DNA of 64,000 nt from an uncultured Chloroflexia bacterium (GTDB taxonomy: Bacteria; Chloroflexota; Limnocylindria; Limnocylindrales; CSP1-4), in the NCBI GenBank assembly GCA_963728635.1, contig CAVSKR010000002.1, positions 136,140 to 200,139 on the forward strand, read 5' to 3'. The notes below the pieces were generated by a model. The model was not told where the DNA came from. It saw only the letters and a program-made list of their open reading frames with translations, and ran no database searches. Positions 1 through 64,000 of this stretch are shown here, piece by piece. Positions within the stretch are counted from its first letter, which is position 1, and the number at the start of each line of letters is the position of its first letter. Made by a program: the position numbers and the translations under genes.

Positions 1-2
1 AC

Positions 3-482
3 TACACCGACAACTGGGATGCCGCCATCGCGCAGACCACCATGGAGCAGTTCCTCACCGCCGAGGACAACAAGATCGACGCGGCCATCGTGCTCAACGA
101 CGGCATGGCCGGCGGCGTCGTCGCGGCGCTCAAGGGCCAGGGCCTCGATGGCAAGGTCCCCGTCACGGGGCAGGACGCTGACAAGGCGGCCCTGAACCGC
201 GTCGCGCTCGGCACCCAGCTCGTCAGCGTCGGCAAGGACGCTCGCCTGCTTGGCGCCGCGGCCGGCACCGCCGCCGTCGCGCTCTGCGCCGGCACTGCGC
301 TCGCCGACGTCGCAGGCGCTGTCCAGTTCGAGACCCCCGAGAAGAAGATCATGATGAGCTCGATCTTCCTGCAGCCCGAGCCCATCACCAAGGCCAACCT
401 CCAGAAGGCCATCGACAACGAATGGGTCACCAAGGAGGAACTCTGCAAGGACGTGCCCGCCGGGTCCGTCGCGCCCTGCTGA
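3..482 (+). CDS. xylF: Sugar (xylose-type) ABC transporter substrate-binding protein, 3' portion; the gene starts upstream of the window
   Basis: Open frame from the window edge to the stop at 480-482. The C-terminal sequence is periplasmic-binding-protein like. It sits immediately upstream of a CUT2-type permease and ATPase. Confidence 0.65.
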   Translation, partial: YTDNWDAAIAQTTMEQFLTAEDNKIDAAIVLNDGMAGGVVAALKGQGLDGKVPVTGQDADKAALNRVALGTQLVSVGKDARLLGAAAGTAAVALCAGTALADVAGAVQFETPEKKIMMSSIFLQPEPITKANLQKAIDNEWVTKEELCKDVPAGSVAPC

Positions 483-571
483 GATCCGCCCCAGCGTTCT
501 GATTCACGCGCCCTGCTCCGCCCCGCGGAGCAGGGCGCGTCGCCCATCCCCGGCAGTGAGGGAGCCGCACG

Positions 572-1891
572 ATGAGCCAGAGCACCGCCGCCGCCGCAGA
601 GGCGGGAGCCAGACCCCCTCGGCCCATGCGGTCGATGCTCCTATCGATGGAGATCGACACACGGTTGCTGGGCATGATCGGGGCAACGGCCGTCATCTGG
701 ATCGTGTTCAACATCCTCTCCGGAGGTTCGTTCCTCACCGCTCGTAACCTCTGGAACCTCTCGGTCCAGTCGGCGGCGGTCGCGGTCATGGCCTCCGGCA
801 TGGTCCTGATCATCGTGTCCCGGAATATCGACCTGTCCGTGGGGTCCATGCTCGGGTTCACAGGGATGTTCATGGCGATCATGCAGGCCGAGTGGCTGCC
901 CAACAGTCTTGGGCTCGGCCTGGGCCACCCGTTGACCTGGATCATCGCCCTGACCGCGGGCCTCATCGTCGGCATCGCCGTCGGCGGCCTGCAAGGGCTC
1001 CTGGTCGCCTACGTCGGCATCCCATCGTTCATCGTCACGCTCGGCGGGCTGCTCGTCTGGCGCGGCTTCGCCTGGACCCTGGCCTCGGGTCGGACGATCG
1101 CCCCCCTGGACGGCACCTTCCTGCTCCTGGGCGGCGGACCCAAAGGATCCGTCGGGGCCACCATCTCGTGGATCATCGGCGGCCTTGCCGTTGCCGCGTT
1201 GATCTATGCCCTGATCAGCGGCCGGCGACGTCGACGCCGCTACGGCTTCCCGGTCCGGCCGATGTGGGCCGAGATCACGATCGGCCTGGTCGGTTGTGTC
1301 GGCGCCTTCGGCGCGGTCTGGATCGCCAACAACTACTTCTGGCCCGAGGGCCTGGCCCGTCAGTTCGCCGCGGCCAATGGCATCGCCTGGCCGGACGGCG
1401 GACTGCAGATCCCGACCGGCATCGCCAACCCTGTGCTCATCGCGATCGGCGTGACGGTGATCATGACGATGCTCGCCACCCGGCGTCGCTTCGGTCGCTA
1501 TGTCTACGCGATCGGCGGCAACCCCGAAGCGGCCGAGCTGGGTGGCATCAACACCAAGCGGATCATCATGATGACCTTCGTCCTCATGGGCGTCCTCGCT
1601 GCCGTCAGCGGTGCGATCTCGAGCGCCCGCCTCGAGTCGGCGGTCGTCGGCCTCGGGGTCGGCGCGGAACTGGCGGTCATCGCCGCTGTCGTCATCGGCG
1701 GAACGTCGTTCGCGGGCGGCATCGGCACCATCCCCGGCGCGGTCTTCGGCGCCGTCCTCATGCAGTCGCTCCAGTCGGGCATGGCTCTCCTGAAGGTCGC
1801 CGCCCCCATCCAGGACATCATCGTCGGCATCGTGCTTGTCACGGCGGTCGGTCTCGATACCGTCCTCCGGCGCCGAGCTGGGAGGCCCTGA
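572..1891 (+). CDS. xylH: Monosaccharide ABC transporter permease (XylH/RbsC family)
   Basis: 439 aa multi-TM protein with typical branched-chain/sugar permease motifs. Its stop overlaps the next start (ATGA at 1888-1891). Confidence 0.8.
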
Positions 1892-2772
1892 TGACCCTCG
1901 CCGCATACGGGACGCCTGAGCCCCAGCCGCCCCAGCCTGCGGTCACGGATCCAGCCACCGATCCGGTCGTGGCCCCACCGGCGGCCACCTCCGCCGGGAC
2001 GGCGCCGCTCGTCGAGATGCGGGACATCCGCGTCTCGTTCGGCGGCGTCCACGCCGTTGACGGCGTGAGCGTGGATCTCCAGGCCGGCGAGGTCGTCGGC
2101 CTGGTCGGCGGTAATGGCGCCGGCAAGTCGACCCTCATGCGGGTCCTGTCCGGTGCCCACCTCGCCAATTCCGGACAGATCCTGGTCGACGGCGAGGAGG
2201 TCACGATCAACAACCCTCGCGACGCGAAGGCCCTGGGGATCGAGACGATCTACCAGACCCTCGCGCTGGCGGACAACGTGGACGCTGCGGCCAACCTGTT
2301 CCTTGGCCGCGAGCTGACCACGCGCTTCGGGTCACTCGACGACTCCGCCATGGAGTCCGCGACCCGCAAGGTCATGGGCCGTCTCAATCCCCGGTTCAGG
2401 AACTTCAAGGCCCCCGTCAAGTCACTGTCGGGCGGCCAGCGCCAGTCGGTGGCCATCGCCCGGGCGATCCACTTCAACGCCCGGATCCTGATCATGGACG
2501 AGCCCACCGCGGCGCTCGGTCCAGCCGAGACCAACCAGGTCCGCGAGCTCGTGGCCCAGCTCAAGGACGAGGGCATCGGTATCTTCCTGATCAGCCACGA
2601 CATCCATGACGTGTTCGACCTCGCCGATCGGATCAGCGTCATGCTCCAGGGCAAGCTCGTGGGCACGGTCAACAAGGACCACGTGACCAAGGACGAGGTC
2701 CTGGCGATGATCATCATGGGCCGAAAGCCCGGCGAGGTCACCGAGCGCGACCTTGCCGAGCTGCACGGCTAG
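1891..2772 (+). CDS. xylG: Sugar ABC transporter ATP-binding protein (single NBD)
   Basis: Walker [10 protein letters not shown], signature LSGGQRQ, Walker [12 protein letters not shown]. Translationally coupled to the permease. The long 892..2772 ORF is an in-frame 5' extension running through the permease gene. Confidence 0.8.
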
Positions 2773-4253
2773 AGCCGTCTGAACGAGGGCGCCAGCGCCG
2801 GGTAGAGTTCGCGGTACGTCTCATGCGCATCGGCGTAGAGCCTGCCGTCAGGTCCGGGTGACGCCGCCGGTCTGACCCTGACCAGCTGGCCGGCCGCGTC
2901 CTCGACCGACGCGAACCAGCCACCCCCGACGGCGGCGAGCAGGGCCGCGCCGTAGGCCGCACCCTCGGTCGTGCTGACCGTCGCCAGCTCGGCGCCCAGC
3001 ACATCGGCCAGGATCTGGCGCCACAGCGCGCTTGCCGTGCCGCCGCCCGATGACCGGATCTGGGTCGGGGCGGGCATGCCGGCTGCGATCATCTGGTCCA
3101 GCCCGTCCCGCAGCCCGAACGCGACGCCCTCGAGGACGGCGCGGGTCATGTGCCGTCGATCGTGACCGACGGCCAGTCCGACAAAGGCGCCACGCGCCAG
3201 CGGATCCGGATGCGGGCTCCGTTCGCCGGTGAGGTAGGGCAGGAACAACAGGCCGTCGCTGCCGGCGGCGACCTCGGCTGCGCCCGCCACGAGTGTCCCG
3301 TAGTCCTCGCCGGGCGCGAGCGCGTCGCGAAACCAGCGCAGGCTGCCTGCCGCGGACAGCATCACCGTCATCATGTGCCAGCGGCCCGGGACGGCGTGGC
3401 AGAACGCGTGGACCTGACCGTCCGGGTCCCGGAGCGGTTCGTCGGTTGTTGCGAAGACGACCCCCGACGTCCCAAGCGACAGGGCCACGATCCCCGGGCT
3501 GACCGCGCCGACCCCGACCGCATTGGCCGCCTGGTCGCCGCCACCCGCGACCACGGGTGTCCCTGCCCGCAGCCCGGTCGCTGCGGCCGCCTCGCTGGTC
3601 ACGGCGCCGGTGACCACGGGTCCTTCGAACGTCGGCGGCAGCCAGGCCGGATCGATCCGAAGCGCGGCAAGCACCTCTGGCGACCAGTCCCGGCGCGCCA
3701 GGTCGAACAGCAGCGTGCCCGCGCCATCCGCTTTGTCCAGCGCGTGCTCGCCGGTCAGCTGCAGCCGGACGTAGTCCTTGGGGAGAAGCACGTGCGCGAT
3801 CCGCGTCCAGACGTCCGGTTCGTGGTCGCGCACCCAGACGAGCTTCGGGGCGGTGAACCCGGTGAGGGCGTCGTTCCCGGTGATCGCGATCAACCGCTCC
3901 CGCCCGATGGCGGCCCGGATCTCGTCGCACGCCTCGGCCGTGCGCTGGTCGTTCCACAGGATCGCCGGGCGCAGGACCTCGTCGGCGGCGTCGAGGAGGA
4001 CCGCCCCGTGCATCTGGCCGGTCAATCCGATCGCGGTCACGTCGTCGGCCGCGACGCCTGTGCTCGCCAGCACCGAACGGATCGAGGCGGTCGTGGCATC
4101 CCACCACAGGCCGGGGTGCTGCTCCGTCCAGCCCGGTCGGGGCACGTCGAAGTCGTACGTGGACGCGCCCGTGCCGACGACGGCGCCGGACCCGTCGACC
4201 AGGACGGCCTTGGTCGCTGTCGTGGAAACGTCGATGCCGATGACGTGCGCCAT
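2769..4253 (-). CDS. xylB: Xylulokinase (FGGY carbohydrate kinase)
   Basis: 494 aa. Begins [20 protein letters not shown] and carries FGGY motifs. It lies downstream of xylA on the same strand. Confidence 0.85.
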
Positions 4254-4288
4254 GGCCGATCCGAGCCGTCGGGTCTCGCGGGCGGGAC

Positions 4289-5626
4289 CTAGCGGTCCGC
4301 TGCCCAGATTCGCTGGTTGACCAGGTTCTCGAGCGCCTCCTGGTGCCCCGACGTCGGCTTGGGATCGATCTCGCCCGCGGCCACCCGTGCCTCGAGCGCT
4401 TCGAGAGATGCGTCGCCCTCGAGGATCTCCGCCCCGAGGCCCTCATTCCAGCCCGCGTAGCGGGCATCCAGGCGTCGCTCGAGATCGCCTGCCTGGATCA
4501 TGTCGCCCGCCACGAGCAGCGCTCGTGCGAGCGTGTCGATCCCGCCGATGTGGCCGTAAAACAGGTCGGTTCGGTCCATGCTCTGACGCCGGAGCTTGGC
4601 ATCGAAGTTGAAGCCACCGGTCGTGAAACCGCCCGAACGGACGATCTCGTAGAGCGCCAGCGAGAGCTCGTCGACCGAGTTCGGAAACTGGTCGGTGTCC
4701 CAGCCGTTCTGGTAGTCGCCGCGGTTCGCGTCGATGCTGCCGAAAATCCCGTTCGCGCTCGCGTAGGCGACCTCGTGGTGGAAGCTGTGGCCGGCAAGCG
4801 TTGCGTGGTTCGCCTCGATGTTGACGCGGTATTCGCCCTCGAGCCCGTGCCGGAGGAGGAAGCCGTGGACGGTCGCGGAGTCGTAGTCGTACTGGTGCTT
4901 GGTCGGCTCCTGCGGCTTGGGCTCGAGCAGCAACGTGCCCTCGAAGCCGATCTTCGCCTTGTGCTCGGCGACCAGGGTGAGGAACCGCGCGAGCTGGCGT
5001 TCCTCGCGCGCCAGGTCGGTGTTCAGCAGCGTCTCGTAGCCTTCGCGGCCACCCCACAGGACGTAGTTCGAGCCGCCCAGCCGATGCGTCGCCTCGAGCA
5101 TGGCCTTGACCTGGGCGGCGGCGTAGGCGAACACCTCGGGGTCGGGGTTGGTCGCGGCTCCCGCGGCATAGCGCGGGTGGCTGAACAGGTTGGCCGTGCC
5201 CCATAGCAGCCGCAGGCCGCTGCGCCGCATGTGGTCCTCGATCAGGTCCACGACACGGCCCAGCAGCGCGACATTCTCCGTGAACGTGCCGACCTCCGGA
5301 GCGACGTCGCGGTCGTGGAACGTGAAGTACGGGACACCGAGCTTGGTGAGGAGTTCGAAGGCGGCGTCGAGCTTCTCGGTCGCGGCCTCGAGAGGGTCAC
5401 GGCCAGCGGCGTTCCACGGCCGGTCGAACGTGCCGGTCCCGAAGACGTCGGAGCCGGGCCAGGCGAACGAGTGCCACAGGCAGACGGCGATCCGGAGGTG
5501 GTCCTCCATGCGCTTGCCGAGGACCGTCCGATCGGGGTCGTACACCTTGAACGACAGCGGGTTCGTGGAGTCCAGGCCCTCGTACGCGATCGGCCCTGGC
5601 ACGTCGGTGAAGAACGCCTCTGTCAC
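4289..5626 (-). CDS. xylA: Xylose isomerase
   Basis: Motifs [16 protein letters not shown] and FHD are present. GTG start at 5626 preceded by GGAGGAGGG. The ORF-track start at 5749 adds a non-conserved 41-aa extension. Confidence 0.9.
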
Positions 5627-5728
5627 GATCCCTCCTCCCGAAACATCCGCCCCGACTCGCAGCCTAGCACTCGGATTCGTCGAAGAGAGCCACAAGCGCG
5701 ACGGGCCAGGCAACGGCACATCCCTGCC

Positions 5729-5966
5729 TGGAACATCCCCATGTTCCAATCGGCGAAGGAGGGCACACTCAGCGCCGGGTTGCGGCGTCCTCCGCCCGGG
5801 TCAGCCGTCATTTGGAACGCACTGGATGCTCCAAACGGCGAAGGAGTCGCCCAATCCGGCCATGGCTCCTTCGCTCAGCCGCTGATTGGAACCTCGTGAT
5901 GTTCCAGACGCGAGCGGGCGGCGGCGATGAGGGCCGATCCCTAATTCGGAACACCACCATGTTCCG
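5729..5966. promoter_or_regulatory. Array of four 20-bp palindromic operator-like sites (consensus YGGAAC-N8-GTTCCR) upstream of xylA
   Basis: TGGAACATCCCCATGTTCCA 5729-5748. TGGAAC-N9-GCTCCA 5813-5833. TGGAACCTCGTGATGTTCCA 5887-5906. CGGAACACCACCATGTTCCG 5947-5966. Confidence 0.4.
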
Positions 5967-6034
5967 TCGCGAACCTGAGCGCGCGAAGAGAGCCGCATCC
6001 GATGCGGATCGGAACCTCTCGCCGCTCTCGTCGC

Positions 6035-6331
6035 CTAGAGCCGCCCGAACCAGCTCCGCTCTCGTCGAGAGTCATCGTTCACGTCGGCGAGGTCTACGAT
6101 CTCCGGTCCCGCGTCGACGCGACCGATGCCGGGAGCGTCCGGGCCGCTCGGCGCCGAGATCGCGAAATGGACCGGCTCCTCCTCCTGGACGCCGTGCGGC
6201 CAGCCCGCGCTGCGGTAGCCGATGAAGCCGGACGCCCACGCATCCAGCGCCTGCCCCGTGCGCGGGTTGGTCATCCACGCCACGAGGGCGGCACCGACGA
6301 TGATCATCACCAGCGTGGCCGGGATATCCAT
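6035..6331 (-). CDS. Small hypothetical membrane protein (one TM helix)
   Basis: ATG at 6331 with GAGG 7 nt upstream. TM segment IPATLVMIIVGAALVAWM. The upstream part of the 6035..6430 ORF looks non-coding. Confidence 0.35.
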   Translation of the reverse strand: MDIPATLVMIIVGAALVAWMTNPRTGQALDAWASGFIGYRSAGWPHGVQEEEPVHFAISAPSGPDAPGIGRVDAGPEIVDLADVNDDSRRERSWFGRL

Positions 6332-6419
6332 GGCGTCGCCTCTGTTCACGTCGACTGTGCGCCGGGTGCCACGCGACGTCAATCGGGGGCCCGGCCCGCG
6401 CGCGGTGTAGCATCGCGGC

Positions 6420-7649
6420 GTGTCGGACACCTCCGAGAAGGGCTTCTCGACCCGCGCGATCCGAGCCGCCTCGCGCGTGCCTCGCGTCGCCCAGCGACCG
6501 TCGAGCGTGCCGATCTACCAGACCGCGACGTTCACCTCGGGCGACGCCGAGGAGCTCGGTGACGTCGTCGCCGACGCGCGCGCCGGTTACTCCTATTCCC
6601 GCCTCGCGAACCCGACCGGCCGTGCCCTCGGCGATGCGTATGCCGAGCTGGCCGGGGGCGAAGCCGGGACGGCGCTCGCATCCGGCATGGGCGCGATCCA
6701 CGCGACGCTCGCCTCGCAGCTCCAGGCGGGCGACCGGATCGTCGCGCCGCTGGCGGCCTATGGCTCGACACGGACCTTGCTGGCCGGCACGTTCGCGCGT
6801 TTCGGCGTGCGCGTCGACTTCGCGGACCTGACCGACAACGCCTCTGCCGCTGCCGCGATCGCCGAGGCACCGACGAAGGTGGTCTACGCGGAGACGATCG
6901 CCAATCCCACGACCGTCGTGACCGACCACGGAACGGTCGCCCGCCTCGCCCACGAGCACGGCGCCACGTACATCGCCGACAACACGTTCGCCTCGCCGTA
7001 CGTGTGCCGGCCGCTCGAGCTGGGCGCCGACCTCGTCGTGGAGTCGGGCACGAAGTTCCTCGGCGGCCACAGCGACGTCATCGCCGGCGTCGTCGCCGGT
7101 CCGACTGACCTGATCCGCCGCGTCGAGGCCGTCCAGAACGACACGGGCGCGACGATCGGGCCGTTCGATGCGTTCCTCGTCCTGCGCGGCATCCTGACCC
7201 TTGCCGTCCGCGTCGAGCGCCACGCCAGGACCGCGGCGGCACTGGCGGCCTGGCTCGAGCGTCAGGACAGCGTGCGCCGCGTCACCTACCCGGGTCTTCC
7301 CAGCCATCCCCAGCACGATGTCGTCCTGCGCCAGTTCCGCCCGGGCGTGGGCGGCGGGATGCTCTCGTTCGAGGTTGAGGGTGGCCGGGAGGCAGGCCGG
7401 GCGATCATCGACGCGATGGCACTCCCCGAATTGACCGCCTCGCTCGGCAGCGTCCACACGATGGTCGTTCACCCACCGTCGACCTCGCAGCGTCAGCTCT
7501 CCGAGGCGGAGCTTCTCGAGGCCGGCATCACGCCCGGCCTGTTGCGCGTCTCGGTCGGACTCGAGGACGTCGAGGACCTGCAGGCAGACTTCGCAGCCGC
7601 GCTCGAGGTCGCACGCGGCGCGGCCCGCCGCGCCACGGTCGGCGTCTAG
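6420..7649 (+). CDS. PLP-dependent Cys/Met metabolism enzyme (cystathionine gamma-synthase / methionine gamma-lyase / O-acylhomoserine sulfhydrylase family)
   Basis: 409 aa. Family motifs ESGTKFLGGHSDV, PFDAFLVLRG and HPPSTS. Confidence 0.8.
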   Translation: MSDTSEKGFSTRAIRAASRVPRVAQRPSSVPIYQTATFTSGDAEELGDVVADARAGYSYSRLANPTGRALGDAYAELAGGEAGTALASGMGAIHATLASQLQAGDRIVAPLAAYGSTRTLLAGTFARFGVRVDFADLTDNASAAAAIAEAPTKVVYAETIANPTTVVTDHGTVARLAHEHGATYIADNTFASPYVCRPLELGADLVVESGTKFLGGHSDVIAGVVAGPTDLIRRVEAVQNDTGATIGPFDAFLVLRGILTLAVRVERHARTAAALAAWLERQDSVRRVTYPGLPSHPQHDVVLRQFRPGVGGGMLSFEVEGGREAGRAIIDAMALPELTASLGSVHTMVVHPPSTSQRQLSEAELLEAGITPGLLRVSVGLEDVEDLQADFAAALEVARGAARRATVGV

Positions 7650-7659
7650 CCTCGATCGC

Positions 7660-9102
7660 GTGGCGACACCCGCCGCCGTCCGGGCGACGAGCGCCGCCGG
7701 CGTCCCGACCAACCCCCTGGCACAACTCGGGCGCGGGATCTGGCGGCTGCTGACATCGGTCGACTTCGCGGTCGTCCAGATCATCTTCCTGTCGATCCTC
7801 GCGGTGATCGGCATGACGCTCCAACAGCTCCCGGACTTCGCATTCCGGTCGCCGGGTGACTACGCGAATGCCATCGAGGCGATCCATATCCGCTACGACC
7901 CGGTGCTCGGGCCCGGGCTCGTCAACGTCCTGGAGCGACTGGGCGCGTTCTCGATCTTCAAATCCGCGATCTTCGGGATCGGCCTCGTCGTCCTGGTCGT
8001 CTCGATCGTGGTGTGCACCCTCGATCGCACTCCGCGGCTGTGGCGGGACGTGTCCGCGGTGCGGGTCGTGCAACCCGAGCCATTCTTCGATCCGCGGCTG
8101 CCCGACCGGGCAGCGATGACCGGAATCGCCGCCACCGACATGGCACGACTCGTGCGTGGCCGCGGCTTCCATATCCAAGAGGAGACGACCGCCGACGGCA
8201 CCGCCTACGTCTACGGCGATCGCCACCAGTACACGAAGATGGCCACGCTGCTGACGCACCTCGGCCTGGTCCTCTTCCTGGTCGCCGCCGCCGTCACCTC
8301 GCGCTTCGGGGACGAGCAGGGCCTGGTCGTGCCCGAGGGGGAGTCATTGACGGTCCAGAGCATCGGCACGCGCGACCTGATGCTCGTCAAGAACCTCGCC
8401 TTCGAGGCGCCCGGCTTCGAGACCGGCATGCCCACCGACTTCACGACGGACCTCGCGGTCTTCCAGAACGGTGCCGAGGTCGCGCGCAAGACGATCCGAG
8501 TCAACGACCCGCTCGCGATCGGCGGCTACACGTTCCACCAGAACGGATTCGGACCGGCGCCGCACCTGGTCATCCGCGACACCGCCGGCGAGCCGCTGTG
8601 GGACGCCAAGGTGCCGATGACCGGGGCTGCCGGCGGGGCGCCATACGAGACGATGGCGGTGCCCGGTCGAGATCTCGGGCTGCAGTTGCTGCTCGGCCGG
8701 AACGAGGTCGGCGAGGGCATCCTGGTCGTCCTGCCGTACCGCATCGTCGGCACCAACCCGGACGGGACCGATCAGATCCACAACTTCGACGCCGTGCAGC
8801 TCCGGCGGGGCGACGAGAAGGTCTCCGATGCCCTCGGAATCTCGATCACGCTCGCCGACTTCGGGGAGTACACGCTGCTCATCGCGAAGCGCGACCCGGG
8901 CCAGGGCATCGTGTGGGGCGCGTTCCTGTGCCTCATCGCCGGCATCACGATCACGTTCTACCGTCCACGCCGCCGGATCTGGGCCCGGCTCGCTCCCGAC
9001 GGCCGCCTCGCATTGGTGTTCCGCGCGGATCGCTACGTGGACGTCGAGCGCGAGTTCGGTGCGTTGCTCGACGACCTCGTGGCGGCTCGTCGACCCGCGT
9101 GA
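7660..9102 (+). CDS. ResB/Ccs1-like cytochrome c biogenesis membrane protein
   Basis: 480 aa, with an N-terminal TM, a large extracytoplasmic domain and C-terminal TMs, ResB-like throughout. No ccsA follows it. Confidence 0.65.
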   Translation: MATPAAVRATSAAGVPTNPLAQLGRGIWRLLTSVDFAVVQIIFLSILAVIGMTLQQLPDFAFRSPGDYANAIEAIHIRYDPVLGPGLVNVLERLGAFSIFKSAIFGIGLVVLVVSIVVCTLDRTPRLWRDVSAVRVVQPEPFFDPRLPDRAAMTGIAATDMARLVRGRGFHIQEETTADGTAYVYGDRHQYTKMATLLTHLGLVLFLVAAAVTSRFGDEQGLVVPEGESLTVQSIGTRDLMLVKNLAFEAPGFETGMPTDFTTDLAVFQNGAEVARKTIRVNDPLAIGGYTFHQNGFGPAPHLVIRDTAGEPLWDAKVPMTGAAGGAPYETMAVPGRDLGLQLLLGRNEVGEGILVVLPYRIVGTNPDGTDQIHNFDAVQLRRGDEKVSDALGISITLADFGEYTLLIAKRDPGQGIVWGAFLCLIAGITITFYRPRRRIWARLAPDGRLALVFRADRYVDVEREFGALLDDLVAARRPA

Positions 9103-9118
9103 CCGCAATGAGCGTGCG

Positions 9119-10651
9119 ATGACGACGCTCCACGACCTGCATCGTGCGCTGTTCCCGACGGCTCGAGCGGTCGATGGCGGCGACCTCTCGCCCGAGCGTG
9201 CCGAGCGCGAGGTGAGCTGGGTCCGCGTCCTCAAGCCGCGCGTGCCGGCCTTCGAAGCCCTGGAGACCGGGGATCTGGCGATCATCCCGGGTCCGGCGCT
9301 GGCCGTCGTCGCCTCTGGTCCTGCCCAGATCCACGACCTGACCGTCGCCCTCGCTCGAGCGCGCGCGCCGGCCGTGCTCCTGGTCGGCGGGGACGCCGGG
9401 GACGACCCGCTCACGGCCCTCGGCGAGGCCGCGGTGACCGCCGGACTGACCGTCCTCGACCTCGGTCGTGTCGATCCGATCGCACTCGAGCGCAGCGTCA
9501 TCGGCTTCCTGGTGAACCGCCGAGCGGAGCTCGACCGGCGCGCCGCCGAGCTGGAGGCGCAGCTGGCGAGGTTCGCCCTGCTGGGTCGCGGACTGGACGT
9601 CCAGGTCGCCACGATCGGTTCGTTCCTCGGGCGCGCAGTGGTGATCGAGGGCCGACGCGGCGATCCCATCGCAGTCCATGCGCCGGCCGACCTGCCGGCC
9701 GCGGCGGCAGCCGTCGCGCGCTACCTCGCCCGGCCCAGCGGCGCGGGTGCTCTCCGAATCGACATCCCGGCCGCGGCCGGTGAGCCCGGTCCGACGGGCC
9801 GCTTGATCCTCCTCGGCGACGAGCCGCCGAACGAGCTCGAGCGGATCGCGGCGGAACGCGTGGCGGCACTGCTCGCGCTCGAGCTGGCTCGGGACGAGGC
9901 CGTTCGGCAGGCTCGCGAGGAGACCCGCCGCGGTGACCCGCTCCCGGCGGACGGCCCGCCGTGGGTCGTGATGCTCGCTTCCCAGGGCGCCTCGATCGGC
10001 CCGGACGACATCGCCGCGCGGGAGGAGACCCGGTCGGAGCTGCGTCTTCTCATGTCACCGCGCCGGCTTCTCCTGCGGGGCAGCTCCGAAAGTCTCGAGC
10101 TGCGCCTGGTCGCCGCCGCGCCGGGCGACGATCCGGACGGTCTGGCCACCGCCGAGCGACTGGCCACGTTCCTCGGGCGAACCGTTGCCGTGAGTCGCTC
10201 CTTCAGCGAGCCCGGCGCCCGGCCCGCGGGGGAGGCCGCGGCCCGCGCGACGCTCGAGGCAGCCGATCTCCTGCCCGACCCGCCGCGCGTCGTCCGCGCA
10301 TCGCGCCTCCCCGCGTACCTGCTGCTTGGCAACGTCCGCAACCTGCCCGACGGCGTGCGTCAGGCACGCGAGCTGCTCGCGCCGATCCTGGTCGGGCGGG
10401 CTGATGCCCAGCGGGAACGGATCGACACGCTCGCCGCGGTCCTGTCGTCACCCAGCCTCGCCGAGGCGGCCGTCAGGCTCGGGGTGCACCGCAACACGAT
10501 CGCCTACCGGGTGCAGCGGCTCGAGGAGCGGGGCGACTGGGACCTGGGGGACGCACACTTGCGCATCGCGCTGCTGCTGGCGGTGAGAGTCATGCAAAAT
10601 GCACAAGAACAGGCACCGACGCCGGTACTGAACCGCAACCCGTCCTCCTGA
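9119..10651 (+). CDS. PucR-family transcriptional regulator (C-terminal HTH)
   Basis: ATG at 9119, in frame with the longer 8828 ORF. The C-terminus AAVRLGVHRNTIAYRVQRLEE matches a PucR HTH. It lies upstream of glnA. Confidence 0.7.
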   Translation: MTTLHDLHRALFPTARAVDGGDLSPERAEREVSWVRVLKPRVPAFEALETGDLAIIPGPALAVVASGPAQIHDLTVALARARAPAVLLVGGDAGDDPLTALGEAAVTAGLTVLDLGRVDPIALERSVIGFLVNRRAELDRRAAELEAQLARFALLGRGLDVQVATIGSFLGRAVVIEGRRGDPIAVHAPADLPAAAAAVARYLARPSGAGALRIDIPAAAGEPGPTGRLILLGDEPPNELERIAAERVAALLALELARDEAVRQAREETRRGDPLPADGPPWVVMLASQGASIGPDDIAAREETRSELRLLMSPRRLLLRGSSESLELRLVAAAPGDDPDGLATAERLATFLGRTVAVSRSFSEPGARPAGEAAARATLEAADLLPDPPRVVRASRLPAYLLLGNVRNLPDGVRQARELLAPILVGRADAQRERIDTLAAVLSSPSLAEAAVRLGVHRNTIAYRVQRLEERGDWDLGDAHLRIALLLAVRVMQNAQEQAPTPVLNRNPSS

Positions 10652-10727
10652 TACCGTTGCTTCCCGAGGTGCATGACCACCAGTTTGGTGCGGGGTGCAC
10701 AAGCCGGACGGGAGGAACAGCATCGCG

Positions 10728-12185
10728 ATGACCACCCTCGAACGGATCCCAAGCGGCGTCGCCGCGCCCACGTCGACCGTCGCCGACGTGATGTCCCTGG
10801 CCCGCGAGGCGGGTGTCCTGATCGTCGACCTGCGTTTCGTCGACCTGCCGGGCCAGTCGCAGCACTTCAGCATCCCCGTGAAGGACCTCGGTGAGGACCT
10901 GTTCATCGACGGGATCGGCTTCGACGGCTCGAGCATCCGCGGTTTCCAGCACATCCACGAGTCGGACATGCTGCTCATGCCCGACCCGACGACCGCCTAT
11001 GTCGACCCGACGCTCGACGTCACGACGCTTATCCTGTCGTGCGACGTCGTGGAGCCCGGCAGCCGCGAGCCGTACAGCCGCGACCCGCGCTACGTCGCCC
11101 GCAAGGCCGAGCGCTACCTGACCGAGAGCGGGATCGCGACGACCTCGTTCTGGGGACCCGAGGTCGAGTTCTACATCTTCGATTCGCTCCGGTTCGAGAC
11201 CGCCGGCCACAAGTCGATGTACGAGATCGACTCGGACGAGGGCATCTGGAATTCATCCCGCAACGGAACGTCGAACCTCGCCCATCGGCCCCGGCCGAAG
11301 GAGGGCTACTTCCCGGTCCCGCCGATGGATACGCAGCAGGACCTGCGCAGCAAGATGGTCCTCGCGCTGCAGGCGTCGGGCATCGACGTCGAGGTGCAGC
11401 ACCACGAGGTCGGCGGCCCGGGCCAGGCCGAGATCGACATCCACTACGGAACGCTCGTCGAGACCGCCGACAAGGTCCTCCGCTACAAGTACCTGATCAA
11501 GCAGGTCGCCCACGCCGCCGGCAAGGTCGTGACATTCATGCCGAAGCCGCTGTTCGGCGACAACGGATCGGGCATGCACACCCACCAGAGCCTGTGGAAG
11601 GACGGCACGAACCTCTTCTACGACGAGAAGGGCTACGCGCTGCTCTCGGACACGGCCCGCTGGTACATCGGCGGTCTGCTGAAGCACGCCAAGGCGGTCC
11701 TGGCGTTCGCCGCCCCGACCACCAACTCGTACCGCCGGCTGGTGCCCGGCTACGAGGCCCCGATCAACCTCGTGTACTCGCAGCGCAACCGCTCCGCGTG
11801 CATCCGCATCCCGACGTACTTCACGACGCCGGGTGCCCGCCGCCTCGAGTTCCGCTCGCCGGACCCGACGTGCAATCCATACCTGTCGTTCAGCGCTCAG
11901 CTGCTCGCAGGGCTCGACGGCGTCATCAACAAGATCGAGCCACCCGCGCCGGTCGATCGCGATATCTACGAGATGAGCGCCGAGGAGAAGGCCGGCATCG
12001 ACGGCACCCCGGGCTCGCTCGAGGAGGCGCTCGACGCCCTCGAGGCCGACCAGGAGTTCCTGTATCGCGGCGATGTGTTCACCAAGGACGTCGTCGACGC
12101 GTGGCTCGACTTCAAGCGCGCCGGCGCGAAGGAGGTCGCACTGCGACCGCACCCCTACGAGTTCTATCTCTACAGCGAGATGTAG
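10728..12185 (+). CDS. glnA: Glutamine synthetase type I (GSI-beta, adenylylation Tyr present)
   Basis: ATG at 10728 with GGGAGGAA upstream. GS signatures GSGMHTHQS, KPLFGDNGSGMH and NLVYSQRNRSACIRIP. Adenylylation-loop Tyr in DIYEMS. Confidence 0.85.
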   Translation: MTTLERIPSGVAAPTSTVADVMSLAREAGVLIVDLRFVDLPGQSQHFSIPVKDLGEDLFIDGIGFDGSSIRGFQHIHESDMLLMPDPTTAYVDPTLDVTTLILSCDVVEPGSREPYSRDPRYVARKAERYLTESGIATTSFWGPEVEFYIFDSLRFETAGHKSMYEIDSDEGIWNSSRNGTSNLAHRPRPKEGYFPVPPMDTQQDLRSKMVLALQASGIDVEVQHHEVGGPGQAEIDIHYGTLVETADKVLRYKYLIKQVAHAAGKVVTFMPKPLFGDNGSGMHTHQSLWKDGTNLFYDEKGYALLSDTARWYIGGLLKHAKAVLAFAAPTTNSYRRLVPGYEAPINLVYSQRNRSACIRIPTYFTTPGARRLEFRSPDPTCNPYLSFSAQLLAGLDGVINKIEPPAPVDRDIYEMSAEEKAGIDGTPGSLEEALDALEADQEFLYRGDVFTKDVVDAWLDFKRAGAKEVALRPHPYEFYLYSEM

Positions 12186-12207
12186 CGCTCGATCAGCCGA
12201 TCGACGA

Positions 12208-12245
12208 CGCCCGGTCGCAGCGGCGGCCGGGCGTATCCTTTCGTC
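12208..12245 (+). terminator. Hairpin plus T-rich tail after glnA
   Basis: CGCCCGG-N12-CCGGGCG followed by TATCCTTTCGT. Confidence 0.35.
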
Positions 12246-12267
12246 CATCCCACAGGAGGAGGTTCCG

Positions 12268-13638
12268 TTGACCGTCGCCACCCGACCCGAGTCCGCCGAC
12301 GCGACAGCGAAGATCGAAGCCGCCAAGTCGAGCGGCATCCGCTTCATCCAGCTCCAGTTCACCGACATCATCGGCCACGTCAAGGCCGTCACGATCCCGA
12401 TCCACCAGCTCGAGGGTTCCGTCAAGCACGGGACGTGGTTCGACGGGTCGTCGATCGAGGGGTTCACCCGGATCGCCGAGTCGGACCAGTACCTGATGCC
12501 GGACATGGACACCTTCGCCGAGATTCCGTGGCAGCCCGGATCGGGACCGCGCGGGACGGCGCGGGTGATCTGCGACGTGTTCACCCCGAACGGCGAACCG
12601 TTCGTCGGCGACCCGCGGGGGGTCCTGCGCCGCCAGGTCGAGCGTGCCAAGAAGCTCGGCTATGTCGTCAACACCGGCCCGGAGCTCGAGTTCTTCCTGT
12701 TCCGCCGGGGCGACGACGGCGGGATCGAGCCGCTGCCGCACGATCAAGCCGGCTACTTCGACTTCTCGACCGACCTCGCGCAGGAGATCCGCCAGGACAT
12801 GGTCGATGCATTGGAGGCGTTCGGCATCCGGGTCGAGGCCGCGCACCATGAAGTCGCGGTCGGCCAGCACGAGATCGACTTCGAGTATTCGGATGCGCTG
12901 CGGACCGCCGACAACGCGATCACGTTCAAGTTCGCCCTCAAGGCCATCGCTCAGCAGCACGGCCTGTATGCCACGTTCATGCCCAAGCCCATCCACGGGA
13001 TCAACGGCTCGGGCATGCATACGCACCAGTCGCTCTTCTCGATCGCCGACAACCGGAACGCGTTCGCCGACGCTGCGAACCCGTACGGACTGTCGGACGT
13101 GGCGCGCTCGTACATGGCCGGGATCCTCGCCCACGCCCGCGGCATGATCGCGGTGCTGGCGCCGCTGGTGAACTCGTACAAGCGGCTCGTCCCCGGCTAC
13201 GAGGCCCCGACCTACCTGACCTGGGGCCGCACCAACCGGTCGGCGTTGATCCGCGTCCCGATGGTGTCGCCCGGCAAGTCGATCGAGGGGACGCGGGCCG
13301 AGGTGCGCTGCCCCGATCCGTCGTCGAATACCTACCTGGCGTTCGCGGCGATGATCGCGGCCGGCCTCGACGGTGTCGAGCAAGGCCTGTCATTGGCCGA
13401 GCCGGTCGAGGAGTCGCTGTTCGAGATGGATGCGACCCGGATCGCCGAGAAGGGCATCCGCGAGCTGCCCGGCACGCTGGGCGAGGCCCTCGACGAGCTC
13501 GAGCGAGACGACGTCATCCGCGAGGCCCTCGGCGACCACATCTTCAACCACTACCTCGACGCGAAGCGCGCCGAGTGGGACGAGTACCGGACCCAGGTGT
13601 CCGACTGGGAGGTCGAGCGCTACCTCGACGAGTTCTAG
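12268..13638 (+). CDS. Glutamine synthetase paralogue (GSI-alpha-like, no adenylylation Tyr)
   Basis: TTG start at 12268 preceded by AGGAGGAGG. Motifs INGSGMHTHQS and NSYKRLVPGYEAP. The loop reads SLFEMD, with Phe in place of Tyr. Confidence 0.8.
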   Translation: MTVATRPESADATAKIEAAKSSGIRFIQLQFTDIIGHVKAVTIPIHQLEGSVKHGTWFDGSSIEGFTRIAESDQYLMPDMDTFAEIPWQPGSGPRGTARVICDVFTPNGEPFVGDPRGVLRRQVERAKKLGYVVNTGPELEFFLFRRGDDGGIEPLPHDQAGYFDFSTDLAQEIRQDMVDALEAFGIRVEAAHHEVAVGQHEIDFEYSDALRTADNAITFKFALKAIAQQHGLYATFMPKPIHGINGSGMHTHQSLFSIADNRNAFADAANPYGLSDVARSYMAGILAHARGMIAVLAPLVNSYKRLVPGYEAPTYLTWGRTNRSALIRVPMVSPGKSIEGTRAEVRCPDPSSNTYLAFAAMIAAGLDGVEQGLSLAEPVEESLFEMDATRIAEKGIRELPGTLGEALDELERDDVIREALGDHIFNHYLDAKRAEWDEYRTQVSDWEVERYLDEF

Positions 13639-13663
13639 GGTCGGCTCGCGCGCCGGCGGTCTC

Positions 13664-14701
13664 ATGAGGGATCGCGCGGCTCGCGGTCGCCAGCCTCGCG
13701 GTCGCCCGCCTCGACTCCGCGCCGCCTTGCTCATGGCGATGGTCGCGGCGCTCGGCCTGCTGGCGCTCGTGATCGTGACCGATCCGCGCCGCATCGGCGT
13801 CTTCCGTGAGCAGGCGGGCCGAAGCCCGGGGCCCGGCGAAGCGGGCTGGGTCACGCGCAGTTCCGCCCCCATCGCGCTGACCGAGGTGGCCGCGGCGGCC
13901 CACCAGGGCCGCGTTTGGGTGGCGGGTGGCCTCGGGGAGGATGGTCGCGCCGTGGATCGCCTGCTGATCTACGACCCTGCGGCTGACGCATGGGCGGACG
14001 GGCCGCCATTGCCCGAGCGGGTCCACCATGCAGCTCTGGTATCGGATGGCGAGGCTTTGATCCTGATCGGCGGGTACGAGGGCGATGGCTTCGACCGTCC
14101 GACGGCCGCCGTCTGGCGCCTCGAAGACGGGGATGCGGGCGTCTGGTCGCCCGCCGGGCCGCTTCCCGAGCCGCGCGGGGCCGGTGCGGCCGCCTGGAAC
14201 GGACGAGGCGGCGTCATGTTCGGCGGAGGCGTCGGTCCGGGCGGTCCCTCGGCCGACGTGTTCGTGCTCGAAGGGGACCGCTGGAGTCCCCTGGCACGGC
14301 TCAGCCGGGCAAGGGAACATCTCGCCGCCGCCTCTCTGGGCGCCGGCTCCGTCTCGTTCCTCGGCGGTCGCGACGCCGGAGGCAACCTCGGGACGGTGGA
14401 TCTCGTGTCCCAGGAGGGCGTGGTCGGCCGAACCGAGGATCTACCGACGGCCCGTGGGGGCATCGCGGCCTTCTCGGCGGCCGCCCTCGGTGATTGCGTC
14501 GTGGGCGGCGAGGGACCGGCCGGCACGTTCGGGGCGGTCGAGTGCATCGGCGCGATCACGACGACGACGCTCCCAGGCCTGACGGTGCCACGACACGGGC
14601 TGGGCGCCGCGTTCATGGACGGCCGAGCGTACGTGGTGCTGGGCGGACCACGGCCCGGGCTGACGGTCAGCCCCGTCGTCGAGGTGCTGGACCTGCGCTG
14701 A
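13664..14701 (+). CDS. Membrane-anchored Kelch/galactose-oxidase-like beta-propeller protein
   Basis: ATG at 13664, an N-terminal TM, and repeated Gly-rich blades (GG..G..VLGG). Confidence 0.55.
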   Translation: MRDRAARGRQPRGRPPRLRAALLMAMVAALGLLALVIVTDPRRIGVFREQAGRSPGPGEAGWVTRSSAPIALTEVAAAAHQGRVWVAGGLGEDGRAVDRLLIYDPAADAWADGPPLPERVHHAALVSDGEALILIGGYEGDGFDRPTAAVWRLEDGDAGVWSPAGPLPEPRGAGAAAWNGRGGVMFGGGVGPGGPSADVFVLEGDRWSPLARLSRAREHLAAASLGAGSVSFLGGRDAGGNLGTVDLVSQEGVVGRTEDLPTARGGIAAFSAAALGDCVVGGEGPAGTFGAVECIGAITTTTLPGLTVPRHGLGAAFMDGRAYVVLGGPRPGLTVSPVVEVLDLR

Positions 14702-14717
14702 TCGATGTGTCCGCCGG

Positions 14718-15968
14718 ATGACGGAAACGTACCGAGGGCCATGCATCGATTCGGGCAAGATGGGCCGCGTGATGGTCGTCCGGCCGGGTCGCTCGCTTGG
14801 CCTCCTGTCGGTCGCGCACGCTGTCAACCATGCATTCGCGGTCCTGCTGCCGCTGATCTTCCTCGCGATCATCGACGAGTTCGGGATCACGGTGCAGGCG
14901 GTCGCATTCCTGGCGGCAGCGGGCTCGGTGGCTGCCGGGCTCGTCCAGTTGAGCTATGCCGAGCTGACGCGCCACGTCTCGCGGCGGCGCCTGCTTGGGT
15001 TCGGCGGGATGCTGTTCGGCGGAGGGTTCGCCGCGATGGCGCTGGCATCGAACTTCGCGACGTTCGCCCTCGCGAACATCGTGGCGCGGATCGGCACGTC
15101 GCCGCAGCACCCGGTCGGCAACGGGTTGCTCGCCGAGCAGTTCCCCCCGGAGCGTCGCGGATTCGCGATCAGCGCCCATATCGCCGGTGGCAACCTCGGC
15201 ACGGTCGTGGTGGCCGTCGTCGGGACGCCGCTGATGGTGCTGCTCGGGTGGCGCGGGGTGTCCATCCTGTTCGGCCTGGCAGCGGTCGCGATCGCGATCG
15301 GCGTCCTGGCGTTCGTCCGCGAGCGAGGCACGGACCGGGCTGCTGCCCGGGCCGGTGGCAGCAGTCTCGACGCGCTTCGGCGGGTGGTCGCAGACCGCGA
15401 CCTCCGCTGGCTGTTCCTGACGTCCGTCCTGGGTGGCGGCGGTCGCGGGCTCGGCGTCGTGAACCTTTTCGCCCTGATCTACATGACCCGCGTCATCGGT
15501 CTCGACGACGCCACCTCCGGGCTGATGTACGGGGCGCTGATCGTGTTCAGCGTGCCGATGCCTTTGCTCGCGGGCTGGCTGTCGGACCGGTTCGGGCGCA
15601 AGCCGCTGATCATCCTCGCGTACGTCGGTGGCGCGGTCGGGTTCGGCGTGTTCATCCTCGGCGGATCGTCGCTGGTCTGGCTGTGGGCCGGGATCGTGAT
15701 CATGGGGCTGTTTTCGTTCGCGGAATCTCCCGCAGCTCCAGGCACTCCTCGCCGATATCGCGCCGGCGGCGACCCGCGACGCGTCGTACGCCCTGTACTT
15801 CACGTTGGCGTTCGGGGTCGGGTCGTTGTGGACCGCGCTCTACGGCGTCGTGATCGAGGTGCTGGGTGAGCCCGTCGGTGTCCCGGCAGTGTTCGGGCTG
15901 ATGGCCGCGTCGTTCGTGGCCGCCGCCCTCACGACGCTCCCCATTCGGACAGAGCGGTCCGGGGCCTA
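14718..15968 (+). pseudogene. MFS transporter with a +1 frameshift in a CCC run near 15729-15731. The C-terminal 77 aa, LPQLQALLADIAPAATRD...TERSGA, continue in the next frame to the stop at 15966-15968.
   Basis: Two adjacent frames together give a complete 12-TM MFS. Frame 0 degenerates into Arg-rich nonsense after FSFAES. Confidence 0.5.
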
Positions 15969-15984
15969 GGGCATACTCCCGCGA

Positions 15985-16674
15985 ATGGACGCCAGGATCC
16001 TGCTCATCGAGGACGACCCCTCGATCCGGGAAGTGACCGCGATCGGGCTGCGCAACGCCGGCTTCACGGTCGAGACCGCGGACGACGGTCGCGCCGGCCT
16101 GGACCGGTTCGAGGCCGCGAACGTCGATTTGGTGCTGCTCGACGTCATGCTGCCGCGGATGGACGGCCTCGAGGTCGCCCGCGCGATCCGCCGTAGCTCG
16201 ATGGTCCCGATCGTGATGCTCACCGCGCGCGCCGACACGATCGACGTCGTCGTCGGCCTCGAGGCGGGTGCCGACGACTACGTGCGCAAGCCGTTCGAGG
16301 TACCCGAACTGGTGGCCCGCGTCCGGGCGGCACTGCGACGCGTCGACCGGCGCGATGGCGACGAGGCCGCGCAGCTCCGGCTTGGCCCGCTGACCATCGA
16401 CCTGGCCGGCCGGAGCGTGACGCGAGACGGTGCCGGCGAGGAGATCCCACTGACGAGGACCGAGTTCGACCTGCTCGCGGACCTCGCCCGGCATCCCGGC
16501 CAGGTGCTCGCCCGCGACACGCTTTTGGACCGGATCTGGGGCTACGACTACCTGGGCGATTCGCGGCTCGTCGACGTGGCCGTCGGACGGCTGCGTGCGA
16601 AGGTCGAGGCCGACCCGACGTCTCCCGAGCTCATCCTCACGGTCCGCGGGGCGGGCTACAAGGCAGCGCGGTAG
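15985..16674 (+). CDS. mtrA: OmpR-family response regulator (MtrA-like)
   Basis: 229 aa with a receiver domain (LLIEDD, DLVLLDVMLP) and a winged-helix C-terminus. It is followed by mtrB and lpqB. Confidence 0.85.
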   Translation: MDARILLIEDDPSIREVTAIGLRNAGFTVETADDGRAGLDRFEAANVDLVLLDVMLPRMDGLEVARAIRRSSMVPIVMLTARADTIDVVVGLEAGADDYVRKPFEVPELVARVRAALRRVDRRDGDEAAQLRLGPLTIDLAGRSVTRDGAGEEIPLTRTEFDLLADLARHPGQVLARDTLLDRIWGYDYLGDSRLVDVAVGRLRAKVEADPTSPELILTVRGAGYKAAR

Positions 16675-16683
16675 GCGAACGGG

Positions 16684-18117
16684 ATGCGCTGGCCGCGGGG
16701 CGTCCGGGCTCGACTCGCCGGTGCGCTCGTCCTGCTCGTGGCGGTCACTGCGGTCGTTCTCGGGGTCGGCGCCTCGGTGTTCGTCGACGCGCGCCTCCAC
16801 GACCAGGCGCTCCAGGACGCGGCCTCCCAGGCCAAGTTCGACCTCACCGTCACGGTCCCCGGCCGGCAGCTCCCCGACCGGCCGACCGTCGAGGACGTCA
16901 TCCGGAGCGGACTGACCGAAACGTTCCGGCAGCGCAACGTCGAGTCTGTCATCGATCTCGGTGGTGACGAATCGGTCAAGTCGAGCGATACGCTCGGCGA
17001 CCTCCTCGAACGCCTGCCACCCGACGTCCCGGCGCGCGTCGGCCGGGGCGAGCTGGCCTATGCCTGGATCGACGTCGCCGGCGTGCCGTCTCTCGTCGTC
17101 GGCGGTCTCGCGCCGGGCGGCAGCATGGCCGTCTATTTCGTGCGCGGCGTCGAGTCGATCGGTGAGGCGGTCGACCAGTTCCGAACGGTCCTGCTCCTCG
17201 GCTCCATCCTCCTGGTGCTGGTGGCGTTGCTGACGGCACGGATCGTGGCCCGGGGCATCCTTGCCCCGATCGAGGAGGCCGGCCAGACGGCCGAGCGCAT
17301 CGAGCGCGGCGACCTGCTGGCGCGCGTGCCTGTCACCTCGCATGACGAATTCGGGACGTGGGCGGATCGATTCAACCGGATGACCGACACGCTCGCGGAG
17401 TCGATCCGGCGGCTCGAGGCGGCCCAGCACCAGAACCGGCGGTTCGTCGCCGACGTGTCGCATGAGCTGCGGACGCCCCTCACGGCCCTGGTCGCCGAGG
17501 CGTCGATCGTGCGCGAGCACCTCGATGAGCTGCCCGAGGAGAGCCGGCGGGCGGCCGAGCTGCTGGTCAAGGATGTCGGGCGGCTGCGGACCCTGGTCGA
17601 GGAGCTCATGGAGCTGTCGCGGTTCGACGCCGATGCCGAGCAGGTGGCGCTCGAGAAGGTCGATCTGGGCAAGCTCATCGAGACCGTGCGGGCGGCGCGA
17701 TCGCCCAAGGCCACGTTCGCCGCACCCGACAAGCCGGTGGTCGTCGACGCAGACCCTCGCCGTCTCGAACGGATCCTCGGCAACTTCCTCGACAACGCGA
17801 GGGAGCACGCGGCTGACGCGGACGTCGAGATCGAGTTCGATGCCCGGTCGGAGGACGTCGTCATCGCCGTGTCCGACCGCGGGCCGGGCGTCCCGGCCGA
17901 TCGATTGGAGCTGATCTTCGACCGGTTCACGAAGGTCGATCCGTCGCGATCCGGCGGCAGCAGCGGACTGGGCCTGGCGATCGCCGCCGAGCACGCGGCG
18001 CTGATGGGTGGCTATCTCCAGGCGATGAATCGCGAGGACGGCGGCCTCCGCCTCGAGCTCGTCCTGCCGCGCGATGTTGCCCGATCGTTACACGGCGGCG
18101 ATGGGACGGCGACATGA
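16684..18117 (+). CDS. mtrB: Sensor histidine kinase (MtrB-like)
   Basis: TM, HAMP, HisKA motif DVSHELRTPLT and a HATPase_c domain. Confidence 0.85.
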   Translation: MRWPRGVRARLAGALVLLVAVTAVVLGVGASVFVDARLHDQALQDAASQAKFDLTVTVPGRQLPDRPTVEDVIRSGLTETFRQRNVESVIDLGGDESVKSSDTLGDLLERLPPDVPARVGRGELAYAWIDVAGVPSLVVGGLAPGGSMAVYFVRGVESIGEAVDQFRTVLLLGSILLVLVALLTARIVARGILAPIEEAGQTAERIERGDLLARVPVTSHDEFGTWADRFNRMTDTLAESIRRLEAAQHQNRRFVADVSHELRTPLTALVAEASIVREHLDELPEESRRAAELLVKDVGRLRTLVEELMELSRFDADAEQVALEKVDLGKLIETVRAARSPKATFAAPDKPVVVDADPRRLERILGNFLDNAREHAADADVEIEFDARSEDVVIAVSDRGPGVPADRLELIFDRFTKVDPSRSGGSSGLGLAIAAEHAALMGGYLQAMNREDGGLRLELVLPRDVARSLHGGDGTAT

Positions 18118-18163
18118 CGGATCGAGCCTTGGGCGCAGCCACATCGCATCAGGAGCCCGACCG

Positions 18164-19147
18164 ATGAACGCCCTCCGCCACCGATCCGTCCTCCCGGCCC
18201 TCGCGTTGTCGGGGCTGCTCGTCGCGACCGCGGCATGCACCTCGTCCGGCGGTCTCGGGGCCGTCCCGACCGTGCCGCCGACCCTTGCACCGTCGATCGA
18301 TCCGGGTCCGCCCGACGAGACGCCTGCGCCGTCGAGCTCGCCCTCACCGTCCGGTCAGCCCTCGAGCGGGCCTCCCGCCTCGCCGAGCGGGTCGCCATCG
18401 CCATCGGTGCCCGTCGAGACGATGGTCATCCGCGCCTATTACGTGCTCGACGGCGAACTCGGGGTCGAGGGTCTGGTGCCGACCCTCCGGGTCGTGCCGA
18501 AGTCATCCGGTGTCGCACGTGCCTCGATGGAGGCGCTGCTCGACGGCGACGCGATCATCGACAAGTATCCGCAGCTGTCGACGGCCGTCCCGGAGGGGAC
18601 CTCGCTCCTCGGCATTTCGATCAAAGATGGCGTCGCGACCGTCGACCTGTCACGCGAGTTCGAAGCGGGCGGTGGCAGCGCGTCGTCGATGTATCGCCTC
18701 GGCCAGGTCGTGTACACGCTGACCCAGTTCTCGACGGTCCGGGCGGTCCTGTTCCAGATCGAGGGCCGGACGGTCACGACGTTCGGGTCCGAGGGCATCC
18801 AGCTCGACGGCCCGCAGGGCCGCAACGCCTTCGAGTCGCAGCTCCCGTCGACCTTCGTCGATCGGCCGGCGTTCGGTGCCGCGGCAGGGAACCCGGCACG
18901 AGTCACCGGGACCTCGAACGTGTTCGAGGCGACGTTCCGGGTCGCGATCCTCGATGGGGCCCGCAAGGTGCTCGTCGACCAGATGGCGATGGCCACATGC
19001 GGGACTGGCTGTCGGGGCACGTTCGACGTCACGCTGCGGTACGACGTTCCGAAGGCGCAGTGGGGGACACTGCGAACCTACTTCGGGTCGGCCCAGGACG
19101 GCAGCCCGACGGACATCCGCGACTACCCGGTGTGGCTGACTCCATAG
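18164..19147 (+). CDS. lpqB: LpqB-like lipoprotein (GerMN domain), short form
   Basis: ATG at 18164 with AGGAGC upstream. Signal peptide and lipobox LVATAAC. Ser/Pro-rich linker followed by a GerMN-like domain. Confidence 0.7.
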   Translation: MNALRHRSVLPALALSGLLVATAACTSSGGLGAVPTVPPTLAPSIDPGPPDETPAPSSSPSPSGQPSSGPPASPSGSPSPSVPVETMVIRAYYVLDGELGVEGLVPTLRVVPKSSGVARASMEALLDGDAIIDKYPQLSTAVPEGTSLLGISIKDGVATVDLSREFEAGGGSASSMYRLGQVVYTLTQFSTVRAVLFQIEGRTVTTFGSEGIQLDGPQGRNAFESQLPSTFVDRPAFGAAAGNPARVTGTSNVFEATFRVAILDGARKVLVDQMAMATCGTGCRGTFDVTLRYDVPKAQWGTLRTYFGSAQDGSPTDIRDYPVWLTP

Positions 19148-19237
19148 TCTCGAACACTGGCCCGGCGGAGCGGCGACATCCGCCTCGCCGGGCTCCCTGC
19201 TATCATCCGCAGGCTCTGTCAAACGAGCACTTTCGGT

Positions 19238-19314
<77 letters not shown>

Positions 19315-19526
19315 TAACAACCAATCGAGCTCCCGCCCAAGCGCGATCCCACCCTTGCGCTCTCTTGCGGAATGACTGGGTTGGAGTCTCACCTTCCGGG
19401 CACCTCGGACTTCGATACGATCGAAGAGCGCCTCCGCGAGTAGTCGCCGGCCTGAACCGTCCGCGCGATCCCATAACGCCGGGAGGTCGTGCAGGTCCTT
19501 GGCGCCACTTCGCTATTCGAAATGCC

Positions 19527-19976
19527 TCATGGGTTGGGTTTGTACGTCTGCCGGTCGTAGCCGAAAAGCGTGTTGTAGGTGATTTCGAAACGGTCTGGGG
19601 TAAACCTGTACCACTCGTAGCCGTCGGTGAGGATGTCGCCCGGCGACTGCGGAGCGGGCATGCCGCGCTTCGCCTGCAAGCGCTGCTCCAACTCAAACAT
19701 CGCTCCCTCGACCCGCACCGCCCTGCCGCTCATCTGGAGCGCGCGCTCTTTGTCCGTATCGTGTGTCGCGATTACGACGGCAGCGATATTCGGATTCTCG
19801 GCGATCGCGCGCGAGTGTTGGCAATCCGTGATCGAGATCCAATACAGATTGAAGGCATCGTCAAAGACGTACACCACCGGCGCTATCCATGGGCCGCCCG
19901 CATCGGAAACGCCAAGGTTCACTGCGAAGCCATCGCGCAGCACCTCCTGCACCAGCGATTTCAAATCCTGTGCCAT
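19527..19976 (-). CDS. Pyridoxamine 5'-phosphate oxidase-like FMN-binding split-barrel protein, lying in a low-GC islet
   Basis: 149 aa, with AAGG-N6-ATG at the start. GC is clearly lower than in the flanks. Confidence 0.5.
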   Translation of the reverse strand: MAQDLKSLVQEVLRDGFAVNLGVSDAGGPWIAPVVYVFDDAFNLYWISITDCQHSRAIAENPNIAAVVIATHDTDKERALQMSGRAVRVEGAMFELEQRLQAKRGMPAPQSPGDILTDGYEWYRFTPDRFEITYNTLFGYDRQTYKPNP

Positions 19977-19983
19977 GCCATGA

Positions 19984-20011
19984 CCTTAATAACAAGCCGC
20001 CGAAGGGCGGT
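19984..20011 (-). terminator. Hairpin GCCGCC-GAAG-GGCGGT followed (on the - strand) by UUGUUAUU
   Basis: Intrinsic-terminator-like element about 190 nt downstream of the Pro/Thr-repeat gene. Confidence 0.3.
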
Positions 20012-20198
20012 CATCTTTCACGGAAACCTCTGAGTTCAAAGCGAGATCCTCAATCGGCGAGGGTTGCTTCAGCTTGGGCGAGCGCGGCGGTGGAATAGAC
20101 GAGCCAACGAATACGTCGGGTGGCCCTGTTCGACCACGGCACGCCCCGCGGGGTCGTACGCGAATGCCTCCCCGCTGCGGCACGGTGGCGTGGCGAGG

Positions 20199-21107
20199 CT
20201 AGCCAGGCGGCGGCTCGGGCGTCGGATCCGGCGTGGGATCCGGTGTCGGCTCGGGCGTGGGATCCGGTGTCGGCTCGGGCGTGGGCGCTGGCGTGGGATC
20301 CGGTGTCGGCTCGGGCGTGGGCGCTGGCGTGGGATCCGGTGTCGGCTCGGGCGTGGGATCCGGCGTGGGCGGTGGCGTCGGATCCGGCGTGGGCGGTGGC
20401 GTCGGATCGGGCGTGGGTGGCGGCGTCGGATCGGGCGTGGGTGGCGGGGTCGGGTCGGGCGTGGGTGGCGGGGTCGGGTCGGGCGTGGGCGTCGGAGTGG
20501 ACGTCGGCGTGGGCTGGGGGGTCGGTGCTTGCGTCGGTGGGGGCGGTGGGGTCGGCGTTGGGACGATCGTGGGCGTCGCGACCGGTGGGGTCGCCGTTGG
20601 TGTCGGCGTCGGAGTTGGGATCGGGGTAGCCGTCGGCGTCGGCGTTGGGATCGGGGTAGCTGGCGGCGTGAAACCCGGCGCTGGCGGTGGTGTCGCCATG
20701 CCGCTCGGGGTCGGCGCTGGCGGTGAGGACAAGGGCGCAGGTAGCGGACCAGTCGGTTCCGTGGCCGCTGTCGACCGTATCAATTCAACTGCGGTCACAC
20801 CGGGAGCTGGAGGTGCCAGCGTTGGAGTTGCCGGCGCGGGAGTTGCCGGCGGGAGAGTCGAAGGAGCACGCCCAGGTGTGGGTGTTTCGGGCGTGACGCC
20901 AGCGACCGGCGGGACCAAAAGCTCCGGTCCACGTCCCTCGCCGGACCATGTCGGAGCGGCGAAAACGAATGGAGCAAGGGCGATGACGACGATCAAGCCG
21001 ATGACCGTCCCGACGCCCGTCTGCGTTTCCTTCGACGGCACCGCGACGTCCCCCTTGACGTGCGACCAGTCTAAACCCGCCGGTCTTTTCTCGCGAATCG
21101 CCCCCAT
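20199..21107 (-). CDS. Membrane-anchored Pro/Thr-rich repeat protein
   Basis: ATG at 21107. One [23 protein letters not shown], then a long [10 protein letters not shown] tandem repeat. The start is uncertain, and the ORF extends to 21293. Confidence 0.45.
20213..20500. repeat. Tandem 12/24-nt repeats (GGATCCGGYGTSGGCTCGGGCGTG units) that encode the PT repeats
   Basis: Directly visible. The repeat produces long ORFs on both strands. Confidence 0.8.
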
Positions 21108-21156
21108 CGGGCCCGTTGATGCAACGGCGCCCGAAAGGTCTGCCAGGGTTGGCTGA

Positions 21157-21663
21157 CTAGGTGTTGGGTTCCAGCCCGAGACCGTCTCGCAGGATCCCTG
21201 CCTTATCTGCCACGACGTCTGCGGCGTCGTTGGCGGCTGCCGACAGCGAGATGACCTCTGCAAGGCTCCGGGCACGTGACGCCGCAAGCGCACGTTGCTG
21301 GAACGATTCGTCTGCCTTGATGAGCGTCGCGGCGTCGGCCTGGACTTCAGGCGGGAACGCGATCTTCTTGAGCCCCTCGATGAACTGGCCGTCGGCCCGG
21401 GCGATCAGAGCCCAGTAGCGCTGATGGTCCTCGAGTGACGTCCGACGGCCGTACTGCTCCTCCGCGTGGTCGATGGCGATGTTGTACGGGTCGGCGACAG
21501 CGGAATAGGCGGCGCGAGCCTCTTCGATCGTCAGGAACGAGCCGGAGGGCTTCGGCGTCAGGTCGGCGTGGGACGGTGACGGCCCCACGCTGGCTGGGCC
21601 GGGTAACCCGCCGCACGCGACGACTGGTATCGCGAGGAGGAGCAGCGCCAGCACTCGGCCCAT
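21157..21663 (-). CDS. Lipoprotein, hypothetical
   Basis: ATG at 21663 with AAGAGGA upstream. Signal peptide and lipobox VVAC. The upstream part of the 375-aa ORF is non-coding. Confidence 0.5.
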
Positions 21664-21795
21664 TCGGATCCTCTTGTGGAGATCGAATGGCGATCTCCGG
21701 CGCTCGATCTTACGGATGTCGCCCAAGGCGTGGAATGGGGAGCATGACGTGACGTCGTCATCGAGTCGCCACAGTCCGGTCATATCCTGTGATCC

Positions 21796-22209
21796 ATGAG
21801 TGATACCAAGGCCCCGTCCCCAACCATCAAGTCCGATGCCGAATGGCGTGCGGAGCTCACGCCCGAGCAGTACAGGGTCCTTCGTCAGAAGGGCACCGAG
21901 CGCGCATTCACCGGTGAACTCTGGGATGAGCATCGAGCAGGCGTGTACCGCTGTGCGGGCTGCGATGCCGAGCTCTTCGCCTCCGAGACGAAGTTCGAGT
22001 CTGGCACCGGCTGGCCGAGCTTCTTCGCACCGGCAGATCCCGCGGCGGTCGCGACCGAGACCGATCGCAGCCTCTTCATGACTCGCACCGAGGCCATGTG
22101 CGCTTCCTGCGGAGGGCACCTCGGCCACGTCTTCGACGATGGACCGGATCCGACTGGCCTTCGGTACTGCATCAACTCCGCGGCGCTTAAGCTCGAGCCC
22201 AAGAGCTGA
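21796..22209 (+). CDS. msrB: Peptide-methionine (R)-S-oxide reductase
   Basis: Two CxxC zinc-site motifs and catalytic RYCINSAAL; 137 aa. Confidence 0.9.
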
Positions 22210-22448
22210 AGCTCGCCGCGATCGCCCTAACGCGTCGCGTACCCGGACCGTTGTCATCAAGTGGGGCCCTCGGAGCACACCCACATCGTCCCCCCGGCGG
22301 TGTCAGGTCGCTTCAGGGGTCCCGCTCGTCTCCGTTCCGGTGCCGCGTGGCACCAAGATGACCGCGTCCCCGGCCCCTAACATGACCATCGAGCCTCTGT
22401 AGGCAAGACCGATGGGTCTGGCGGGCGTTCGTCGCTGCCTCCAGACTC

Positions 22449-22730
22449 GTGGCCATGCGCCATCGAGTCGTTGCCGCGACCGTCGCCGCCGCCTTTCCCG
22501 ATGAGCGCGCGGCCAGCTACGCCGTGAAGCTGATCACCTCGTCGCCCGAGATCGACGTGCGGTTCACCCTCCGCCGCGTCCTCAGCGAACGCGACGAGGT
22601 CCAGATGGTCATCCTCGAGGCGTCCCTCACCGATCCGCGGCAGGCGGATCGGGTCGAGACGTGTATGGCCGGGGCCCACGGATCGATCATCCCGGCCGAG
22701 ATCGTGGCGCAGGCCGCCCGCGCGAGCTAG
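22449..22730 (+). CDS. Hypothetical small protein
   Basis: 93-aa ORF with plausible composition and no recognised family. Confidence 0.3.
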   Translation: MAMRHRVVAATVAAAFPDERAASYAVKLITSSPEIDVRFTLRRVLSERDEVQMVILEASLTDPRQADRVETCMAGAHGSIIPAEIVAQAARAS

Positions 22731-22772
22731 CCAGGCTCGATCCGCCCCGCGCCTCCCCAGGGCCGATGAAGG

Positions 22773-23342
22773 CTAGGCGGTCGCCACCCGTTGGTGGATA
22801 CCCCGCAATCGCCAGCCGAGCATGATCATCAGGATCCCGAAGGCGATGGCGAAGCCACCGATGATCCACACGATCGTGAGTGCGCCGGCCACCGGGAACA
22901 GGAACAGGAGCACGCCGAAGACGATCGAGAGCACGCCGGCGATCGCCAGCCACAGCTCACCGGTGATCTGCTCGCGGAGCCTGATCGCCAGGAAGATCTC
23001 GATGACGCCGGTGACGATCGACCAGGCCGAGATGAGCAGGAGCAGGGCACCGGCTGCCGCCTCTGGGAATGCCAGGGCGAGGACGCCTGCGATGATGCTC
23101 ACGAGGCCTCCGAGCACCGTGAGCCACCACGACCGATCCATGGTCCGGTGCTGTATCGCCGCCACGATGTCGAAAACCCCGTCGACCAGCGCCCAGGCGC
23201 CGAACAGCAGGACCAGCGCCGCGATCGTCGCCGGGGGCGAGATGAACGCGATGACCCCGAAGAGGATGGCGAGCACCCCGCGCAGGATGAATGTCCACCA
23301 CCAGCGCGAAAGTTCCGCCGTGGTGGCGATGCCGACGGTCAT
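22773..23342 (-). CDS. HdeD-family (DUF308) acid-resistance membrane protein
   Basis: Six TM helices built from repeated HdeD-like units. Start taken at Met19 of the ORF. Confidence 0.65.
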   Translation of the reverse strand: MTVGIATTAELSRWWWTFILRGVLAILFGVIAFISPPATIAALVLLFGAWALVDGVFDIVAAIQHRTMDRSWWLTVLGGLVSIIAGVLALAFPEAAAGALLLLISAWSIVTGVIEIFLAIRLREQITGELWLAIAGVLSIVFGVLLFLFPVAGALTIVWIIGGFAIAFGILMIMLGWRLRGIHQRVATA

Positions 23343-23446
23343 TGCATGGATCTCCTCACTCCCCCAGCAGCAGGGTCGCGCGCCACCCGCTTGCAAATGC
23401 TACGCGGCGTGTCACACGCCGCCGTCGGTGGCACCATCCGGGCGAG

Positions 23447-23896
23447 ATGACTGCCGCTGGATCCACCGCCGAACCCAACGTCCAGCGCTATCCGATCGAG
23501 CTCAGCCGCCGATCACGCCCGCTGCTTCGCGTCCTCTTCGGTGTCCGACCCGAGCGCGCCTACGTCGACCTCGGGGAAGACCTCGAGGCGCGGTTCGGCT
23601 TCGGGCATCTGCGAACGCCGCTGAGCAACGTCGTGTCGTGGCGGATCGAAGGCCCGTGGCTGTGGATCACCGCGATCGGCATCCGGCGCAGCGTCCGCCA
23701 CGCCGACTTCACGTTCGCCGGCACCAATCGTGGTGGCGTCCGCCTGGACTTCCGCGAGCCGGTCCGCGCGATGGGGTTCCGTGTCCCTGCCCTGTACGTG
23801 ACGGTCGAGGATCCCACGGCGTTCACGGCTGCGTTGACAGCTCGCGGCATCGCCGGGCAGGACGCCCGGCATGCGCCAGGAAGACGTTCCGCCTAG
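23447..23896 (+). CDS. Hypothetical protein
   Basis: The internal Met of the 23291 ORF gives a 149-aa product. No family recognised. Confidence 0.3.
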   Translation: MTAAGSTAEPNVQRYPIELSRRSRPLLRVLFGVRPERAYVDLGEDLEARFGFGHLRTPLSNVVSWRIEGPWLWITAIGIRRSVRHADFTFAGTNRGGVRLDFREPVRAMGFRVPALYVTVEDPTAFTAALTARGIAGQDARHAPGRRSA

Positions 23897-23961
23897 GCGT
23901 CCAGCGCCCGATGCGCAACGGCCAATCGGCGCCGCTGGCGCGGCGCTAGCATCGCCGCCAC

Positions 23962-25647
23962 ATGGCCCGGCAATTCGACTACATCATCGTCGGCGGTGGA
24001 TCGGCGGGTTCGGTGCTCGCCAACCGCCTGACCGAGGATCCGCAGACGCGCGTGCTCGTACTCGAGGCCGGGCGCTCGGACTGGCGAATCGATCCGTTCA
24101 TCCATATGCCGGCGGCGCTCACGTTTCCGATCGGTAGCCGGTTCTACGACTGGCGCTACGAGTCGGAGCCCGAGCCGTTCATGCACGGCCGTCGGATCTT
24201 TCACGCCCGCGGCAAGGTCCTCGGGGGCAGCAGCAGCATCAACGGCCAGATCTTCCAGCGTGGCAACCCCCTGGACTACGAGCGCTGGGCGGCCGACCCG
24301 GGCATGGAGACGTGGGACTACGCCCATTGCCTGCCGTACTTCAAGAAGATGGAGACCGCGCTCGCCGCCGATCCGGACGATCCGTGGCGCGGTCATCACG
24401 GTCCGCTCGTCCTGGAGCGCGGACCGGCCACGAACCCGTTGTTCGGGGCGTTCTTTCAGGCCGCGCAGGAAGCCGGCTACCCGCGGACCGACGACGTCAA
24501 CGGCTACCGGCAGGAAGGGTTCGCCGCGTTCGATCGGAACATCCATCGCGGTCGACGCCTGAGCGCGGCGCGCGCGTACCTCCACCCGATCATGCGCAGG
24601 CGCGGAAACCTCTCCGTCTGGACACAGAGGTTCGTCACGGGGGTGGTGTTCAGGGGCTCGCGTGCGGTCGGGGTCGATGTTGCCCGTGGCATGGGTGGAC
24701 GCGGCGGGGTCGAGCGCTTGACGGCCGGCGAGGTCATCCTCGCAGGCGGCGCGATCAACAGCCCGCAGATGCTGCTCCTCTCCGGGATCGGCGCGGCGGA
24801 CGATCTCGACGCGCTCGGCATCCCGGTGGTCGCCGATCGAGCCGGCGTCGGTCGCAACCTCCAGGACCACCTCGAGGTCTACGTCCAGCACCAGAGTCGC
24901 CAGCCGGTGTCGATGCAGCCGTCGGCCACGGAGCTGTGGCGACGACCGTTCATCGGGGCGCAGTGGCTCTTCCTGCGCTCGGGCCCAGGAGCGACGAACC
25001 ATTTCGAGGGCGGCGGCTTCGTCCGTTCGAACGACGATGTCGCCTACCCGAACCTCATGTTCCACTTCCTGCCGCTCGCGATCCGCTACGACGGCTCGGC
25101 GGGAGCGAAGGGGCACGGCTATCAGGTCCACGTTGGACCGATGTATTCGGACGCGCGCGGGACGCTGACCCTGAGGAGCACCGATCCACGCGAGCATCCC
25201 GCCCTCCGGTTCAACTACCTCTCGACCGATCAGGACAGGCGCGAGTGGGTCGAGGCCATCCGTGTCGCCCGCTCGATCCTGGGGCGGCCGGCGATGGCCG
25301 AGTACGACGGCGGCGAGACGTCACCCGGACCGTCGGTCGAGACCGACGAGCAGATCCTCGACTGGGTGGCGCGTGACGCGGAGACCGCGCTGCATCCGTC
25401 GTGCACGGTGCGGATGGGTGTCGACGATGAGTCCGTCCTGGATCCGCTGACCTTGCGTGTCCACGGCGTCGACGGACTGCGCGTCGTCGATGCATCGGCG
25501 ATGCCGTACGTCACGAACGCCAACATCTACGCCCCGGTGATGATGCTGGCCGAGAAGGCGGCCGATCTCATCGCGGGCAACACGCCGTCGCCCGCGGAGC
25601 CGCTGCCCTTCTATCGCCACGCAGTGTCGGACCCGCCGACGGTCTGA
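23962..25647 (+). CDS. GMC-family oxidoreductase (choline dehydrogenase-like)
   Basis: N-terminal FAD-binding motif [17 protein letters not shown], a GGSSSINGQ motif, and the C-terminal GMC signature. Confidence 0.85.
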
Positions 25648-25666
25648 AGGGTCGTCGCCGGGCAGC

Positions 25667-26716
25667 CTACGTCTCGCGGGGGATGGCCGAGCGCCGCACC
25701 ACGAGCCGCGGCGTCAGCACGACGTCTGCCACCTCGGATCGATGGCGCCCGTTGTCGATCATGTCGAACAGCAGCTCGGCCGCGACCCGACCCATCTCGA
25801 GGCCGCCCTGGCTGATCGTCGTCAGCGGCGGGATGGTGAAGGCGGCCACGTCGATGTCGTCGAAACCGATGATCGACAGGTCCTCCGGGATCCGGATCCC
25901 GACCTCGTACGCGGCCTGCATCAGGCCGATCGCGGACGTGTCCGACGTCGCGTAGATCGCCGTCGGATGGCCGTCCGTCCAGTCCGCGAACATCCGACGC
26001 CCGAGCTCGAGCGCCGGCCCGGGATCCTGGTCGGTGATGAACACGCCGATCCGGTCGGCCAGACCGCGCTCTTTCATGAATCGCTCATAGAGGTCGATCC
26101 GCTGGCGGCCGTCGTAGGTCCGGTTGTCGGACACGCAATGGATCCAGCGGTGGCCAAGCTCCCACAGATGGTCCATGGCGAGCTGTGTCCCCCGGATGCC
26201 ATCGGAGTAGACACCCGGGATCTGGCGACGGGTCGTCCGGTCCGTGACGCCGATCACATAACGGTGCTGCTGCGCCAGCTGGTCGAGCGTGTCGTCGCCA
26301 CCGTCGATGTCGCCGATGACGATGATCCCGTCAGCGTGCGAGCTCTCGAACATCGAGCTGTATGAGAGCGCGACGTCCGGCCGGTAGTCGACGTGCCCGA
26401 GGAAGAGGCGATAGTCGCGCATCCGGGAGGCATCGTTGATGCCGCGCAGGATCTGGATGTGGAACGGGTCGGAGATGTCGCGGGCGATCACGCCCAGCAG
26501 TGAGCTGCGGCTGCCGCGCAGGCCCCGTGCGAGCAGGTTGGGCTTGTAGCCAAGCTCGGCGGCGACAGCGAGCACCCGCTGGCGCGTCTCCTCGCGGATG
26601 GGAACGCCCGATTCCCGCCCGTTCAGGATGCGCGACACGGTCGTGATGGAGACCCCGGAGCCGTGCGCGACGTCGCGCAGCGTCACCGTCGCTGGGCCGG
26701 ATCTGGGTGTCTCCAC
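25667..26716 (-). CDS. LacI-family transcriptional regulator
   Basis: GTG at 26716 after GGGAGG. HTH VTLRDVAHGSGVSITTVSRILNG followed by a periplasmic-binding-like effector domain. Confidence 0.8.
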   Translation of the reverse strand: METPRSGPATVTLRDVAHGSGVSITTVSRILNGRESGVPIREETRQRVLAVAAELGYKPNLLARGLRGSRSSLLGVIARDISDPFHIQILRGINDASRMRDYRLFLGHVDYRPDVALSYSSMFESSHADGIIVIGDIDGGDDTLDQLAQQHRYVIGVTDRTTRRQIPGVYSDGIRGTQLAMDHLWELGHRWIHCVSDNRTYDGRQRIDLYERFMKERGLADRIGVFITDQDPGPALELGRRMFADWTDGHPTAIYATSDTSAIGLMQAAYEVGIRIPEDLSIIGFDDIDVAAFTIPPLTTISQGGLEMGRVAAELLFDMIDNGRHRSEVADVVLTPRLVVRRSAIPRET

Positions 26717-26775
26717 CTGGGCTGCTGCCTCCCGGGAACCCTCTTGACTCGCCGTTCGGCCGGAGTATATCCTCC

Positions 26776-26835
26776 GCACGCTTAGCGTCAAGCGCAAACG
26801 TTAAGCGCAATCGATGAGCCTAAGCGTTAAGCCAG
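26776..26835. promoter_or_regulatory. Operator-like TTAAGCG/TAAGCG repeats with an AACGTT core in the LacI/SDR divergent region
   Basis: TTAGCG, TCAAGCG, AAACGTTAAGCG, CTAAGCG and TTAAGCC occur within 60 bp. Confidence 0.25.
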
Positions 26836-26870
26836 CGCCAGACGACGAAAAAGGTCCGAGAGGTGCAACG

Positions 26871-27641
26871 GTGCCGAACTACCCCAGCTTCGCGCTCACC
26901 GGGCAGGTCGCCCTCGTCACCGGCGCCGCCCGTGGACTGGGCCGCGCGATCGCCCTGGCGCTCGCCGATGCCGGGGCCGATGTCGCGCTCGGCCTGCGTC
27001 AAGCGGGCACGGCCGACGACCTCGTCCGCCAGATCGAGTCGATGGGTCGGCAGGCACTCACCGTCGAGCTGGACGTGACCAACCTGTCCCAGATCGGGCC
27101 CGCCGTCGACGCCGTCGTCGAGCGCTTCGGCCGACTGGACATCCTCGTGAACAACGCGGGCCTCGGACCGAGCAACCTCGCCGAGGACGTCACCGAAGCC
27201 GATTTCGACCTCACGATGGACGTCAACGTCAAGGGCCTGTTCTTCACGAGCCAGGCAGCGGGGCGGGTGATGATCCGCCAGGGCTCCGGACGGATCGTCA
27301 ACCTCAGCTCGCAGGCGGGCTTCATCGCCCTGCCGACCGAAGCCATCTACTGCGCCTCGAAGGCGGCCGTCGCGCACCTCACGAAGTGCCTGGCCGTGGA
27401 GTGGGGCATCCACGGCATCACGGTCAACGCCGTTGCGCCGACCTTCATCCGCACCGACGGCACCGCCGAGGCGCTGGCCGATCCGGACTTCGAGGCCGAC
27501 GTCCGCGAGCGGATCGCCGCCCTCCATCGCATCGGTGAGCCCATGGACGTCGCCGGCGGCGTGGTCTTCCTGGCGTCGCCGGCAGCCAGCCTGATCACGG
27601 GCGCGACGCTCCTCATCGACGGCGGATGGACGGCCCGTTGA
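26871..27641 (+). CDS. SDR-family oxidoreductase
   Basis: TGAARGLG, NNAG and YCASKAA motifs. GTG at 26871 after AGAGG. Confidence 0.8.
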   Translation: MPNYPSFALTGQVALVTGAARGLGRAIALALADAGADVALGLRQAGTADDLVRQIESMGRQALTVELDVTNLSQIGPAVDAVVERFGRLDILVNNAGLGPSNLAEDVTEADFDLTMDVNVKGLFFTSQAAGRVMIRQGSGRIVNLSSQAGFIALPTEAIYCASKAAVAHLTKCLAVEWGIHGITVNAVAPTFIRTDGTAEALADPDFEADVRERIAALHRIGEPMDVAGGVVFLASPAASLITGATLLIDGGWTAR

Positions 27642-28678
27642 GCGATGGGCCGGACATGACCGACGCCCGACCGGCGACGTCCGATGCGGTCGAGCCGGGT
27701 ACACGGCTCGACCGGTCGCGCCGGGCCCGCGAGCGTGCGGCCCGTCTGCTGCGCGGCAGCGGGATCCTGCTCGCGTTCGTCGTGTTGATCGTCCTGGGCG
27801 CGCTCCAGTCCGAGCATTTCCTCACCTTCGAGAACTTCTCGAACGTCGCACGCCAGGCGTCGATCGCTGGGATCCTCGGGATCGGGATGACGTTCGTGAT
27901 CCTGACTGCCGGCATCGATCTGTCTGTCGGCTCGATCCTCGGGATCGTTGCGATCGGCTATGCCTCGATGCTCGCCGGCGGCGTCCCGTGGCCGCTGGCC
28001 GTCGCCCTCGCGCTCGTCTTCGGCGCGCTGGTCGGAGCGCTCAACGGATTGGGCATCACGCGGGGCGGCATCCAGCCTTTCATCATGACCCTGGGGATGC
28101 TCGTCATCGCCCGGGGCGTGACGCTCACGTACTCGGATGCCAAGCCCATCAGGGCCGGCGCCGCGGCGGCGGACATCTCGTGGATCGGGACCGGTTCGTT
28201 CCTCGGGCTGCCGGTCGCGTTCCTGCTGTTCATGGGCATCGCCGCGCTAGCCTGGTTCACGCTCAAGTACACGACATTCGGCCGGCAGATCTACGCGGTC
28301 GGCGACAACCTCGAGGCGGCGCGCCTGTCCGGGATCCCGACGCGGCGCGTGATCTTCAGCGTGTATGTGATCAGCGGCCTGTGCGCCGCGGTGTCGGCAC
28401 TGATCGTCGTCGCTCGCCTGGGCGCCGCGGAGGCGACGCAGGGCGAGGGCTTCGAGCTCGATGCGATCGCCATCGTGGTCATCGGCGGGACCAGCCTGTT
28501 CGGCGGCTCCGGCGGGATCGGCGGGACGCTGGTCGGGGCCGGGATCGTCGCCGCGGTCAACAACCTGCTCAACCTGCTTGGCGTGCCGCCGTTCTCGCAG
28601 CGCATCGCCAAGGGCCTGATCATCCTCGGCGCCGTCCTCCTGGAGCGGCGGACGAGAGGCCAGGAGGAAGGCAGGTGA
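27626..28678 (+). CDS. Sugar ABC transporter permease (RbsC-like)
   Basis: 350 aa, about 10 TM helices, ribose/xylose permease family. Confidence 0.8.
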   Translation: MDGPLSDGPDMTDARPATSDAVEPGTRLDRSRRARERAARLLRGSGILLAFVVLIVLGALQSEHFLTFENFSNVARQASIAGILGIGMTFVILTAGIDLSVGSILGIVAIGYASMLAGGVPWPLAVALALVFGALVGALNGLGITRGGIQPFIMTLGMLVIARGVTLTYSDAKPIRAGAAAADISWIGTGSFLGLPVAFLLFMGIAALAWFTLKYTTFGRQIYAVGDNLEAARLSGIPTRRVIFSVYVISGLCAAVSALIVVARLGAAEATQGEGFELDAIAIVVIGGTSLFGGSGGIGGTLVGAGIVAAVNNLLNLLGVPPFSQRIAKGLIILGAVLLERRTRGQEEGR

Positions 28679-28800
28679 GCCCTTGATCGAGGGAGGTCGA
28701 TCTGGGGTCGGCGCTCGCCGTCAGAGCGGCCGGACCCGGCGACGGGATCCAGGCAGGGAGAGAAAAGTCCGGAATGGAACGAGGTTGGAGGACCCAACGG

Positions 28801-29751
28801 ATGGCATGGAAGCGATTTCTCGGGACAGCCGCCGTCATCGCGATCGTCGCGGTGCTCGGCGCTTGCTCGGCGGCAACGCCGGGTGGCGGATCACAGAAGC
28901 AGGTGATCGGCTTCTCCCAGGCGAACGGCGGCGACGAATGGCGCACCAACCAGAACAAGAAGGTCGCCGAGAACTGCAACCCGGTCGCGCAGACGCTCGT
29001 GTCGGACGCGCTCGGTGACGACGCGGTGCAGTCGAGCCACGTCGACGAATTCGTGAGCCGGCCGGTCAGCGTGCTGCTCCTCACGCCGAACACGGCGGCC
29101 GGTCTGACCGAGGCCGCCAAGCGGGCCCTCGACAAGAAGGTCCCGGTCATCACGCTCGACCGCAGCGTCGACGTCGAAGTCACCCAGCACATCGGCGCCG
29201 ACAACAAGCTCATCGGCAAGACCGCGGCGGAGTATGTCAGCAAGACGATCCTCGGCGGCAACGGCGGCAAGGTCATCGAGATCCAGGGCACCGCCGGTGC
29301 ATCGGCCACGACCGACCGCCACGACGAGTTCGTGAACTGGCTGTCGGCCAACGACCCGAAGGTCGAGATCGTCGACAGCGTCGTCGCCGACTACAAGCGC
29401 GAGAACGCGCTGACCGCGATGAACGACCTGCTCCAGAAGTACGGACCCAACGAGGTCCAGGTGATCTACACCCACAACGACGCGATGGCGCTCGGCGTCG
29501 TCGCGGCCCTGAAGACCGCCAACCGACTCGACGAGTTCAAGGTCGTCGGCATCGACGGCCAGAACGAGGCGATCCAGGCGATCAAGGATGGCGAGATCGT
29601 CGTGACCTTCACGTACGACAACGCCGGCATCGAAGCCTGCCAGACGGCCGCCAAGCTCCTCAAGGGCGAGACGGTCGAGAAGACATGGGTCCTGCCGACC
29701 AATACGATCGACGCCGCGAACGTCGACGAGTGGCTCGGCAAGGGCTTCTAG
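28801..29751 (+). CDS. Sugar ABC transporter substrate-binding lipoprotein
   Basis: ATG at 28801 after GGAGG. Signal and lipobox LGAC, with a periplasmic binding fold. Confidence 0.8.
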   Translation: MAWKRFLGTAAVIAIVAVLGACSAATPGGGSQKQVIGFSQANGGDEWRTNQNKKVAENCNPVAQTLVSDALGDDAVQSSHVDEFVSRPVSVLLLTPNTAAGLTEAAKRALDKKVPVITLDRSVDVEVTQHIGADNKLIGKTAAEYVSKTILGGNGGKVIEIQGTAGASATTDRHDEFVNWLSANDPKVEIVDSVVADYKRENALTAMNDLLQKYGPNEVQVIYTHNDAMALGVVAALKTANRLDEFKVVGIDGQNEAIQAIKDGEIVVTFTYDNAGIEACQTAAKLLKGETVEKTWVLPTNTIDAANVDEWLGKGF

Positions 29752-29831
29752 CTCAACCCGGTCCCCGGACCGGTTAAGCCGGGGACGCGGCCAGTCTCCT
29801 CCGCCGCGTCCCCGACACAGCTGCGAGACCG

Positions 29832-31334
29832 ATGACCGAACCCGAGCGCATCCTCGAGATGCGCGGCATCGACAAGACCTTCCCCGGCGTCCACGCGCTC
29901 CGGGCCGTCGACCTCGACGTCCGGGTCGGCGAGATCCTGGGCCTTGTCGGCGAGAATGGCGCCGGCAAGTCGACGCTCGTCAAGATCCTGTCAGGCGCCT
30001 ACGGGCGCGACGCGGGCGAGATCCTCATCGCCGACGAGGCCGTCGAGGCGTCGAGCCCGAACGAGATGATCGGCCGCGGGATCGCGGTCATCTACCAGGA
30101 ACCATCGCTGGCGCCACACCTGTCGGTCGCGGAGAACATCTTCATGGGCCGCCTGCCGACGAGTCGGTTCGGCATCGTCGATCGGCGCAAGCTGACGGAG
30201 GACACCGCGGTGGTCGCCGAGCGGCTCGGCCTCGACATCGACCCTGGCGCGCGGGTGGGAACGCTGAGCGTCGCCCGACGCCAGATGGTCGAGATCGCCA
30301 AGGCCCTGTCGCGCGACGCGCGTCTCATCGTGCTCGACGAGCCATCCGCCGTGCTGGCCGATGCCGAGCTCGACGGGCTGGTGCGGGTCATGCACCGCCT
30401 CGCGGAGAAGGGCGTGGCGTTCATCTACATCTCGCACCGGCTCAACGAGGTTTTCCGCATCACCGACCGCGTGACGGTGATGAAGGACGGCCGGGTCGTC
30501 GCGACGGAACGCACGGCCGACATGACCCCCGACCGGCTGGTACGCATGATGGTCGGGCGCGACCTGGGGCAGGTCTACGGGGAGCGTCACGGGCTGGCGC
30601 CTGGCGAGGTCGCGCTCGAAGTCCGCGGCCTGACACGCGCCGGCGTCTTCGACGACGTGTCCTTCAGGGCGCGAGCCGGCGAGATCGTCGGGATCGCCGG
30701 GCTGGCCGGCTCCGGCCGGACCGAGGTGCTGCGCGCGATCCATGGCGCGGACGCGGTCGACGCGGGCACGATCGAGATCTTCGGGCGGCCGGCTACGATC
30801 CGTACGCCGCGCGACTCGATCGCGCTGGGAATCGGCCTGCTAACCGAGGATCGCAAGACCGATGGCCTGCTGCTCCAGCAGGCTGTCGCGACGAACGTGA
30901 CGATCTCGCGCATGGACGAGGTGGCGCCGACCGGCGTCATCCGGATGCCACGCGAGCGCGACCTGGTCCGCGGCTACATCGACCGCCTCTCGATCCGGAC
31001 TCCCGGTGGTCGGACGCCGGTGCGTAACCTGTCCGGCGGGAACCAGCAGAAGGTCATCTTCGCGAAATGGCTCAACGCCCGGTGCCGGATCCTGCTGATC
31101 GATGAGCCGACCCGCGGCGTGGACGTCGGGGCGAAGCGCGAGATCTACGCGCTGCTGCGTGACCTGGCGGCTCGCGGGACGGCGATCGTCATCGTCTCGT
31201 CGGAGCTGCCCGAGGTGATCGGGATCAGCGACCGGATCGTGGTGATGCGCGAGGGCCGCATCGCGGTGACGCTCGACGCGGCCGAGGCGACCGAGGAGCG
31301 GATCATGGCGCACGCGACCCGGGTCGCGGCATGA
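29832..31334 (+). CDS. Sugar ABC transporter ATP-binding protein (duplicated NBD)
   Basis: 500 aa with two Walker A, signature and Walker B sets. Confidence 0.85.
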   Translation: MTEPERILEMRGIDKTFPGVHALRAVDLDVRVGEILGLVGENGAGKSTLVKILSGAYGRDAGEILIADEAVEASSPNEMIGRGIAVIYQEPSLAPHLSVAENIFMGRLPTSRFGIVDRRKLTEDTAVVAERLGLDIDPGARVGTLSVARRQMVEIAKALSRDARLIVLDEPSAVLADAELDGLVRVMHRLAEKGVAFIYISHRLNEVFRITDRVTVMKDGRVVATERTADMTPDRLVRMMVGRDLGQVYGERHGLAPGEVALEVRGLTRAGVFDDVSFRARAGEIVGIAGLAGSGRTEVLRAIHGADAVDAGTIEIFGRPATIRTPRDSIALGIGLLTEDRKTDGLLLQQAVATNVTISRMDEVAPTGVIRMPRERDLVRGYIDRLSIRTPGGRTPVRNLSGGNQQKVIFAKWLNARCRILLIDEPTRGVDVGAKREIYALLRDLAARGTAIVIVSSELPEVIGISDRIVVMREGRIAVTLDAAEATEERIMAHATRVAA

Positions 31335-32377
31335 CGGCCGGCTTCCCGACCGTCTACGGCCGCAACCTGGTCGCCGAGCTACCCGCCTTCGTCCATCGGC
31401 CGTATCTCGTGGTCACGATGGACGACCTCTGGCCGACGTTCCAGCCTCGGCTCGACGGTCCTCATCTCGCCGGTGTGCACGCAGTCCGGACGCTGGAGCT
31501 GGGTGAACTCGAAGCCGAATTGGCCTCCCTGCCGGCCTGCGCGAGCGTCATCGGGCTCGGCGGCGGCCAGGCCGTCGACGTCGCCAAGTTCGTGGCGTGG
31601 CGGCGCGACATCCCGCTGTTCCAGGTGCCGACAGCGATGACCGTCAACGCGCCGTTCGGCCACCGGGCCGGGCTTCGCGTCGACGGCCTGGTGCGCTATC
31701 TCGGATACGCCATCCCCGAGGCCGTCTACGTCGACTTCGACGTCATCGCGAGCGCGCCCCCGGGGCTCAACCGCGCGGGGGTCGGCGACATCCTGTGTTA
31801 CCACACGGCCCACCTCGACTGGCGGCTGACGCGGGACCGCGGTCGCGAGGAGCCCCAGTGGCCGTTCGACGAACTGCTGGTCGGCGAGGCGCGGGAGCGG
31901 CTCGACTCGGTGCTGGGCGCGCTCGATGACATCCACGACGTCACGGACAGCGGGATCCGGACCCTCATGAATGCCCACCGCTGGGGCGGCCAGACGTTCC
32001 ACGCGGCGGGCTGGAATCCCCGCCATATCGAAGGGGTCGAGCACTTCTTCTTCTACAACCTGGAGAAGCGGACCGGCCGCCATTTCATCCACGGCCAGCC
32101 GGTCGGACTCGGAATCGTGCTGGGCTCCGTGTTGCATGGCAGCGGGGCGGACGAGATGGTCACGGCCCTCGCCCGCGCGGGTGTCGACATCCGGCCCGAG
32201 GCGATGGGCGTCACGTGGGCGGACGCCGAAGCCGCGATGCGCACGCTCGCCACGTTCGTCCGTGAGGCCGGCCTGTGGCATTCGATCGCCGACGAGCGGG
32301 CCGTGGACGATGCGATCGTCGATGACGTTCGCGAGCGGGTCCATGGCGCGTACGGCGCATGGGAGCCGCCCACGTGA
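31331..32377 (+). CDS. Dehydroquinate-synthase-like / iron-containing alcohol dehydrogenase family enzyme (AraM / glycerol-1-phosphate dehydrogenase-like)
   Basis: GLGGGQAVDVAKF glycine-rich NAD motif and a His-rich metal site. Its stop overlaps the next gene. Confidence 0.65.
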   Translation: MTAGFPTVYGRNLVAELPAFVHRPYLVVTMDDLWPTFQPRLDGPHLAGVHAVRTLELGELEAELASLPACASVIGLGGGQAVDVAKFVAWRRDIPLFQVPTAMTVNAPFGHRAGLRVDGLVRYLGYAIPEAVYVDFDVIASAPPGLNRAGVGDILCYHTAHLDWRLTRDRGREEPQWPFDELLVGEARERLDSVLGALDDIHDVTDSGIRTLMNAHRWGGQTFHAAGWNPRHIEGVEHFFFYNLEKRTGRHFIHGQPVGLGIVLGSVLHGSGADEMVTALARAGVDIRPEAMGVTWADAEAAMRTLATFVREAGLWHSIADERAVDDAIVDDVRERVHGAYGAWEPPT

Positions 32378-33267
32378 AGGTCGGGATCACGCTTCCGCAG
32401 GGCTGCGATCGCGAGTACCTCGGCCTGGACGGGCCGACAGCCTGGGCGAGGACGGTGGACGCGGCGCGACAGGCCGAGGCCCTGGGCTTCGAGTCGCTGT
32501 GGCTGTACGACCATTTCCAGGTGGACCCGCCGCTCATCGACGTACCCGTCTTCGAGCCGTTCGTTGAGCTGACCGGGATCGCGATGGCGACGTCGCGGGT
32601 GCGGCTCGGGCATCTCGTCCTCGCGGCCGCCTATCGGCCGGCGGGGCTGACGGCCAAGATGATCTCGACGCTCGACGTGATCGCCGGCGGCCGGGTCGAG
32701 CTCGGAATCGGGGCGGGCTGGAAGGAAGACGAGTGGCGCGCGTACGGCTACGGCTTCCCCGATGCGCCCGAGCGCCTGGCGATCCTGGAGGACCATCTCG
32801 AGGTCATCAGCCGGATGCTGGCCCCGGGCCATGCGACATACGTGGGGCGCCACGCCCGCGTGGAGGACGCGATCCACGAGCCGACGTCGGCGGGCGGCCG
32901 GATCCCGGTCCTCATCGGTGGCAACGGGCCGAAGGTGACGTGGCGCCTCGCGGCCCGTTTCGCGGACGAGCTGAATCTTGACGCGCTGATGCCCGACGAG
33001 GTGGAAAGGGCCTTGCCGGTCATCGCGTCGCGCTGCGAGGAGATCGGACGGGAACCGTCCTCCTTGCGCGTGTCCGTCCATGTTTGGGGACGGCCCGACG
33101 CACCCGCGGGCGCCCCTCGCAGGGAACGGCTCCGCGCGTTTCGTGACGTGGGTGTCGCCCGGGTGATGCTCCAGGGCTTCGGGGCGGTCTCGGATCCGGG
33201 TCTCCTGGAGGCGATCGCCGAGGACTGCTCCGCGGTCGGGCTTCTCGCGGGAGACCCAACCGCGTAG
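32374..33267 (+). CDS. Luciferase-like monooxygenase / F420-dependent oxidoreductase family protein
   Basis: GTG at 32374, with VKVGITLPQ as a typical LLM N-terminus and a TIM-barrel LLM pattern. Confidence 0.7.
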   Translation: MKVGITLPQGCDREYLGLDGPTAWARTVDAARQAEALGFESLWLYDHFQVDPPLIDVPVFEPFVELTGIAMATSRVRLGHLVLAAAYRPAGLTAKMISTLDVIAGGRVELGIGAGWKEDEWRAYGYGFPDAPERLAILEDHLEVISRMLAPGHATYVGRHARVEDAIHEPTSAGGRIPVLIGGNGPKVTWRLAARFADELNLDALMPDEVERALPVIASRCEEIGREPSSLRVSVHVWGRPDAPAGAPRRERLRAFRDVGVARVMLQGFGAVSDPGLLEAIAEDCSAVGLLAGDPTA

Positions 33268-33455
33268 GTCGCGGTCCGCCGAGGCGCCGCGGGCTCCTCC
33301 GATCACGGGCCGGGCATCGTCATCCGTCGCATCCGGGTCGTCATCCGTGGGGGTGAGCGCGCCGACTCGTGCCCGCAGCCTCGTCCCGGGCGTGGGTTCG
33401 ACCATCGCGGCACACCCCCAGACGCCTGACCCTCCACCCGAAAGGACGATCCACG

Positions 33456-34862
33456 ATGGCCCTCGCCCGCATCCCCGCCTACGACTCCTTCGGTCCGCAC
33501 GACCTGGCCGCGTTCGCCGCCGGCATCAGCGGCACCGTCATCCGGCCCGACGACGAGGGCTACGAGGTGGCTCGCCAGGTCCAGCACGCCAACACCGACC
33601 TGCGGCCGCTCTGCATCGTCCAGGCCGCATCGGCGGCGGACGTCGCGCGGACCATCGTGTTCGCCCGCGAGACGGGACTCGAGCTCGCGGTCCGCGGCGG
33701 GGCGCACAGCGTTGCCGGCTACGGAACGAGCGAGGGCGGCCTCGTCCTCGACCTCGGCACGATGAAGGGCCTCCACATCGACCCGCTCCGGCGTCTTGCC
33801 TGGGCCCAGGCCGGGCTGCGCGCCGGTGAGTACACCGCGGCCGCCGCCGAGCACGGTCTCGCGACGCCGTTCGGTGATACGGGCAGCGTCGGGATCGCCG
33901 GCCTGACCCTCGGCGGCGGCATCGGCTGGCTCGTGCGCAAGCACGGACTGGCGATCGACGCGCTCGTATCGGTCGAGATCGTGCTGGCCGATGGACGCAT
34001 CGTCGTCGCCAGCGAGACCGAGCATCCCGACCTGTTCTGGGCGGTTCGCGGCGGCGGTGGCAACTTCGGCGTCGTCACCCGGTTCCAGTTCCGCCTCTAT
34101 CCGGTCTCGACGATCCTCGGCGGCGCGCTGTTCATGCCGCCGACCCGTGAGGTGCTGCGCGGCCTCCAGTCGGTCGCGGCTGCGGCACCCGAGAACCTCT
34201 CGACGATCTCGTTCCTGATGCCGGCTCCGCCCGCGCCGTTCGTCCCCGAGGCGATCCACGGGCAGCCGACGCTCGCGATCATGTTCGTCTACGACGGCGA
34301 CGCCGAGTCCGGCCAGGCCGCCCTCGAGCCGTTCCGTCGGCTCGCGACGCCGATGGCCGAGCTCGTCATGCCGATGCCGTACGTGGGCATCTACGAGATG
34401 CTCAAGGATGCCGAGCAGCGCAGCCCCACCTCGCATCGATCGCTGTTCCTCGAGACGCTCGACGACGCCGCGATCGACACGATCCTCGAGCGGATGGCGG
34501 CACCGAGCTCGCCCATGGCGATGACCCAGATCCGCATCCTGGGTGGCGCGATGGCACGGGTCGGTGCGGAGGACACGGCGTTCGCCCACCGCGACGCCCC
34601 CGTGATGGTCGTGATCATCACGCCCTTCGAGGACATGGCCGAGGCTGCCGTCCACGCCGACTGGACCCAGGCGTACTACGAGGCGCTCCGGCCGCGTTCG
34701 ACCGGCGTCTACTCGAACTTCCTCGAGGCCGAAGGCGAGGAGCGGATCCGCGAGGCATATCCCGAGGCCACGTACCGGCGCCTGGCGGACGTCAAGCGCC
34801 GCTACGACCCGACCAACCTCTTCCGTCGCAACCAGAACATCGCGCCTGCGGCCGCGCTGTAA
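33456..34862 (+). CDS. FAD-linked oxidase (PCMH-type FAD binding, BBE-like)
   Basis: ATG at 33456 after GAAAGGA. Motifs RGGGHS-like GGAHSVAG and GGGGNFG. Confidence 0.75.
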   Translation: MALARIPAYDSFGPHDLAAFAAGISGTVIRPDDEGYEVARQVQHANTDLRPLCIVQAASAADVARTIVFARETGLELAVRGGAHSVAGYGTSEGGLVLDLGTMKGLHIDPLRRLAWAQAGLRAGEYTAAAAEHGLATPFGDTGSVGIAGLTLGGGIGWLVRKHGLAIDALVSVEIVLADGRIVVASETEHPDLFWAVRGGGGNFGVVTRFQFRLYPVSTILGGALFMPPTREVLRGLQSVAAAAPENLSTISFLMPAPPAPFVPEAIHGQPTLAIMFVYDGDAESGQAALEPFRRLATPMAELVMPMPYVGIYEMLKDAEQRSPTSHRSLFLETLDDAAIDTILERMAAPSSPMAMTQIRILGGAMARVGAEDTAFAHRDAPVMVVIITPFEDMAEAAVHADWTQAYYEALRPRSTGVYSNFLEAEGEERIREAYPEATYRRLADVKRRYDPTNLFRRNQNIAPAAAL

Positions 34863-34930
34863 GGCCCGATCTCGCGATCACCCGCGCCGGCTCCCGACGG
34901 GAGCCGGCGCTCTCCTTTGGCCGCCGCCCG

Positions 34931-35275
34931 CTATTTCGCCGGCAGCGTCTTGCCGTGGTCGATCGCCCGCGCGATCCACGCATCGAGCTCCGCGTCGTCG
35001 TCCACGACGTCACCCGGCAGCGTGGCGTACCCCTTCATCGGCTTGCCGGGCATCGGCTCGAACGGCCCGGCACCGGGCAGGGAGAGGAGATTGGCGCGCT
35101 CCTCATCGCCGAGGCGGATCATCCACGAGCGGGCGAACAGGCCGGTCACGAGGTTGCCGCCGACGAACAGCGCCGGGTAGCCGAACATCTTGCGGCGGAC
35201 CGCCTCAGGGAAGCGCTCCGCGGTGGCATCGAAGCGGGCGACGAGCTCAGGCGGTGACTTCTCGAACGTCGGCAT
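34931..35275 (-). CDS. TfoX N-terminal domain-like protein
   Basis: 114 aa. Confidence 0.45.
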   Translation of the reverse strand: MPTFEKSPPELVARFDATAERFPEAVRRKMFGYPALFVGGNLVTGLFARSWMIRLGDEERANLLSLPGAGPFEPMPGKPMKGYATLPGDVVDDDAELDAWIARAIDHGKTLPAK

Positions 35276-35308
35276 TTGGGGCGACCTCCAGCGACGACCA
35301 GCGTAGCG

Positions 35309-36220
35309 TCAGATGGCCTCGATGCGGCGTGGCGCGAGCCGCGGACCGTAGCGCGGCGCGCGCATCCCGCTGAGCTCCAGCAGACGGACCACGAGCGCGC
35401 GCCGACCCCGGTACGGCTCGAGCAGCTCGAGCATCCGCGCATCGGTCGCACGCGGCTCGCCGGCCAGGCTGAACGCCACGAGATGTGGCAGGTGGAAGTC
35501 GCCGACGCTCACCGCGTCGACATCACCGAGCGCGCGGGCCCCGACCTCGGCCGCGGTCCACGGCCCGATACCCGGTACGGCCTGCAACCGCCGATAGCCG
35601 TCCGCGAACGGCATGTCGACGATCGCCTGGAACGTCGAGGCATGCGCCGCGATCGCCCGGATGAGATCGGCACGTCGACGCTCGACGCCGAGCGTGTGGT
35701 ACGACCAGTACGGCAGGCCGGCCAGCGTCGACGGCGCGGGCAGCACCCGCAGGCCGAGCTCCGGTGGACCCGGCGCGGGCTCACCGTACCGGCGGACCAG
35801 ACCGTGCCAGGCGCGATGGGCCTCGGTGCCGGTCACCTTCTGTTCGAGGATCGCCGCCACGAGCGACGGGAAGACCGCACCGGTGCGCGGGATCCGGACA
35901 CCGGGTCGCCGCCGCGCGAGCCCCACGATCAGGGGATCCGGCGCATCCGCGAGCGTCTCGGTGCCGGCGCTGAACAGCCGCGGGACCGCGTCGAGCGCCC
36001 GATCCGCACCCGGGCCCCATGCGTCGGCCGTCAAGCCCCGGCCGGCGACGGACAGGCCCAGCGTGGCGACACCGTCGGGAGTCCTCGTCGCGATCCAGGC
36101 GCGCCCCGAGGCGAGGCGGATCGTCCGGTCGCCGTGTCCCCGCACGAGCGGGCCAAGCGACGCGCCGAGGTCGAGAGGCCCGTCGAGAGCGAGCACCAGC
36201 CGGGCATTTGGTGGCGGCAC
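35309..36220 (-). CDS. alkA: DNA-3-methyladenine glycosylase II (AlkA, HhH-GPD)
   Basis: HhH-GPD motif LQAVPGIGPWTAAEV and the catalytic Asp region. Confidence 0.7.
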   Translation of the reverse strand: MPPPNARLVLALDGPLDLGASLGPLVRGHGDRTIRLASGRAWIATRTPDGVATLGLSVAGRGLTADAWGPGADRALDAVPRLFSAGTETLADAPDPLIVGLARRRPGVRIPRTGAVFPSLVAAILEQKVTGTEAHRAWHGLVRRYGEPAPGPPELGLRVLPAPSTLAGLPYWSYHTLGVERRRADLIRAIAAHASTFQAIVDMPFADGYRRLQAVPGIGPWTAAEVGARALGDVDAVSVGDFHLPHLVAFSLAGEPRATDARMLELLEPYRGRRALVVRLLELSGMRAPRYGPRLAPRRIEAI

Positions 36221-36306
36221 ACGCCGAGTCTGTCACGGATCCGATAGGGTCGCGAGGCGGTGCGCGCAGGCCACGCAACGCCATTCGATGGTACTGTCGG
36301 GCAGAC

Positions 36307-36912
36307 GTGCGACGCCTCAGGGTGGTCGCGAACGTGGCGCTCATCGCCATGCTCGCCTCGGTCGCCGTCCCCGGATCGGTGGGTTCCTGGCTCCCCAGGC
36401 CGAATGAAACCCCCTCCGTCGATCACTTCGCGGACGTGGAGATGGTCGCGGCTGTCCGTGGGCCGGCGTCGACGCCCTTGCCCCTCGATCCGGGGGCCCG
36501 GTCAGACGGGAGCCTGGATCAAGGCTCGAAGCTGTTCGAGCCGATCATCGCGAACGAGCCGCCGCAGGCTCGGCCGGCGGCTGCCCAGCCCGCGGCCCGG
36601 CCCGACGTCGTCGTGAAACCCCGTTGGCGCCTCGACCGGAACGTGTCGTGGTACGGCCCCGGGTTCTACGGCAATCGGACCGCGTGTGGCCTCGCGATGA
36701 CGAAAACCCTCATCGGCGTCGCCCACAAGACCCTCCCATGCGGGACGAAGGTCACCTTCCGCAATCCCGCCAATGGCAGGACGGTCACGGCGCCGGTAGT
36801 CGATCGCGGGCCATACGTGAGCGGGCGGCAATGGGACCTGACCGGCGGGTTGTGCAAGCGCCTCGACCACTGCCACACGGGCGCGCTCTACTGGCGGCTG
36901 ACCAGCCGCTGA
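36307..36912 (+). CDS. RlpA-like double-psi beta-barrel (DPBB) secreted protein
   Basis: GTG at 36307, a signal peptide, and the DPBB motif VSWYGPGFYGNRTACG...GRTVTAPVVDRGPY. Confidence 0.55.
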   Translation: MRRLRVVANVALIAMLASVAVPGSVGSWLPRPNETPSVDHFADVEMVAAVRGPASTPLPLDPGARSDGSLDQGSKLFEPIIANEPPQARPAAAQPAARPDVVVKPRWRLDRNVSWYGPGFYGNRTACGLAMTKTLIGVAHKTLPCGTKVTFRNPANGRTVTAPVVDRGPYVSGRQWDLTGGLCKRLDHCHTGALYWRLTSR

Positions 36913-36934
36913 CCATTTGACCAGCGAGCATGAA

Positions 36935-36964
36935 GGGAGGATAGCCGCGGAACGGCTACCCTCC
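36935..36964. terminator. Imperfect hairpin between convergent genes
   Basis: GGGAGGATAGCC-N7-GGCTACCCTCC. Confidence 0.3.
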
Positions 36965-36992
36965 GATGTCGCGCGTCTTGGGGCAGTAGGGA

Positions 36993-39371
36993 CTACTGCA
37001 GGACGAAGATCTGGTCCAGGACAACCTTCGGATGACCGGACGTCCCGACCACCACGATACGGATCGAATGGTTGCCGACGCTCGTCCAGCTCTTGGTGTA
37101 GACCAGCTTCCGGTCGAAGATGGTGGCCGCGTTCAGGTTCACGGTCTTGACGAGCGCCCCGTCGATGTAGACCCTCGCCTGGCCGTAGGCCGGGCCGAGC
37201 CGGGCGTACCAGCCGACACAATTCCCCCGGAAGCCGAGCGTCGCGGTGGCGTTCCTGGCCGACGAGACCTTGGCCTTGCCACCGACGTAGACGGTCGAGC
37301 TCGAGAGAGTCCATGTCCCGGTGTAGCGGATGTTGGCGTTGGACTCGCTGTAGCTCCGCGTCGTGAACGTCGCACTGCAGCGAGGACCACTCGTGTTGTT
37401 CCGGTTGTCGATCGTGTAGACGCAGAACCGGTACGTGATGGCCGAGTTGGGCAGGTCGAGCGAGATGCCGAGGGCGGTCGTCATCGGCGTCACTTCCGTG
37501 AACGCGCCGCCGTTGACCGACTTCGTCACGCGGTAGCCCTGGACGCCACTGCCCGCATCCGTCCCGGCGGTCCACGTCAGTCGGACGGGGATGCCGAAGC
37601 GGCCCGAGCCGAAGATCGTGTGGGCCACCGGTCCCGGTGGGGTCGGCGCCGTCACGTCGTCGGTCAGCTCGATCGTGTCGCTCGCGGTCGAGGACCAGTT
37701 CCCTTTCGCGTCGCGCCATTGCACGTACACGGTCTTGGTGCCAACCCCAGCGGAGAGGGTCCAGGCGATCGGCGTCGTGTACACGAAGGTCGAGCTGCTG
37801 CTCATATCCGCGTTGTTGGACAGCTTGACGAGGCTGACGCCACTCCCGCCGGTGTCCGTCGCGGGGACCGCGACAGTGACGGCCTGCGTGCTCGTCGCCG
37901 CTGCGCCGGCGTTGATCGAGACCGTGCCACTGGGAGCGGTGCTGTCAGCGGCCGGGATGGCCATGACGTTGTGCATGAAGAACTTGCGGTTCGGATGCGC
38001 CGTCGAATGCAGGTTGTTGGCGATCACCGCGATCCCGCTGGCGGCCGTCACCGTTTGCTTGGTCGTCGAGGGGTCGTCGATCAGGAGCTCGGTGGCGCTC
38101 TTGATGAACGGGGTGCCGCGCTGGATCGTCTGGTCCGCGGCGCCTCGGAACTTGAAGGCCTCGGGGCCGGTCAGCGGCGCCGACTTCACGTAGACGGTGC
38201 CACCGCCATTGGGCGAGGTCATGAACAGGTATGCGACCTCGAGCTCCTCGCTGATCGCGACCTGGGGTCGCGTGTTGCAGTCGCCGACGGTCCCGGCGAG
38301 GTGCACCGACCAGCTCCCGCCAGCGGTTCGCTGGAAGAACTCGATCAGGGGGTGCTGCATGCCGGTCGCGCAATTCAGCGTGTCACGGCCGGTCTTGCCG
38401 ACCATGTACACGCGGCCATCGCTGGTCTTCTTGAGGTTGATGTGGTTGTCCGCGATCTGGGTATTACCCGCCTGGTTGAGGGTGGGCAGCACCTCGAGCG
38501 TCCAGCTCCCCGCCTGGGTCGGGTCGGCGCCGGCGTTCGCGACCGCGAAGTAGAAGCCATTGTCGGCGCCCGCGGTCGCGCCGGAACCGTCCTGGTCGCT
38601 CCACGCGATACCGATCTTGGTGCCGAACGAGATGACGCTGGCCATATCGCTATCGGTCAGGTTGGCCGACTTGATCGGGTTGGCGGCCTGTGCCGGGAGT
38701 TGCGCGGCCGCGCTCCAGGTGTCGCCGTCATCGTCGGAGATGCTGTACATGACGGCCGTGGCCTTCGGCCAGACCGCCCACAGGCGACCGCTCGAGTCCT
38801 TCTCGATCGTGACGGAGTACGCACCGCCCCGGAATGCCGGCGAGGCGGTGCTCGCCGTCCCCGCGATCGACTTGATGCCGCCGACCTGGGTGTACGTGTC
38901 GGTCGCGGTCACATACGAGTATTTGAAGATCCGGATGTCGTCCGGGGTGCCCGGCACAGCGAACGGAGAGGAGACATTGACGGGCGGCACGGAGGCGACG
39001 TACAGGGTGCCATCGGTGCCTGCGCTCTCGTCCCAGAGGTAGTCGGCGTGCGACGAGTCGCGGCCGTCGACGACCGTCGTGGTCGCGGTCCAGGTCGCGT
39101 CAGCGGTCAGCTTGTAGATCCGGAAGTCCGAAAGAGGCGGCGAGACGCTGTACCGGAACATGCCGGCCCACCAGCTGCCATCGGCGTACCAGGTCTTGGA
39201 CTGTGGCTTGTCGCTCGATGGACGGAAGGCGCCACCCCCGTAGAGGTGGTCTCGATAGCCTTCCGTGACCGGGGTCCCGGCCACGACGGAGCCGGTCGCG
39301 ACGATGGCGGCCAGGCCGATGGACAGGAGGACCGTCGCGAGGCGACGACCGGAGCGCAACGCGTGAGTCAT
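36993..39371 (-). CDS. Large secreted BNR/Asp-box repeat protein (sialidase-like beta-propeller with Ig-like/FN3 and C-terminal beta-sandwich domains)
   Basis: 792 aa, with a signal peptide and the Asp-box SISDDDGDTWS. The 972-aa plus-strand ORF opposite it is an artefact. Confidence 0.65.
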   Translation of the reverse strand: MTHALRSGRRLATVLLSIGLAAIVATGSVVAGTPVTEGYRDHLYGGGAFRPSSDKPQSKTWYADGSWWAGMFRYSVSPPLSDFRIYKLTADATWTATTTVVDGRDSSHADYLWDESAGTDGTLYVASVPPVNVSSPFAVPGTPDDIRIFKYSYVTATDTYTQVGGIKSIAGTASTASPAFRGGAYSVTIEKDSSGRLWAVWPKATAVMYSISDDDGDTWSAAAQLPAQAANPIKSANLTDSDMASVISFGTKIGIAWSDQDGSGATAGADNGFYFAVANAGADPTQAGSWTLEVLPTLNQAGNTQIADNHINLKKTSDGRVYMVGKTGRDTLNCATGMQHPLIEFFQRTAGGSWSVHLAGTVGDCNTRPQVAISEELEVAYLFMTSPNGGGTVYVKSAPLTGPEAFKFRGAADQTIQRGTPFIKSATELLIDDPSTTKQTVTAASGIAVIANNLHSTAHPNRKFFMHNVMAIPAADSTAPSGTVSINAGAAATSTQAVTVAVPATDTGGSGVSLVKLSNNADMSSSSTFVYTTPIAWTLSAGVGTKTVYVQWRDAKGNWSSTASDTIELTDDVTAPTPPGPVAHTIFGSGRFGIPVRLTWTAGTDAGSGVQGYRVTKSVNGGAFTEVTPMTTALGISLDLPNSAITYRFCVYTIDNRNNTSGPRCSATFTTRSYSESNANIRYTGTWTLSSSTVYVGGKAKVSSARNATATLGFRGNCVGWYARLGPAYGQARVYIDGALVKTVNLNAATIFDRKLVYTKSWTSVGNHSIRIVVVGTSGHPKVVLDQIFVLQ

Positions 39372-39451
39372 GAACGAGGAACCCCCACAGATGATGGCGT
39401 CCGTCCCACACCCGGTAGGACTATCGTCGCTGTCGGCAACGGGCGACTGGG

Positions 39452-40411
39452 CTATGCAGGATACGCGACTCGTCCAATGCCGGGGCCAGCCCTCACGGCC
39501 TTTCCGGTGACCGACGGCACCGTTTCGCCGCCGCCACGCGCTCGCTCGACCAGCTCGCGGGCCGCTGCGATCACGAGGTCCGGCCGATCGGCCTGGATGA
39601 TGTGGCCGGCACCCCAGGCGAGCTCGTACCGCACGTGTCCTGGCGACAGCGACCCGTATCCCTGTTCCCAGGCGGTCGCGATCGCCACGTTCGTCGGGCC
39701 GTCGAGGCGCGGTTCCTCGCGCGGCGCGCGCAGCACGACGACGGGCAGGCCGGACACGTCGGCGGCGCGCAGCTGTGCCTCGGATGCCGGCCAGTCGAGG
39801 TCTTCGACGCCGGCCACGAGGTCCCGGAGCTGCTGTGCGCGGCCCTCGTACTCGGGTCGGAGGTCGCCGAGGAGCGGATGGATCCAGTCCACCTCGAGGT
39901 CGACGCTGAAGCCATCGACGAGGACGAGGCCCGCGACGTCGGCCCGATGACGGTGGGCGAAGACGCGTGCGTAGACCTCACCGAGCGAATGCCCGACGAC
40001 GACGAACGGCGACGATTCCCCGGCGCGGTCGAGAAGGGTGCGCAGGTCGTCGGCCGCATCGGCGACCGTGTGCCTCCCGCGGGCGTCGCTCGACCCGCGA
40101 CCGGCTCGGTCGTAGGCGCAGGTGCGCGTGGTCGCGGCCATGCCGTCGTGCACGGGCGTCCAGCCGGCGACGCCATCGCCCATCCCGGCCTCGAGGACGA
40201 TCGTGGGCGAGCCCGTGCCGCGACAATCGAGGTAGAGCGATCGACCACCGACGTCGACGCGCTCGCCCTGTCCCAAGGCGATTGGCGCAAGGCGGTGACG
40301 GGCAAGCCACGTCTGGGGGCCACCGACGCGGGCGATATCGATAAGGACGGCGAGGACCAGCCCGACGACGATCGCGAGCAGCAGGCGCGACGGCTGGCGA
40401 AGGACGGCCAT
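39452..40411 (-). CDS. Alpha/beta hydrolase with N-terminal TM anchor
   Basis: ATG at 40411. Nucleophile elbow GHSLG. Confidence 0.65.
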   Translation of the reverse strand: MAVLRQPSRLLLAIVVGLVLAVLIDIARVGGPQTWLARHRLAPIALGQGERVDVGGRSLYLDCRGTGSPTIVLEAGMGDGVAGWTPVHDGMAATTRTCAYDRAGRGSSDARGRHTVADAADDLRTLLDRAGESSPFVVVGHSLGEVYARVFAHRHRADVAGLVLVDGFSVDLEVDWIHPLLGDLRPEYEGRAQQLRDLVAGVEDLDWPASEAQLRAADVSGLPVVVLRAPREEPRLDGPTNVAIATAWEQGYGSLSPGHVRYELAWGAGHIIQADRPDLVIAAARELVERARGGGETVPSVTGKAVRAGPGIGRVAYPA

Positions 40412-40429
40412 ACGGCCTACCGTAGCCGT

Positions 40430-40699
40430 ATGTGCCGGAGCATCAAGACCCTCCGTCGTCAGGGTGAAGTGGCGACGACCGGCGAGCTGGAGGCGGCCGC
40501 CCGCCAGTTCGTCCGCAAGGTGAGCGGCTATCGGGAGCCCAGCGCTCGAAATCGTGAAGCGTTCGATGCCGCGATCGACGAGGTGGCCGCCGCGAGCCGC
40601 CGGCTGATCGAGGCGATCGGCGTCGACGTCGAAGTCGGCCCCGATCGGTGGACGCCCGGAGGCAGCACCGCCAGCACGCGCCCGCGCGCCCTCGCGTGA
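40430..40699 (+). CDS. DUF2277-family small protein
   Basis: N-terminus MCRSIKTLR typical of actinobacterial DUF2277. Its stop overlaps the next start (GTGA). Confidence 0.5.
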   Translation: MCRSIKTLRRQGEVATTGELEAAARQFVRKVSGYREPSARNREAFDAAIDEVAAASRRLIEAIGVDVEVGPDRWTPGGSTASTRPRALA

Positions 40700-41931
40700 C
40701 CACGGCCGCGGCCGCGGCCTGGTGGATCCGTCAGGGCCTGGATATCGCGGACGAACGACTCGCGATCGTCGGACGGGACGCCGAAACGCTGGGACGCGAG
40801 CACGGAACGCCGCTCTTCGCCTACGACCTCGCCCGGTTCGGCGAGAACGCGCGTGGGATCCAGGCCGCGTTCGCACCGACCGGCGTGCCGTTCCGGCTCC
40901 GGTTCGCCCTCAAGGCGAACCCGTTCCCAGAGGTCCTCGCGGTATTCCGTGCGCTCGGCGCGCCGGGCGAGCGGGGATCCGTGGGCATCGACGCCTGCTC
41001 ACCGGGCGAGGTGCTGCGCGCCCTCGAGTGCGGTTGGCGACCCGACGAGATCAGCTACACCGGGACGAACATCTCGGAGCGCGATCTCGATGTGCTGCTG
41101 GCGCACGGCATCCACGTGAACCTCGACGCGATCAGCCAGATCGCCCGGTACGGCAGGCGCGCGCCCGGATCGGCGATCGGGATCCGCATCGATCCGGGGA
41201 CGGGTGCCGGCTACAACGCCCACCTGGAATACGCCGGTGACCGGCCGACCAAGTTCGGCATCGGACTCGAGCGGTTCGATGAAGCGCTCGCGGTGGCCGC
41301 CGAGCACGGGCTGGCCATCGACACGATCCATTTCCATGCGGGGTCCGGCTGGCTCGCCGACGGACTCGCTGCCTTCGAGCGGGCGTTGCCAGTGGCCGTG
41401 GAGGCGGTCGGGCGAGCGCGCGCCGCGGGCCATGCGGTCGCCGAGGTCAATATCGGCGGGGGTCTGGGGGTTCCGGCGCGATCGAACGAAGCGGGCGTCG
41501 ACCTGTCGAGGTACGCACAGGTCGTGGCCGCGCATCTCGGGTCTTTGGACGTCACTGTGACCGCCGAGCCCGGCGACGCTCTGACGAAGGACGCCGGGAT
41601 CCTCCTGGCCGAGGTCGTCACGGTCGAAACGCGGCGCGGCGTGACCTTCGTCGGTCTCGACATCGGCTGGAACGTGAACTGCGCCTACTTCATCTACGGC
41701 TTCGCGCAGGAGATCGTCCCGTGTCGCGACCCCGCCGCCGATCGGACTCAGAGGGTCACGATCGCGGGACATATCAACGAGGCGAGCGACGTCTTCGCCG
41801 AGGACTACCCGATGGCGCCGGTGGCGGAGGGAGCCATGGTCGCGTTGCTCAACGCCGGCGGCTATCACCAGGCGATGAGCTCGACCCACTGCCTGCGGCC
41901 GACCGGGACTGCGCTGTTCCTCGAGCGGTAG
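40696..41931 (+). CDS. PLP-dependent decarboxylase, alanine-racemase fold (diaminopimelate/ornithine decarboxylase family)
   Basis: GTG at 40696. Family motifs FALKANP, HFHAGS and GGGLG. Confidence 0.75.
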   Translation: MTTAAAAAWWIRQGLDIADERLAIVGRDAETLGREHGTPLFAYDLARFGENARGIQAAFAPTGVPFRLRFALKANPFPEVLAVFRALGAPGERGSVGIDACSPGEVLRALECGWRPDEISYTGTNISERDLDVLLAHGIHVNLDAISQIARYGRRAPGSAIGIRIDPGTGAGYNAHLEYAGDRPTKFGIGLERFDEALAVAAEHGLAIDTIHFHAGSGWLADGLAAFERALPVAVEAVGRARAAGHAVAEVNIGGGLGVPARSNEAGVDLSRYAQVVAAHLGSLDVTVTAEPGDALTKDAGILLAEVVTVETRRGVTFVGLDIGWNVNCAYFIYGFAQEIVPCRDPAADRTQRVTIAGHINEASDVFAEDYPMAPVAEGAMVALLNAGGYHQAMSSTHCLRPTGTALFLER

Positions 41932-41946
41932 TCGCGGGGGGCGGCG

Positions 41947-42636
41947 TCAGTCGCCGCCGCGCCCGAGCGACCGGGACGGGATCGCGAACGCCTGGAACAG
42001 GGCGATCGCCCAGAACGCCAACGTCAGCGGATCCGACTGGAGCGAGTCCATCACCACGCTGACGATGAAGTCCGGTGGCTGGATCAGCTCGATCGTCACG
42101 CCTTCCGCCGCGAGCTCCTGGCCCACGAAATGAGCGACGATGAGGTATTCGCTGACGACGAGCGCAAGGAGCGTCAGGACGACGGAGATCGCGACGAGGA
42201 CGACCGAGCCCCGGCGGTTCGCGCCGAGGACCACCCCGTACCCGACGATGAAGCCCACGGCGATCGCCACGAGCCCGACCTGGTACTGGCTGACGGCAAC
42301 GACGCCATACCAGACGGCGGAGGCGAGGACAGCCGCCACAAGCCCGGCGAGCAGGCCGCCGAGGATGTCGCTCGTGCTCGCCGGCTGACGAGGGGTCGAG
42401 TCGGCTTCGACGGCCGCAGGCGCGCCGGCGAGGGCGCCGGCGTTGAGCGGCGCACTGAGTGCCGCCACCCCGACGCCGCCATCGGCCGCGGCCAGGGTCG
42501 GCGAGGGGCTCGACACCACGCTGAGCGGACGGCCGTCGGGGGCGGCGACGATCTCGCGCGCACCACCACAGCTGTAGCACGAGTTGGCCGAGCCGCGGTT
42601 GATCGATTTGCAGTTCCCGCAGACCCAATCGTTCAC
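41947..42636 (-). CDS. Zinc-ribbon domain membrane protein
   Basis: GTG at 42636 after AAAGGGG. N-terminal CGNC...CYSCGG motif followed by four TM helices. Confidence 0.5.
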   Translation of the reverse strand: MNDWVCGNCKSINRGSANSCYSCGGAREIVAAPDGRPLSVVSSPSPTLAAADGGVGVAALSAPLNAGALAGAPAAVEADSTPRQPASTSDILGGLLAGLVAAVLASAVWYGVVAVSQYQVGLVAIAVGFIVGYGVVLGANRRGSVVLVAISVVLTLLALVVSEYLIVAHFVGQELAAEGVTIELIQPPDFIVSVVMDSLQSDPLTLAFWAIALFQAFAIPSRSLGRGGD

Positions 42637-42760
42637 GAGCGAACCCCTTTGGTTGGACCGGTCTTGGACCGGTCCTGGACCGGGCGGGCCGAGTATGGCG
42701 ACGGCCTTCGGCCCGGACGACCATCCGACGGTCATGGGGTCCACCAGTACACTCGCCGCG

Positions 42761-43633
42761 ATGACCCACCACGTCCAGCGTGAGGCTCCGCCGACGCGTC
42801 ACATCTCGACGCGCTCGATCGTGGCCGTGCGCGGGTCGACGCTCGAGATCCGTGGCGACCGGGTCGTGGGGGAGGCGCCCCTTGAGATTCGTGCCGCAGG
42901 CCCCGACCAGGACCCAGTTGCGGTCGCCGTCACGATGCGCACGCCGGGCTGCGAAGCCGAGCTTGCCGTCGGCTTCCTGCGCACGGAGGGACTGATCGAG
43001 GGTCCCGAGGTGGTCGGCACCGAGAGCGGCGACCCCGTCACGCTCAACCAGCCGGACGACACGATCGTCGTCCGTCTGTCGACTCCCTTCGACGACTCCG
43101 CGGTCGCGGAGCGGCATTTCGTCGCGACCGCCTCGTGCGGGATCTGCGGGAAGGCGTCGATCGACGAGGTCGCGCTGCGCTGCGAGGTCCTGCCCGAGGG
43201 CCCGGTCGTGCCGCGATCCGTGGTGGTCGCCCTGCCCGACCTCCTGCGAGCGGCCCAGAAGGCGTTCGACGAGACGGGCGGGCTGCACGCCGCGGCGCTG
43301 TTCTCCCCACGCGGCGAGTTGATCGTGATCCGCGAGGACGTCGGTCGACACAACGCTCTCGACAAGCTCGTCGGATCGCAGGTCCTCGCCGGAGAGCTGC
43401 CGCTGCACGACAGGATCCTGATGGTCTCGGGTCGGGTCAGCTTCGAGATCGTCCAGAAGGCCGCGGTCGCGGGGGTGCCGATCGTGGCAGCGGTTTCGGC
43501 ACCCTCGGATCTGGCGGTCGAGACCGCGGAGCGGCTCGGTGTGACCCTGGTCGGGTTCCTGCGCGGTGACAGGTTCAACGTCTACAGCCACGACCGCCGG
43601 ATCGATCTGCGCGACCTGACCGGCTGGGGCTGA
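42761..43633 (+). CDS. fdhD: Formate dehydrogenase accessory sulfurtransferase FdhD
   Basis: ATG at 42761. Catalytic motif SCGICGK and GRHNALDKL. Confidence 0.8.
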   Translation: MTHHVQREAPPTRHISTRSIVAVRGSTLEIRGDRVVGEAPLEIRAAGPDQDPVAVAVTMRTPGCEAELAVGFLRTEGLIEGPEVVGTESGDPVTLNQPDDTIVVRLSTPFDDSAVAERHFVATASCGICGKASIDEVALRCEVLPEGPVVPRSVVVALPDLLRAAQKAFDETGGLHAAALFSPRGELIVIREDVGRHNALDKLVGSQVLAGELPLHDRILMVSGRVSFEIVQKAAVAGVPIVAAVSAPSDLAVETAERLGVTLVGFLRGDRFNVYSHDRRIDLRDLTGWG

Positions 43634-43664
43634 CCGGCACCGATCCCCGTGCCGCTCCTTGACG

Positions 43665-44117
43665 TCACGCGTCCGTTTGACCTATCAGGTCAACGGCCCT
43701 CGCGAACCAGCTCGTCGCTTCGTCGATCGAGATCCGGATCATCGGCCGGTGCTCGAGGTCGTGATCGGCGTACTGCGGATACTTCGCGCGCAGCGCGACG
43801 ACAACGGCGTCCGCGGATCCGACCAGCGCCGCGCGTCCGTCGATCCGCAGCCACGCCAGCTCGGACCAGTCCTCGGACCAGCGGTCGACCAGCACGGTCA
43901 CGTCGGGTCGTGCCTCGATATCACGGACGCGGGCGAGCCCGCGAGGATCCGAAATCGACTTGGGTTTCTGGTCGATCGGCGACCACAGAACGCCATCCAT
44001 CATGACGAAACAGATCGGTACGAGGCGGGGTCGGCCGTCCTGGGCCACGGTCGCCAGCGTCCCCGTTCGCGCCGACTCCAGCAAGGCGCGCTCAACCGGC
44101 GTCAGGACGGAACTCAT
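43665..44117 (-). CDS. Pyridoxamine 5'-phosphate oxidase family / F420-dependent PPOX-class protein
   Basis: 150-aa split-barrel fold protein. Confidence 0.6.
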   Translation of the reverse strand: MSSVLTPVERALLESARTGTLATVAQDGRPRLVPICFVMMDGVLWSPIDQKPKSISDPRGLARVRDIEARPDVTVLVDRWSEDWSELAWLRIDGRAALVGSADAVVVALRAKYPQYADHDLEHRPMIRISIDEATSWFARAVDLIGQTDA

Positions 44118-44258
44118 CCGTTGCTCGTCGCGGCGACCTCGCGTTTGAGCTGCCGCTCCTCGTCGGGAAATGGCAGCAGGCAGGGATCAGGAAGCCAGGG
44201 CACACGGTACGCGGCGACGAGCGCGCCGAACCTGATCACCAGACCTGCGAACAGGAGC

Positions 44259-45389
44259 CTATTCGCCCACGTTCGCGACATCGACGCCCTCTTGTCGGGG
44301 CCGCTCGTTCACGAATTCGAAGCCGAACCGGCCCTTGATGCACAGGTGGCCGTCCGTTATCGATGAGTCGAGCGGCGAGGTGACCTTGAGGATGCGTTCG
44401 TCCTGGACGTGCAGGTCGACCGCGCAGCCGACGCCGCAATACGGGCAGATCGTCGATGTCACTGTCTGGGCGGACTCGTCCCATGTTCCGGCTTCGCGCA
44501 TGTCGTACTCGGGTTTGGCCATCAGGGCGCCGGTCGGGCATACCCCGATGCAGTTGCCGCAGTACACGCAGGCCGACTCCGGGAGCGGAACAGCCTGCTC
44601 GGTCGAGATCCGCGCGTCGAACCCGCGACCCGCGACCGCGATCGCGAATGTGTTCTGGGCATCCTCGCCGCACGCCTCGACGCACTTGTAGCAGAGGATG
44701 CACTTGGCGTAGTCGCGCACATAGAGGTCGTTGTCGATCTTCGTCGGCTGGGCCACGGTCGCCGCGTACGCCGCCTCGTCGGCTGTCGGGGCGTGGTGGT
44801 GCCCCGGCTCGTGGGCGTCGCGCTCGCCGGCTGCTGCCGCCACCGCCGGCGCGCCGAACCGCCCCGGATCCGCCCCATACCGATCCATGTACGCGTGGAT
44901 CGTGCCGTCGGGTGCGGCCGGACCGGCGAGCGACACGTCGACCGAGGAGCCCAGGAACTCCAGGACGACCTTGCGCGATGTGCGCACGCGCTCCGAGTCG
45001 GTCTGGACCTCCATCCCCGGCTCGACCGGTCGCGAGCACGCGGGGGCGAGCACCCGGGATCCCGTGACCTCGACCACGCACACGCGACAGACGTTGACCG
45101 GGGTGAGGTTGTCGGCGTAGCACAGCGTGGGTGTGTCGATCCCGAGGACCCGGCACGCGCCGAGGATCGTCGTCCCGGCAGGGACCGTGACGGATCGCCC
45201 ATCGACCGTCAGCTCGACGGGCGGTGGCGCCGCGACCGGCGGCGGTGCGGGCGGCCTCGAGGGTCGGGCCGGCGGACGCAGGATGATCTCGGTCAGCGGT
45301 TGTGCCGCCGGCGCCTGCCCGGCATGCGGCGAGTCGGGATCCGGCGCCGGGTCGCGGCTCATCGACAGCCCGGTCGTGTCCTCGCTCAC
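44259..45389 (-). CDS. fdsA: Fe-S subunit corresponding to the N-terminal third of formate dehydrogenase alpha: 2Fe-2S ferredoxin domain, 4Fe-4S domains, and the CPYCGVGC...LCIKG cluster motif
   Basis: NuoG-like N-terminus. It ends just after the Mo-domain FS0 Cys motif. Its ATG overlaps the fdsGB stop (ATGA). Confidence 0.7.
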   Translation of the reverse strand: MSEDTTGLSMSRDPAPDPDSPHAGQAPAAQPLTEIILRPPARPSRPPAPPPVAAPPPVELTVDGRSVTVPAGTTILGACRVLGIDTPTLCYADNLTPVNVCRVCVVEVTGSRVLAPACSRPVEPGMEVQTDSERVRTSRKVVLEFLGSSVDVSLAGPAAPDGTIHAYMDRYGADPGRFGAPAVAAAAGERDAHEPGHHHAPTADEAAYAATVAQPTKIDNDLYVRDYAKCILCYKCVEACGEDAQNTFAIAVAGRGFDARISTEQAVPLPESACVYCGNCIGVCPTGALMAKPEYDMREAGTWDESAQTVTSTICPYCGVGCAVDLHVQDERILKVTSPLDSSITDGHLCIKGRFGFEFVNERPRQEGVDVANVGE

Positions 45390-47233
45390 AGCGCCACCAG
45401 ATCCGGCTGGCGCAAAGCCGATTCGATCGCCGACGATGCGGTCTGCCCGAGCCCGCAGATCGAGGCGTCGCGCATGGCCTGCCCGATCTCGCGCAGCAGT
45501 GTCAGCTCCTCGTCACGCGACCGGATGTGCGATCCGGCGGCGAGTCGAGCCAGCAGCTCTTCCTGGCGGACGCTCCCGACACGGCACGGCACGCACTGAC
45601 CGCACGACTCGTCACGGAAGAAGCGGGCGATGCGCCGCAGCGTGTCGACGAGGTCCACGGTCTCATCGAAGACCATGATCACGCCGGACCCGAGCGTCGC
45701 GCCGGCCGCGCGGGTCGCCTCGAACGTCAGGGGCATGTCGAGGGACCCCGGACCGACGAACACCCCGGCAGCACCGCCGAGCAGGATCGCCCGGATGCCT
45801 CGCCCGCCGGGCACACCACCCGCCAGCTCGATCAAGTCGCCGAGGGTGGCCCCGAACTCGACCTCGAAGACGCCCGGTCGGGCGACATGCCCGGACAGGC
45901 AGAACAGCCGCGGCCCGGTGGACCCGTCGGTCCCGATCCGCGCGTACGCCTCGCCCCCCATCTCGATGATGAGCGGCACGTTGACCAGCGTCTCGACGTT
46001 GTTCACGACGGTCGGCTTCCCGAAGAGGCCGACTTCGACCGGGAACGGCGGCTTGTTGCGGGGTTCCCCGCGCTTGCCCTCGATCGACTCGAAGAGCGCG
46101 GTCTCCTCGCCGCAGATGTAGGCACCGGCGCCGCGCCGGACCTCGATATCGAACGAGAAGCCGGAGCCCATGATGTCGGGCCCGAGCAGGTTCGCAGCCC
46201 GGGCCGCATCGATCGCGCCGCGGATCCCCGCCTCGGCCTCCGGGTACTCGCCGCGGATGTAGATGTAGCCATGGCCCGCATCGGTCGCGAGGGCCGCGAT
46301 CGCCATCGCCTCGACGACCGCGAACGGGTCGCCCTCGAGCAGGACCCGATCCTTGAACGTGCCCGGCTCGGACTCGTCGGCGTTGCAGACCAGGTAGTGC
46401 GGCTGTGCGCTCTGTGATGCGACCGCCGCCCACTTGCGACCCGTGGGGAAGGCGGCGCCGCCGCGGCCCATCAGCTTGGACGCCGTCACCTCCGCGATGA
46501 CCGCCGCGCCGCCCATCGCGATGGCTTTCGTGAGGGCCTCGTAGCCGCCGTGGGCGCGATAGTCCGCGAGCGAGGCAGGGTCGACCACGCCAACGCGTCG
46601 GAGCAGCCGCAGGGACGGATCCTTGGTCTGCGGCAGGGGTGGCAGCCGGCGTGTCACCGCGGCCCCGTCGAGACGCGCGACGACTCCGGCCGCGTCGATC
46701 GGCGCCGCGCTGCCCACGGTCGAGTGCTCACCGGCGGTCGTGACCATGGCCGCGGGGGCAAGGTCGCACAGCCCGAGGCACGGCGACCGCTGCCAGCCCA
46801 CCTGGCCATCTCGCACCGCCGTCCCCTCCGGACCGACGGATCGAGCCAGGTCCTCGCAGATCCCCTCGGCGCCCGCGAGCCGGCACGCGATGTCGTCGCA
46901 GACATGGGCCATGACCGGCGGTCGCGGCGTCGTCGCGTAGAGCGCGTAGAACGTGGCGACGCCATACGCCTCGGCCGGTGGGACGGCGAGGCGCCGCGAG
47001 ATGTAGTTCAGGGCGGGCTGGCTGATCCAGCCGATCCGGTCCTGGACCGCGTGGAGAGCCGGCAGGAGCTGTGACCGCCGGGCCCGGATCGCATGACCGC
47101 CACGGGCGGCGTGGCCGTCGACGCCTGGACGACGTGCGCCGCCGACCCAACCCGATTCGGGCGGCCCCAGCACGCTGTCGATCGCGGCCCGTTCGGCGGG
47201 GGAGGCCAGGGGCCCGATGACGTGCAGGTCCAT
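45386..47233 (-). CDS. fdsGB: NAD-dependent formate dehydrogenase diaphorase subunit, a NuoE-like plus NuoF-like fusion (FdsG-FdsB)
   Basis: N-terminal thioredoxin-like 2Fe-2S (CDDIACRLAG), then FMN/NADH site GRGGAAFPTG and 4Fe-4S CGQCVPCR. Confidence 0.85.
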   Translation of the reverse strand: MDLHVIGPLASPAERAAIDSVLGPPESGWVGGARRPGVDGHAARGGHAIRARRSQLLPALHAVQDRIGWISQPALNYISRRLAVPPAEAYGVATFYALYATTPRPPVMAHVCDDIACRLAGAEGICEDLARSVGPEGTAVRDGQVGWQRSPCLGLCDLAPAAMVTTAGEHSTVGSAAPIDAAGVVARLDGAAVTRRLPPLPQTKDPSLRLLRRVGVVDPASLADYRAHGGYEALTKAIAMGGAAVIAEVTASKLMGRGGAAFPTGRKWAAVASQSAQPHYLVCNADESEPGTFKDRVLLEGDPFAVVEAMAIAALATDAGHGYIYIRGEYPEAEAGIRGAIDAARAANLLGPDIMGSGFSFDIEVRRGAGAYICGEETALFESIEGKRGEPRNKPPFPVEVGLFGKPTVVNNVETLVNVPLIIEMGGEAYARIGTDGSTGPRLFCLSGHVARPGVFEVEFGATLGDLIELAGGVPGGRGIRAILLGGAAGVFVGPGSLDMPLTFEATRAAGATLGSGVIMVFDETVDLVDTLRRIARFFRDESCGQCVPCRVGSVRQEELLARLAAGSHIRSRDEELTLLREIGQAMRDASICGLGQTASSAIESALRQPDLVAL

Positions 47234-47262
47234 CGATTCGAGTGTAGCGGTCCGATCTTCCG

Positions 47263-48114
47263 TCAGACGCGGAGGACTCGGACGTCGAGAGGCTGGGTGC
47301 GACCGCGCAGCGTCAGATTTCGCGTCTCGAGCGATCGATCGAGATCGGCCGCCTCAGCGGAGGCCGCGCTCACGAGGATCTCGCCCGGTCCGGCGGCCGA
47401 AGCGAGACGAGCGGTGACGTTGACGTTGTCGCCCAGCGCCGTGAAGTCCGTCACGGTGTCGCCGACCGTGCCGACGTAGGCGATCCCGGTATGCACGCCG
47501 GCGCCGACCGGGATCCACGGACCATCGGGGCTTCCGTGACCGGTGGCCCTGAGCAATTCGCGCGCCGCCTCGATCGCGGCGCGCGCATGGTCCGAACCCG
47601 CCAGCGCGGGAAGGAACAGCGCGACCACCTCGTCACCCACGAACTTGTCGACCACCGCGTCGCGCGCCACCAGCACGCTGGTCGCCTCGTGATAGAAGCG
47701 ATCGAGCAGCCGCCGGAAGGCATTCGCGCCCATGGTCTCGGCGAGACCCGTTGAGCCGCGGACGTCGGCGAACAGCATGCTCAGTTCGATCTCCGCGCCA
47801 CCACGGCTCTTCTCGAGCTGCTTGAAGCACAAGCCGCAGATGCTCGGGTTCTTCACCCATGGACCGCGGTCCAGCAGTCGCATGATCGGCGCGCCAAATC
47901 CGCCGAACGGGGCGGCGCACAGCTTGCAGCGCGGTGAGCTCGGGATCATCCGGAAGAAGCCGCGCCCCGCGACGAAGCCGGGGTCGTTCCCGCTCAGGAG
48001 CGCCAGCCACTGCGGGTCCGAGACGAAGGTCGGTTCCGCTACGGGGTCGGCCGGCTCGTCCGGCGCCGGATCCTCGACGTCGGCGGGCTGCGCGGATCCG
48101 CGCTGATCCATCAC
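47263..48114 (-). CDS. Class III adenylate/guanylate cyclase with N-terminal zinc-ribbon
   Basis: CKLC...CGLC ribbon followed by the cyclase core (FADVRGST, FVGDEVVALF, GDTVT). Confidence 0.7.
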   Translation of the reverse strand: MMDQRGSAQPADVEDPAPDEPADPVAEPTFVSDPQWLALLSGNDPGFVAGRGFFRMIPSSPRCKLCAAPFGGFGAPIMRLLDRGPWVKNPSICGLCFKQLEKSRGGAEIELSMLFADVRGSTGLAETMGANAFRRLLDRFYHEATSVLVARDAVVDKFVGDEVVALFLPALAGSDHARAAIEAARELLRATGHGSPDGPWIPVGAGVHTGIAYVGTVGDTVTDFTALGDNVNVTARLASAAGPGEILVSAASAEAADLDRSLETRNLTLRGRTQPLDVRVLRV

Positions 48115-48953
48115 CGGGCCGTGCCTGCGACAGTGCCTGTCATTTCCTCGCCACCGGACGCCGTGGCGATGCAGGCGATCTCACGGTCGCCTCGCGCCCA
48201 GGTCTCCTCACTTGGATACACGTAGAACATCTCCAGGCTCGAGGAATCGAAGTCGATGCCAACGTACTCCCCGAAGAGTGGCAGGCATCGGTCGTTGGCT
48301 GTGGTGCTGATCGTCGACATGCCCGGGAAGGTGGCACCGCTGGCCGCGTCTGCAACGGTGTGAACGCCGACGACTTCGCCGCGGTGGGGGTCCGCACACG
48401 GGACGGTGCGGATCGCGTCCGAGTCAGTGGTTTCGCCAGTGAAGTTGCCGTCGACGCACTCACCGGTGGCATAGCTCGGGATCGGGTTCAGCGCGGTCGC
48501 GGCCAGATAGGCGAGGGCGAACCACGCGAGAGCGGCGAGCACGGTCACACCGACCATCGCCCCGATCCGGACCGGCGTTCTCAGGCTGCTCCGCGAGATC
48601 GCGATGTTGCCCGCGGCCGCTGCGCCACCGAACGCGCCGCCGAGCAGACCGCCGACCGCGACGAGCCCGACCGGGAGGAAGGCAAGCACGGTCTCCCAGA
48701 GTGGTCGAGGTGGGTCCAGCGCGAACTGGCTGCCGTCATCGGCGATCGCGACGAGCCCGTTCCGCGTGGACTTCAGCGTGAACGCACGAGGCGTGCCATC
48801 GGACGTGACGATCGAGTACGTGTCCTTGCGAGCGGGATCGCGAGATATCTCGCTGCCGTCGACCCTGACGTGTGGCTTCGAGAACGCTCCGCGCTCGATG
48901 ACGATGTCCGGGCCGTCCGTGCCGGGCAGTCGGATCGTGGTCGACCGTGCCAC
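48111..48953 (-). CDS. Membrane protein with Cys-containing extracytoplasmic domain (DUF4190/septum-formation-like)
   Basis: Two TM helices and a C-terminal domain with four Cys residues. The stop overlaps the cyclase start. Confidence 0.5.
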   Translation of the reverse strand: MARSTTIRLPGTDGPDIVIERGAFSKPHVRVDGSEISRDPARKDTYSIVTSDGTPRAFTLKSTRNGLVAIADDGSQFALDPPRPLWETVLAFLPVGLVAVGGLLGGAFGGAAAAGNIAISRSSLRTPVRIGAMVGVTVLAALAWFALAYLAATALNPIPSYATGECVDGNFTGETTDSDAIRTVPCADPHRGEVVGVHTVADAASGATFPGMSTISTTANDRCLPLFGEYVGIDFDSSSLEMFYVYPSEETWARGDREIACIATASGGEEMTGTVAGTAR

Positions 48954-48958
48954 TGACG

Positions 48959-50872
48959 TCAGGCCGGGACCGGGGATTCGAGCTTCTCGATCCGGATCGC
49001 CGTGGCCTTGAACTCCGCGGTGCCCGACTTCGGGTCGGTCGCATCGATCGTGAGCAGGTTCGTCGCCACGTCGTCCTGGAAGTGGAGCGTCATGAACGTG
49101 AGCCCCGGCCGCAGGGACGGGTCGATCCGGACCGGGACCTCGACGTGGCCGCGACGCGACACGACCCGCACGCGCTGCCCCTCGACGAGACCGTACGCGT
49201 CGGCGTCTTCCGGCGAGATGTCGAGCGACTCGCCGCGGCGGAGGGGGGACGTGTACCCGGCCGTCTGGACACCCGTGTTGTACGAGTCGAGCCGGCGTCC
49301 CGTCGTGAGGCGGATCGGGTATTCGTCGGTGAGCTTGTCGACCGGCGGGTCGTGGTCGACCGGGACGAACGGCACCCGATTGCCCGGCACCGGGTCTTCC
49401 CAGAGTCGACTGTGGAGGAACAGCTCACCGGGGTGGTTCTCGTCGTAGCACGGCCACTGGAGGCCGCCGAGCTCCTCGAGCCGTCGATAGGACATGCCGG
49501 CGTGCACGGGCGACAGCGCGCGGACCTCGTCCCACACACGCTCCGCGACCGCCTCGCCCCAGTCCGCGCCCATCCGGTTCGCCAGCTCGAAGATGATGGC
49601 GAGGTCGTCACGCGCCCCGTCGGGCGGAGCGACCGCGGCGCGGACGCGCTGGACGCGTCGTTCCGAGTTCGTGACGGTCCCCTCCGCCTCGGCCCACGCC
49701 GCAGATGCGGGCAGGACAACGTCCGCGATCTCCGCGGTCCGCGTCAGGAAGAGGTCCTGCACCACGAGCATGTCGAGCCCCTCGAGCAGCCCGATCGCGC
49801 GGTGCTGGTCGGCCTCGGACTGGACCGGGTTCTCACCGATGCAGTACACGGCGGTCAGGTCGCCCCGCTCCATCGCATCGAACATGCCGGACAGATGCCA
49901 GCCACGCTGCGGCGGGATCGCCACGCCCCAGGCTGCGTCGAACTTGGCGCGCAGCTCGTCGTTCTCGACGTGCTGGAAACCGGGCAGTCGATCGGGCAGC
50001 GCACCCATGTCGCCGCCGCCCTGGACGTTGTTCTGGCCACGGAGCGGGTTGACGCCGCTGCCGTACCGACCCACATGCCCGGTCAGCAGCACCAGGGAGA
50101 TCAGGGCAAGAACGTTGTCGACCGCGTTGTGGTGCTCCGTGATCCCGAGGGTCCAGCAGATCATCGCCCGCGGTGCGGTGGCCAGCGCGTGGGCCAATTC
50201 CCGGATCGCCTCGGCCGGGACGCCGGTCTCCTTCTCGGCGTACTCGAGCGTGTACGACTCGACCTTGGCCTTGTAGGCGTCGAAGTCGACCGTCGCCCGC
50301 TCGATGAACTCGCGGTTCTCGAGACCCGCGGCGATGATCTCGCGCGCGACCGCGTTGGCCAGGGCGATGTCGCTGCCGACGTCGAGGCCGAGCCAGCTAT
50401 CTGCCCACTCCGCGCTCGACGTCCGGCGCGGGTCGACGGCGTACAGTCGGGCGCCCTTGTGCACGGCCTTGAGGACGTGATGGAAGAAGATCGGATGCGT
50501 CTCGCGGGCGTTGCTGCCCCAGAGGACGATCAGGTCGGTGTCCTCGGCCTCACGGTATGAGCTTGTGCCGCCACCGGCACCGAACACGGTCGCCAGACCG
50601 GCGACACTCGGGGCGTGTCAGGTGCGGTTGCAGCTGTCGATGTTGTTGCTGCCCAGGACCGCCCGGCTGAACTTCTGGGCTGCGAAGTTGACCTCGTTGG
50701 TCGCCTTGCTGCAGCTGAAGGTGCCGAAGGTCGTCGGGCCGTGAGCCGCCTTCGCGGCCTGGAACCCGGCGACCACCTTGTCCAGCGCTTCGTCCCAGGT
50801 CGCGGGTCGAAGCTCGCCGCCCTTCGTGTCGCGGACGAGGGGCTGGGTCAGACGTACGTAGGGTCGCGCCAC
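48959..50872 (-). CDS. fdhA: Selenocysteine-containing formate dehydrogenase catalytic (molybdopterin) subunit; the in-frame TGA at 50618-50620 is read as Sec
   Basis: GTG at about 50872 after GGAGGG. Residues before the TGA (MARPYVRLTQPL...NIDSCNRT) and after it (HAPSVAGLATVFG...) form one continuous conserved FDH sequence. The ORF track splits it into 50618..51139 and 48959..50587. Confidence 0.75.
50585..50620 (-). other. UGA-Sec codon plus bacterial SECIS hairpin (GUCGCC-GGUCU-GGCGAC)
   Basis: The GGUCUG apical loop sits 19-24 nt 3' of the UGA, the same position as in the E. coli fdhF SECIS, and it encodes the conserved VAGL. Confidence 0.7.
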
Positions 50873-50967
50873 GCGGGGCCCTCCTGCGGAAGACGACCGT
50901 CCGAGTGTACCCCTTGACGACCGGCCCTTCGGACGCCACCCTCCGCATCGTTCATGCGAGGGGACAC

Positions 50968-51558
50968 ATGACGACCGACGCCGCCACAGCCGATCTGCAC
51001 GAACCGCCGCCGCTCTTCTGCTACCGCCATCCGGACCGCGAGACGTGGGTCCGCTGTGGTCGCTGCGACCAGCCGATCTGCACGCGCTGCACGATGCAGG
51101 GCCCGGTCGGGTTGCGCTGCAGGTCGTGCGGCAAGCCATCGCGCGACGCCCTCGCGTCGCTCAAGCCGAACCAGATCGCGATCGGCCTGGCTGTGGCCAC
51201 CGGGCTCGGCGCGGTCGTGGGCTACTTCGGGGCGCAGTTCGGGCTCTTCATGATCATCGTTGGCTTCTTCGCCGGCACCATCATCGCGGAGGCGCTCGAC
51301 CGGACGATCGGCATCAAGCGCGGGCCACGGATCCTCGCCATCGCGATCACCGGGATCGTGGTCGGCAGCGTGCTCGGCGCGTCGCTGTCGCTCGTCGGAT
51401 TGTGGCGGGAGATGCTGGAGTTCGCGGCGATGGCCGAGGCGGCCGGGGAGTCTGGCTATCCGGCCCCGTCGCTCGACGTGTACCTCCTCCAGTACGTGCC
51501 CTCCGGGCTGATCAGCATGGGCGCGACGATCGTCGGCGCGTACGTCCGACTGCGCTAG
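50968..51558 (+). CDS. Zinc-ribbon (B-box-like) membrane protein
   Basis: ATG at 50968. CxxC-x-CxxC-x-CxxC cluster followed by TM helices. Confidence 0.45.
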   Translation: MTTDAATADLHEPPPLFCYRHPDRETWVRCGRCDQPICTRCTMQGPVGLRCRSCGKPSRDALASLKPNQIAIGLAVATGLGAVVGYFGAQFGLFMIIVGFFAGTIIAEALDRTIGIKRGPRILAIAITGIVVGSVLGASLSLVGLWREMLEFAAMAEAAGESGYPAPSLDVYLLQYVPSGLISMGATIVGAYVRLR

Positions 51559-52604
51559 GCCAGCGCGACTCCCGAACCGACCTCGACGCCGCCGATCCGC
51601 CAGGCGTCGACCCCGGCCGCGTGAAGCTGGTCGAGGACGCCGCCGAGCCGGTCTTCTGCGAGGGCCGCCAGGAGCCCACCGCCCGTCTGCGGGTCATGGG
51701 CGAGGGTGACCAATTCGCTCGGGACCTCCTCCAGGACGTCGAGCTCTTCCGCGACGAAGCGCCGGTTGTGCGCGGCGCCACCCGTCTCGACGCCGGCCGT
51801 GACCAGCTCGACCGCCCCGGACAGCGCCGGCAGGGCCCCCGCCTCGAACACGAGCCGCGCGCCTGAGGCTCGCGCCATCTCGAGTCCATGCCCGAGCAGC
51901 CCAAACCCGGTGACGTCGGTCGCCGCGGTCACGCCGTTGGCCACGAGCACCTCGGACGCCGCCCGGTTGAGGGTGCGCATCCCCTCGATCGCGGCGGCCA
52001 TGTCGGCCTCCCGGGTCTGACCCTGGCGCGCACCGCTCACCAACAGCCCGGTACCGAGGGGCTTGGTCAGGATCAGAACGTCGCCGGGTCGCGCCCCGCC
52101 CTTGCGCAGAAGCCGGTCGGGGTGCGCCGCGCCGATGACGGCCAGCCCGTACTTCGGCTCCGGGTCGCGGATCGTGTGGCCGCCCGCCAGCGTGCCGCCA
52201 GCCTCGCGCACCTTGGCCGACGCGCCGCCGAACACTTCGGCGAGCACGTCGCGCGGCAGCTCCTCGGGGAATGCCGCGATCGACAGGGCGAAGAGGACGC
52301 GGCCACCCATCGCGAACACGTCGCTCATCGCGTTCGCGGCCGCGATTTCGCCGAACGTCCATGCGTCGTCGACCAGCGGCGGGAAGAAGTCCAGCGTGCC
52401 GATGATCGCGAGGTCGTCGCTGACCCGGTACGCGGCGGCGTCGTCCGGCGGGTTGAGACCGGCGATCAGCTCGTCCGGGGCTGCCTCGGCGCCCAGACCC
52501 GCCAGCGCATCGGTGAGCAGGTCCGCACCGAGCTTCGCCGCGCAGCCGCCGCAGTCGGTCAGCGTCGTGAGGCGCAACGCGGGGATGTCGGACAGGGTCG
52601 TCAC
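51555..52604 (-). CDS. selD: Selenide, water dikinase
   Basis: About 349 aa. Motif LTDCGGCAAK (Cys form) in the N-terminal glycine-rich loop, with AIR-synthase-related domains. Confidence 0.8.
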   Translation of the reverse strand: MTTLSDIPALRLTTLTDCGGCAAKLGADLLTDALAGLGAEAAPDELIAGLNPPDDAAAYRVSDDLAIIGTLDFFPPLVDDAWTFGEIAAANAMSDVFAMGGRVLFALSIAAFPEELPRDVLAEVFGGASAKVREAGGTLAGGHTIRDPEPKYGLAVIGAAHPDRLLRKGGARPGDVLILTKPLGTGLLVSGARQGQTREADMAAAIEGMRTLNRAASEVLVANGVTAATDVTGFGLLGHGLEMARASGARLVFEAGALPALSGAVELVTAGVETGGAAHNRRFVAEELDVLEEVPSELVTLAHDPQTGGGLLAALAEDRLGGVLDQLHAAGVDAWRIGGVEVGSGVALA

Positions 52605-52640
52605 GGGCCGATGATAGGCCGCTTCCCAGTACCATCGTGT

Positions 52641-52738
52641 CGGGAGCGGTCGGGCCCCGGTGGGTCCCCCGGTCTTCAAAACCGGTGACGCCGCGCTCGG
52701 CGTGGCGTGGTGGGTTCGACTCCCACGCGTTCCCGCCA
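52641..52738 (+). tRNA. selC: tRNA-Sec (anticodon TCA)
   Basis: Anticodon stem CCGGT/ACCGG with loop CTTCAAA. Long variable arm. T-arm GTGGG-TTCGACT-CCCAC. Extended acceptor stem and encoded CCA. Confidence 0.75.
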
Positions 52739-52748
52739 CGGAGGATCG

Positions 52749-54119
52749 ATGTCGTCGAAGCCGGTCGTCCACCCGCGTCCGCCCAGCGTCGACCATCTGT
52801 TGACGTCGATCCGACTGCGGGAGGGCTTCGAGCGCGAGCATGAGGTCGTTGCCGACGCCGCCCGCGCGGTGATCGAAGAGGAGCGGGCGCGCATCACGGC
52901 CGGGGAGGACCCGAGGCTGGTCGGCGCGCTCGTCGATGACGTGGTGGCACACCTGGACGCATCCATCTCAGCGGCCGCTGACGTCGTCATCAACGCGACC
53001 GGCGTGATCGTCCACACCAACCTGGGCCGCGCACCGTGGTCGTGGCTCGCCAACGCCGCAGTCGGCCAAACGACCGATTATCTGCTGCTCGAGATCGATC
53101 GGGCGACCGGCCGCCGGGGTCGACGATTTCGACAGGCCGAGGAACACCTTGTCGCCCTCACTGGCGCCGACGACGCCCTGGTGACGAACAACAACGCGGC
53201 GGCCCTCGTGCTGGCCGTCGGCTTGGCGGGTCGCGGGGGTGTCGTCGTGTCGCGCGGCGAGCTCGTCGAGATCGGCGGCGGCGTTCGCATCCCCGACATC
53301 ATCCGGCGTGCCGGAGCGAAGCTCATCGAGGTCGGCACGACCAATCGGACGCGTGCCGAGGACTTCGAGGCTCCCCTTGCCGAGGGTCGAGCGCGTGCGG
53401 TGCTCCGCGTCCACCCGTCGAACTTCACGATCGCCGGATTCACGGAATCGCCCGACCCCGGCCGAGTGGCCGAGCTGGCGCACCAGCATGGCGCTTTCGT
53501 CGTCGACGATCTCGGATCAGGCGCACTGCTTCCGACCGAGCGCTTCGGGCTTGCGCACGAACCGACGCCCAGCGAGCGCCTGGCGGCCGGATCCGACATC
53601 GTGACGTTCAGCGGCGACAAGCTCGTCGGGGGGCCGCAGGCCGGGCTGGTGGTCGGCCGCGGCGACCTCATCGCGAGGATGCGGCGCGATCCGCTCGCAC
53701 GCGCGATGCGCCCCGACAAGGCGACCCTGCTGGGCGTGGCGGCGACCCTAGGGCTGTACCGCGCCGGGCTCGCGACGACGCACATCCCGGTGTGGATGAT
53801 GATCGCGACGCCCCTCGAGGCACTCCGCGCCCGCGCCGAGCGGGTGGCCGGAAGGATCGGATCCGCGGCGTCGGTCACCGAGATGCAGTCGACGATCGGC
53901 GGCGGCAGCCTGCCCGGCGAGACGATCCCATCTGTCGGCGTGGCGGTTCGGGCTCGGTCTGCCGACGATCTCCTGGCACGGATCCGGCAATGCGGTCGCC
54001 ACGCCGTCATCGGTCGAATCGAGGCGGATCGTGTCCTGCTCGACCTGCGGACGGTCCATCCCGATCACGACCGCCGACTCGCGACCACGCTCAGGGTCGC
54101 GCTCGCTGCCGGACGATGA
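52749..54119 (+). CDS. selA: L-seryl-tRNA(Sec) selenium transferase
   Basis: ATG at 52749 after GGAGGA. PLP fold with Lys motif [13 protein letters not shown]. Confidence 0.85.
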
Positions 54120-55885
54120 CCATCGTCGTCGGCACTGCGGGCCACATCGACCACGGGAAGACCACGCTGCTGCGCGCGCTGACCGGCATCGACGCGGACC
54201 GGTTGCCGGAGGAGCGCCGGCGGGGGATGACGATCGATATCGGCTACGCCCATCTGGACGCCGATGACGGCACGACGATCGACTTCGTCGACGTGCCCGG
54301 ACACGACAAGCTGGTCGGCAACATGCTCGTCGGGGCAGGCGAGGTCCACGCCGCCATGCTTGTCGTGGCCGCAGACGACGGGCCGCGCGCCCAGACGCTC
54401 GAGCACCTCGCGCTGCTCGACGCGTTCGGGATAGCGCCTGCGCTCGCGGTCGTGACGAAGATCGACGCCGTTCCGGCTGACCGGACGGAGGAGGTACGGC
54501 GGCAGGTCGCCGCGCTCCTCGCGCCGACCTCCATGAGTGATGCGCCCGTCCTCGCCGCATCCAGCGCGACCGGCGAGGGCGTGGCTGCGGTTCGCGCGGC
54601 GCTCATCACGCTCGGCGGTCGCGTTCGTCTCGGGGCGGGTCCACCGACGCTCGCCATCGACCGGGTCTTCACGATGAAGGGCCGCGGCGTGGTCGTGACC
54701 GGCACGCTTCGCGGCGGGCCACTCGCCCGAGGCGACGCGCTCCGCACCGTCCCGGGCGAGCGCAACGTGCGGATCCGCGAGATCCAGGTCCATGGCGTCA
54801 CCGTGGAGCGAGTCGTCGAGGGTGGTCGGACCGCGCTGAACCTGGCCGGTGTGGCGGAAGCCGAGCTGCATCGCGGGATGGTGCTGACCGCCGACCCGAC
54901 GGTCACGGCGACGGACCGATTCCTCGCCGCGTTGCGGCCGGTGGTCGCCGACCGCACGCGGGGCCGCGCCCATGCCGGCACGGCAGCCGTCGATGCGACA
55001 GTCGGGCGGAGCGGCCGCGACGCCCTGATGCTGCCTGACGGGCGAGCCGCCGGGACCGTGCGTCTTGCCGCGCCGATCGCGCTCCGGCCGGGCGATCGCT
55101 TCGTTCTGAGGCGTGGCGGCGAGATCGAACCGGTGGGTGGTGTGGTCCTCGACACGACGCCACCGCGTGGGATCTCCCGGCGACGGCAGACGCCCAAACG
55201 AGTCGCGGCGCTTGGGGACCTGGTCGGCGCGCCGGATCCACGACTCGACCTCCACGGAGCCGCAGGCGGTGGGCTGGCTCCCGATGTGCACCTGCTCGCC
55301 GCGGACGCGGCGATCGCTGCCGTCGATCCTGAGGCCCCGCTCTCGATGGTTCGCAACGCGGTGGCCCGAGCACTTCGTCGCGCGGTCACGATCCGGCGCG
55401 ATGAGGCGGCCGCCGCCGCGGCTGCCGTCGTCGACCGGCTGATCCGCGAGGAGCGACTGGTTCGCGACGGCGAGATCGTTCGACGACCCGGTGTGCGTGC
55501 GGCGGTCCCCGACCCGGCACTCGTTGCCGCGATGGACAGGCTCGAGTCGGCAGTCGCTGGCGTCGCACCCCCGCCCCTGGCCGAGGCGGCGCGCGCCGTC
55601 GGCTGTCCGCCGGCCGGCATTCGAGAGCTCGAGCGAGCCGGACGCATCGTCGTCCTCGATGCCGACCTGGCCTACGCGGCGGGCACCTACGGCGACCTGA
55701 CCGATCGGGCCTTGACGATGGCCGCAAGGGCACCGCTCACGCCCGCCGCCTTCCGCGACGCCACCGGGACCAGCCGCAAGTACGTCATGGCCATCCTCGA
55801 GGATCTCGACCGCCGGGCGCTCCTGCGGCGGACGCCGGCGGGGCACGTACCGGGACCGAAGGCGCCGGCCGTCGCCGGGCGATGA
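54116..55885 (+). CDS. selB: Selenocysteine-specific translation elongation factor
   Basis: ATGA overlap with selA. GTPase motifs [16 protein letters not shown] and TKID, plus C-terminal winged-helix domains. Confidence 0.85.
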
Positions 55886-56472
55886 CCGAGCGCATCGCAG
55901 CGATCGTCCTGGCGGGCGGTCGCTCGACCCGCTTCGGGCGCGACAAGCTCGCCGAGCCGATCAACGGTCAGCGGATGCTCGATCGAGCGATCGCGGCCGT
56001 CGCGCAGGTTGCTGATGTTGTGATGGTCATCGCGCCGCCGGATTCGGTGCCGGCGATCACGTCGCAGGTACAGATGCTCCACGATGCCCGCGCGTTCGAA
56101 GGGCCCCTCGCCGGCCTCGCGACCGGCCTCGATGCGATGGACCCGACCATCGAACGCGTCATCGTGGTCGGTGGCGACATGCCGACGCTCGTGCCCGCCG
56201 TGCTGCGCCGGCTCATCGATGCGCTCGAGACGCACGAAGCGGCCGCGCTGGCCGACGCAGCCGGTCCGCGGCCGCTCCCCATCGCGCTCCGCCGGTCCGT
56301 TGCCGGCCCGGTCGTCGGCCGACTGCTGGCTGGAGGCGAGCGGCGGCTTCGCGCGCTGGTCGACGAACTGCAGACGTTCTTTATCCCGGCCGCGGACTGG
56401 CTGAGAGACGACCCGACGGGCGCGACCTTGGCCGACGTCGACACGCCGGCCGACTTGCCAGACAGGAGCTGA
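55882..56472 (+). CDS. mobA: Molybdenum cofactor guanylyltransferase
   Basis: ATGA overlap with selB. N-terminal LAGGRSTRFG. Confidence 0.75.
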   Translation: MTERIAAIVLAGGRSTRFGRDKLAEPINGQRMLDRAIAAVAQVADVVMVIAPPDSVPAITSQVQMLHDARAFEGPLAGLATGLDAMDPTIERVIVVGGDMPTLVPAVLRRLIDALETHEAAALADAAGPRPLPIALRRSVAGPVVGRLLAGGERRLRALVDELQTFFIPAADWLRDDPTGATLADVDTPADLPDRS

Positions 56473-56546
56473 ACCCACGCTCACGAGCGCTGGCAGGATC
56501 GGCAGACCTGCAGGGTGACGAGGCCGTCCGTCGTCCGGCAGACACA

Positions 56547-56579
56547 CGACGACCCCCGTTGGAGGGACGGGGGTCGTCG
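56547..56579. terminator. Perfect 13-bp stem hairpin (CGACGACCCCCGT / ACGGGGGTCGTCG) between convergent genes
   Basis: Directly visible; there is no U-tract. Confidence 0.4.
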
Positions 56580-56610
56580 CGGGTATGGACGAAGCTGAGG
56601 GGAGGAGGCC

Positions 56611-56820
56611 TTAGCTCCGGTTGGGCGAGTCGTCCAGCTTCGGGAACAGCGTGCCCCGGTTATCGATCGGCATGGCCAGCGCGGCCAGCAGATTCGACGC
56701 AGCGGAGCTGATCCGCTCGAACAGTGACGGGCGGTCGACCCGGTGGAGGCGAGCCTCTGCGGCCTCGTCGAGCAGGTCCTGCAGATGTGCGTTCACGTAC
56801 AGGATCGCGAGTGCGTTCAT
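56611..56820 (-). CDS. Small hypothetical protein (69 aa)
   Basis: ATG at 56820 preceded by AAGGAG. Confidence 0.3.
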   Translation of the reverse strand: MNALAILYVNAHLQDLLDEAAEARLHRVDRPSLFERISSAASNLLAALAMPIDNRGTLFPKLDDSPNRS

Positions 56821-56954
56821 GGCTTGATCGCTCCTTTCTGCGTCATCCGGTTCGTTCCGGTGCGCAAATGGAGCATCGCTTGCGCCGCTCGCTGTCGATA
56901 CCGACGTTCGATGCCGAATCCGCATCGTCATCCGTCCATGCCGGCGAGACTGGG

Positions 56955-58610
56955 TCAGCCGTCGAGCTCGGGTGTCTCGTACACGGCCACGCCCTCGACG
57001 AACGTCCCGACCACGCTCGCCGCGAGGATCTCGCCGGCGCCGCGATCGAACAAATCGCGGTCGAGGACCGCCAAGTCAGCGAGCTTCCCGACCTCGAGCG
57101 TGCCCGTCTCGTGTTCGAGGTGGTTCACCCAGGCCGAACCGCTGGTGAAGGCCGCGAGCGCGTCGATCAGGTCGAGCCGCTCCTCGGGCAGAAAGACATC
57201 CCGGTCGCCGGCGTACCAGGCGGGGGCGCGGCGCTCCACCGCGATGTGCATCTCCCAGATCGGGTTCGCGCTCGAGACGCTCCAGTCGGAGCCCATCGCG
57301 AGCACGGCTCCCGCGGCTCGGAGCGAGCGGAATGGGTACTGCCAGCGCCAGCGCTCACCGAGGAACGGCGTCGTCAGGACGTCCATCTGATCGTCGCGGG
57401 CGGCCCACAGCGGCTGGGCGTTGGCCGCCACGTCAAGTTGCCGGAAGCGTGCGATGTCGTCGGGGTGGATGACCTGGATGTGCGCGATGTGGGGCCGGGT
57501 ATCGGAGGGACCGTTAGCGCGTCGAGCGGCCTCGACCGCATCGAGTGACGCGCGCACCGCCCGGTCGCCGATGGCGTGGAAATGAGGCTGGAACCCGAGG
57601 GCGTCGAGCTGTGGCACCCAGCTCGCGAGCCCCTCGGGGTCGATCTGGAGCAGGCCCCGGTTTCCGGTCGTCCCGCCGTGGCCGTCGCCGTACGGCTCGA
57701 GCATCGCGCCGGTGAAGTTCTCGAGGACCCCGTCCATCATCAGCTTGACGCTGGTCGGCGCGTAGCGCCCGATGGCCGTCGCGCGCCGCCGCTCGACGAA
57801 CTCCTCGATCTGCTCGGCGCCGCGTGCTCGATCCCACCACATCGCCCCGACGACGCGACCCGTGAGCTCGCCGCGGGCGGCCAATGCGACGTACGCGCGC
57901 TCCTCCTGGTGTGCCTCGACGATCGCGTCCTGCCAGGCGGTGATGCCGAACGTGTGCAGGTGGCGCTGGCCCAGGCGCAGCGCTTCCTCGACCTCCGCGG
58001 GCGTGTCGTCGGGCAGCAGCCGGGCGACCAGGTCCATCGCGCCTTCGTGGAGCGTGCCGCTCGGTGTCCCGTCCGCGTCGCGCTCGATCCGCCCGTCGGA
58101 CGGATCTGGTGTCGACGCCGTCACACCGGCGAGCTCCAGCGCCTTGGTGTTCACCCACGCGCCGTGGCCGTCCCGGTTGGTCAGGAAGACCGGACGATCC
58201 GGGACGATCCGGTCGAGGACCTCTCGACGCGGCGTCCCGCCCTCGAATGCCGCCATGTACCAGCCGCCGCCGCGGATCCACGGCGAGTCCGGGTTGGACC
58301 GCGCGTACGCCTCGATGACATCGAGCTCTGTGCCGGACTGCGCATCGGCGTGGAGATCGCAGCGCAGCATCGCGAGGCCTCCGTGGACCGGATGGACGTG
58401 CGCATCCTGGAAGCCCGGCGTCACCGTCCGGCCGCGCAGGTCGATGACCCGTGTCTTCGGACCGACAAGGGCCTTCGCGGCGCTGTCGGGCCCGACCATC
58501 GTGATCCGGCCGGCAGTCACCGCGAGCGTGCTCGCCCAGGAACGGGCGCTATCCATCGTGGCGATGCGGCCACCGAGGAGGACGAGGTCGGCGTGTTGGT
58601 CGGTCGTCAT
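56955..58610 (-). CDS. Amidohydrolase-3 family metal-dependent hydrolase (YtcJ-like)
   Basis: Motifs HVHPV near the N-terminus and HAIGD. Confidence 0.75.
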   Translation of the reverse strand: MTTDQHADLVLLGGRIATMDSARSWASTLAVTAGRITMVGPDSAAKALVGPKTRVIDLRGRTVTPGFQDAHVHPVHGGLAMLRCDLHADAQSGTELDVIEAYARSNPDSPWIRGGGWYMAAFEGGTPRREVLDRIVPDRPVFLTNRDGHGAWVNTKALELAGVTASTPDPSDGRIERDADGTPSGTLHEGAMDLVARLLPDDTPAEVEEALRLGQRHLHTFGITAWQDAIVEAHQEERAYVALAARGELTGRVVGAMWWDRARGAEQIEEFVERRRATAIGRYAPTSVKLMMDGVLENFTGAMLEPYGDGHGGTTGNRGLLQIDPEGLASWVPQLDALGFQPHFHAIGDRAVRASLDAVEAARRANGPSDTRPHIAHIQVIHPDDIARFRQLDVAANAQPLWAARDDQMDVLTTPFLGERWRWQYPFRSLRAAGAVLAMGSDWSVSSANPIWEMHIAVERRAPAWYAGDRDVFLPEERLDLIDALAAFTSGSAWVNHLEHETGTLEVGKLADLAVLDRDLFDRGAGEILAASVVGTFVEGVAVYETPELDG

Positions 58611-58686
58611 GGAGGCGAGTCTCGCAGCGTCGCCTGAGGCAACTCGCTGGCATCCCGCACCACGCGACGCGCTAGCATCGCGAGCC

Positions 58687-59235
58687 ATGACCACCGTCCA
58701 CCTTCTCCACGCCGGATACACCGGCGAACGCACGGCCTCTTCCGTCGTCCTGATCCGCGACGGAGACGCCCGCATCGTGGCCGACCCGGGGATGGTCGCC
58801 TCGCGCGCACGAATCCTCGATCCCCTGATGGAGCTGGGGGTCGACCCGGGTGACGTCACCCACGTCTTCCTGAGCCATCACCACCCTGACCACACGATGA
58901 ACGTGGCCCTCTTTCCCAACGCCGAAGTCGTCGACTATTGGGCCCGCTACAAGGACGACCTCTGGCTTGACATGCCAGGTGACGGGTACCGGCTGTCCGA
59001 CAACGCGCAGCTCTGGCTGACGCCGGGGCACACGCGAGAGGACGCCTCGCTGATCGTCGAGGCCGACGACGGCATCTATGCGATGACGCACCTGTGGTGG
59101 GGTGCCGATCGATCGCCTGAGATCGACCCGTATTGCGTCGACCAGCCGGCTTTGGAGGCGGGGCGGCTGCGCGTGCTTGCCGCGGTCGACATCGTCATCC
59201 CTGGCCACGGCGGACCGTTCCGCGTCGAGCGCTAG
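58687..59235 (+). CDS. MBL-fold metallo-hydrolase
   Basis: Motif HHHPDH; 182 aa. Confidence 0.7.
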   Translation: MTTVHLLHAGYTGERTASSVVLIRDGDARIVADPGMVASRARILDPLMELGVDPGDVTHVFLSHHHPDHTMNVALFPNAEVVDYWARYKDDLWLDMPGDGYRLSDNAQLWLTPGHTREDASLIVEADDGIYAMTHLWWGADRSPEIDPYCVDQPALEAGRLRVLAAVDIVIPGHGGPFRVER

Positions 59236-59314
59236 GAACCGCTCTCCGCCGGACGGCGTCGAGGGCGGGATCGGCCGAGTCGGTGATCGGCCCAGCCGGA
59301 GATCGGAGCCAACG

Positions 59315-59749
59315 ATGCGTCTCCTCCATGAAGCGGCAATGGCCGCGACCCTCGCCATCGTGCTTGTCGCGTGTGGTCCTGCGGCCTCCCCCTCGAACGC
59401 CCCGGCGCCCAGCGCGCCCGTCGACCCGGGGCCGGCGATCGACACCGACGCCTTGTTGGCGTCTGCCGCCGCCAAGGACGGGCAGCCGGTCCACGTCACT
59501 GGGTTCGTGCTCATCACCGACCGGGCGCGCCTGTGTTCGGTCGTGCTCGAGTCCTATCCACCCCAATGTGGCGGCGCCGCCGTGAACCTCACGGGCGAGT
59601 TCCCGGTGGATGTCCTCGCGGCGCTCGACACGACCAGCGAGCCAGGTCTGGCCCCTGCGACCTGGGGGTGGGTCGAGGTGACCGGCACGTTCACGCTCGC
59701 TGGAGGACCGGCGATCCAGATCAGCGAGATCCGCGTCGACGCGCCGTGA
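59315..59749 (+). CDS. Lipoprotein, hypothetical
   Basis: Signal peptide with lipobox LVAC. Confidence 0.45.
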   Translation: MRLLHEAAMAATLAIVLVACGPAASPSNAPAPSAPVDPGPAIDTDALLASAAAKDGQPVHVTGFVLITDRARLCSVVLESYPPQCGGAAVNLTGEFPVDVLAALDTTSEPGLAPATWGWVEVTGTFTLAGGPAIQISEIRVDAP

Positions 59750-60473
59750 TGTTCAGCCGGACGTAGTCGATGACCGGCTCGCCGACCGCGTCGGCGACGG
59801 CGCGGACGAACGCATCGTGCTCGCTCGCCGGCAATCGCTCGAGGTGCGCCCCGAGGACGACCGCCCGAAGGTAGGTCTCGAACGGCTCACCGGGCTCGAA
59901 CCTCGTGGGCTCGTCCGTGAGCCAGCACTCGACGTCGACGTAGCCGGCGGACTCGAGCCGGCGCGCGGTCGCCAGCGGCGCCTCGTAATGAGCCGGCCCG
60001 AGCCAGCCGTCACCGACACGCGCCAGCGCCCGCTTGATCCGCCCGATGTTGCCGGCGCCACCACACTGAGCGACCAGCCAGCCGCCGGGCCGGGTCACGG
60101 CAGCGAGGTTCGCGAACAGCGCGTCGTGGTCGACGACCCAGTGGAACGTCGCCGTCGAAAGGACGGCGTCGACCTCCTCATCCACTGGCAGCGGTCGGCC
60201 GAGGTCGGCGACGACGTACCCGATGCGATCTCCGAAGCGCCCGAGCCGCTCGCGAGCGGCGTCGATCATGGCCGGCGATCCGTCGAGGGCGATGACCCGC
60301 CCCTCCGGGAGGCGCTCGGCCAGCTGCTCCGTGACCCGCCCGGTCCCGCACCCGGCATCCATGACGCGCTCATCACCTGCGAGCGGGAGCCGATCGAGCG
60401 TCCCCTTGCCCCATCGCGTCATCGGGTGGGCGACGCGGTCATATGTCTGAGCGTCCCAGTCCCGCGCCATCAC
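59721..60473 (-). CDS. Class I SAM-dependent methyltransferase (trans-aconitate methyltransferase-like)
   Basis: Motif VMDAGCGTG. Confidence 0.75.
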   Translation of the reverse strand: MMARDWDAQTYDRVAHPMTRWGKGTLDRLPLAGDERVMDAGCGTGRVTEQLAERLPEGRVIALDGSPAMIDAARERLGRFGDRIGYVVADLGRPLPVDEEVDAVLSTATFHWVVDHDALFANLAAVTRPGGWLVAQCGGAGNIGRIKRALARVGDGWLGPAHYEAPLATARRLESAGYVDVECWLTDEPTRFEPGEPFETYLRAVVLGAHLERLPASEHDAFVRAVADAVGEPVIDYVRLNITARRRGSR

Positions 60474-60483
60474 GCGATCGCCA

Positions 60484-62031
60484 TCAGTCGATCGGCCTGT
60501 CCGGGCGCAGCCCGAACCACGCGATCGCTCCGCCGATCGCGACGAGGATGGCCGCCAGCCCCATCGCCAGGTGGAACGCCTCGACCGAGGCGCGGGCCGC
60601 GGCGACGATCTGGTCCGGCGAGGCCCCGGGCCGGGGCGGGTTGAGCGGCGGAAAGGCGGCGCGGACGGCCGCCGAGGTCGTGTCGATGTCGGGCGCGAGC
60701 ACGGCCAGGTTCGCGTAGAAGGTGGTGCTCAACGCGAGGAAGATGACCGCGCCGAGGAGCGGCTGTCCGACCCGCGCGATCGCGTTGTTGATGGCCGAGC
60801 CGAGTCCCGAGACGCGCGCCGGGATGGAACCCATCAGCGTGTTCGTGAGCGGGGCGACGACGCAGGCGATGCCGACCCCGAACAGCACGACGGCCGGCAG
60901 GACGTCGGTGAAGACGGCGACCGGCGGGATGAGGGAGGCGGGCTGTTCCACGCTCGCTCGCCAGGGCGTCGAAGTCGCCGGGAGTCGCGTGAACCAGAGG
61001 AGGCCCAGGGCCATGGATACGGGTCCGAGGGTCAGGAAGCGTCGCGCGCCGAGGCGTCCGGCGACCGCGCCGATCCGCGTCGAGAGCGTGATGAGCGAGA
61101 TGCCCATCGGCAGGACGGCGGCGCCCGCGGCGAGTGCCGTGTATCCGAGGGCCCCTTGGAGCACGATGCTCAGGTAGCTCAGCATCACGTACAGGCCGCC
61201 GTAGACGAAGAACGTCGCGACATTGATCGTCGTGAAGGTCCGCGACCGGAACAGCCCGAGAGGAACCAGGGGGTCGGGGCGGATCGCCATCAGCACGGGG
61301 AATGCCACGAGGGCGATGGCACCGATGGCCAGCGAGATCCACGCGACGGGGTCCTGCCACTCGTTCTGACCGCCACGGATCACGCCGAACGACAGGCCGC
61401 CGACCGCGAGCGCAGCGACGATCGAGCCCAGCCAATCGAACCGGCGCCGTGCATCGACGTCGCGCGACTCGGCCACGTGCCGCAACGTGATCACCAGCGC
61501 GACGGCGAGGATCGGGACGTTCACGAGGAAGGCGATCCGCCAGCCGATCGTGTCGACCAGCAACCCGCCGGCCATCGGTCCCACGAGCGCCAGCGCGGAC
61601 GTCGCCGATGTCCACAGCCCGAACGCGCGACCGCGCTCGGCCTCGGAGAAGGTCTGGGTGATGATCGACAAAGCGCCCGGGACCATGAGGGCGCCGGCCG
61701 CCCCCTGCAGGAGTCGAGAGACGACCAGGACCTCGAGGCTGGGAGCGAGGCCACACAGCCCTGAGGTGATGGCGAACCCGGCGAGTCCGATGGCGTAGAT
61801 CCTGCGCCGGCCGTACCGATCCGACAGGGCGCCGGCGAGGATGAGCAGGGCGGCCAGGACCGCCAGGTAGCCACTGATGACGTAGGTCTGGCCCTCGAGG
61901 ACGCCGACGATCGTGGCCGGTAGCTCGCGCCCGATCCGGGGCAGGGCGGAGTTGACGATGGTGCCGTCGAGGAACACGGCGCCCGAGCCGATGACCGTCG
62001 CGATGAGGGTCCATCGTTGGCGCGGCGTCAT
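60484..62031 (-). CDS. MFS transporter, 14-TM drug:H+ antiporter (DHA2/EmrB-like)
   Basis: 515 aa, with GxLaDryGrr-like motif GALSDRYGRRR. Confidence 0.8.
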   Translation of the reverse strand: MTPRQRWTLIATVIGSGAVFLDGTIVNSALPRIGRELPATIVGVLEGQTYVISGYLAVLAALLILAGALSDRYGRRRIYAIGLAGFAITSGLCGLAPSLEVLVVSRLLQGAAGALMVPGALSIITQTFSEAERGRAFGLWTSATSALALVGPMAGGLLVDTIGWRIAFLVNVPILAVALVITLRHVAESRDVDARRRFDWLGSIVAALAVGGLSFGVIRGGQNEWQDPVAWISLAIGAIALVAFPVLMAIRPDPLVPLGLFRSRTFTTINVATFFVYGGLYVMLSYLSIVLQGALGYTALAAGAAVLPMGISLITLSTRIGAVAGRLGARRFLTLGPVSMALGLLWFTRLPATSTPWRASVEQPASLIPPVAVFTDVLPAVVLFGVGIACVVAPLTNTLMGSIPARVSGLGSAINNAIARVGQPLLGAVIFLALSTTFYANLAVLAPDIDTTSAAVRAAFPPLNPPRPGASPDQIVAAARASVEAFHLAMGLAAILVAIGGAIAWFGLRPDRPID

Positions 62032-62063
62032 CGCGGCAGTGTCGCAGATAGACTCTCGGCGCT

Positions 62064-62771
62064 ATGCCCGGACCAGTGGCACTCGTCGGCGCCGGCGAGT
62101 TCCTCCCATCGATGTCGTCGTTCGATGCGAGCCTGCTCGCCGCGACCGGTGTCGCGCGCCCCCGGGTCGTGATCCTGCCGACGGCCTCATACCCGGACGG
62201 TGAGGCCGTCTTCCGGCGCTGGGCCGACATGGGCGTCGCGCATTTCGCGGGTCTCGGCGCGGAGGTCGAGCCGGTCATGGTGCGCGACCGCGCGGATGCC
62301 GATGACCCGGCTGCGGTCCAGGCAGTCGGCGAGGCGGACCTCGTCTACCTGTCCGGCGGGAAGCCGTCCTACCTGCTGAAGGCGTTGGCCGGGAGCGCGG
62401 TCGGTCAGGCGTTGGCCGATGCCCATGCGCGGGGCGCTGCGCTGGCCGGCTGCTCGGCCGGGGCGATGGCGCTGGCCGGCCACTCATTCGATTTCCGCGT
62501 GCGCCTGATGCCGTTCCCGTTGAAATGGGGGAGGGGCCTCGCGTTTGCATCGGGCGTTTCGGTGGTCCCGCATTACGACGCCTGGCCAGAGCCGTTCTCG
62601 GCGTTGATCGCGTTCCAGGCGCCGCGCGGCTCGGTCGTCCTTGGGATCGACGAAGACACGGCCGTGGTCGGTCACGAGGGCGGCTGGCAGGTCCACGGGG
62701 CATCACGGGTCACGGTGTGGCGGGGCCGCCACAGGGAGCGATTCCGCGCGGGCGAGGTGTTCCGGGTCTAG
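62064..62771 (+). CDS. Peptidase S51 family (cyanophycinase / peptidase E-like)
   Basis: Nucleophile motif GCSAG. Confidence 0.65.
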   Translation: MPGPVALVGAGEFLPSMSSFDASLLAATGVARPRVVILPTASYPDGEAVFRRWADMGVAHFAGLGAEVEPVMVRDRADADDPAAVQAVGEADLVYLSGGKPSYLLKALAGSAVGQALADAHARGAALAGCSAGAMALAGHSFDFRVRLMPFPLKWGRGLAFASGVSVVPHYDAWPEPFSALIAFQAPRGSVVLGIDEDTAVVGHEGGWQVHGASRVTVWRGRHRERFRAGEVFRV

Positions 62772-62788
62772 GCGGGTGCCAGGAGCCC

Positions 62789-63127
62789 TCAGTCGGGCCG
62801 GACGGTCCTGAAGCAGTCGGAGCAGTACACCGGGCGGTCCATCCGTGGCCGGAACGGGACCTGGGCCTGGTTGCCGCACGAGGAGCAGACCACGGCGAAA
62901 TACTCGCGATCGGGGCGCTCGACGCTGCGCTCATATCCGCGCGGACCGCCGATCTCGCGGACGTCGTAGCCACCCTCCCGGGCCGCCCGGCGACTGGCGC
63001 GGCAGCTCGTGCAACGCTTCGGATCGGAGGCGAACCCCTTCTGGGAGTAGTACTCCTGATCGGCGGCCGAATGGATGAAGTCGACACCGCAGTCGACGCA
63101 GGTGAGGGTCCGATCAGCGTATGTCAC
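62789..63127 (-). CDS. CxxC zinc-ribbon protein (four CxxC pairs), no TM
   Basis: GTG at 63127 after GGAGGAG. Confidence 0.4.
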   Translation of the reverse strand: MTYADRTLTCVDCGVDFIHSAADQEYYSQKGFASDPKRCTSCRASRRAAREGGYDVREIGGPRGYERSVERPDREYFAVVCSSCGNQAQVPFRPRMDRPVYCSDCFRTVRPD

Positions 63128-63497
63128 GTTGCTCCTCCGGGACGCGATGGTCGGCTGGGCGCGCCTGCGGAGGGCGACCGCATCGGCAGTCGGGAAAGCG
63201 AGGTCTGGCGAGAGGAGCCGGGCCCCGGCGACCCAGGTGCCGATGTGGGAATCCCTGTCTGCGGGCGCACCGGTTCGTTCGTGCGGCGCAGGATACAACG
63301 GCTCCGAGAAACGGACATACCAACGCCGTGAAGGCGCCTGGCGGCCGTGACAACGTACCTGTCACAATGGCGCGCGAGGATCCGGGCTGGCGAGCGGGGA
63401 GTCATGGGGGCGCCTCGCTCGCGCCATACCACCCAAGGGGGCAACGCCGGATCGAGATCGCCCGACCCGTCAGCACTGAGAGGCCAGACCCGAGCGG

Positions 63498-64000
63498 ATG
63501 CTACGGATCATCCACACCGCGGACGTCCACCTTGGCGCGCGCCACGACGACCTCGGTGAGCAGGCCAGCGCTCAGCGCGAGCGCCAATTCGCTGCCTTCG
63601 CAGCCACCGTCGACCTGGCGCTGGCCGAGAAGGTCGACCTCGTCCTGATCGCCGGCGACCTGTTCGACAGCAACGTCCAGCCGCGGCGGTCGGTCGAACG
63701 TGTCGCCGCGCAGCTCAAGCGACTGGGAGCCGGCAGGATCCGCACCGTGATCGTGCCCGGGACCCACGATGCCTACGACCGCTCGTCGATCTACCGTGCC
63801 TACGACCTGAAAGCCATGTCGGACAGCACCCCCGACGACGACTGGGTGACGATCCTCACGCCCGAGTTGCCGCGGATCCACCTGCCCGCATGCAACGTCG
63901 TCGTCCATGGCCCTGTCTTCCCGACCAAGCGCGCTCCGCACAGCCCGCTGCGCGACCTCGACGTTGCCGCGCACAAGGGCACCGCGACGTGGCAGGTCGG
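63498..64000 (+). CDS. sbcD: SbcD/Mre11-like metallophosphoesterase DNA repair exonuclease, 5' portion; continues beyond the window
   Basis: N-terminus MLRIIHTADVHLG and GDLFD motif. Open to the window end. Confidence 0.6.
   Translation, partial: MLRIIHTADVHLGARHDDLGEQASAQRERQFAAFAATVDLALAEKVDLVLIAGDLFDSNVQPRRSVERVAAQLKRLGAGRIRTVIVPGTHDAYDRSSIYRAYDLKAMSDSTPDDDWVTILTPELPRIHLPACNVVVHGPVFPTKRAPHSPLRDLDVAAHKGTATWQV

Follow-up and report, generated by a model that had tools for sequence, protein, structure and literature searches.

Four related palindromes (dyads U1 to U4) are located upstream of the xylose isomerase gene xylA of an uncultured Chloroflexota bacterium. They are non-random, non-coding and unique to this genome, and their half-sites have been selectively kept. 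The promoter of xylA and its proximal operator are conserved across relatives, and the dyads lie farther upstream in a short insert. We tentatively favour the view that they represent four lineage-specific sites for one dimeric DNA-binding protein. From the sequence we infer the binding of a protein, the type of this protein and any effect on the expression of xylAB, and binding at the dyads is somewhat more likely than a control of xylAB. The functional reading draws on a single genome.

Genomic context

The window, i.e., the whole stretch of 64 kb that was analysed, has a GC content of about 70 % and belongs to a high-GC Chloroflexota genome (Limnocylindria-like). The nearest public xylA loci are from MAGs of Limnocylindria-type Chloroflexota, with a protein identity of 93 % for the best one. 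The gene xylA (4289-5626, minus strand) encodes a class II xylose isomerase of 445 amino acids, with a GTG start codon at 5626-5624 and the ribosome-binding site GGAGGAGGG at 5631-5639. The xylulokinase gene xylB (2769-4253) is located downstream, and the genes of the xylFGH transporter converge on xylAB from the left, the start of the window falling inside xylF. Upstream of the array and on the same minus strand as xylA, a gene for a small membrane protein of 98 amino acids (6035-6331) has a strong codon GC periodicity and is kept in relatives; a search in Pfam gave no match for the protein. To the right of this gene follow a PLP enzyme of Cys/Met metabolism and ResB. The array is flanked by xylA and the small membrane protein gene, and no regulator gene adjoins it, as an earlier, sequence-only reading of this DNA had already remarked. 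The nearest regulators in the window are a PucR-like gene (9.1-10.6 kb), an OmpR-type response regulator (16 kb) and a LacI-family regulator (26 kb). The PucR-like gene is the sole one of the three that was seen in the fetched loci, and relatives that have no array possess it as well.

Other features of the window were recorded in passing. A second sugar ABC transporter cluster (25670-31331) includes the LacI-family regulator (25670-26800, minus strand) and a short-chain dehydrogenase; in its xylF-like binding protein, a stretch of 67 nt is 70 % identical to the xylF fragment at the window start. Two tandem glutamine synthetase genes (10695-13638), with full Gln-synt_N and Gln-synt_C domains, share a 47-nt stretch of 85 % identity. 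A long tandem repeat with a 12-bp period (20158-20650) lies in a minus-strand ORF (20199-21293) for a Pro/Thr-rich repeat protein of the TPDPTPPP type. The region 44262-54116 is a selenocysteine-linked cluster with tRNA-Sec (52642-52738), SelA, an AIR-synthase-type SelD-like gene and FdhD; the molybdopterin/NuoF-like oxidoreductase subunits encoded in the same cluster suggest a selenocysteine formate dehydrogenase.

Sequence, position and conservation of the dyads

Dyad U1 (5729-5748) has the sequence TGGAACATCCCCATGTTCCA, composed of TGGAACAT-CCCC-ATGTTCCA, and is a perfect palindrome of 8+8 positions. U2 (5813-5833) is degenerate, TGGAAC-GCACTGGAT-GCTCCA; its spacer is N9, one half-site has a mismatch, and the outer arms TTTGGA/TCCAAA extend the span to 5811-5835. 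U3 (5887-5906) reads TGGAACCTCGTGATGTTCCA, composed of TGGAACCT-CGTG-ATGTTCCA, and U4 (5947-5966) reads CGGAACACCACCATGTTCCG, composed of CGGAACAC-CACC-ATGTTCCG, with the outermost pair altered from T-A to C-G.

The exact pattern GGAAC-N8-GTTCC is present three times in the window (5730-5747, 5888-5905, 5948-5965), where dinucleotide shuffles of the window predict 0.03 matches; none of 100 shuffles reached a count of three. A scan tolerating mismatches to the 16-position consensus TGGAACAT-N3..6-ATGTTCCA returned U1 to U4 as the four best-scoring sites in the window (0, 1, 3 and 3 mismatches, all others four or more), and the xylA loci of other genomes, about 1.03 Mb in total, contained not a single site with two or fewer mismatches. 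The shuffles, the window scan and the loci of the relatives rule out a chance origin, thus the four-palindrome array described in the sequence-only reading is real. Coding sequence was ruled out by the lack of codon GC periodicity in the array, while the flanking genes have this periodicity; the dyads are non-coding and upstream of the xylA promoter.

As xylA is a minus-strand gene that starts with the GTG at 5626, the dyads are situated 103-340 bp upstream of the gene, in line with the distance given earlier, and U1 is the closest at 103 bp. Measured from the inferred transcription start, the dyad centres are approximately 85, 169, 243 and 303 bp upstream. The centre-to-centre spacings of 84.5, 73.5 and 60 bp correspond to 8.05, 7.0 and 5.7 helical turns, hence three of the four dyads, the first three, are in helical phase. 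All dyads are upstream of the promoter (about -85 to -303), which excludes a simple promoter occlusion.

Between the copies, the pairwise identity is 95 % at the ten half-site positions, but only 46-50 % in the 8-nt centre and 36-41 % in the 20-nt flanks, at a random baseline of 27 %. This is the pattern of a dimer contacting the outer half-sites. Neutral decay would not spare two blocks of 5 nt separated by 8 nt, which argues against the relic of a duplication. The DNA hairpins that the dyads can form are weak, -4 to -6.5 kcal/mol with U1 at -6.5 kcal/mol, and the dyad arms have a GC content of 37 % compared to 70 % in the genome, resembling the other operator of the clade and unlike structural hairpins. 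Arms of low GC content and weak hairpins speak for a symmetric dimer that recognises the dyads in double-stranded DNA, and against a structural hairpin.

The insert and its repeats

The array resides in a non-coding insert of about 320 bp (5700-6018), and on both sides of it the sequence aligns with relatives. The insert sits between the probable terminator hairpin of the small gene and the conserved xylA promoter. This GC-rich hairpin, CCGCATCGGATGCGG on the minus strand (CCGCATCCGATGCGG), is part of a longer stem (about 5970-6034) just past the stop codon of the small gene; it is without U-tract and probably the terminator of the gene for the 98-amino-acid protein. The element had been noticed before and exists, its position being 5993-6007 instead of 5987-6001.

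Thirteen syntenic relatives with XylA proteins of 86-94 % identity have the gene order ResB, PLP enzyme, usually the small gene, xylA, xylB and transporter. The array and the pattern GGAAC-N8-GTTCC are absent in these 13 loci and in about 70 more distant xylA loci; among the loci compared, the insert with the array is specific to this genome. The stretch between the small gene and xylA varies by lineage. Nothing extra is present in L083 (intergenic region of 122 bp) and L245 (105 bp), and in L244 (75 bp) the small gene is also absent. L081, L082, L120, L121 and L243 (about 242 bp) possess an unrelated insert with three 16-18-nt repeats at a spacing of exactly 61 bp. In L001, a PIN toxin and a MazE-type antitoxin (5164-5872), divergent from xylA, are placed between the small gene and xylA. 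A homology of the array with the L081-type insert did not exceed shuffles, and a remnant of the toxin-antitoxin cassette was dismissed as neither DNA nor translated similarity was found. The repeats of L081 (3763-3900) read CGCGACTSYCRRACRC and are accompanied by a 21-nt inverted repeat around CGCGTTTTCG. In L001, a 24-bp palindrome, CTTAGCAT-N8-ATGCTAAG, is located just upstream of the antitoxin start and is likely an autoregulatory operator.

The sequences next to the dyads are repetitive as well. The tail box CGGCGAAGGAG directly follows U1 (5751-5761, plus strand) and has a second copy after U2 (5836-5846), confirming the double occurrence reported earlier. U1 and U2 are both trailed on the plus strand by AWCGGCGAAGGAG, with a 21-nt stretch that is 90 % identical between the two units. 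U1 and U3 together with flanking sequence constitute a 28-nt inverted repeat of 86 % complementarity, the tail of U3 being on the other side, and U4 has a related tail, CTGAGCG...CGAAGAGAGCC. The inverted pair GCGAAGGAG/CTCCTTCGC of the sequence-only reading is present, at 5838-5846 and 5866-5874 and not at 5843-5880; CTCCTTCGC at 5866-5874 is the inverted tail copy beside U3. Tails recur beside U1, U2 and U3, so that the repeated unit is the dyad with its tail and not the dyad alone. That the units have tails in common, in direct and inverted orientation, points to a copy-and-paste origin and not to a de novo evolution of sites. Tandem Repeats Finder made no call at the array.

A 14-nt direct repeat, CGAAGAGAGCCRCA, brackets the array with one copy at 5681-5694, inside the old operator, and one at 5984-5997 (plus strand), 303 bp apart. 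Its support is marginal (7 of 300 shuffles), and it possibly reflects a duplicated target or the junction of a duplication. The distal unit and the promoter-leader segment are weakly similar in an end-to-end alignment; its score was attained in 8 of 500 shuffles, and the pair had been picked post hoc. A duplication of the promoter-leader segment was not accepted on the basis of these two marginal shuffle results.

Repetitive DNA without a role in xylose control, either a palindromic repeat cluster (REP/BIME- or MITE-like) or local duplications near a terminator, which by chance ended up in a hypervariable intergenic spot, is the main, somewhat less likely rival explanation of the array. REP, BIME and REPIN elements are short, imperfect extragenic palindromes that occur in clusters, with copies carrying asymmetric tails in direct and inverted orientation, and they vary between strains. 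The array shares with them the units of dyad and tail in both orientations, which are similar to REP doublets, and the lineage-specific insertion at a spot that is occupied in relatives by nothing, by 61-bp repeats or by PIN/MazE genes; the flanking 14-nt repeat and the weak similarity between distal unit and promoter-leader segment are further points in favour. REPs, however, have copy numbers from the tens into the hundreds, their GC-rich hairpins are stable, and a RAYT gene accompanies them. The cluster described here is the only one in the window, with no copy in about 1 Mb of related loci and no other palindrome family in the window. In contrast to REP stems, the hairpins of the cluster have little stability (-4 to -6.5 kcal/mol) and a higher AT content than the genome, and among the approximately 45 ORFs of the window that were scanned, none encodes a transposase, RAYT, Y1 transposase or integrase. 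The retention of half-sites far above that of centres and flanks also speaks against a repeat cluster. Searches for mobile relatives of the array revealed nothing similar: BLAST against plasmids and phages yielded chance matches of 26-32 nt or none, paired dyads in IMG/VR retrieved coding tandem repeats and one unrelated CRISPR-like array, single dyads in IMG/VR gave scattered single matches, and the pattern of dyad and 21-nt tail had five chance matches in low-GC coding DNA of JGI metagenomes. A search with several spellings of the motif found no paper containing it in the library covered.

An action of the palindromes as RNA hairpins, in a read-through 3' UTR, a long xylA leader or an antisense small RNA, with consequences for stability, termination or the attachment of an RNA-binding protein, is improbable. 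The 408-nt intergenic region folds better than shuffled sequences (z = -2.6 sense, -3.7 antisense), the altered outer pair of U4 is compensatory, and the region immediately follows a gene of the same orientation. But the good folding is a direct consequence of the palindromes themselves, the copies conserve the stem sequence and not merely the pairing, U2 and U3 contain uncompensated mismatches, and the region is conserved in no relative. A search with Rfam 15 over 5300-6700 gave only sub-threshold chance matches, and over the whole window only tRNA-Pro and tRNA-Sec. Within the array, neither sigma-70-like promoters nor intrinsic terminators with a U-tract were detected. ECF-type promoters (GGAAC-N16/17-CGT) and a sigma-54 spacing did not fit on either strand, as judged by eye.

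The conserved xylA promoter and its operator

The block common to the relatives is the proximal 75-95 bp with the ribosome-binding site and, where the sequence reaches it, an extended -10 element. In the window this element is TGCTAGGCT (5661-5669, minus strand), identical in the relatives reaching it with the exception of L119, a contig-end copy without TG, and three more distant loci. From its position, the transcription start of xylA is placed near 5654. The pattern TGNTANNNT has six copies in the 64 kb, compared to 8.25 expected from shuffles, and is no commoner than chance. Three of the six copies, at 10649-10657, 19198-19206 and 5661-5669, are directly upstream of glnA, tRNA-Pro and xylA, respectively, which makes it a credible promoter element here, and the pattern may be a useful promoter predictor for the lineage. 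The array itself contains no extended -10 motif. In L001, xylF is preceded by TGGTAGCCT. The motif GRMACATCC, which reads GGATGT on the xylA sense strand, is present three times within 100 nt: in the xylA leader (5641-5652), just upstream of U1 (5715-5724) and in U1 (5730-5739); the leader copy is not kept in L001.

Over the -35 region, the clade has TTTGTG-N9-CACAAA, a palindrome of 21 bp with its end 8 nt upstream of the TG. It was found in 11 of the 13 syntenic relatives, L244 being without it and the contig of L119 being cut within the palindrome. The palindrome is intact in at least 15 relatives, for example in L001 (5920-5940), L081 (3926-3946) and L006 (5905-5925; perfect, 7+7), and recurs in distant loci down to a XylA identity of 71 %. 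In the window a degenerate version, CTTGTGGCTCTCTTCGACGAA (5676-5696, minus strand), overlaps the -35 region. The first T and the middle A of ACAAA have changed, two positions that are (nearly) invariant elsewhere, and a mutation of both arms was seen in this window only. The adjacent 21 nt, including the promoter element, are unchanged. Counting the flanking A/T, the clade palindrome has a length of 23 bp, and operators of the ROK family are palindromes of roughly 23 bp (PMC3553997). A ROK protein is encoded just upstream of xylF in the closest relative, L001, where the sequence-only reading had expected such a regulator. The ROK-like size and this gene indicate that the proximal TTTGTG-N9-CACAAA, and not the array, is probably the operator of the clade's XylR (ROK).

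The sequence-only reading had taken the dyads for operators of the xylose regulon's own ROK-type XylR, conserved in the regulon and repeated at xylF and the regulator gene. The location upstream of xylAB, the ROK-family gene upstream of xylF in the closest relative and the multiple sites, three of them in helical phase, agree with this model, but it is very improbable, as the dyad is absent from the 13 syntenic relatives, the approximately 70 further loci and the whole 13-kb locus of L001 including the xylF-ROK region, the clade keeps TTTGTG-N9-CACAAA instead, and no site of the array overlaps the promoter. An absence from orthologous xylA upstream regions, as observed, was the finding that the reading itself had named as counting against a xyl-regulon operator.

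Comparison with known regulatory systems

The array would work like a multi-operator region and fits no named family. In looping systems such as lac O1-O3, gal OE/OI and deo, several dyads are distributed over hundreds of base pairs, some of them in phase, and one or more operators overlap the promoter or lie directly beside it. The four dyads of the array, by contrast, keep a distance of 85 bp or more from the inferred start, on its upstream side. NagC-type regulation involves two distant operators and looping. The operators of ROK proteins (XylR, NagC, Mlc) are, like the dyads, palindromes upstream of a sugar operon; they differ in length and half-site sequence, and the array is not conserved together with a ROK gene. 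An assignment as ROK operator was rejected for dyads of 20-21 bp situated 85-303 bp upstream of the inferred start, the palindrome TTTGTG-N9-CACAAA being the better fit. LacI operators have 14-20 bp with contiguous half-sites and a central CG; the centres of the dyads, CCCC, CGTG, CACC and ACTGG, have no conserved CG, and the conserved bases are 5-9 nt away from the dyad axis. The Cheo box of LexA (GAAC-N4-GTTC, at SOS genes) did not apply to spacers of 8-9 nt in all four dyads and to xylAB as downstream genes. Thus the geometry fits none of the three families, LacI, Cheo box or ROK, in agreement with the earlier reading. A CRISPR was excluded by 25-nt copies of only 64-76 % identity with divergent centres and by the irregular period of 83, 75 and 60 bp.

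As a precedent, the TetR-family regulator SCO7222 of Streptomyces coelicolor comes closest among the systems found; it binds three TGGAACGNCGTTCCA dyads in one intergenic region, with a dimer per dyad (PMC3511530). The half-sites TGGAAC/GTTCCA and the presence of several dyads in one intergenic region are a resemblance only. The SCO7222 dyad has 15 bp (GGAAC-N5-GTTCC) in contrast to the 20 bp (N8) of the array. In S. coelicolor the regulator gene lies next to the dyads in divergent orientation, and the array has no TetR-family neighbour; a multi-operator of this type (TGGAACG-N-CGTTCCA) was rejected on these grounds. ParB binds to parS, TGTTCCACGTGGAACA, with the half-site GTTCCAC (PMC7022226). 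The TGGAAC dyads have the heptamer core TGTTCCA in common with parS, but in everted orientation of the half-sites. No parS (TGTTNCACGTGNAACA, heptamer GTTCCAC/GTTTCAC) is present in the window within two mismatches, and the C required at position 7 is found in none of the eight half-sites of the array.

Possible function of the array

A protein occupying the four dyads would be a homodimeric, sequence-specific protein of the helix-turn-helix type, encoded away from the array. The array could serve as an upstream module acting on xylAB, by a cooperative occupancy with looping or by upstream activation; looping or cooperative repression via the array is possible. The damaged ancestral operator is consistent with a change of regulatory input, without being proof of it. 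Several observations weigh against four binding sites: a regulator gene is not adjacent, a second locus with the motif was found neither in the window nor in the 1.03 Mb of loci from relatives, the units have direct and inverted tails in common, and the spot collects unrelated inserts in relatives.

A more far-reaching reading is a rewiring in progress, with a ROK-type operator in decay and xylAB now under the control of an inserted four-site module for a different dimeric regulator. We consider it unlikely. Such an insert may have arrived by copy-and-paste, leaving the 14-nt flanking repeat. The remaining probability belongs to a functionless insert or to a reading outside those considered.

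For the annotation of these genomes, the conserved proximal block and not the array is the likely promoter and operator of xylA in the clade. As a relic of repeats, the array would mark an intergenic hotspot of high variability and have no value beyond this. Should the dyads be genuine binding sites, they present the motif recognised by an uncharacterised regulator of a Chloroflexota lineage that is uncultured and lives in soil. They would then also be a clean natural case of a sugar operon that switches its regulatory input between genomes with xylose isomerases of still 93-94 % identity. As the ancestral operator can still be seen next to the new module, the swap would be directly testable.

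Follow-up and report, generated by a model that had tools for sequence, protein, structure and literature searches.

The formate dehydrogenase (FDH) locus described here lies on the minus strand of the window, that is, the whole stretch of 64,000 nt that was analyzed, from a soil bacterium that is probably a Chloroflexota of the class Limnocylindria, and comprises five genes. Read 5' to 3', these encode a Mo/Sec catalytic subunit (fdhA(Mo), 48959-50872; 637 aa, selenocysteine at residue 85, GTG start), a membrane protein whose C-terminal domain resembles Septum_form (48111-48953; 280 aa), a soluble class IIIb-type adenylate cyclase (47263-48114; 283 aa), a fusion of NuoE-like and NuoF-like proteins (fdsGB, 45386-47233; 615 aa) and an Fe-S subunit (fdsA(FeS), 44259-45389; 376 aa). 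The first-pass annotation had placed all five open reading frames at these coordinates and on this strand, and its central claim, that the alpha subunit is encoded by two genes in permuted order with the Mo part first and the Fe-S part last, is borne out by domain content and by alignment to fused enzymes; three genes lie between the Mo and Fe-S reading frames, and no single fused alpha chain is encoded. Finer details fared less evenly. The gaps of 5 nt and 29 nt were given correctly, while the overlaps described as ATGA are GTGA (fdsGB/Fe-S) and GTGATG (membrane protein/cyclase); the GGAGGG motif and GTG start of the Mo gene stand, with a spacing that we measure as N6 instead of N7. Since the genes overlap or nearly abut and there is no terminator excess across the operon, a single transcript for all five genes in the window's genome is plausible. 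GC3 in the operon is 0.82-0.91, as is usual for coding sequence of this genome.

The Mo protein matches the Pfam domains Molybdopterin (7e-69) and Molydop_binding (2e-26), and the Pfam search found no Molybdop_Fe4S4 domain in it. Its residues 7-632 align to residues 308-935 of R. capsulatus FdsA (RcFdsA), and also to 61-688 of FdhH, while residues 7-628 match positions 53-672 of TIGR01591. The score of 646.7 bits does not by itself reach the Fdh-alpha equivalog cut-off of that model (666.25 bits); the Fe-S part adds 53.5 bits, and only a rough sum of both genes would pass. The Sec85-His86 (U-H) motif and the Arg in LRGQNNVQG, taken with the Pfam, TIGR01591 and FdhH/FdsA matches, identify a subunit of the Mo/W-bisPGD type. 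As the Mo protein itself carries no Fe-S cluster, it needs the cluster FS0 from another source. Orthologues with 66-93% identity occur at 65 loci, and at nearly all of them the start codon lies no more than about 10 codons 5' of an RLTxPLVR motif, with the sequence further upstream unconserved.

The Fe-S protein contains Fer2_4, two ferredoxin-type 4Fe-4S motifs (Fer4_7) and a C-terminal Molybdop_Fe4S4 domain (residues 309-361) in Pfam searches. Residues 51-364 cover RcFdsA 18-307 and residues 313-365 match TIGR01591 positions 1-53, and the two window proteins are therefore colinear with a single fused chain, the break falling just after FS0 as the first reading had proposed. The FS0 motif and its lysine (CPYCGVGC...C-I-K-GRFG) are invariant and sit on the Fe-S polypeptide, so both would act in trans. 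The lysine, K352 in CIKGRFG, corresponds to Lys44 of EcFDH-H, which is essential in that enzyme (PMC12176258). None of the 16 Cys ligands of the Fe-S protein varies among 83 sequences, and in 81 of 82 loci the reading frame stops roughly 5-50 residues past the last FS0 cysteine. An RP dipeptide at each end of the break, initially taken as the trace of a clean fission, is a coincidence: relatives have, among others, AKPY, PKSY and PKEY or NERP, QNRG and NQKK at these places, and the two RPs map to different positions in the fused enzyme. The ligands of A4, the fourth [4Fe-4S] cluster of FdsA (His117, Cys121, Cys124 and Cys130), are absent from the aligned segment of the window protein, which has no Cys there, and the region is devoid of Cys in 79 of 83 family members. 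This loss had gone unremarked in the first reading; A4 is off-pathway in RcFDH (PMC7171172). AlphaFold modelling of the Fe-S subunit as a single chain gave a structure too poor to rely on (mean pLDDT 54.5).

The fdsGB fusion had been recognized at the outset, and the Pfam domains 2Fe-2S_thioredx, Complex1_51K, SLBB and NADH_4Fe-4S place NuoE-like and NuoF-like modules in one reading frame. The protein matches the beta subunit of MeFDH1 (7e5z_B, 48-562) in one stretch, as well as FdsB in the PDB, and it carries both the NuoF-like FMN/NAD(H)/[4Fe-4S] module and the NuoE-like [2Fe-2S] module. Judged from NuoF homology alone, the acceptor would be NAD+ rather than NADP+ or another.

The catalytic residue of the Mo subunit is encoded by an in-frame UGA (50618-50620, minus strand; motif SCNRT-U-HAPSVAGL), followed by a SECIS element (50568-50615, minus strand) whose core hairpin, GUCGCC-GGUCU-GGCGAC at 50605-50589, lies 15-32 nt 3' of the UGA. 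A TGA occupies the same position in the Mo genes of 65 of 65 loci, and an RNAalifold analysis of 28 diverse loci revealed an invariant GGUCU loop on a stem with G-U and compensatory changes. The remaining components of bacterial selenocysteine incorporation, tRNA-Sec, SelA, SelB and SelD, are encoded beside the FDH cluster, together with maturation genes. Upstream of the Mo gene are selD (51555-52604, minus strand; AIRS and AIRS_C domains, start at 52604 estimated), a selenophosphate synthetase of the Cys type (CGGCAAK), and, on the plus strand, selC (52642-52738; anticodon UCA, detected by ARAGORN and by Rfam RF01852 at 71.7 bits), selA (52707-54119; Pfam SelA 5e-111, with an uncertain start codon, the listed start overlapping selC), the Sec-specific elongation factor gene selB (54122-55885; GTP_EFTU, SelB-wing_3) and a mobA-like gene for guanine dinucleotide attachment to molybdopterin (55882-56472; NTP_transf_3 3e-31). 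On the other side lie a PNPOx-like flavin-binding protein gene (43665-44117, minus strand; PNPOx_N 2e-14), which 22 loci have close to the operon, as is often the case in Limnocylindria, and fdhD (42584-43633, plus strand; FdhD-NarQ 5e-65), encoding an FdsC-like sulfurtransferase/chaperone for FDH maturation that neighbours the operon in 50 of 82 loci. The FdhD-NarQ domain begins at residue 97 of this reading frame, and the true start of fdhD is probably downstream of 42584.

The conservation of this arrangement was assessed in 82 loci: the best 80 of over 550 genome matches that the Fe-S protein gave, and two long-read contigs. The short Fe-S gene is present in all 80 of these best matches, which come from Chloroflexota, Acidobacteriota, Actinomycetota and Planctomycetota, and the order Mo, NuoEF, Fe-S on one strand is found in every locus with a paired Mo gene (65 of 82). 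In most of the remaining loci the contig breaks off short of where the Mo gene would lie. Fission and gene order thus recur in four phyla wherever a Mo gene can be identified, and the split defines an old and widespread family that is not peculiar to the window's genome.

The two genes wedged between the Mo gene and fdsGB are of a different character. The cyclase was correctly annotated as a zinc-ribbon class III enzyme (Guanylate_cyc 2e-13, with an N-terminal CxxC...CxxC segment resembling a zinc ribbon). Its best PDB match is Spirulina platensis CyaC (1wc0), to which it aligns over the entire catalytic domain, including the metal-binding Asp, the substrate Lys, the Thr and the transition-state Asn and Arg; the short CxxC...CxxC segment replaces the sensor domains of CyaC, and the association with FDH, confined to a narrow clade, is likewise unlike CyaC. 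The two metal Asp, the substrate Lys, the Asn and the Arg are the residues expected of a class III cyclase, and Thr in place of the substrate Asp agrees with subclass b as defined in PMC2613629. The membrane protein had been called DUF4190-like, yet its sole Pfam match at E <= 0.01 is Septum_form (PF13845, 3e-16), and an NCBIfam search of it gave no match. A search of relatives for the pair found that only the window and some six close relatives (L001, L002, L083, L084, L085 and L119) have the cyclase within the operon, and that only L083 has a homologue of the membrane protein (60% identity); in L002 a cupin takes the place of the membrane protein and in L001 nothing does. Elsewhere the same junction is either nearly closed or filled with other genes. 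The Mo and NuoEF genes lie 7-284 nt apart in all 27 loci labelled non-Chloroflexota, whereas more than 600 nt separate them in 30 of the 38 Chloroflexota-like loci, with unrelated Pfam families in between; in other Limnocylindria these include GYD, a Na/Ca exchanger, permeases, methyltransferases and a subtilase, among others. At least seven loci have opposite-strand genes in the gap (8 ORFs), and one transcript is clearly not required for the split-FDH family. The Mo|NuoEF junction is an insertion hotspot in Limnocylindria, and the earlier suggestion that the cyclase and membrane protein are integral to the FDH does not hold, since unrelated cargo sits at the same position in other members. 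We suggest that both are lineage-specific cargo captured at this junction and lie outside the enzyme, though in the window's genome they probably share a transcript with the FDH genes.

Among known systems, the window's proteins most closely recall two. With the soluble NAD+-dependent Mo-FDH FdsABG(D) of R. capsulatus and Cupriavidus necator (PDB 6tg9, 6vw7) they share the cofactor chain (bisPGD, FS0 or A1, two [4Fe-4S] clusters A2 and A3, the [2Fe-2S] cluster A5, the NuoF-like [4Fe-4S], FMN and NAD), joint colinearity with FdsA 18-935 and a nearby FdhD/FdsC-type maturation gene. Unlike FdsABG, the alpha subunit is divided into two polypeptides between FdsA residues 307 and 308, such that FS0 and the conserved lysine would come in trans from a second chain; the genes run Mo, GB, Fe-S and not fdsG-B-A, the active site holds Sec instead of Cys, and FdsG and FdsB are fused instead of separate. 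That fusion is found in the W-dependent alpha-beta enzyme MeFDH1 of Methylobacterium extorquens (PDB 7e5z, 7vw6), whose beta subunit is a merged NuoE and NuoF diaphorase (PMC10478512). MeFDH1 is also an NAD-linked cytoplasmic enzyme, as we predict for the window's FDH, but its alpha subunit is one fused chain of 989-995 aa with Cys, in contrast to the split alpha subunit with Sec. Precedents for Mo/W-bisPGD and NuoG-like modules in separate polypeptides exist in FwdB/FwdD of formylmethanofuran dehydrogenase and in HoxU/HoxY. HoxU corresponds to the N-terminal 250 aa of FdsA (PMC7171172; PMC10478512). It is without FS0, and in FwdB/FwdD it is the C-terminal Molydop_binding domain that is split off, FwdB retaining FS0. 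The break in the window differs from both, falling after FS0 and between the Pfam domains Molybdop_Fe4S4 and Molybdopterin. We know of no characterized member of the family with FS0 and the pterin cofactor on different chains, and our literature searches returned neither a report of FS0 on a separate chain nor a published description of such an FDH.

On the basis of sequence, the locus very probably encodes a conserved heterotrimeric, NAD-dependent Sec-FDH in which FS0 and the essential lysine are provided in trans, with the cyclase and membrane protein genes as cargo. The enzyme would be a cytoplasmic, NAD(H)-linked, Sec-containing Mo/W-bisPGD formate dehydrogenase of the FdsABG, MeFDH1 and complex-I NuoEFG lineage, the usual alpha subunit being made as two polypeptides: a Mo/Sec subunit that would hold the active site but no Fe-S cluster, and an Fe-S subunit predicted to carry a [2Fe-2S] cluster, two ferredoxin-type [4Fe-4S] clusters and a C-terminal FS0 with its strictly conserved lysine. 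In fused enzymes this lysine lies between FS0 and the pterin. The C-terminal FS0 domain may dock on the Mo subunit at the site that the N-terminal domain occupies in fused enzymes. Electrons from formate would then cross the subunit interface from Mo/Sec to FS0 and pass along the two [4Fe-4S] clusters to the [2Fe-2S] cluster, and by way of the NuoF [4Fe-4S] and FMN of the NuoE-NuoF fusion, which would contribute a further [2Fe-2S] cluster and the NAD(H) site, to NAD+, or in the reverse direction. The off-pathway dimer-interface cluster A4 appears to have been lost, and the order Mo, NuoEF, Fe-S is probably ancestral within the family, which spans the four phyla.

An assembly or rearrangement error, or the decay of a fused fdsA into pseudogene fragments, is scarcely credible as an explanation of the locus. 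Nothing beyond the odd layout itself speaks for it. The arrangement is shared by 65 contigs that were assembled independently, some of them long-read contigs of 1-3 Mb, which dismisses an assembly error at the ends of the locus; cluster ligands are invariant, the genes begin and end at conserved places, the Sec codon, SECIS and a full complement of sel genes are likewise conserved, and GC3 is coding-like. The first-pass view that this is a functional enzyme is upheld on these grounds. A subtler alternative is that GB-FeS is a general diaphorase or adaptor whose FS0 docks on various molybdopterin partners, the neighbouring Mo/Sec protein being one client or otherwise partnered. The location of FS0 on a separate polypeptide would suit this arrangement, as would the opposite-strand genes that part Mo from GB-FeS in several Limnocylindria, and at three loci (L030, L031 and L054) the 8-10 kb around GB-FeS contain no Mo gene, which suggests that GB-FeS may sometimes use a distant or different partner. 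We nonetheless consider a general adaptor highly improbable: a same-strand Mo gene is paired with GB wherever contigs extend far enough, with few exceptions, the two abut in every non-Chloroflexota locus, the Mo protein lacks the cluster that it needs, and there is no second Mo-type gene in the window.

The most substantial alternative, and the one first proposed, retains the split enzyme but couples it to a cyclic-nucleotide signalling module. In one version, which goes beyond the first proposal, the class IIIb cyclase, belonging to a subclass with known CO2/bicarbonate responses, would work with the membrane protein to signal through cAMP either the CO2 that FDH releases or the supply of CO2, and would be co-expressed with the enzyme to that end. 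The tight, partly overlapping packing of the genes on one strand with no terminator excess, the retention of the cyclase between Mo and GB across the narrow clade and its intact catalytic residues, with the Thr that marks class IIIb, are all in keeping with such coupling; CO2 is made or consumed by FDH, and a response to inorganic carbon was seen in every prokaryotic class IIIb cyclase that had been tested by 2009 (PMC2613629). Several observations weigh against it. At the same junction other Limnocylindria have unrelated cargo and genomes outside this class have none, and the partner gene of the cyclase varies even within the clade. For 76 of 80 cyclase homologues the contig, often a short one, shows no FDH gene, and the Thr is present in 74 of 75 cyclase family members whatever their gene context. 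The cyclase also diverges more quickly (61-79% identity) than the FDH subunits do (85-93%). We therefore regard a coupled signalling module as unlikely and the link between cyclase and FDH as weak, although tight packing and retention over some seven contigs are compatible with genuine regulation in this clade. Somewhat less likely again is the specific case in which the clade's FDH operon captured a cyclase responsive to CO2 or inorganic carbon, in the window along with a membrane protein, and in which the cyclase converts turnover, or CO2 availability for the reverse reaction, into cAMP; if true, this would amount to a product sensor built into a metabolic enzyme, cAMP being made in step with the enzyme.

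More likely than such a sensor is that a permuted, all-Sec FDH with FS0 in trans represents an undescribed family common in dominant soil phyla. Its architecture would indicate that FS0 and the essential pterin-adjacent lysine can come from a polypeptide other than the one that holds the cofactor, suggesting a natural split site in CO2-reducing catalysts that are much studied for engineering, and that the dimer-interface cluster A4 is dispensable. Sec is used by every family member examined and the hosts belong to abundant soil lineages (Limnocylindria, Acidobacteriota, Actinomycetota and Planctomycetota), whereas, to our knowledge, characterized NAD-dependent, oxygen-tolerant FDHs use Cys; the family thus lends itself to testing ideas on Sec use and on formate or CO2 metabolism in soil. 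The cargo-filled Mo|NuoEF junction of Limnocylindria is, in addition, a neat case of an insertion hotspot within an operon. At present the pieces of the enzyme are labelled as '2Fe-2S iron-sulfur cluster-binding protein', 'YjgC' or 'HndD', and gene callers cut the Mo gene at the UGA, so that this FDH is probably under-counted in metagenomic surveys.

The formate dehydrogenase (FDH) alpha subunit of the window is encoded by two genes at opposite ends of a compact operon, and the split selenocysteine enzyme to which they belong is real, widespread and uncharacterised. Within a window of about 70% G+C, five closely packed ORFs span the minus strand from 50872 to 44259. The Mo/Sec gene, encoding the catalytic half, comes first (50872-48959, minus strand); a Shine-Dalgarno GGAGGG lies 6 nt before its GTG start, its product matches the Pfam families Molybdopterin and Molydop_binding and lacks Molybdop_Fe4S4, and its in-frame TGA (50620-50618, minus strand) is read through at residue 85 within the motif SCNRT-U-HAPSVAGL. 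Five nucleotides past its stop begins a gene for a 280-aa membrane protein (48953-48111, minus strand) whose C-terminal half matches Septum_form; the DUF4190-like label of the first-pass annotation is rejected, as that family is not listed in the Pfam search at E <= 0.01. The stop of this gene overlaps, in the sequence GTGATG, the start of a 283-aa class III nucleotide cyclase (48114-47263, minus strand), and a gap of 29 nt leads to fdsGB (47233-45386, minus strand), whose 615-aa product joins a NuoE-like [2Fe-2S] domain to a NuoF-like FMN/NAD/[4Fe-4S] module. No identical copy of this product turned up in the index of public assemblies searched for exact matches. A GTGA overlap then joins the fdsGB stop to the start of the Fe-S gene (45389-44259, minus strand), whose 376-aa product contains a [2Fe-2S] motif, two ferredoxin-type [4Fe-4S] motifs and, at its extreme C-terminus, Molybdop_Fe4S4, the domain of the proximal [4Fe-4S] cluster FS0. 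No sigma-70-like promoter emerged from a consensus scan, and terminator-like sites were no more frequent than expected by chance; such a scan is uninformative for this phylum.

Aligned with fused enzymes, the two proteins follow each other colinearly, with a clean break. Residues 51-364 of the Fe-S protein align with residues 18-307 of Rhodobacter capsulatus FdsA (6tg9_A, 958 aa) and residues 7-632 of the Mo protein with 308-935; the Mo protein alignment to E. coli FdhH starts at residue 61; and, of the 672 positions in NCBIfam TIGR01591, 1-53 are covered by the Fe-S protein and 53-672 by the Mo protein, which alone scores 646.7 bits, slightly below the cut-off of 666.25 bits. The Mo part therefore starts right after FS0, as had been noticed at first reading. 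The further suggestion that RP dipeptides at the two ends mark the scar of the fission does not hold, as relatives carry AKPY, PKSY or PKEY and NERP, QNRG or NQKK, and the positions in the fused enzyme differ. Lys44 of EcFDH-H is strictly conserved between FS0 and the pterin, and the sole variant with any activity is Lys-to-Arg (PMC12176258); its counterpart here is K352 of the Fe-S subunit, in the motif LCIKGRFG. Given the position of the break in these alignments, FS0 and K352 must be supplied in trans and act on the Mo subunit from a separate chain.

This architecture is conserved well beyond the window. The 120 best clusters in a search with the Fe-S protein (80-94% identity) are all 341-485 aa long, end in PF04879 and lack PF00384, under generic labels such as "2Fe-2S iron-sulfur cluster-binding protein", "YjgC" and "HndD". 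A repeat search with a Planctomycetota (Isosphaeraceae) orthologue gave the same picture, with matches to MAG-derived or unnamed proteins and none to a cultured host. Fused relatives first appear at about 35-46% identity when the Fe-S protein is compared with 1.84 billion representatives, where matches are mostly metagenomic fragments. From more than 550 relatives found by scanning GTDB species with one genome each, we compared the best 80, together with two megabase-scale long-read contigs. By the MAG depositors' own labels, a few of which look like binning errors, the 80 belong to Limnocylindria and other Chloroflexota, Acidobacteriota, Actinomycetota and Planctomycetota. Three loci titled Saccharimonadales, Binatia and Verrucomicrobiia (L004, L018 and L042) have Fe-S genes with 72-84% identity to those of the Limnocylindria type in a Limnocylindria-like context, and probably reflect contamination during binning, not true hosts.

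A tblastn search with the window's five proteins found Mo, then fdsGB, then Fe-S on one strand at every locus with a pairable Mo gene (65 of 82), and most of the remainder are contigs that end too early. In 81 of the 82 loci, some 5-50 residues separate the last FS0 cysteine from the stop of the Fe-S ORF, and the 16 Cys that ligate the [2Fe-2S], two [4Fe-4S] and FS0 clusters are invariant in all 83 sequences. Nearly all Mo genes have a start codon about 10 codons or fewer 5' of RLTxPLVR, with unconserved sequence further upstream, and all 65 carry the active-site TGA. A SECIS-like 17-nt hairpin (GUCGCC-GGUCU-GGCGAC) follows 15-32 nt 3' of the UGA, its loop invariant and its stem showing G-U pairs and a few compensatory changes; it resembles the SECIS of E. 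coli fdhF. On the two long-read contigs, whose Fe-S genes are 87-90% identical to that of the window, the order is Mo, cyclase, fdsGB, Fe-S, with selA, selB, selD and fdhD alongside; gene calling truncated Mo at the UGA. Two separate ORFs in place of one could in principle reflect a decaying pseudogene or a misassembly; because layout, ORF ends, ligands, TGA and hairpin are conserved across relatives, both are excluded, and the fission and gene order stand as first described. One locus (L047:9517-14561, minus strand) holds a second, canonical fused FDH with 32-48% identity to the window proteins a few kb from its split operon; split and fused forms are therefore distinct families, not alleles. 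Three further loci (L030, L031 and L054) have fdsGB-FeS pairs whose flanks lack a Mo/Sec gene for 8-10 kb in both directions, and the Fe-S reading frame of L031 extends over 1147 aa, which may reflect a frameshift in a long-read assembly.

We propose that the Mo, fdsGB and Fe-S products would assemble as a cytoplasmic heterotrimer in which the Fe-S subunit docks onto the Mo subunit through its C-terminal FS0 domain. Modelled on RcFDH, electrons would pass from Mo/Sec through FS0, two [4Fe-4S] clusters, the [2Fe-2S] cluster and the NuoF [4Fe-4S] cluster to FMN and NAD+, or in reverse. In RcFDH the A4 cluster, located at the dimer interface, and the FdsG cluster are both off-pathway (PMC7171172). 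The A4 ligands of FdsA (His117, Cys121, Cys124 and Cys130) are absent from the aligned Fe-S protein, and the former A4 region lacks any Cys in 79 of 83 sequences. The segment replacing it (residues ~140-225) is well conserved (VLEFLGSSVD.S ... RYGA.P.RYG ... ERD..EPGHHH), with the His triplet at 197-199 present in 77, 82 and 67 of the 83 sequences, and a Pro-rich N-terminal motif (PPARPSRPP / PPPRPS, residues ~30-55) that fused FdsA lacks is conserved as well. An AlphaFold2 model of the Fe-S subunit from a 34-sequence alignment was of low confidence (mean pLDDT 54.5, pTM 0.50). A periplasmic or Tat-exported enzyme was considered and rejected on the short N-terminus and absent twin-arginine signal. 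An electron-bifurcating enzyme like HydABC is rejected too: the NuoF-like subunit ends just past NADH_4Fe-4S and lacks C-terminal ferredoxin domains, and is therefore not of the HydB type.

Judged from its genes, the enzyme proposed here would work like FdsABG and MeFDH1, and the beta subunit of MeFDH1 is a solved precedent for the fused diaphorase, matching fdsGB in one stretch at 7e5z_B 48-562 (PMC10478512). However, it lacks two of their defining features, an alpha subunit fused into one chain and the A4 cluster, and unlike them it uses Sec. The FwdB/FwdD split falls elsewhere, before the C-terminal domain; HoxU lacks FS0, and the known split there also cuts at a different place. In the literature searched, whose incomplete coverage makes this absence of evidence only, we found no description of a split FdsA/FdhA, of FS0 on a separate polypeptide or of a Limnocylindria FDH, although automatic annotations of the separate pieces exist in thousands. 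The permuted order may go back to a tandem duplication of fdsGB-fdsA from which the outer halves were later lost.

The genes between Mo and fdsGB are far less constant. The gap is 7-284 nt in all 27 loci labelled Acidobacteriota, Actinomycetota, Planctomycetota or unclassified; among Chloroflexota-like loci it is at most 203 nt in 8, and the remaining 30 contain inserts of 0.6-4.9 kb. The 65 candidate insert ORFs match 37 different Pfam families, including GYD (6), Na_Ca_ex (4), DUF5946 (4), RraB (3), methyltransferases, serine dehydratase, adenosine deaminase, formamidase, MFS and subtilase; only two, from L001 and L002, are cyclases. At least eight insert genes with solid Pfam matches, in seven loci, lie on the opposite strand, so Mo cannot be co-transcribed with fdsGB-FeS in those genomes. 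Upstream of the cyclase the gene content also varies: the window and L083 have the membrane protein there, L002 has a cupin and L001 has nothing. Because gaps, insert families, strand and cyclase distribution all vary in this way, the comparison identifies the Mo-fdsGB junction as an insertion hotspot in Limnocylindria. The formamidase of one relative (FmdA_AmdA, E 2e-65) belongs to an enzyme class that releases formate and could be a functionally meaningful neighbour.

The first-pass annotation had linked the FDH physically to a cyclic-nucleotide signalling module, a reading largely not borne out by this variable cargo or by the cyclase family itself. Among 80 cyclase loci in metagenomes, only the four closest (61-79% identity: L083, L084, L085 and L119) adjoin Mo or fdsGB, L083 also having a membrane protein homologue; no FDH gene was seen on the contigs, many of them short, of the other 76 (48-61%). 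From this distribution, the cyclase is one lineage-specific occupant of the junction, kept in the window and about six contigs, and it and the membrane protein are best regarded as cargo. Among solved structures the cyclase is closest to CyaC of S. platensis (1wc0), with which the metal-binding Asp residues, the substrate Lys, the Thr characteristic of class IIIb, the Asn and the Arg all align, and it looks catalytically active; the class IIIb Thr occurs in 74 of 75 family members regardless of context. As a response to CO2 or inorganic carbon is seen in those class IIIb cyclases that have been tested (PMC2613629), a product-sensing link with a CO2-forming FDH can be imagined, though we regard it as speculative and improbable.

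The set of Sec and maturation genes around the FDH cluster is complete, comprising fdhD (42584-43633, plus strand), a Cys-type selD (~52604-51555, minus strand), tRNA-Sec (52642-52738, plus strand) and selA, selB and a mobA-like gene (52707-56472, plus strand), with a PNPOx-like gene at 43665-44117 (minus strand). In L001, selD is called as two ORFs (3866-4925; 136 aa AIRS and 230 aa AIRS_C) on a long-read contig, probably a frameshift error given the intact Cys-type selD of the window. When loci L001-L039 are set against L040-L082, the selA, selB and selD genes adjoin the FDH operon in Limnocylindria and some Actinomycetota loci (L045, L051), whereas the 10 kb around it contain none of them in loci from Acidobacteriota and Planctomycetota. 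Fe-S identity of 64-72% across phyla suggests that the FDH operon spread horizontally. Divergent from the operon lies a gene for a 217-aa protein (50905-51558, plus strand) with a Cys-rich N-terminal segment (CYRHPDRETWVRCGRCDQPICTRC...CRSCG) and hydrophobic stretches after it. Neither Pfam nor NCBIfam gives a match to this protein, which is also found beside the operon in L002 (85%) and is present in L074 (45%).

Elsewhere in the window, tandem repeats of 24 and 36 nt underlie a 364-aa Pro/Thr-rich protein (20199-21293, minus strand) and explain why GC skew spikes (0.157) in the bin at 20-22 kb. Beyond it, an ORF at 21796-22209 (plus strand) is MsrB-like, an identity read from the sequence alone.

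Follow-up and report, generated by a model that had tools for sequence, protein, structure and literature searches.

An in-frame TGA in a formate dehydrogenase (FDH) gene is very probably a real selenocysteine (Sec) codon that is accompanied by its own RNA signal. This TGA (50620..50618, minus strand) lies in the window, which is the whole 64,000-nucleotide stretch of Chloroflexota DNA that was analyzed. With high confidence, we read the UGA as being decoded as selenocysteine, which would yield a 637-amino-acid catalytic polypeptide of a split FDH. A selenoprotein with a SECIS hairpin at this place belongs to a very well known kind that is ordinary among bacteria. No bacterial selenoprotein is commoner than the FDH alpha subunit, so a further example comes as no surprise. 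The unusual aspect of the locus is its split catalytic subunit. The TGA, the hairpin, and the FDH gene are all carried by the minus strand, and these and neighboring features are listed in the table.

Table. Coordinates in the window of the split FDH locus, the putative Sec codon and its hairpin, and the adjacent genes.
Feature	Coordinates	Strand	Evidence
FdhD-type sulfurtransferase (FDH maturation)	42584..43633	+	tblastn 61% identity, E = 2e-47; PF02634 220 bits
Fe-S piece, N-terminal third of FdsA-like alpha (2Fe-2S, 4Fe-4S dicluster, Molybdop_Fe4S4)	44259..45389	-	Pfam; TIGR01591 1-53; FdsA 18-307
NuoE-NuoF fusion (FdsG/FdsB-like FMN/NAD module)	45386..47233	-	Pfam 2Fe-2S_thioredx + Complex1_51K + NADH_4Fe-4S; NCBIfam nuoF_fam/nuoE_fam
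Predicted Sec-containing catalytic (Mo/W-bisPGD) piece of FDH alpha, 637 aa, GTG start, TGA terminator	48959..50872	-	Pfam; TIGR01591; FdsA alignment
Putative SECIS apical hairpin, 6-bp stem GUCGCC/GGCGAC, 5-nt loop GGUCU	50589..50605	-	RNAalifold; pairing; synonymous freeze; loss in Cys forms
In-frame UGA, putative selenocysteine codon, codon 85 of the CDS	50618..50620	-	Sec/Cys column alignment; TGA in 80/80 orthologs
Shine-Dalgarno-like AGGAGG, 7 nt upstream of GTG start	50880..50885	-	Read directly
selD, selenophosphate synthetase, Cys form, GTG start	51555..52604	-	TIGR00476 344.7 bits vs cutoff 125
tRNA-Sec (selC), anticodon UCA	52642..52738	+	ARAGORN; Rfam RF01852 71.7 bits vs gathering 47
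selA, Sec synthase	52749..54119	+	PF03841; TIGR00474 441 bits vs cutoff 268
selB, Sec-specific elongation factor with C-terminal winged-helix (predicted SECIS-binding)	54116..55885	+	GTP_EFTU + SelB-wing_3; TIGR00475 292.7 vs 242
MobA-like nucleotidyltransferase (bis-PGD cofactor synthesis)	55882..56472	+	PF12804

The open reading frame 50618..51139 terminates at the TGA, and another begins in the same frame at a GTG (50587..50585) located 33 nt past the T of the TGA, just as a preliminary description of this DNA had recorded. Translation across the codon gives NIDSCNRT*HAPSVAGLATVFGAGGG, which corresponds to the peptide NIDSCNRT-U-HAPSVAGL, and the predicted Sec-containing peptide is SCNRT-U-HAPSVAGLATVFGAGGGTSSYR. 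The preliminary description had also assigned the TGA to the Sec/Cys active-site column of FDHs. Alignments with both Sec and Cys forms directly support this position, and the TGA did not fall outside the column. It is aligned with U140 of E. coli FdhH (the TGA of E. coli K-12 fdhF is codon 140), with the catalytic Cys of the T. kivui HDCR FdhF (CARL-C-HAP), and with the X (Sec) of an F420-dependent FDH. Class I FDHs have an active-site signature of U/C-H ... RGQ (PMC8808070), and the protein encoded here carries U85-H86 as well as the Arg in PLRGQNNVQG. Preceding this column, CNRT stands where CARV or CARL is usual (CARV in E. coli FdhH), as had been pointed out, and it also distinguishes a clade among the relatives. 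TGA is the stop codon of 8 of the 13 validated genes in the window, and we therefore take the genetic code to be standard. When the window was searched for further in-frame TGA selenoprotein genes by comparing GC3 on either side of TGAs, only 50620 (-) was convincing. A second candidate, the TGA at 35311 (-), was rejected on account of an Arg-rich continuation that is unlike protein.

The GTG start at 50872 is backed by 84-aa ORFs in databases and by a conserved N-terminus in 80 loci. An alternative start at ATG 51139 was rejected because the upstream stretch is unconserved and overlaps a divergent gene, and because several relatives have in-frame stops just upstream. The domain content of the 637-aa protein is that of an FDH, with Pfam matches to Molybdopterin (7e-69) and Molydop_binding (2e-26). 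Its score for TIGR01591 (the Fdh-alpha equivalog) is 646.7 bits, just below the cutoff of 666.25, because the N-terminus is missing; only model positions 53-672 are matched. That annotation based on ORFs cuts the gene short, as previously claimed, is evident from public databases, which store it in two parts, one of 84 aa and one of 542 aa. The best 120 matches to the full-length query are all post-TGA fragments of 540-550 aa, and pre-TGA fragments of 84 aa number in the hundreds. A product of 542 aa would have neither the metal ligand nor His86, and its Molybdopterin domain would be missing the first 95 residues.

All four genes of the Sec-decoding trait (selA, selB, selC, and selD) are present, and this complete machinery lies 1-5 kb from the TGA gene. 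Together with mobA and fdhD, these genes share one 14-kb island with the FDH gene. The tRNA-Sec gene adjoins the FDH locus in 16 of 32 Chloroflexota-type loci. The true start of the FdhD-type gene is probably internal to the ORF given in the table.

The hairpin GUCGCC-GGUCU-GGCGAC occurs directly 3' of the UGA, with the sequence and the place originally described. Its parts on the minus strand are GTCGCC (50605-50600), GGTCT (50599-50595), and GGCGAC (50594-50589), which together form a 17-nt element that begins 12 nt after the UGA and lies within the coding sequence. Counted from the U of the UGA, the hairpin spans nt 16-32, with stem arms at nt 16-21 and 27-32. The loop nucleotides G22, G23, and U24 are 19-21 nt past the codon, and GGUCUG occupies nt 22-27, or 19-24 nt past the codon. 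The earlier comparison of this GGUCUG with E. coli K-12 fdhF is accurate in both sequence and spacing, and the two genes also have in common a Sec column followed by His and a downstream S-V-A-G-L. Bacterial SECIS elements have a stem of 6-8 bp and, some 20 nt past the UGA, a G in the loop (PMC4605307), and the 6-bp stem and loop G observed here agree with this rule.

The preliminary description called the SECIS “canonical”, which is appropriate for its stem and loop spacing and inappropriate for three other features: a bulged U, a conserved lower helix, and a match to an Rfam family. Whereas the E. coli fdhF upper stem has a bulged U, the stem here is a perfect 6-bp helix that closes a 5-nt loop, and RNAalifold, applied to -9..+50, predicted no conserved lower helix that would take in the UGA. 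The bulged U is a determinant particular to E. coli SelB rather than a general one. The fdhA SECIS of Moorella thermoacetica, which was crystallized with SelB winged-helix domains (Yoshizawa et al. 2005, cited in PMC4605307), reportedly has a perfect G+C-rich stem, a C-G closing pair, and a loop of the GGUCU type in which the G and the U touch SelB. With these features, that element would presumably resemble the hairpin here more than the E. coli element does.

A covariance-model scan, which had been proposed as a check, did not find the element: when the scan was run with Rfam, no curated SECIS model reached its gathering score. The bacterial SECIS families of Rfam (SECIS_2 to SECIS_5) are lineage-specific. 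In a permissive scan, the best SECIS match was a non-significant one to SECIS_3 (13.6 bits vs a gathering score of 63, E = 2.5), and this weak alignment covers precisely 50570..50623 (-). The permissive scan otherwise gave spurious miRNA matches. Folding of a single 51-nt sequence was non-significant (MFE z = -1.2), and the MFE structure was another fold. Because the sequence is 70% GC, MFE folding is uninformative and was not used as evidence. Perfect hairpins with a 6-bp stem and a 5-nt loop occur 106 times in the window, which corresponds to a chance level of 8.3e-4 per position, or 6e-5 per position when GU is required in the loop.

We regard comparative evidence, rather than the folding energy of one sequence, as decisive for a pairing of hairpin and TGA beyond chance. 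The TGA is retained in all 80 orthologs examined (69-93% identity), which represent at least eight phyla. On either side of it, the protein is conserved while synonymous sites change freely. This freedom is lost at codons +5..+9, where synonymous entropy is 0-0.27 bits compared to 1.3-2.0 bits in the flanks. The codons of the hairpin are GTC (80/80), GCC (52/52), GGT (77/80), CTG (80/80), and GCG (75/75). The loop is GGUCU in 77 of 80 orthologs, every stem pair is kept (480/480), and RNAalifold finds exactly the 6-bp helix de novo. Covariation is thin, given that four of the six pairs are invariant and a shuffle control yielded 6/500. Therefore, the argument for function at the RNA level is mostly one of synonymous conservation, together with a control provided by relatives that carry a Cys codon (TGC or TGT) and the same HAPSVAGL peptide. 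In this small DNA control (n = 7), the stem is intact in one relative, the GGUCU loop is present in one, and none has both. These patterns support the view that the hairpin behaves as a SECIS, with conservation at the RNA level atop coding that is lost when the codon is TGC or TGT.

A reading in which the hairpin persists only through the peptide SVAGLA or codon bias, with no RNA function and with the Sec signal elsewhere, draws on the conservation of VAGL across FDHs, Cys forms included, and on CTG and GCC being favored codons in a 70% GC genome. We judge this reading to be very improbable, since in the Cys-form relatives the codons for this same peptide vary and the stems are broken, and since GGT is used in 77 of 80 orthologs even though nearby Gly positions commonly use GGC. 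In these orthologs, 4-fold degenerate sites on either flank are also close to saturation. Moreover, stem replacements are coordinated even where they alter the protein. Pair 20:28, whose changes exchange Ala/Val and Ala/Thr, is C-G, U-G, or U-A and never C-A; Val together with Thr gives U-A, and Ala together with Thr never occurs.

Two other explanations deny selenocysteine a role at the codon, and we give each of them hardly any credence. The TGA could be a genuine stop that marks either a pseudogene or two genes, namely one for an 84-aa peptide and one for a 542-aa protein whose translation re-initiates at GTG 50587. Gene callers everywhere treat the TGA in this manner, and TGA serves as an ordinary stop codon in this genome. 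However, a pseudogene would decay, whereas purifying selection acts on both flanks of a TGA that is universal among the orthologs across phyla. The Cys-codon homologs continue straight through the same column, the second of the two proteins would be deprived of the active-site residues noted above, and the Sec machinery adjoins the gene. The 84-aa product is probably made in addition to the full-length protein, because UGA recoding in E. coli is achieved by no more than 30-40% of ribosomes (PMC4513850). Alternatively, the UGA could be read through without Sec, either by near-cognate insertion of Trp or Cys or through a reassigned code, with the hairpin acting as a read-through stimulator or pause site. 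One database relative (P0125, CNRTWHAP) does have W at the column, and hairpins 3' of stops can stimulate read-through. Against this are the standard use of TGA in the window, the identity of the column as the Sec/Cys metal ligand, the match of loop sequence and position to the SelB-binding fdhF SECIS, and the dedicated tRNA-Sec, selA, selB, and selD beside the gene.

If the UGA is decoded as selenocysteine, SelD would make selenophosphate, and SelA would use it to turn Ser-tRNA(Sec), from the selC gene, into Sec-tRNA(Sec). Selenium insertion itself is what we infer. A SelB-dependent mechanism, as for fdhF, is suggested by the adjacent selB, which encodes a SelB-wing_3 domain. This C-terminal winged-helix domain would bind the 17-nt hairpin, and SelB, competing with RF2, would bring Sec-tRNA(Sec) to the ribosome. 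In the folded enzyme, Sec85 would serve as a metal ligand beside the conserved His86 and the Arg of the RGQ motif.

The preliminary description had named the protein the catalytic FDH subunit. Its identity as an FDH stands, but that account missed that the protein corresponds to no more than the C-terminal two-thirds of an alpha subunit of the FdsA type, whose Fe4S4 domain is encoded elsewhere. No such domain (PF04879) was detected on the 637-aa protein by Pfam, and PDB alignments begin at about residue 60 or 308; E. coli FdhH carries its own Fe4S4 domain (the alignment begins at chain residue 61). The absence is conserved in 80 loci. The 637-aa protein aligns with FdsA residues 308-935, and given the FdsA range covered by the Fe-S piece, the alpha subunit is cleanly split exactly at residue 307/308 of solved FdsA. 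In the operon, the NuoE-NuoF fusion gene and the Fe-S piece share 4 nt, with the stop of the former overlapping the start of the latter, and the order catalytic piece, NuoEF fusion, Fe-S piece is found in 64 of 64 loci.

The closest known system is FdsABG (R. capsulatus FdsA, PDB 6tg9/6tga; C. necator), which has the same domain set: NuoG-like 2Fe-2S/4Fe-4S, Fe4S4, and Mo-bisPGD domains with NuoE/NuoF partners. Both have the class I U/C-H ... RGQ active site (PMC8808070), and an FdhD/FdsC-type maturation gene is near the locus, as in the FdsABG type. In contrast, FdsA is a single chain of ~958 aa with Cys, whereas here there are proteins of 376 aa and 637 aa, the latter with the predicted Sec. 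FdsG and FdsB are separate proteins in FdsABG, and their equivalents are fused here. Furthermore, the gene order G-B-A is replaced by catalytic piece, GB fusion, and Fe-S piece, which amounts to a circular permutation. No unsplit relative exceeds 47% identity, and CNRT is a marker of the split-alpha clade. The three proteins most likely form an NAD(P)-linked, FdsABG-like enzyme; its assembly as a complex, its electron acceptor, and its metal (Mo versus W) are what we infer.

A literature search whose reach did not extend to most subscription journals found no published split FdsA or FDH. We tentatively put forward a joint reading, which we consider rather unlikely as a whole, in which these genes represent an undescribed architectural class among metal-dependent FDHs that is widespread in uncultured soil phyla. 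A circular permutation at the level of the operon (A_C, GB fusion, A_N) would have divided the alpha subunit where the Fe4S4 domain borders the Mo domain; a tandem duplication with subsequent deletion of the ends is one way in which this could have happened. A separate protein would then provide the proximal [4Fe-4S] cluster in trans, and the invariant CNRT might be an adaptation to the trans interface. Because the Sec UGA is 84 codons into the first cistron, a lack of selenium would switch off the partner subunits by polarity. The conserved splitting and permutation of the alpha subunit, provided that it is undescribed, offers a naturally occurring test of whether a Mo-bisPGD enzyme can have its FS0 domain supplied in trans.

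The mis-annotation of this gene is systematic, as every close relative found in public databases is present as 84-aa and ~542-aa fragments. These relatives belong to Chloroflexota, Acidobacteriota, Planctomycetota, Dormibacterota, and other phyla. As a consequence, formate oxidation and selenium dependence may both be under-called when the metabolism of these abundant soil lineages is reconstructed. The genes share an almost invariant string, TGA-N12-GTCGYCGGTCTGRCGRC, which makes it possible to detect and repair them automatically.

A reanalysis of the minus-strand formate dehydrogenase (FDH) gene strongly favors the conclusion that its in-frame UGA is a selenocysteine (Sec) codon served by a SECIS hairpin, a reading well supported by sequence comparison. 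The ORF break, the peptide, and the hairpin reported in the preliminary description were all recovered at the positions given there. The mechanical ORF 50618..51139 (-) terminates at TGA 50620..50618, and a same-frame ORF resumes at GTG 50587..50585 (-), 33 nt past the T of the TGA. Translation across the TGA yields ...GSNNIDSCNRT-(TGA)-HAPSVAGLATVFGAGGGTSSY... As a selenoprotein gene with a SECIS, this is an ordinary feature of an expected kind.

The gene start was assigned to a GTG codon with AGGAGG located 7 nt 5' of it. The protein database contains hundreds of independent 84-aa ORFs that back this choice. We also collected 80 loci by scanning one genome per species (encoded relatives 69-93% identical). 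The conserved protein sequence in these loci opens with ...Y-V-R-L-T-x-P-L-V-R, 81-90 codons 5' of the TGA, and several relatives have in-frame stops directly upstream of the conserved start. The ATG at 51139 was ruled out as a start, given that the upstream frame is Arg/Ser-rich, lacks conservation among relatives, and overlaps a divergent gene (50968-51558, +). A gap of 95 nt separates this divergent gene from the FDH start. Its product has a Cys-rich N-terminus (four CxxC motifs, zinc-ribbon/B-box-like) followed by predicted membrane helices, with no match in Pfam or NCBIfam. A homolog (39% identical) resides upstream of the FDH gene in a Chloroflexota-type locus (L020).

Features of the FDH region and their window coordinates
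Feature	Coordinates	Strand	Remarks
FdhD sulfurtransferase	42584-43633	+	
Fe-S piece	44259-45389	-	Fer2_4, 4Fe-4S dicluster, Molybdop_Fe4S4
NuoE-NuoF fusion	45386-47233	-	between catalytic and Fe-S pieces
Septum_form protein and adenylate/guanylate cyclase	47263-48953	-	unrelated genes inserted between catalytic gene and nuoEF
Catalytic piece CDS	48959..50872	-	GTG start, 84 codons, TGA, then 552 codons
Hairpin	GTCGCC 50605-50600, GGTCT 50599-50595, GGCGAC 50594-50589	-	12 nt past TGA
selD	51555-52604	-	above NCBIfam equivalog cutoff
tRNA-Sec	52642-52738	+	ARAGORN; Rfam 71.7 bits vs gathering score 47
selA	52749-54119	+	above NCBIfam equivalog cutoff
selB	54116-55885	+	above NCBIfam equivalog cutoff; SelB-wing_3 winged helix
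MobA-like gene	55882-56472		next after selB

Alignments to FDH structures and to E. coli fdhF uphold the placement of the TGA in the Sec/Cys column. In phmmer searches of PDB chains, CNRT-(TGA)-HAPSVAGL aligns with CARL-C-HAPTVAGL of T. kivui HDCR FdhF and with CARL-X-HSATVVGL (X = Sec) of an F420-dependent FDH, and the sole internal TGA of E. coli K-12 fdhF (RefSeq) is codon 140, in CCARV-(TGA)-HGPSVAGL. The class I FDH signature consists of Sec/Cys-His plus the Arg in RGQ (PMC8808070), and the catalytic piece carries U85-H86 and PLRGQNNVQG. Its Pfam matches are Molybdopterin (7e-69) and Molydop_binding (2e-26), and its top NCBIfam model is TIGR01591 Fdh-alpha (646.7 bits). The TGA codon is present in the window and in all 79 informative loci. 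One database protein (P0125, with no contig behind the entry), a relative from the clade whose alpha subunit is split (see below), has Trp at this column (CNRT-W-HAPSVAGL), which may reflect a TGA-to-TGG mutation, use of a different code in translation, or an artefact.

Judged on a single sequence, the hairpin is not above chance, because folding of 51 nt gave an MFE z of -1.2 and a different fold, and because the window holds 106 perfect hairpins with a 6-bp stem and a 5-nt loop. It is the comparative evidence that decides. The 80 loci span Chloroflexota (Limnocylindria-type, the window's own clade), Acidobacteriota, Planctomycetota, Dormibacterota, Methylomirabilota/Rokubacteria, Eremiobacterota, Actinomycetota, and Verrucomicrobiota. 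A codon-by-codon analysis revealed almost no synonymous variation at codons +5 to +9 (GTC 80/80, GCC 52/52, GGT 77/80, CTG 80/80, GCG 75/75), where entropy is 0-0.27 bits, compared to 1.3-2.0 bits at flanking four-/six-fold degenerate codons of the same sequences. The frozen stretch, nt 16-30, corresponds exactly to the hairpin. RNAalifold, run without any hint, predicts exactly the GUCGCC/GGCGAC helix, and the stem has standard pairs throughout in every sequence. Pair 20:28 is C-G in 52 sequences, U-G in 23, and U-A in 5, but never C-A, even though the substitutions at this pair replace amino acids (Ala/Val and Ala/Thr). Covariation is thin, with four pairs invariant and 6 of 500 shuffled controls reaching the value seen. 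Therefore, we gave more weight to the synonymous freeze and to a control based on relatives with a Cys codon.

Such relatives occur in actinomycetes such as Streptomyces and Nonomuraea and on metagenomic contigs; their motif is CNRT-C-HAPSVAGL, and their N-terminus is equally short. In the DNA of seven Cys forms, the codons for this shared peptide vary (GTC/GTG, GCC/GCG, GGG/GGC/GGT, CTG/CTC); one sequence has an intact stem, and one has the GGUCU loop. Because none of the seven, a small sample, keeps both stem and loop, the hairpin is conserved only with the TGA codon, matching the expectation for a SECIS. In Nonomuraea polychroma (L084:3001-3738), the C-terminal part of FdhD is joined to the initial ~150 aa of a Cys-form catalytic piece, which looks like what a deletion left of the entire operon. 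Elsewhere, Cys-form operons (L082, L085, L086) are fragmented into numerous short ORFs, because of either frameshifts (decay) or errors in assembly.

The term “canonical,” as used in the preliminary description, suits the geometry and loop sequence of this SECIS but not its match to curated models. Counted from the U of UGA, GGUCUG occupies nt 22-27 both here and in E. coli fdhF, whereas the window's hairpin differs in having a perfect 6-bp stem and a 5-nt loop, with no bulged U and no conserved lower helix. It fits the general description of bacterial SECIS hairpins, which have a 6-8 bp stem and a loop G about 20 nt past the UGA (PMC4605307). A covariance-model scan assigned it to no Rfam SECIS family (best SECIS_3, 13.6 bits vs 63).

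The genetic code is standard, because TGA terminates 8 of the 13 Pfam-validated genes in the window, including the catalytic piece gene. A GC3-based scan of the 64 kb uncovered no further convincing in-frame TGA. Just one other TGA (35309-35311, -) combines high GC3 with open frames on either side. It precedes an Arg-rich peptide (RYAGRRWRSPQM...) that does not resemble a protein, and it is probably an ordinary stop. A complete “Sec-FDH island” of 14 kb (42584-56472) comprises fdhD, the Fe-S piece, nuoEF, the catalytic gene, selD, tRNA-Sec, selA, selB, and the mobA-like gene. Of the first 32 loci, 16 have the tRNA-Sec gene next to the operon, and the sel cluster is adjacent to the FDH operon only in Chloroflexota-type relatives.

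The preliminary description missed that the catalytic piece lacks an Fe4S4 domain and that the alpha subunit is split and permuted. The 637-aa catalytic piece has no Molybdop_Fe4S4 domain in Pfam, and its alignments to solved FDHs start no earlier than residue ~60 (FdhH type) or 308 (FdsA). The Fe-S piece aligns with residues 18-307 of R. capsulatus FdsA and the catalytic piece with 308-935, and they cover positions 1-53 and 53-672 of TIGR01591, respectively. The break in the FdsA-like subunit falls precisely on the Fe4S4/Mo-domain border (FdsA residue 307/308). The stop of the NuoE-NuoF fusion overlaps the Fe-S piece start by 4 nt, and the order catalytic piece, nuoEF, Fe-S piece on one strand holds in all 64 loci, from several phyla, where the three genes are visible. 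The median gap 3' of the catalytic gene is 57 nt (3-150 nt in most other phyla), and extra genes are inserted there in the window's clade. Relative to canonical fdsG-fdsB-fdsA, the order A_C, GB, A_N is a circular permutation. It may have arisen by tandem duplication followed by end loss, which would account for both the permutation and the split. The literature searched, with incomplete coverage, contained no description of this arrangement.

The split clade is separate: in an exhaustive search of 1.8 billion representatives, those within the clade show 53-64% identity, against at most 47% for the nearest unsplit FDHs. CNRT (50621-50632, -) invariably precedes the Sec/Cys in both forms of the clade. 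The nearest unsplit FDHs carry CARL, CARV, or CARI in its place, in agreement with the substitution originally proposed, and CNRT may play a structural part where the catalytic piece meets the trans Fe4S4 domain. Identity between catalytic proteins is 70-75%, and the SECIS differs in hardly any base, among MAGs of Chloroflexota, Acidobacteriota, Planctomycetota, Dormibacterota, Gaiellales, and Verrucomicrobiia (loci L033-L080 from other phyla versus Chloroflexota-type L001-L032), which suggests that the operon spread horizontally. Some MAG taxon labels look doubtful, such as “Bifidobacteriaceae” for L054.

The codon position, RNA-level selection, Sec machinery, and domain content are all observed. 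In the proposed mechanism, SelB would bind the hairpin and insert Sec85, which would ligate Mo or W. The catalytic piece would dock onto the Fe-S piece, whose Fe4S4 domain would give the proximal cluster, and electrons would run via NuoG-like clusters to the FMN/NAD module. More speculatively, selenium supply could control, through polarity, whether the entire operon is expressed, since only 30-40% of ribosomes recode UGA in E. coli (PMC4513850) and, here, 84 codons of the first cistron precede the UGA.

ORF-based annotation does truncate the gene, as had been claimed. The best 120 matches to the read-through protein are all post-TGA fragments of 540-551 aa, named “formate dehydrogenase major subunit” or “YjgC,” and the pre-TGA part is represented in the database by 84-aa ORFs. 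Interest is added by this systematic misannotation across abundant soil phyla, by a nearly invariant and easily searchable SECIS, and by a split and permuted architecture that is conserved and marked by CNRT. The longest mechanical ORFs of selD (51555-52952, -) and selA (52707-54119, +) cross the tRNA-Sec gene, a further trap for ORF callers; the real starts are GTG 52604 and ATG 52749, respectively.
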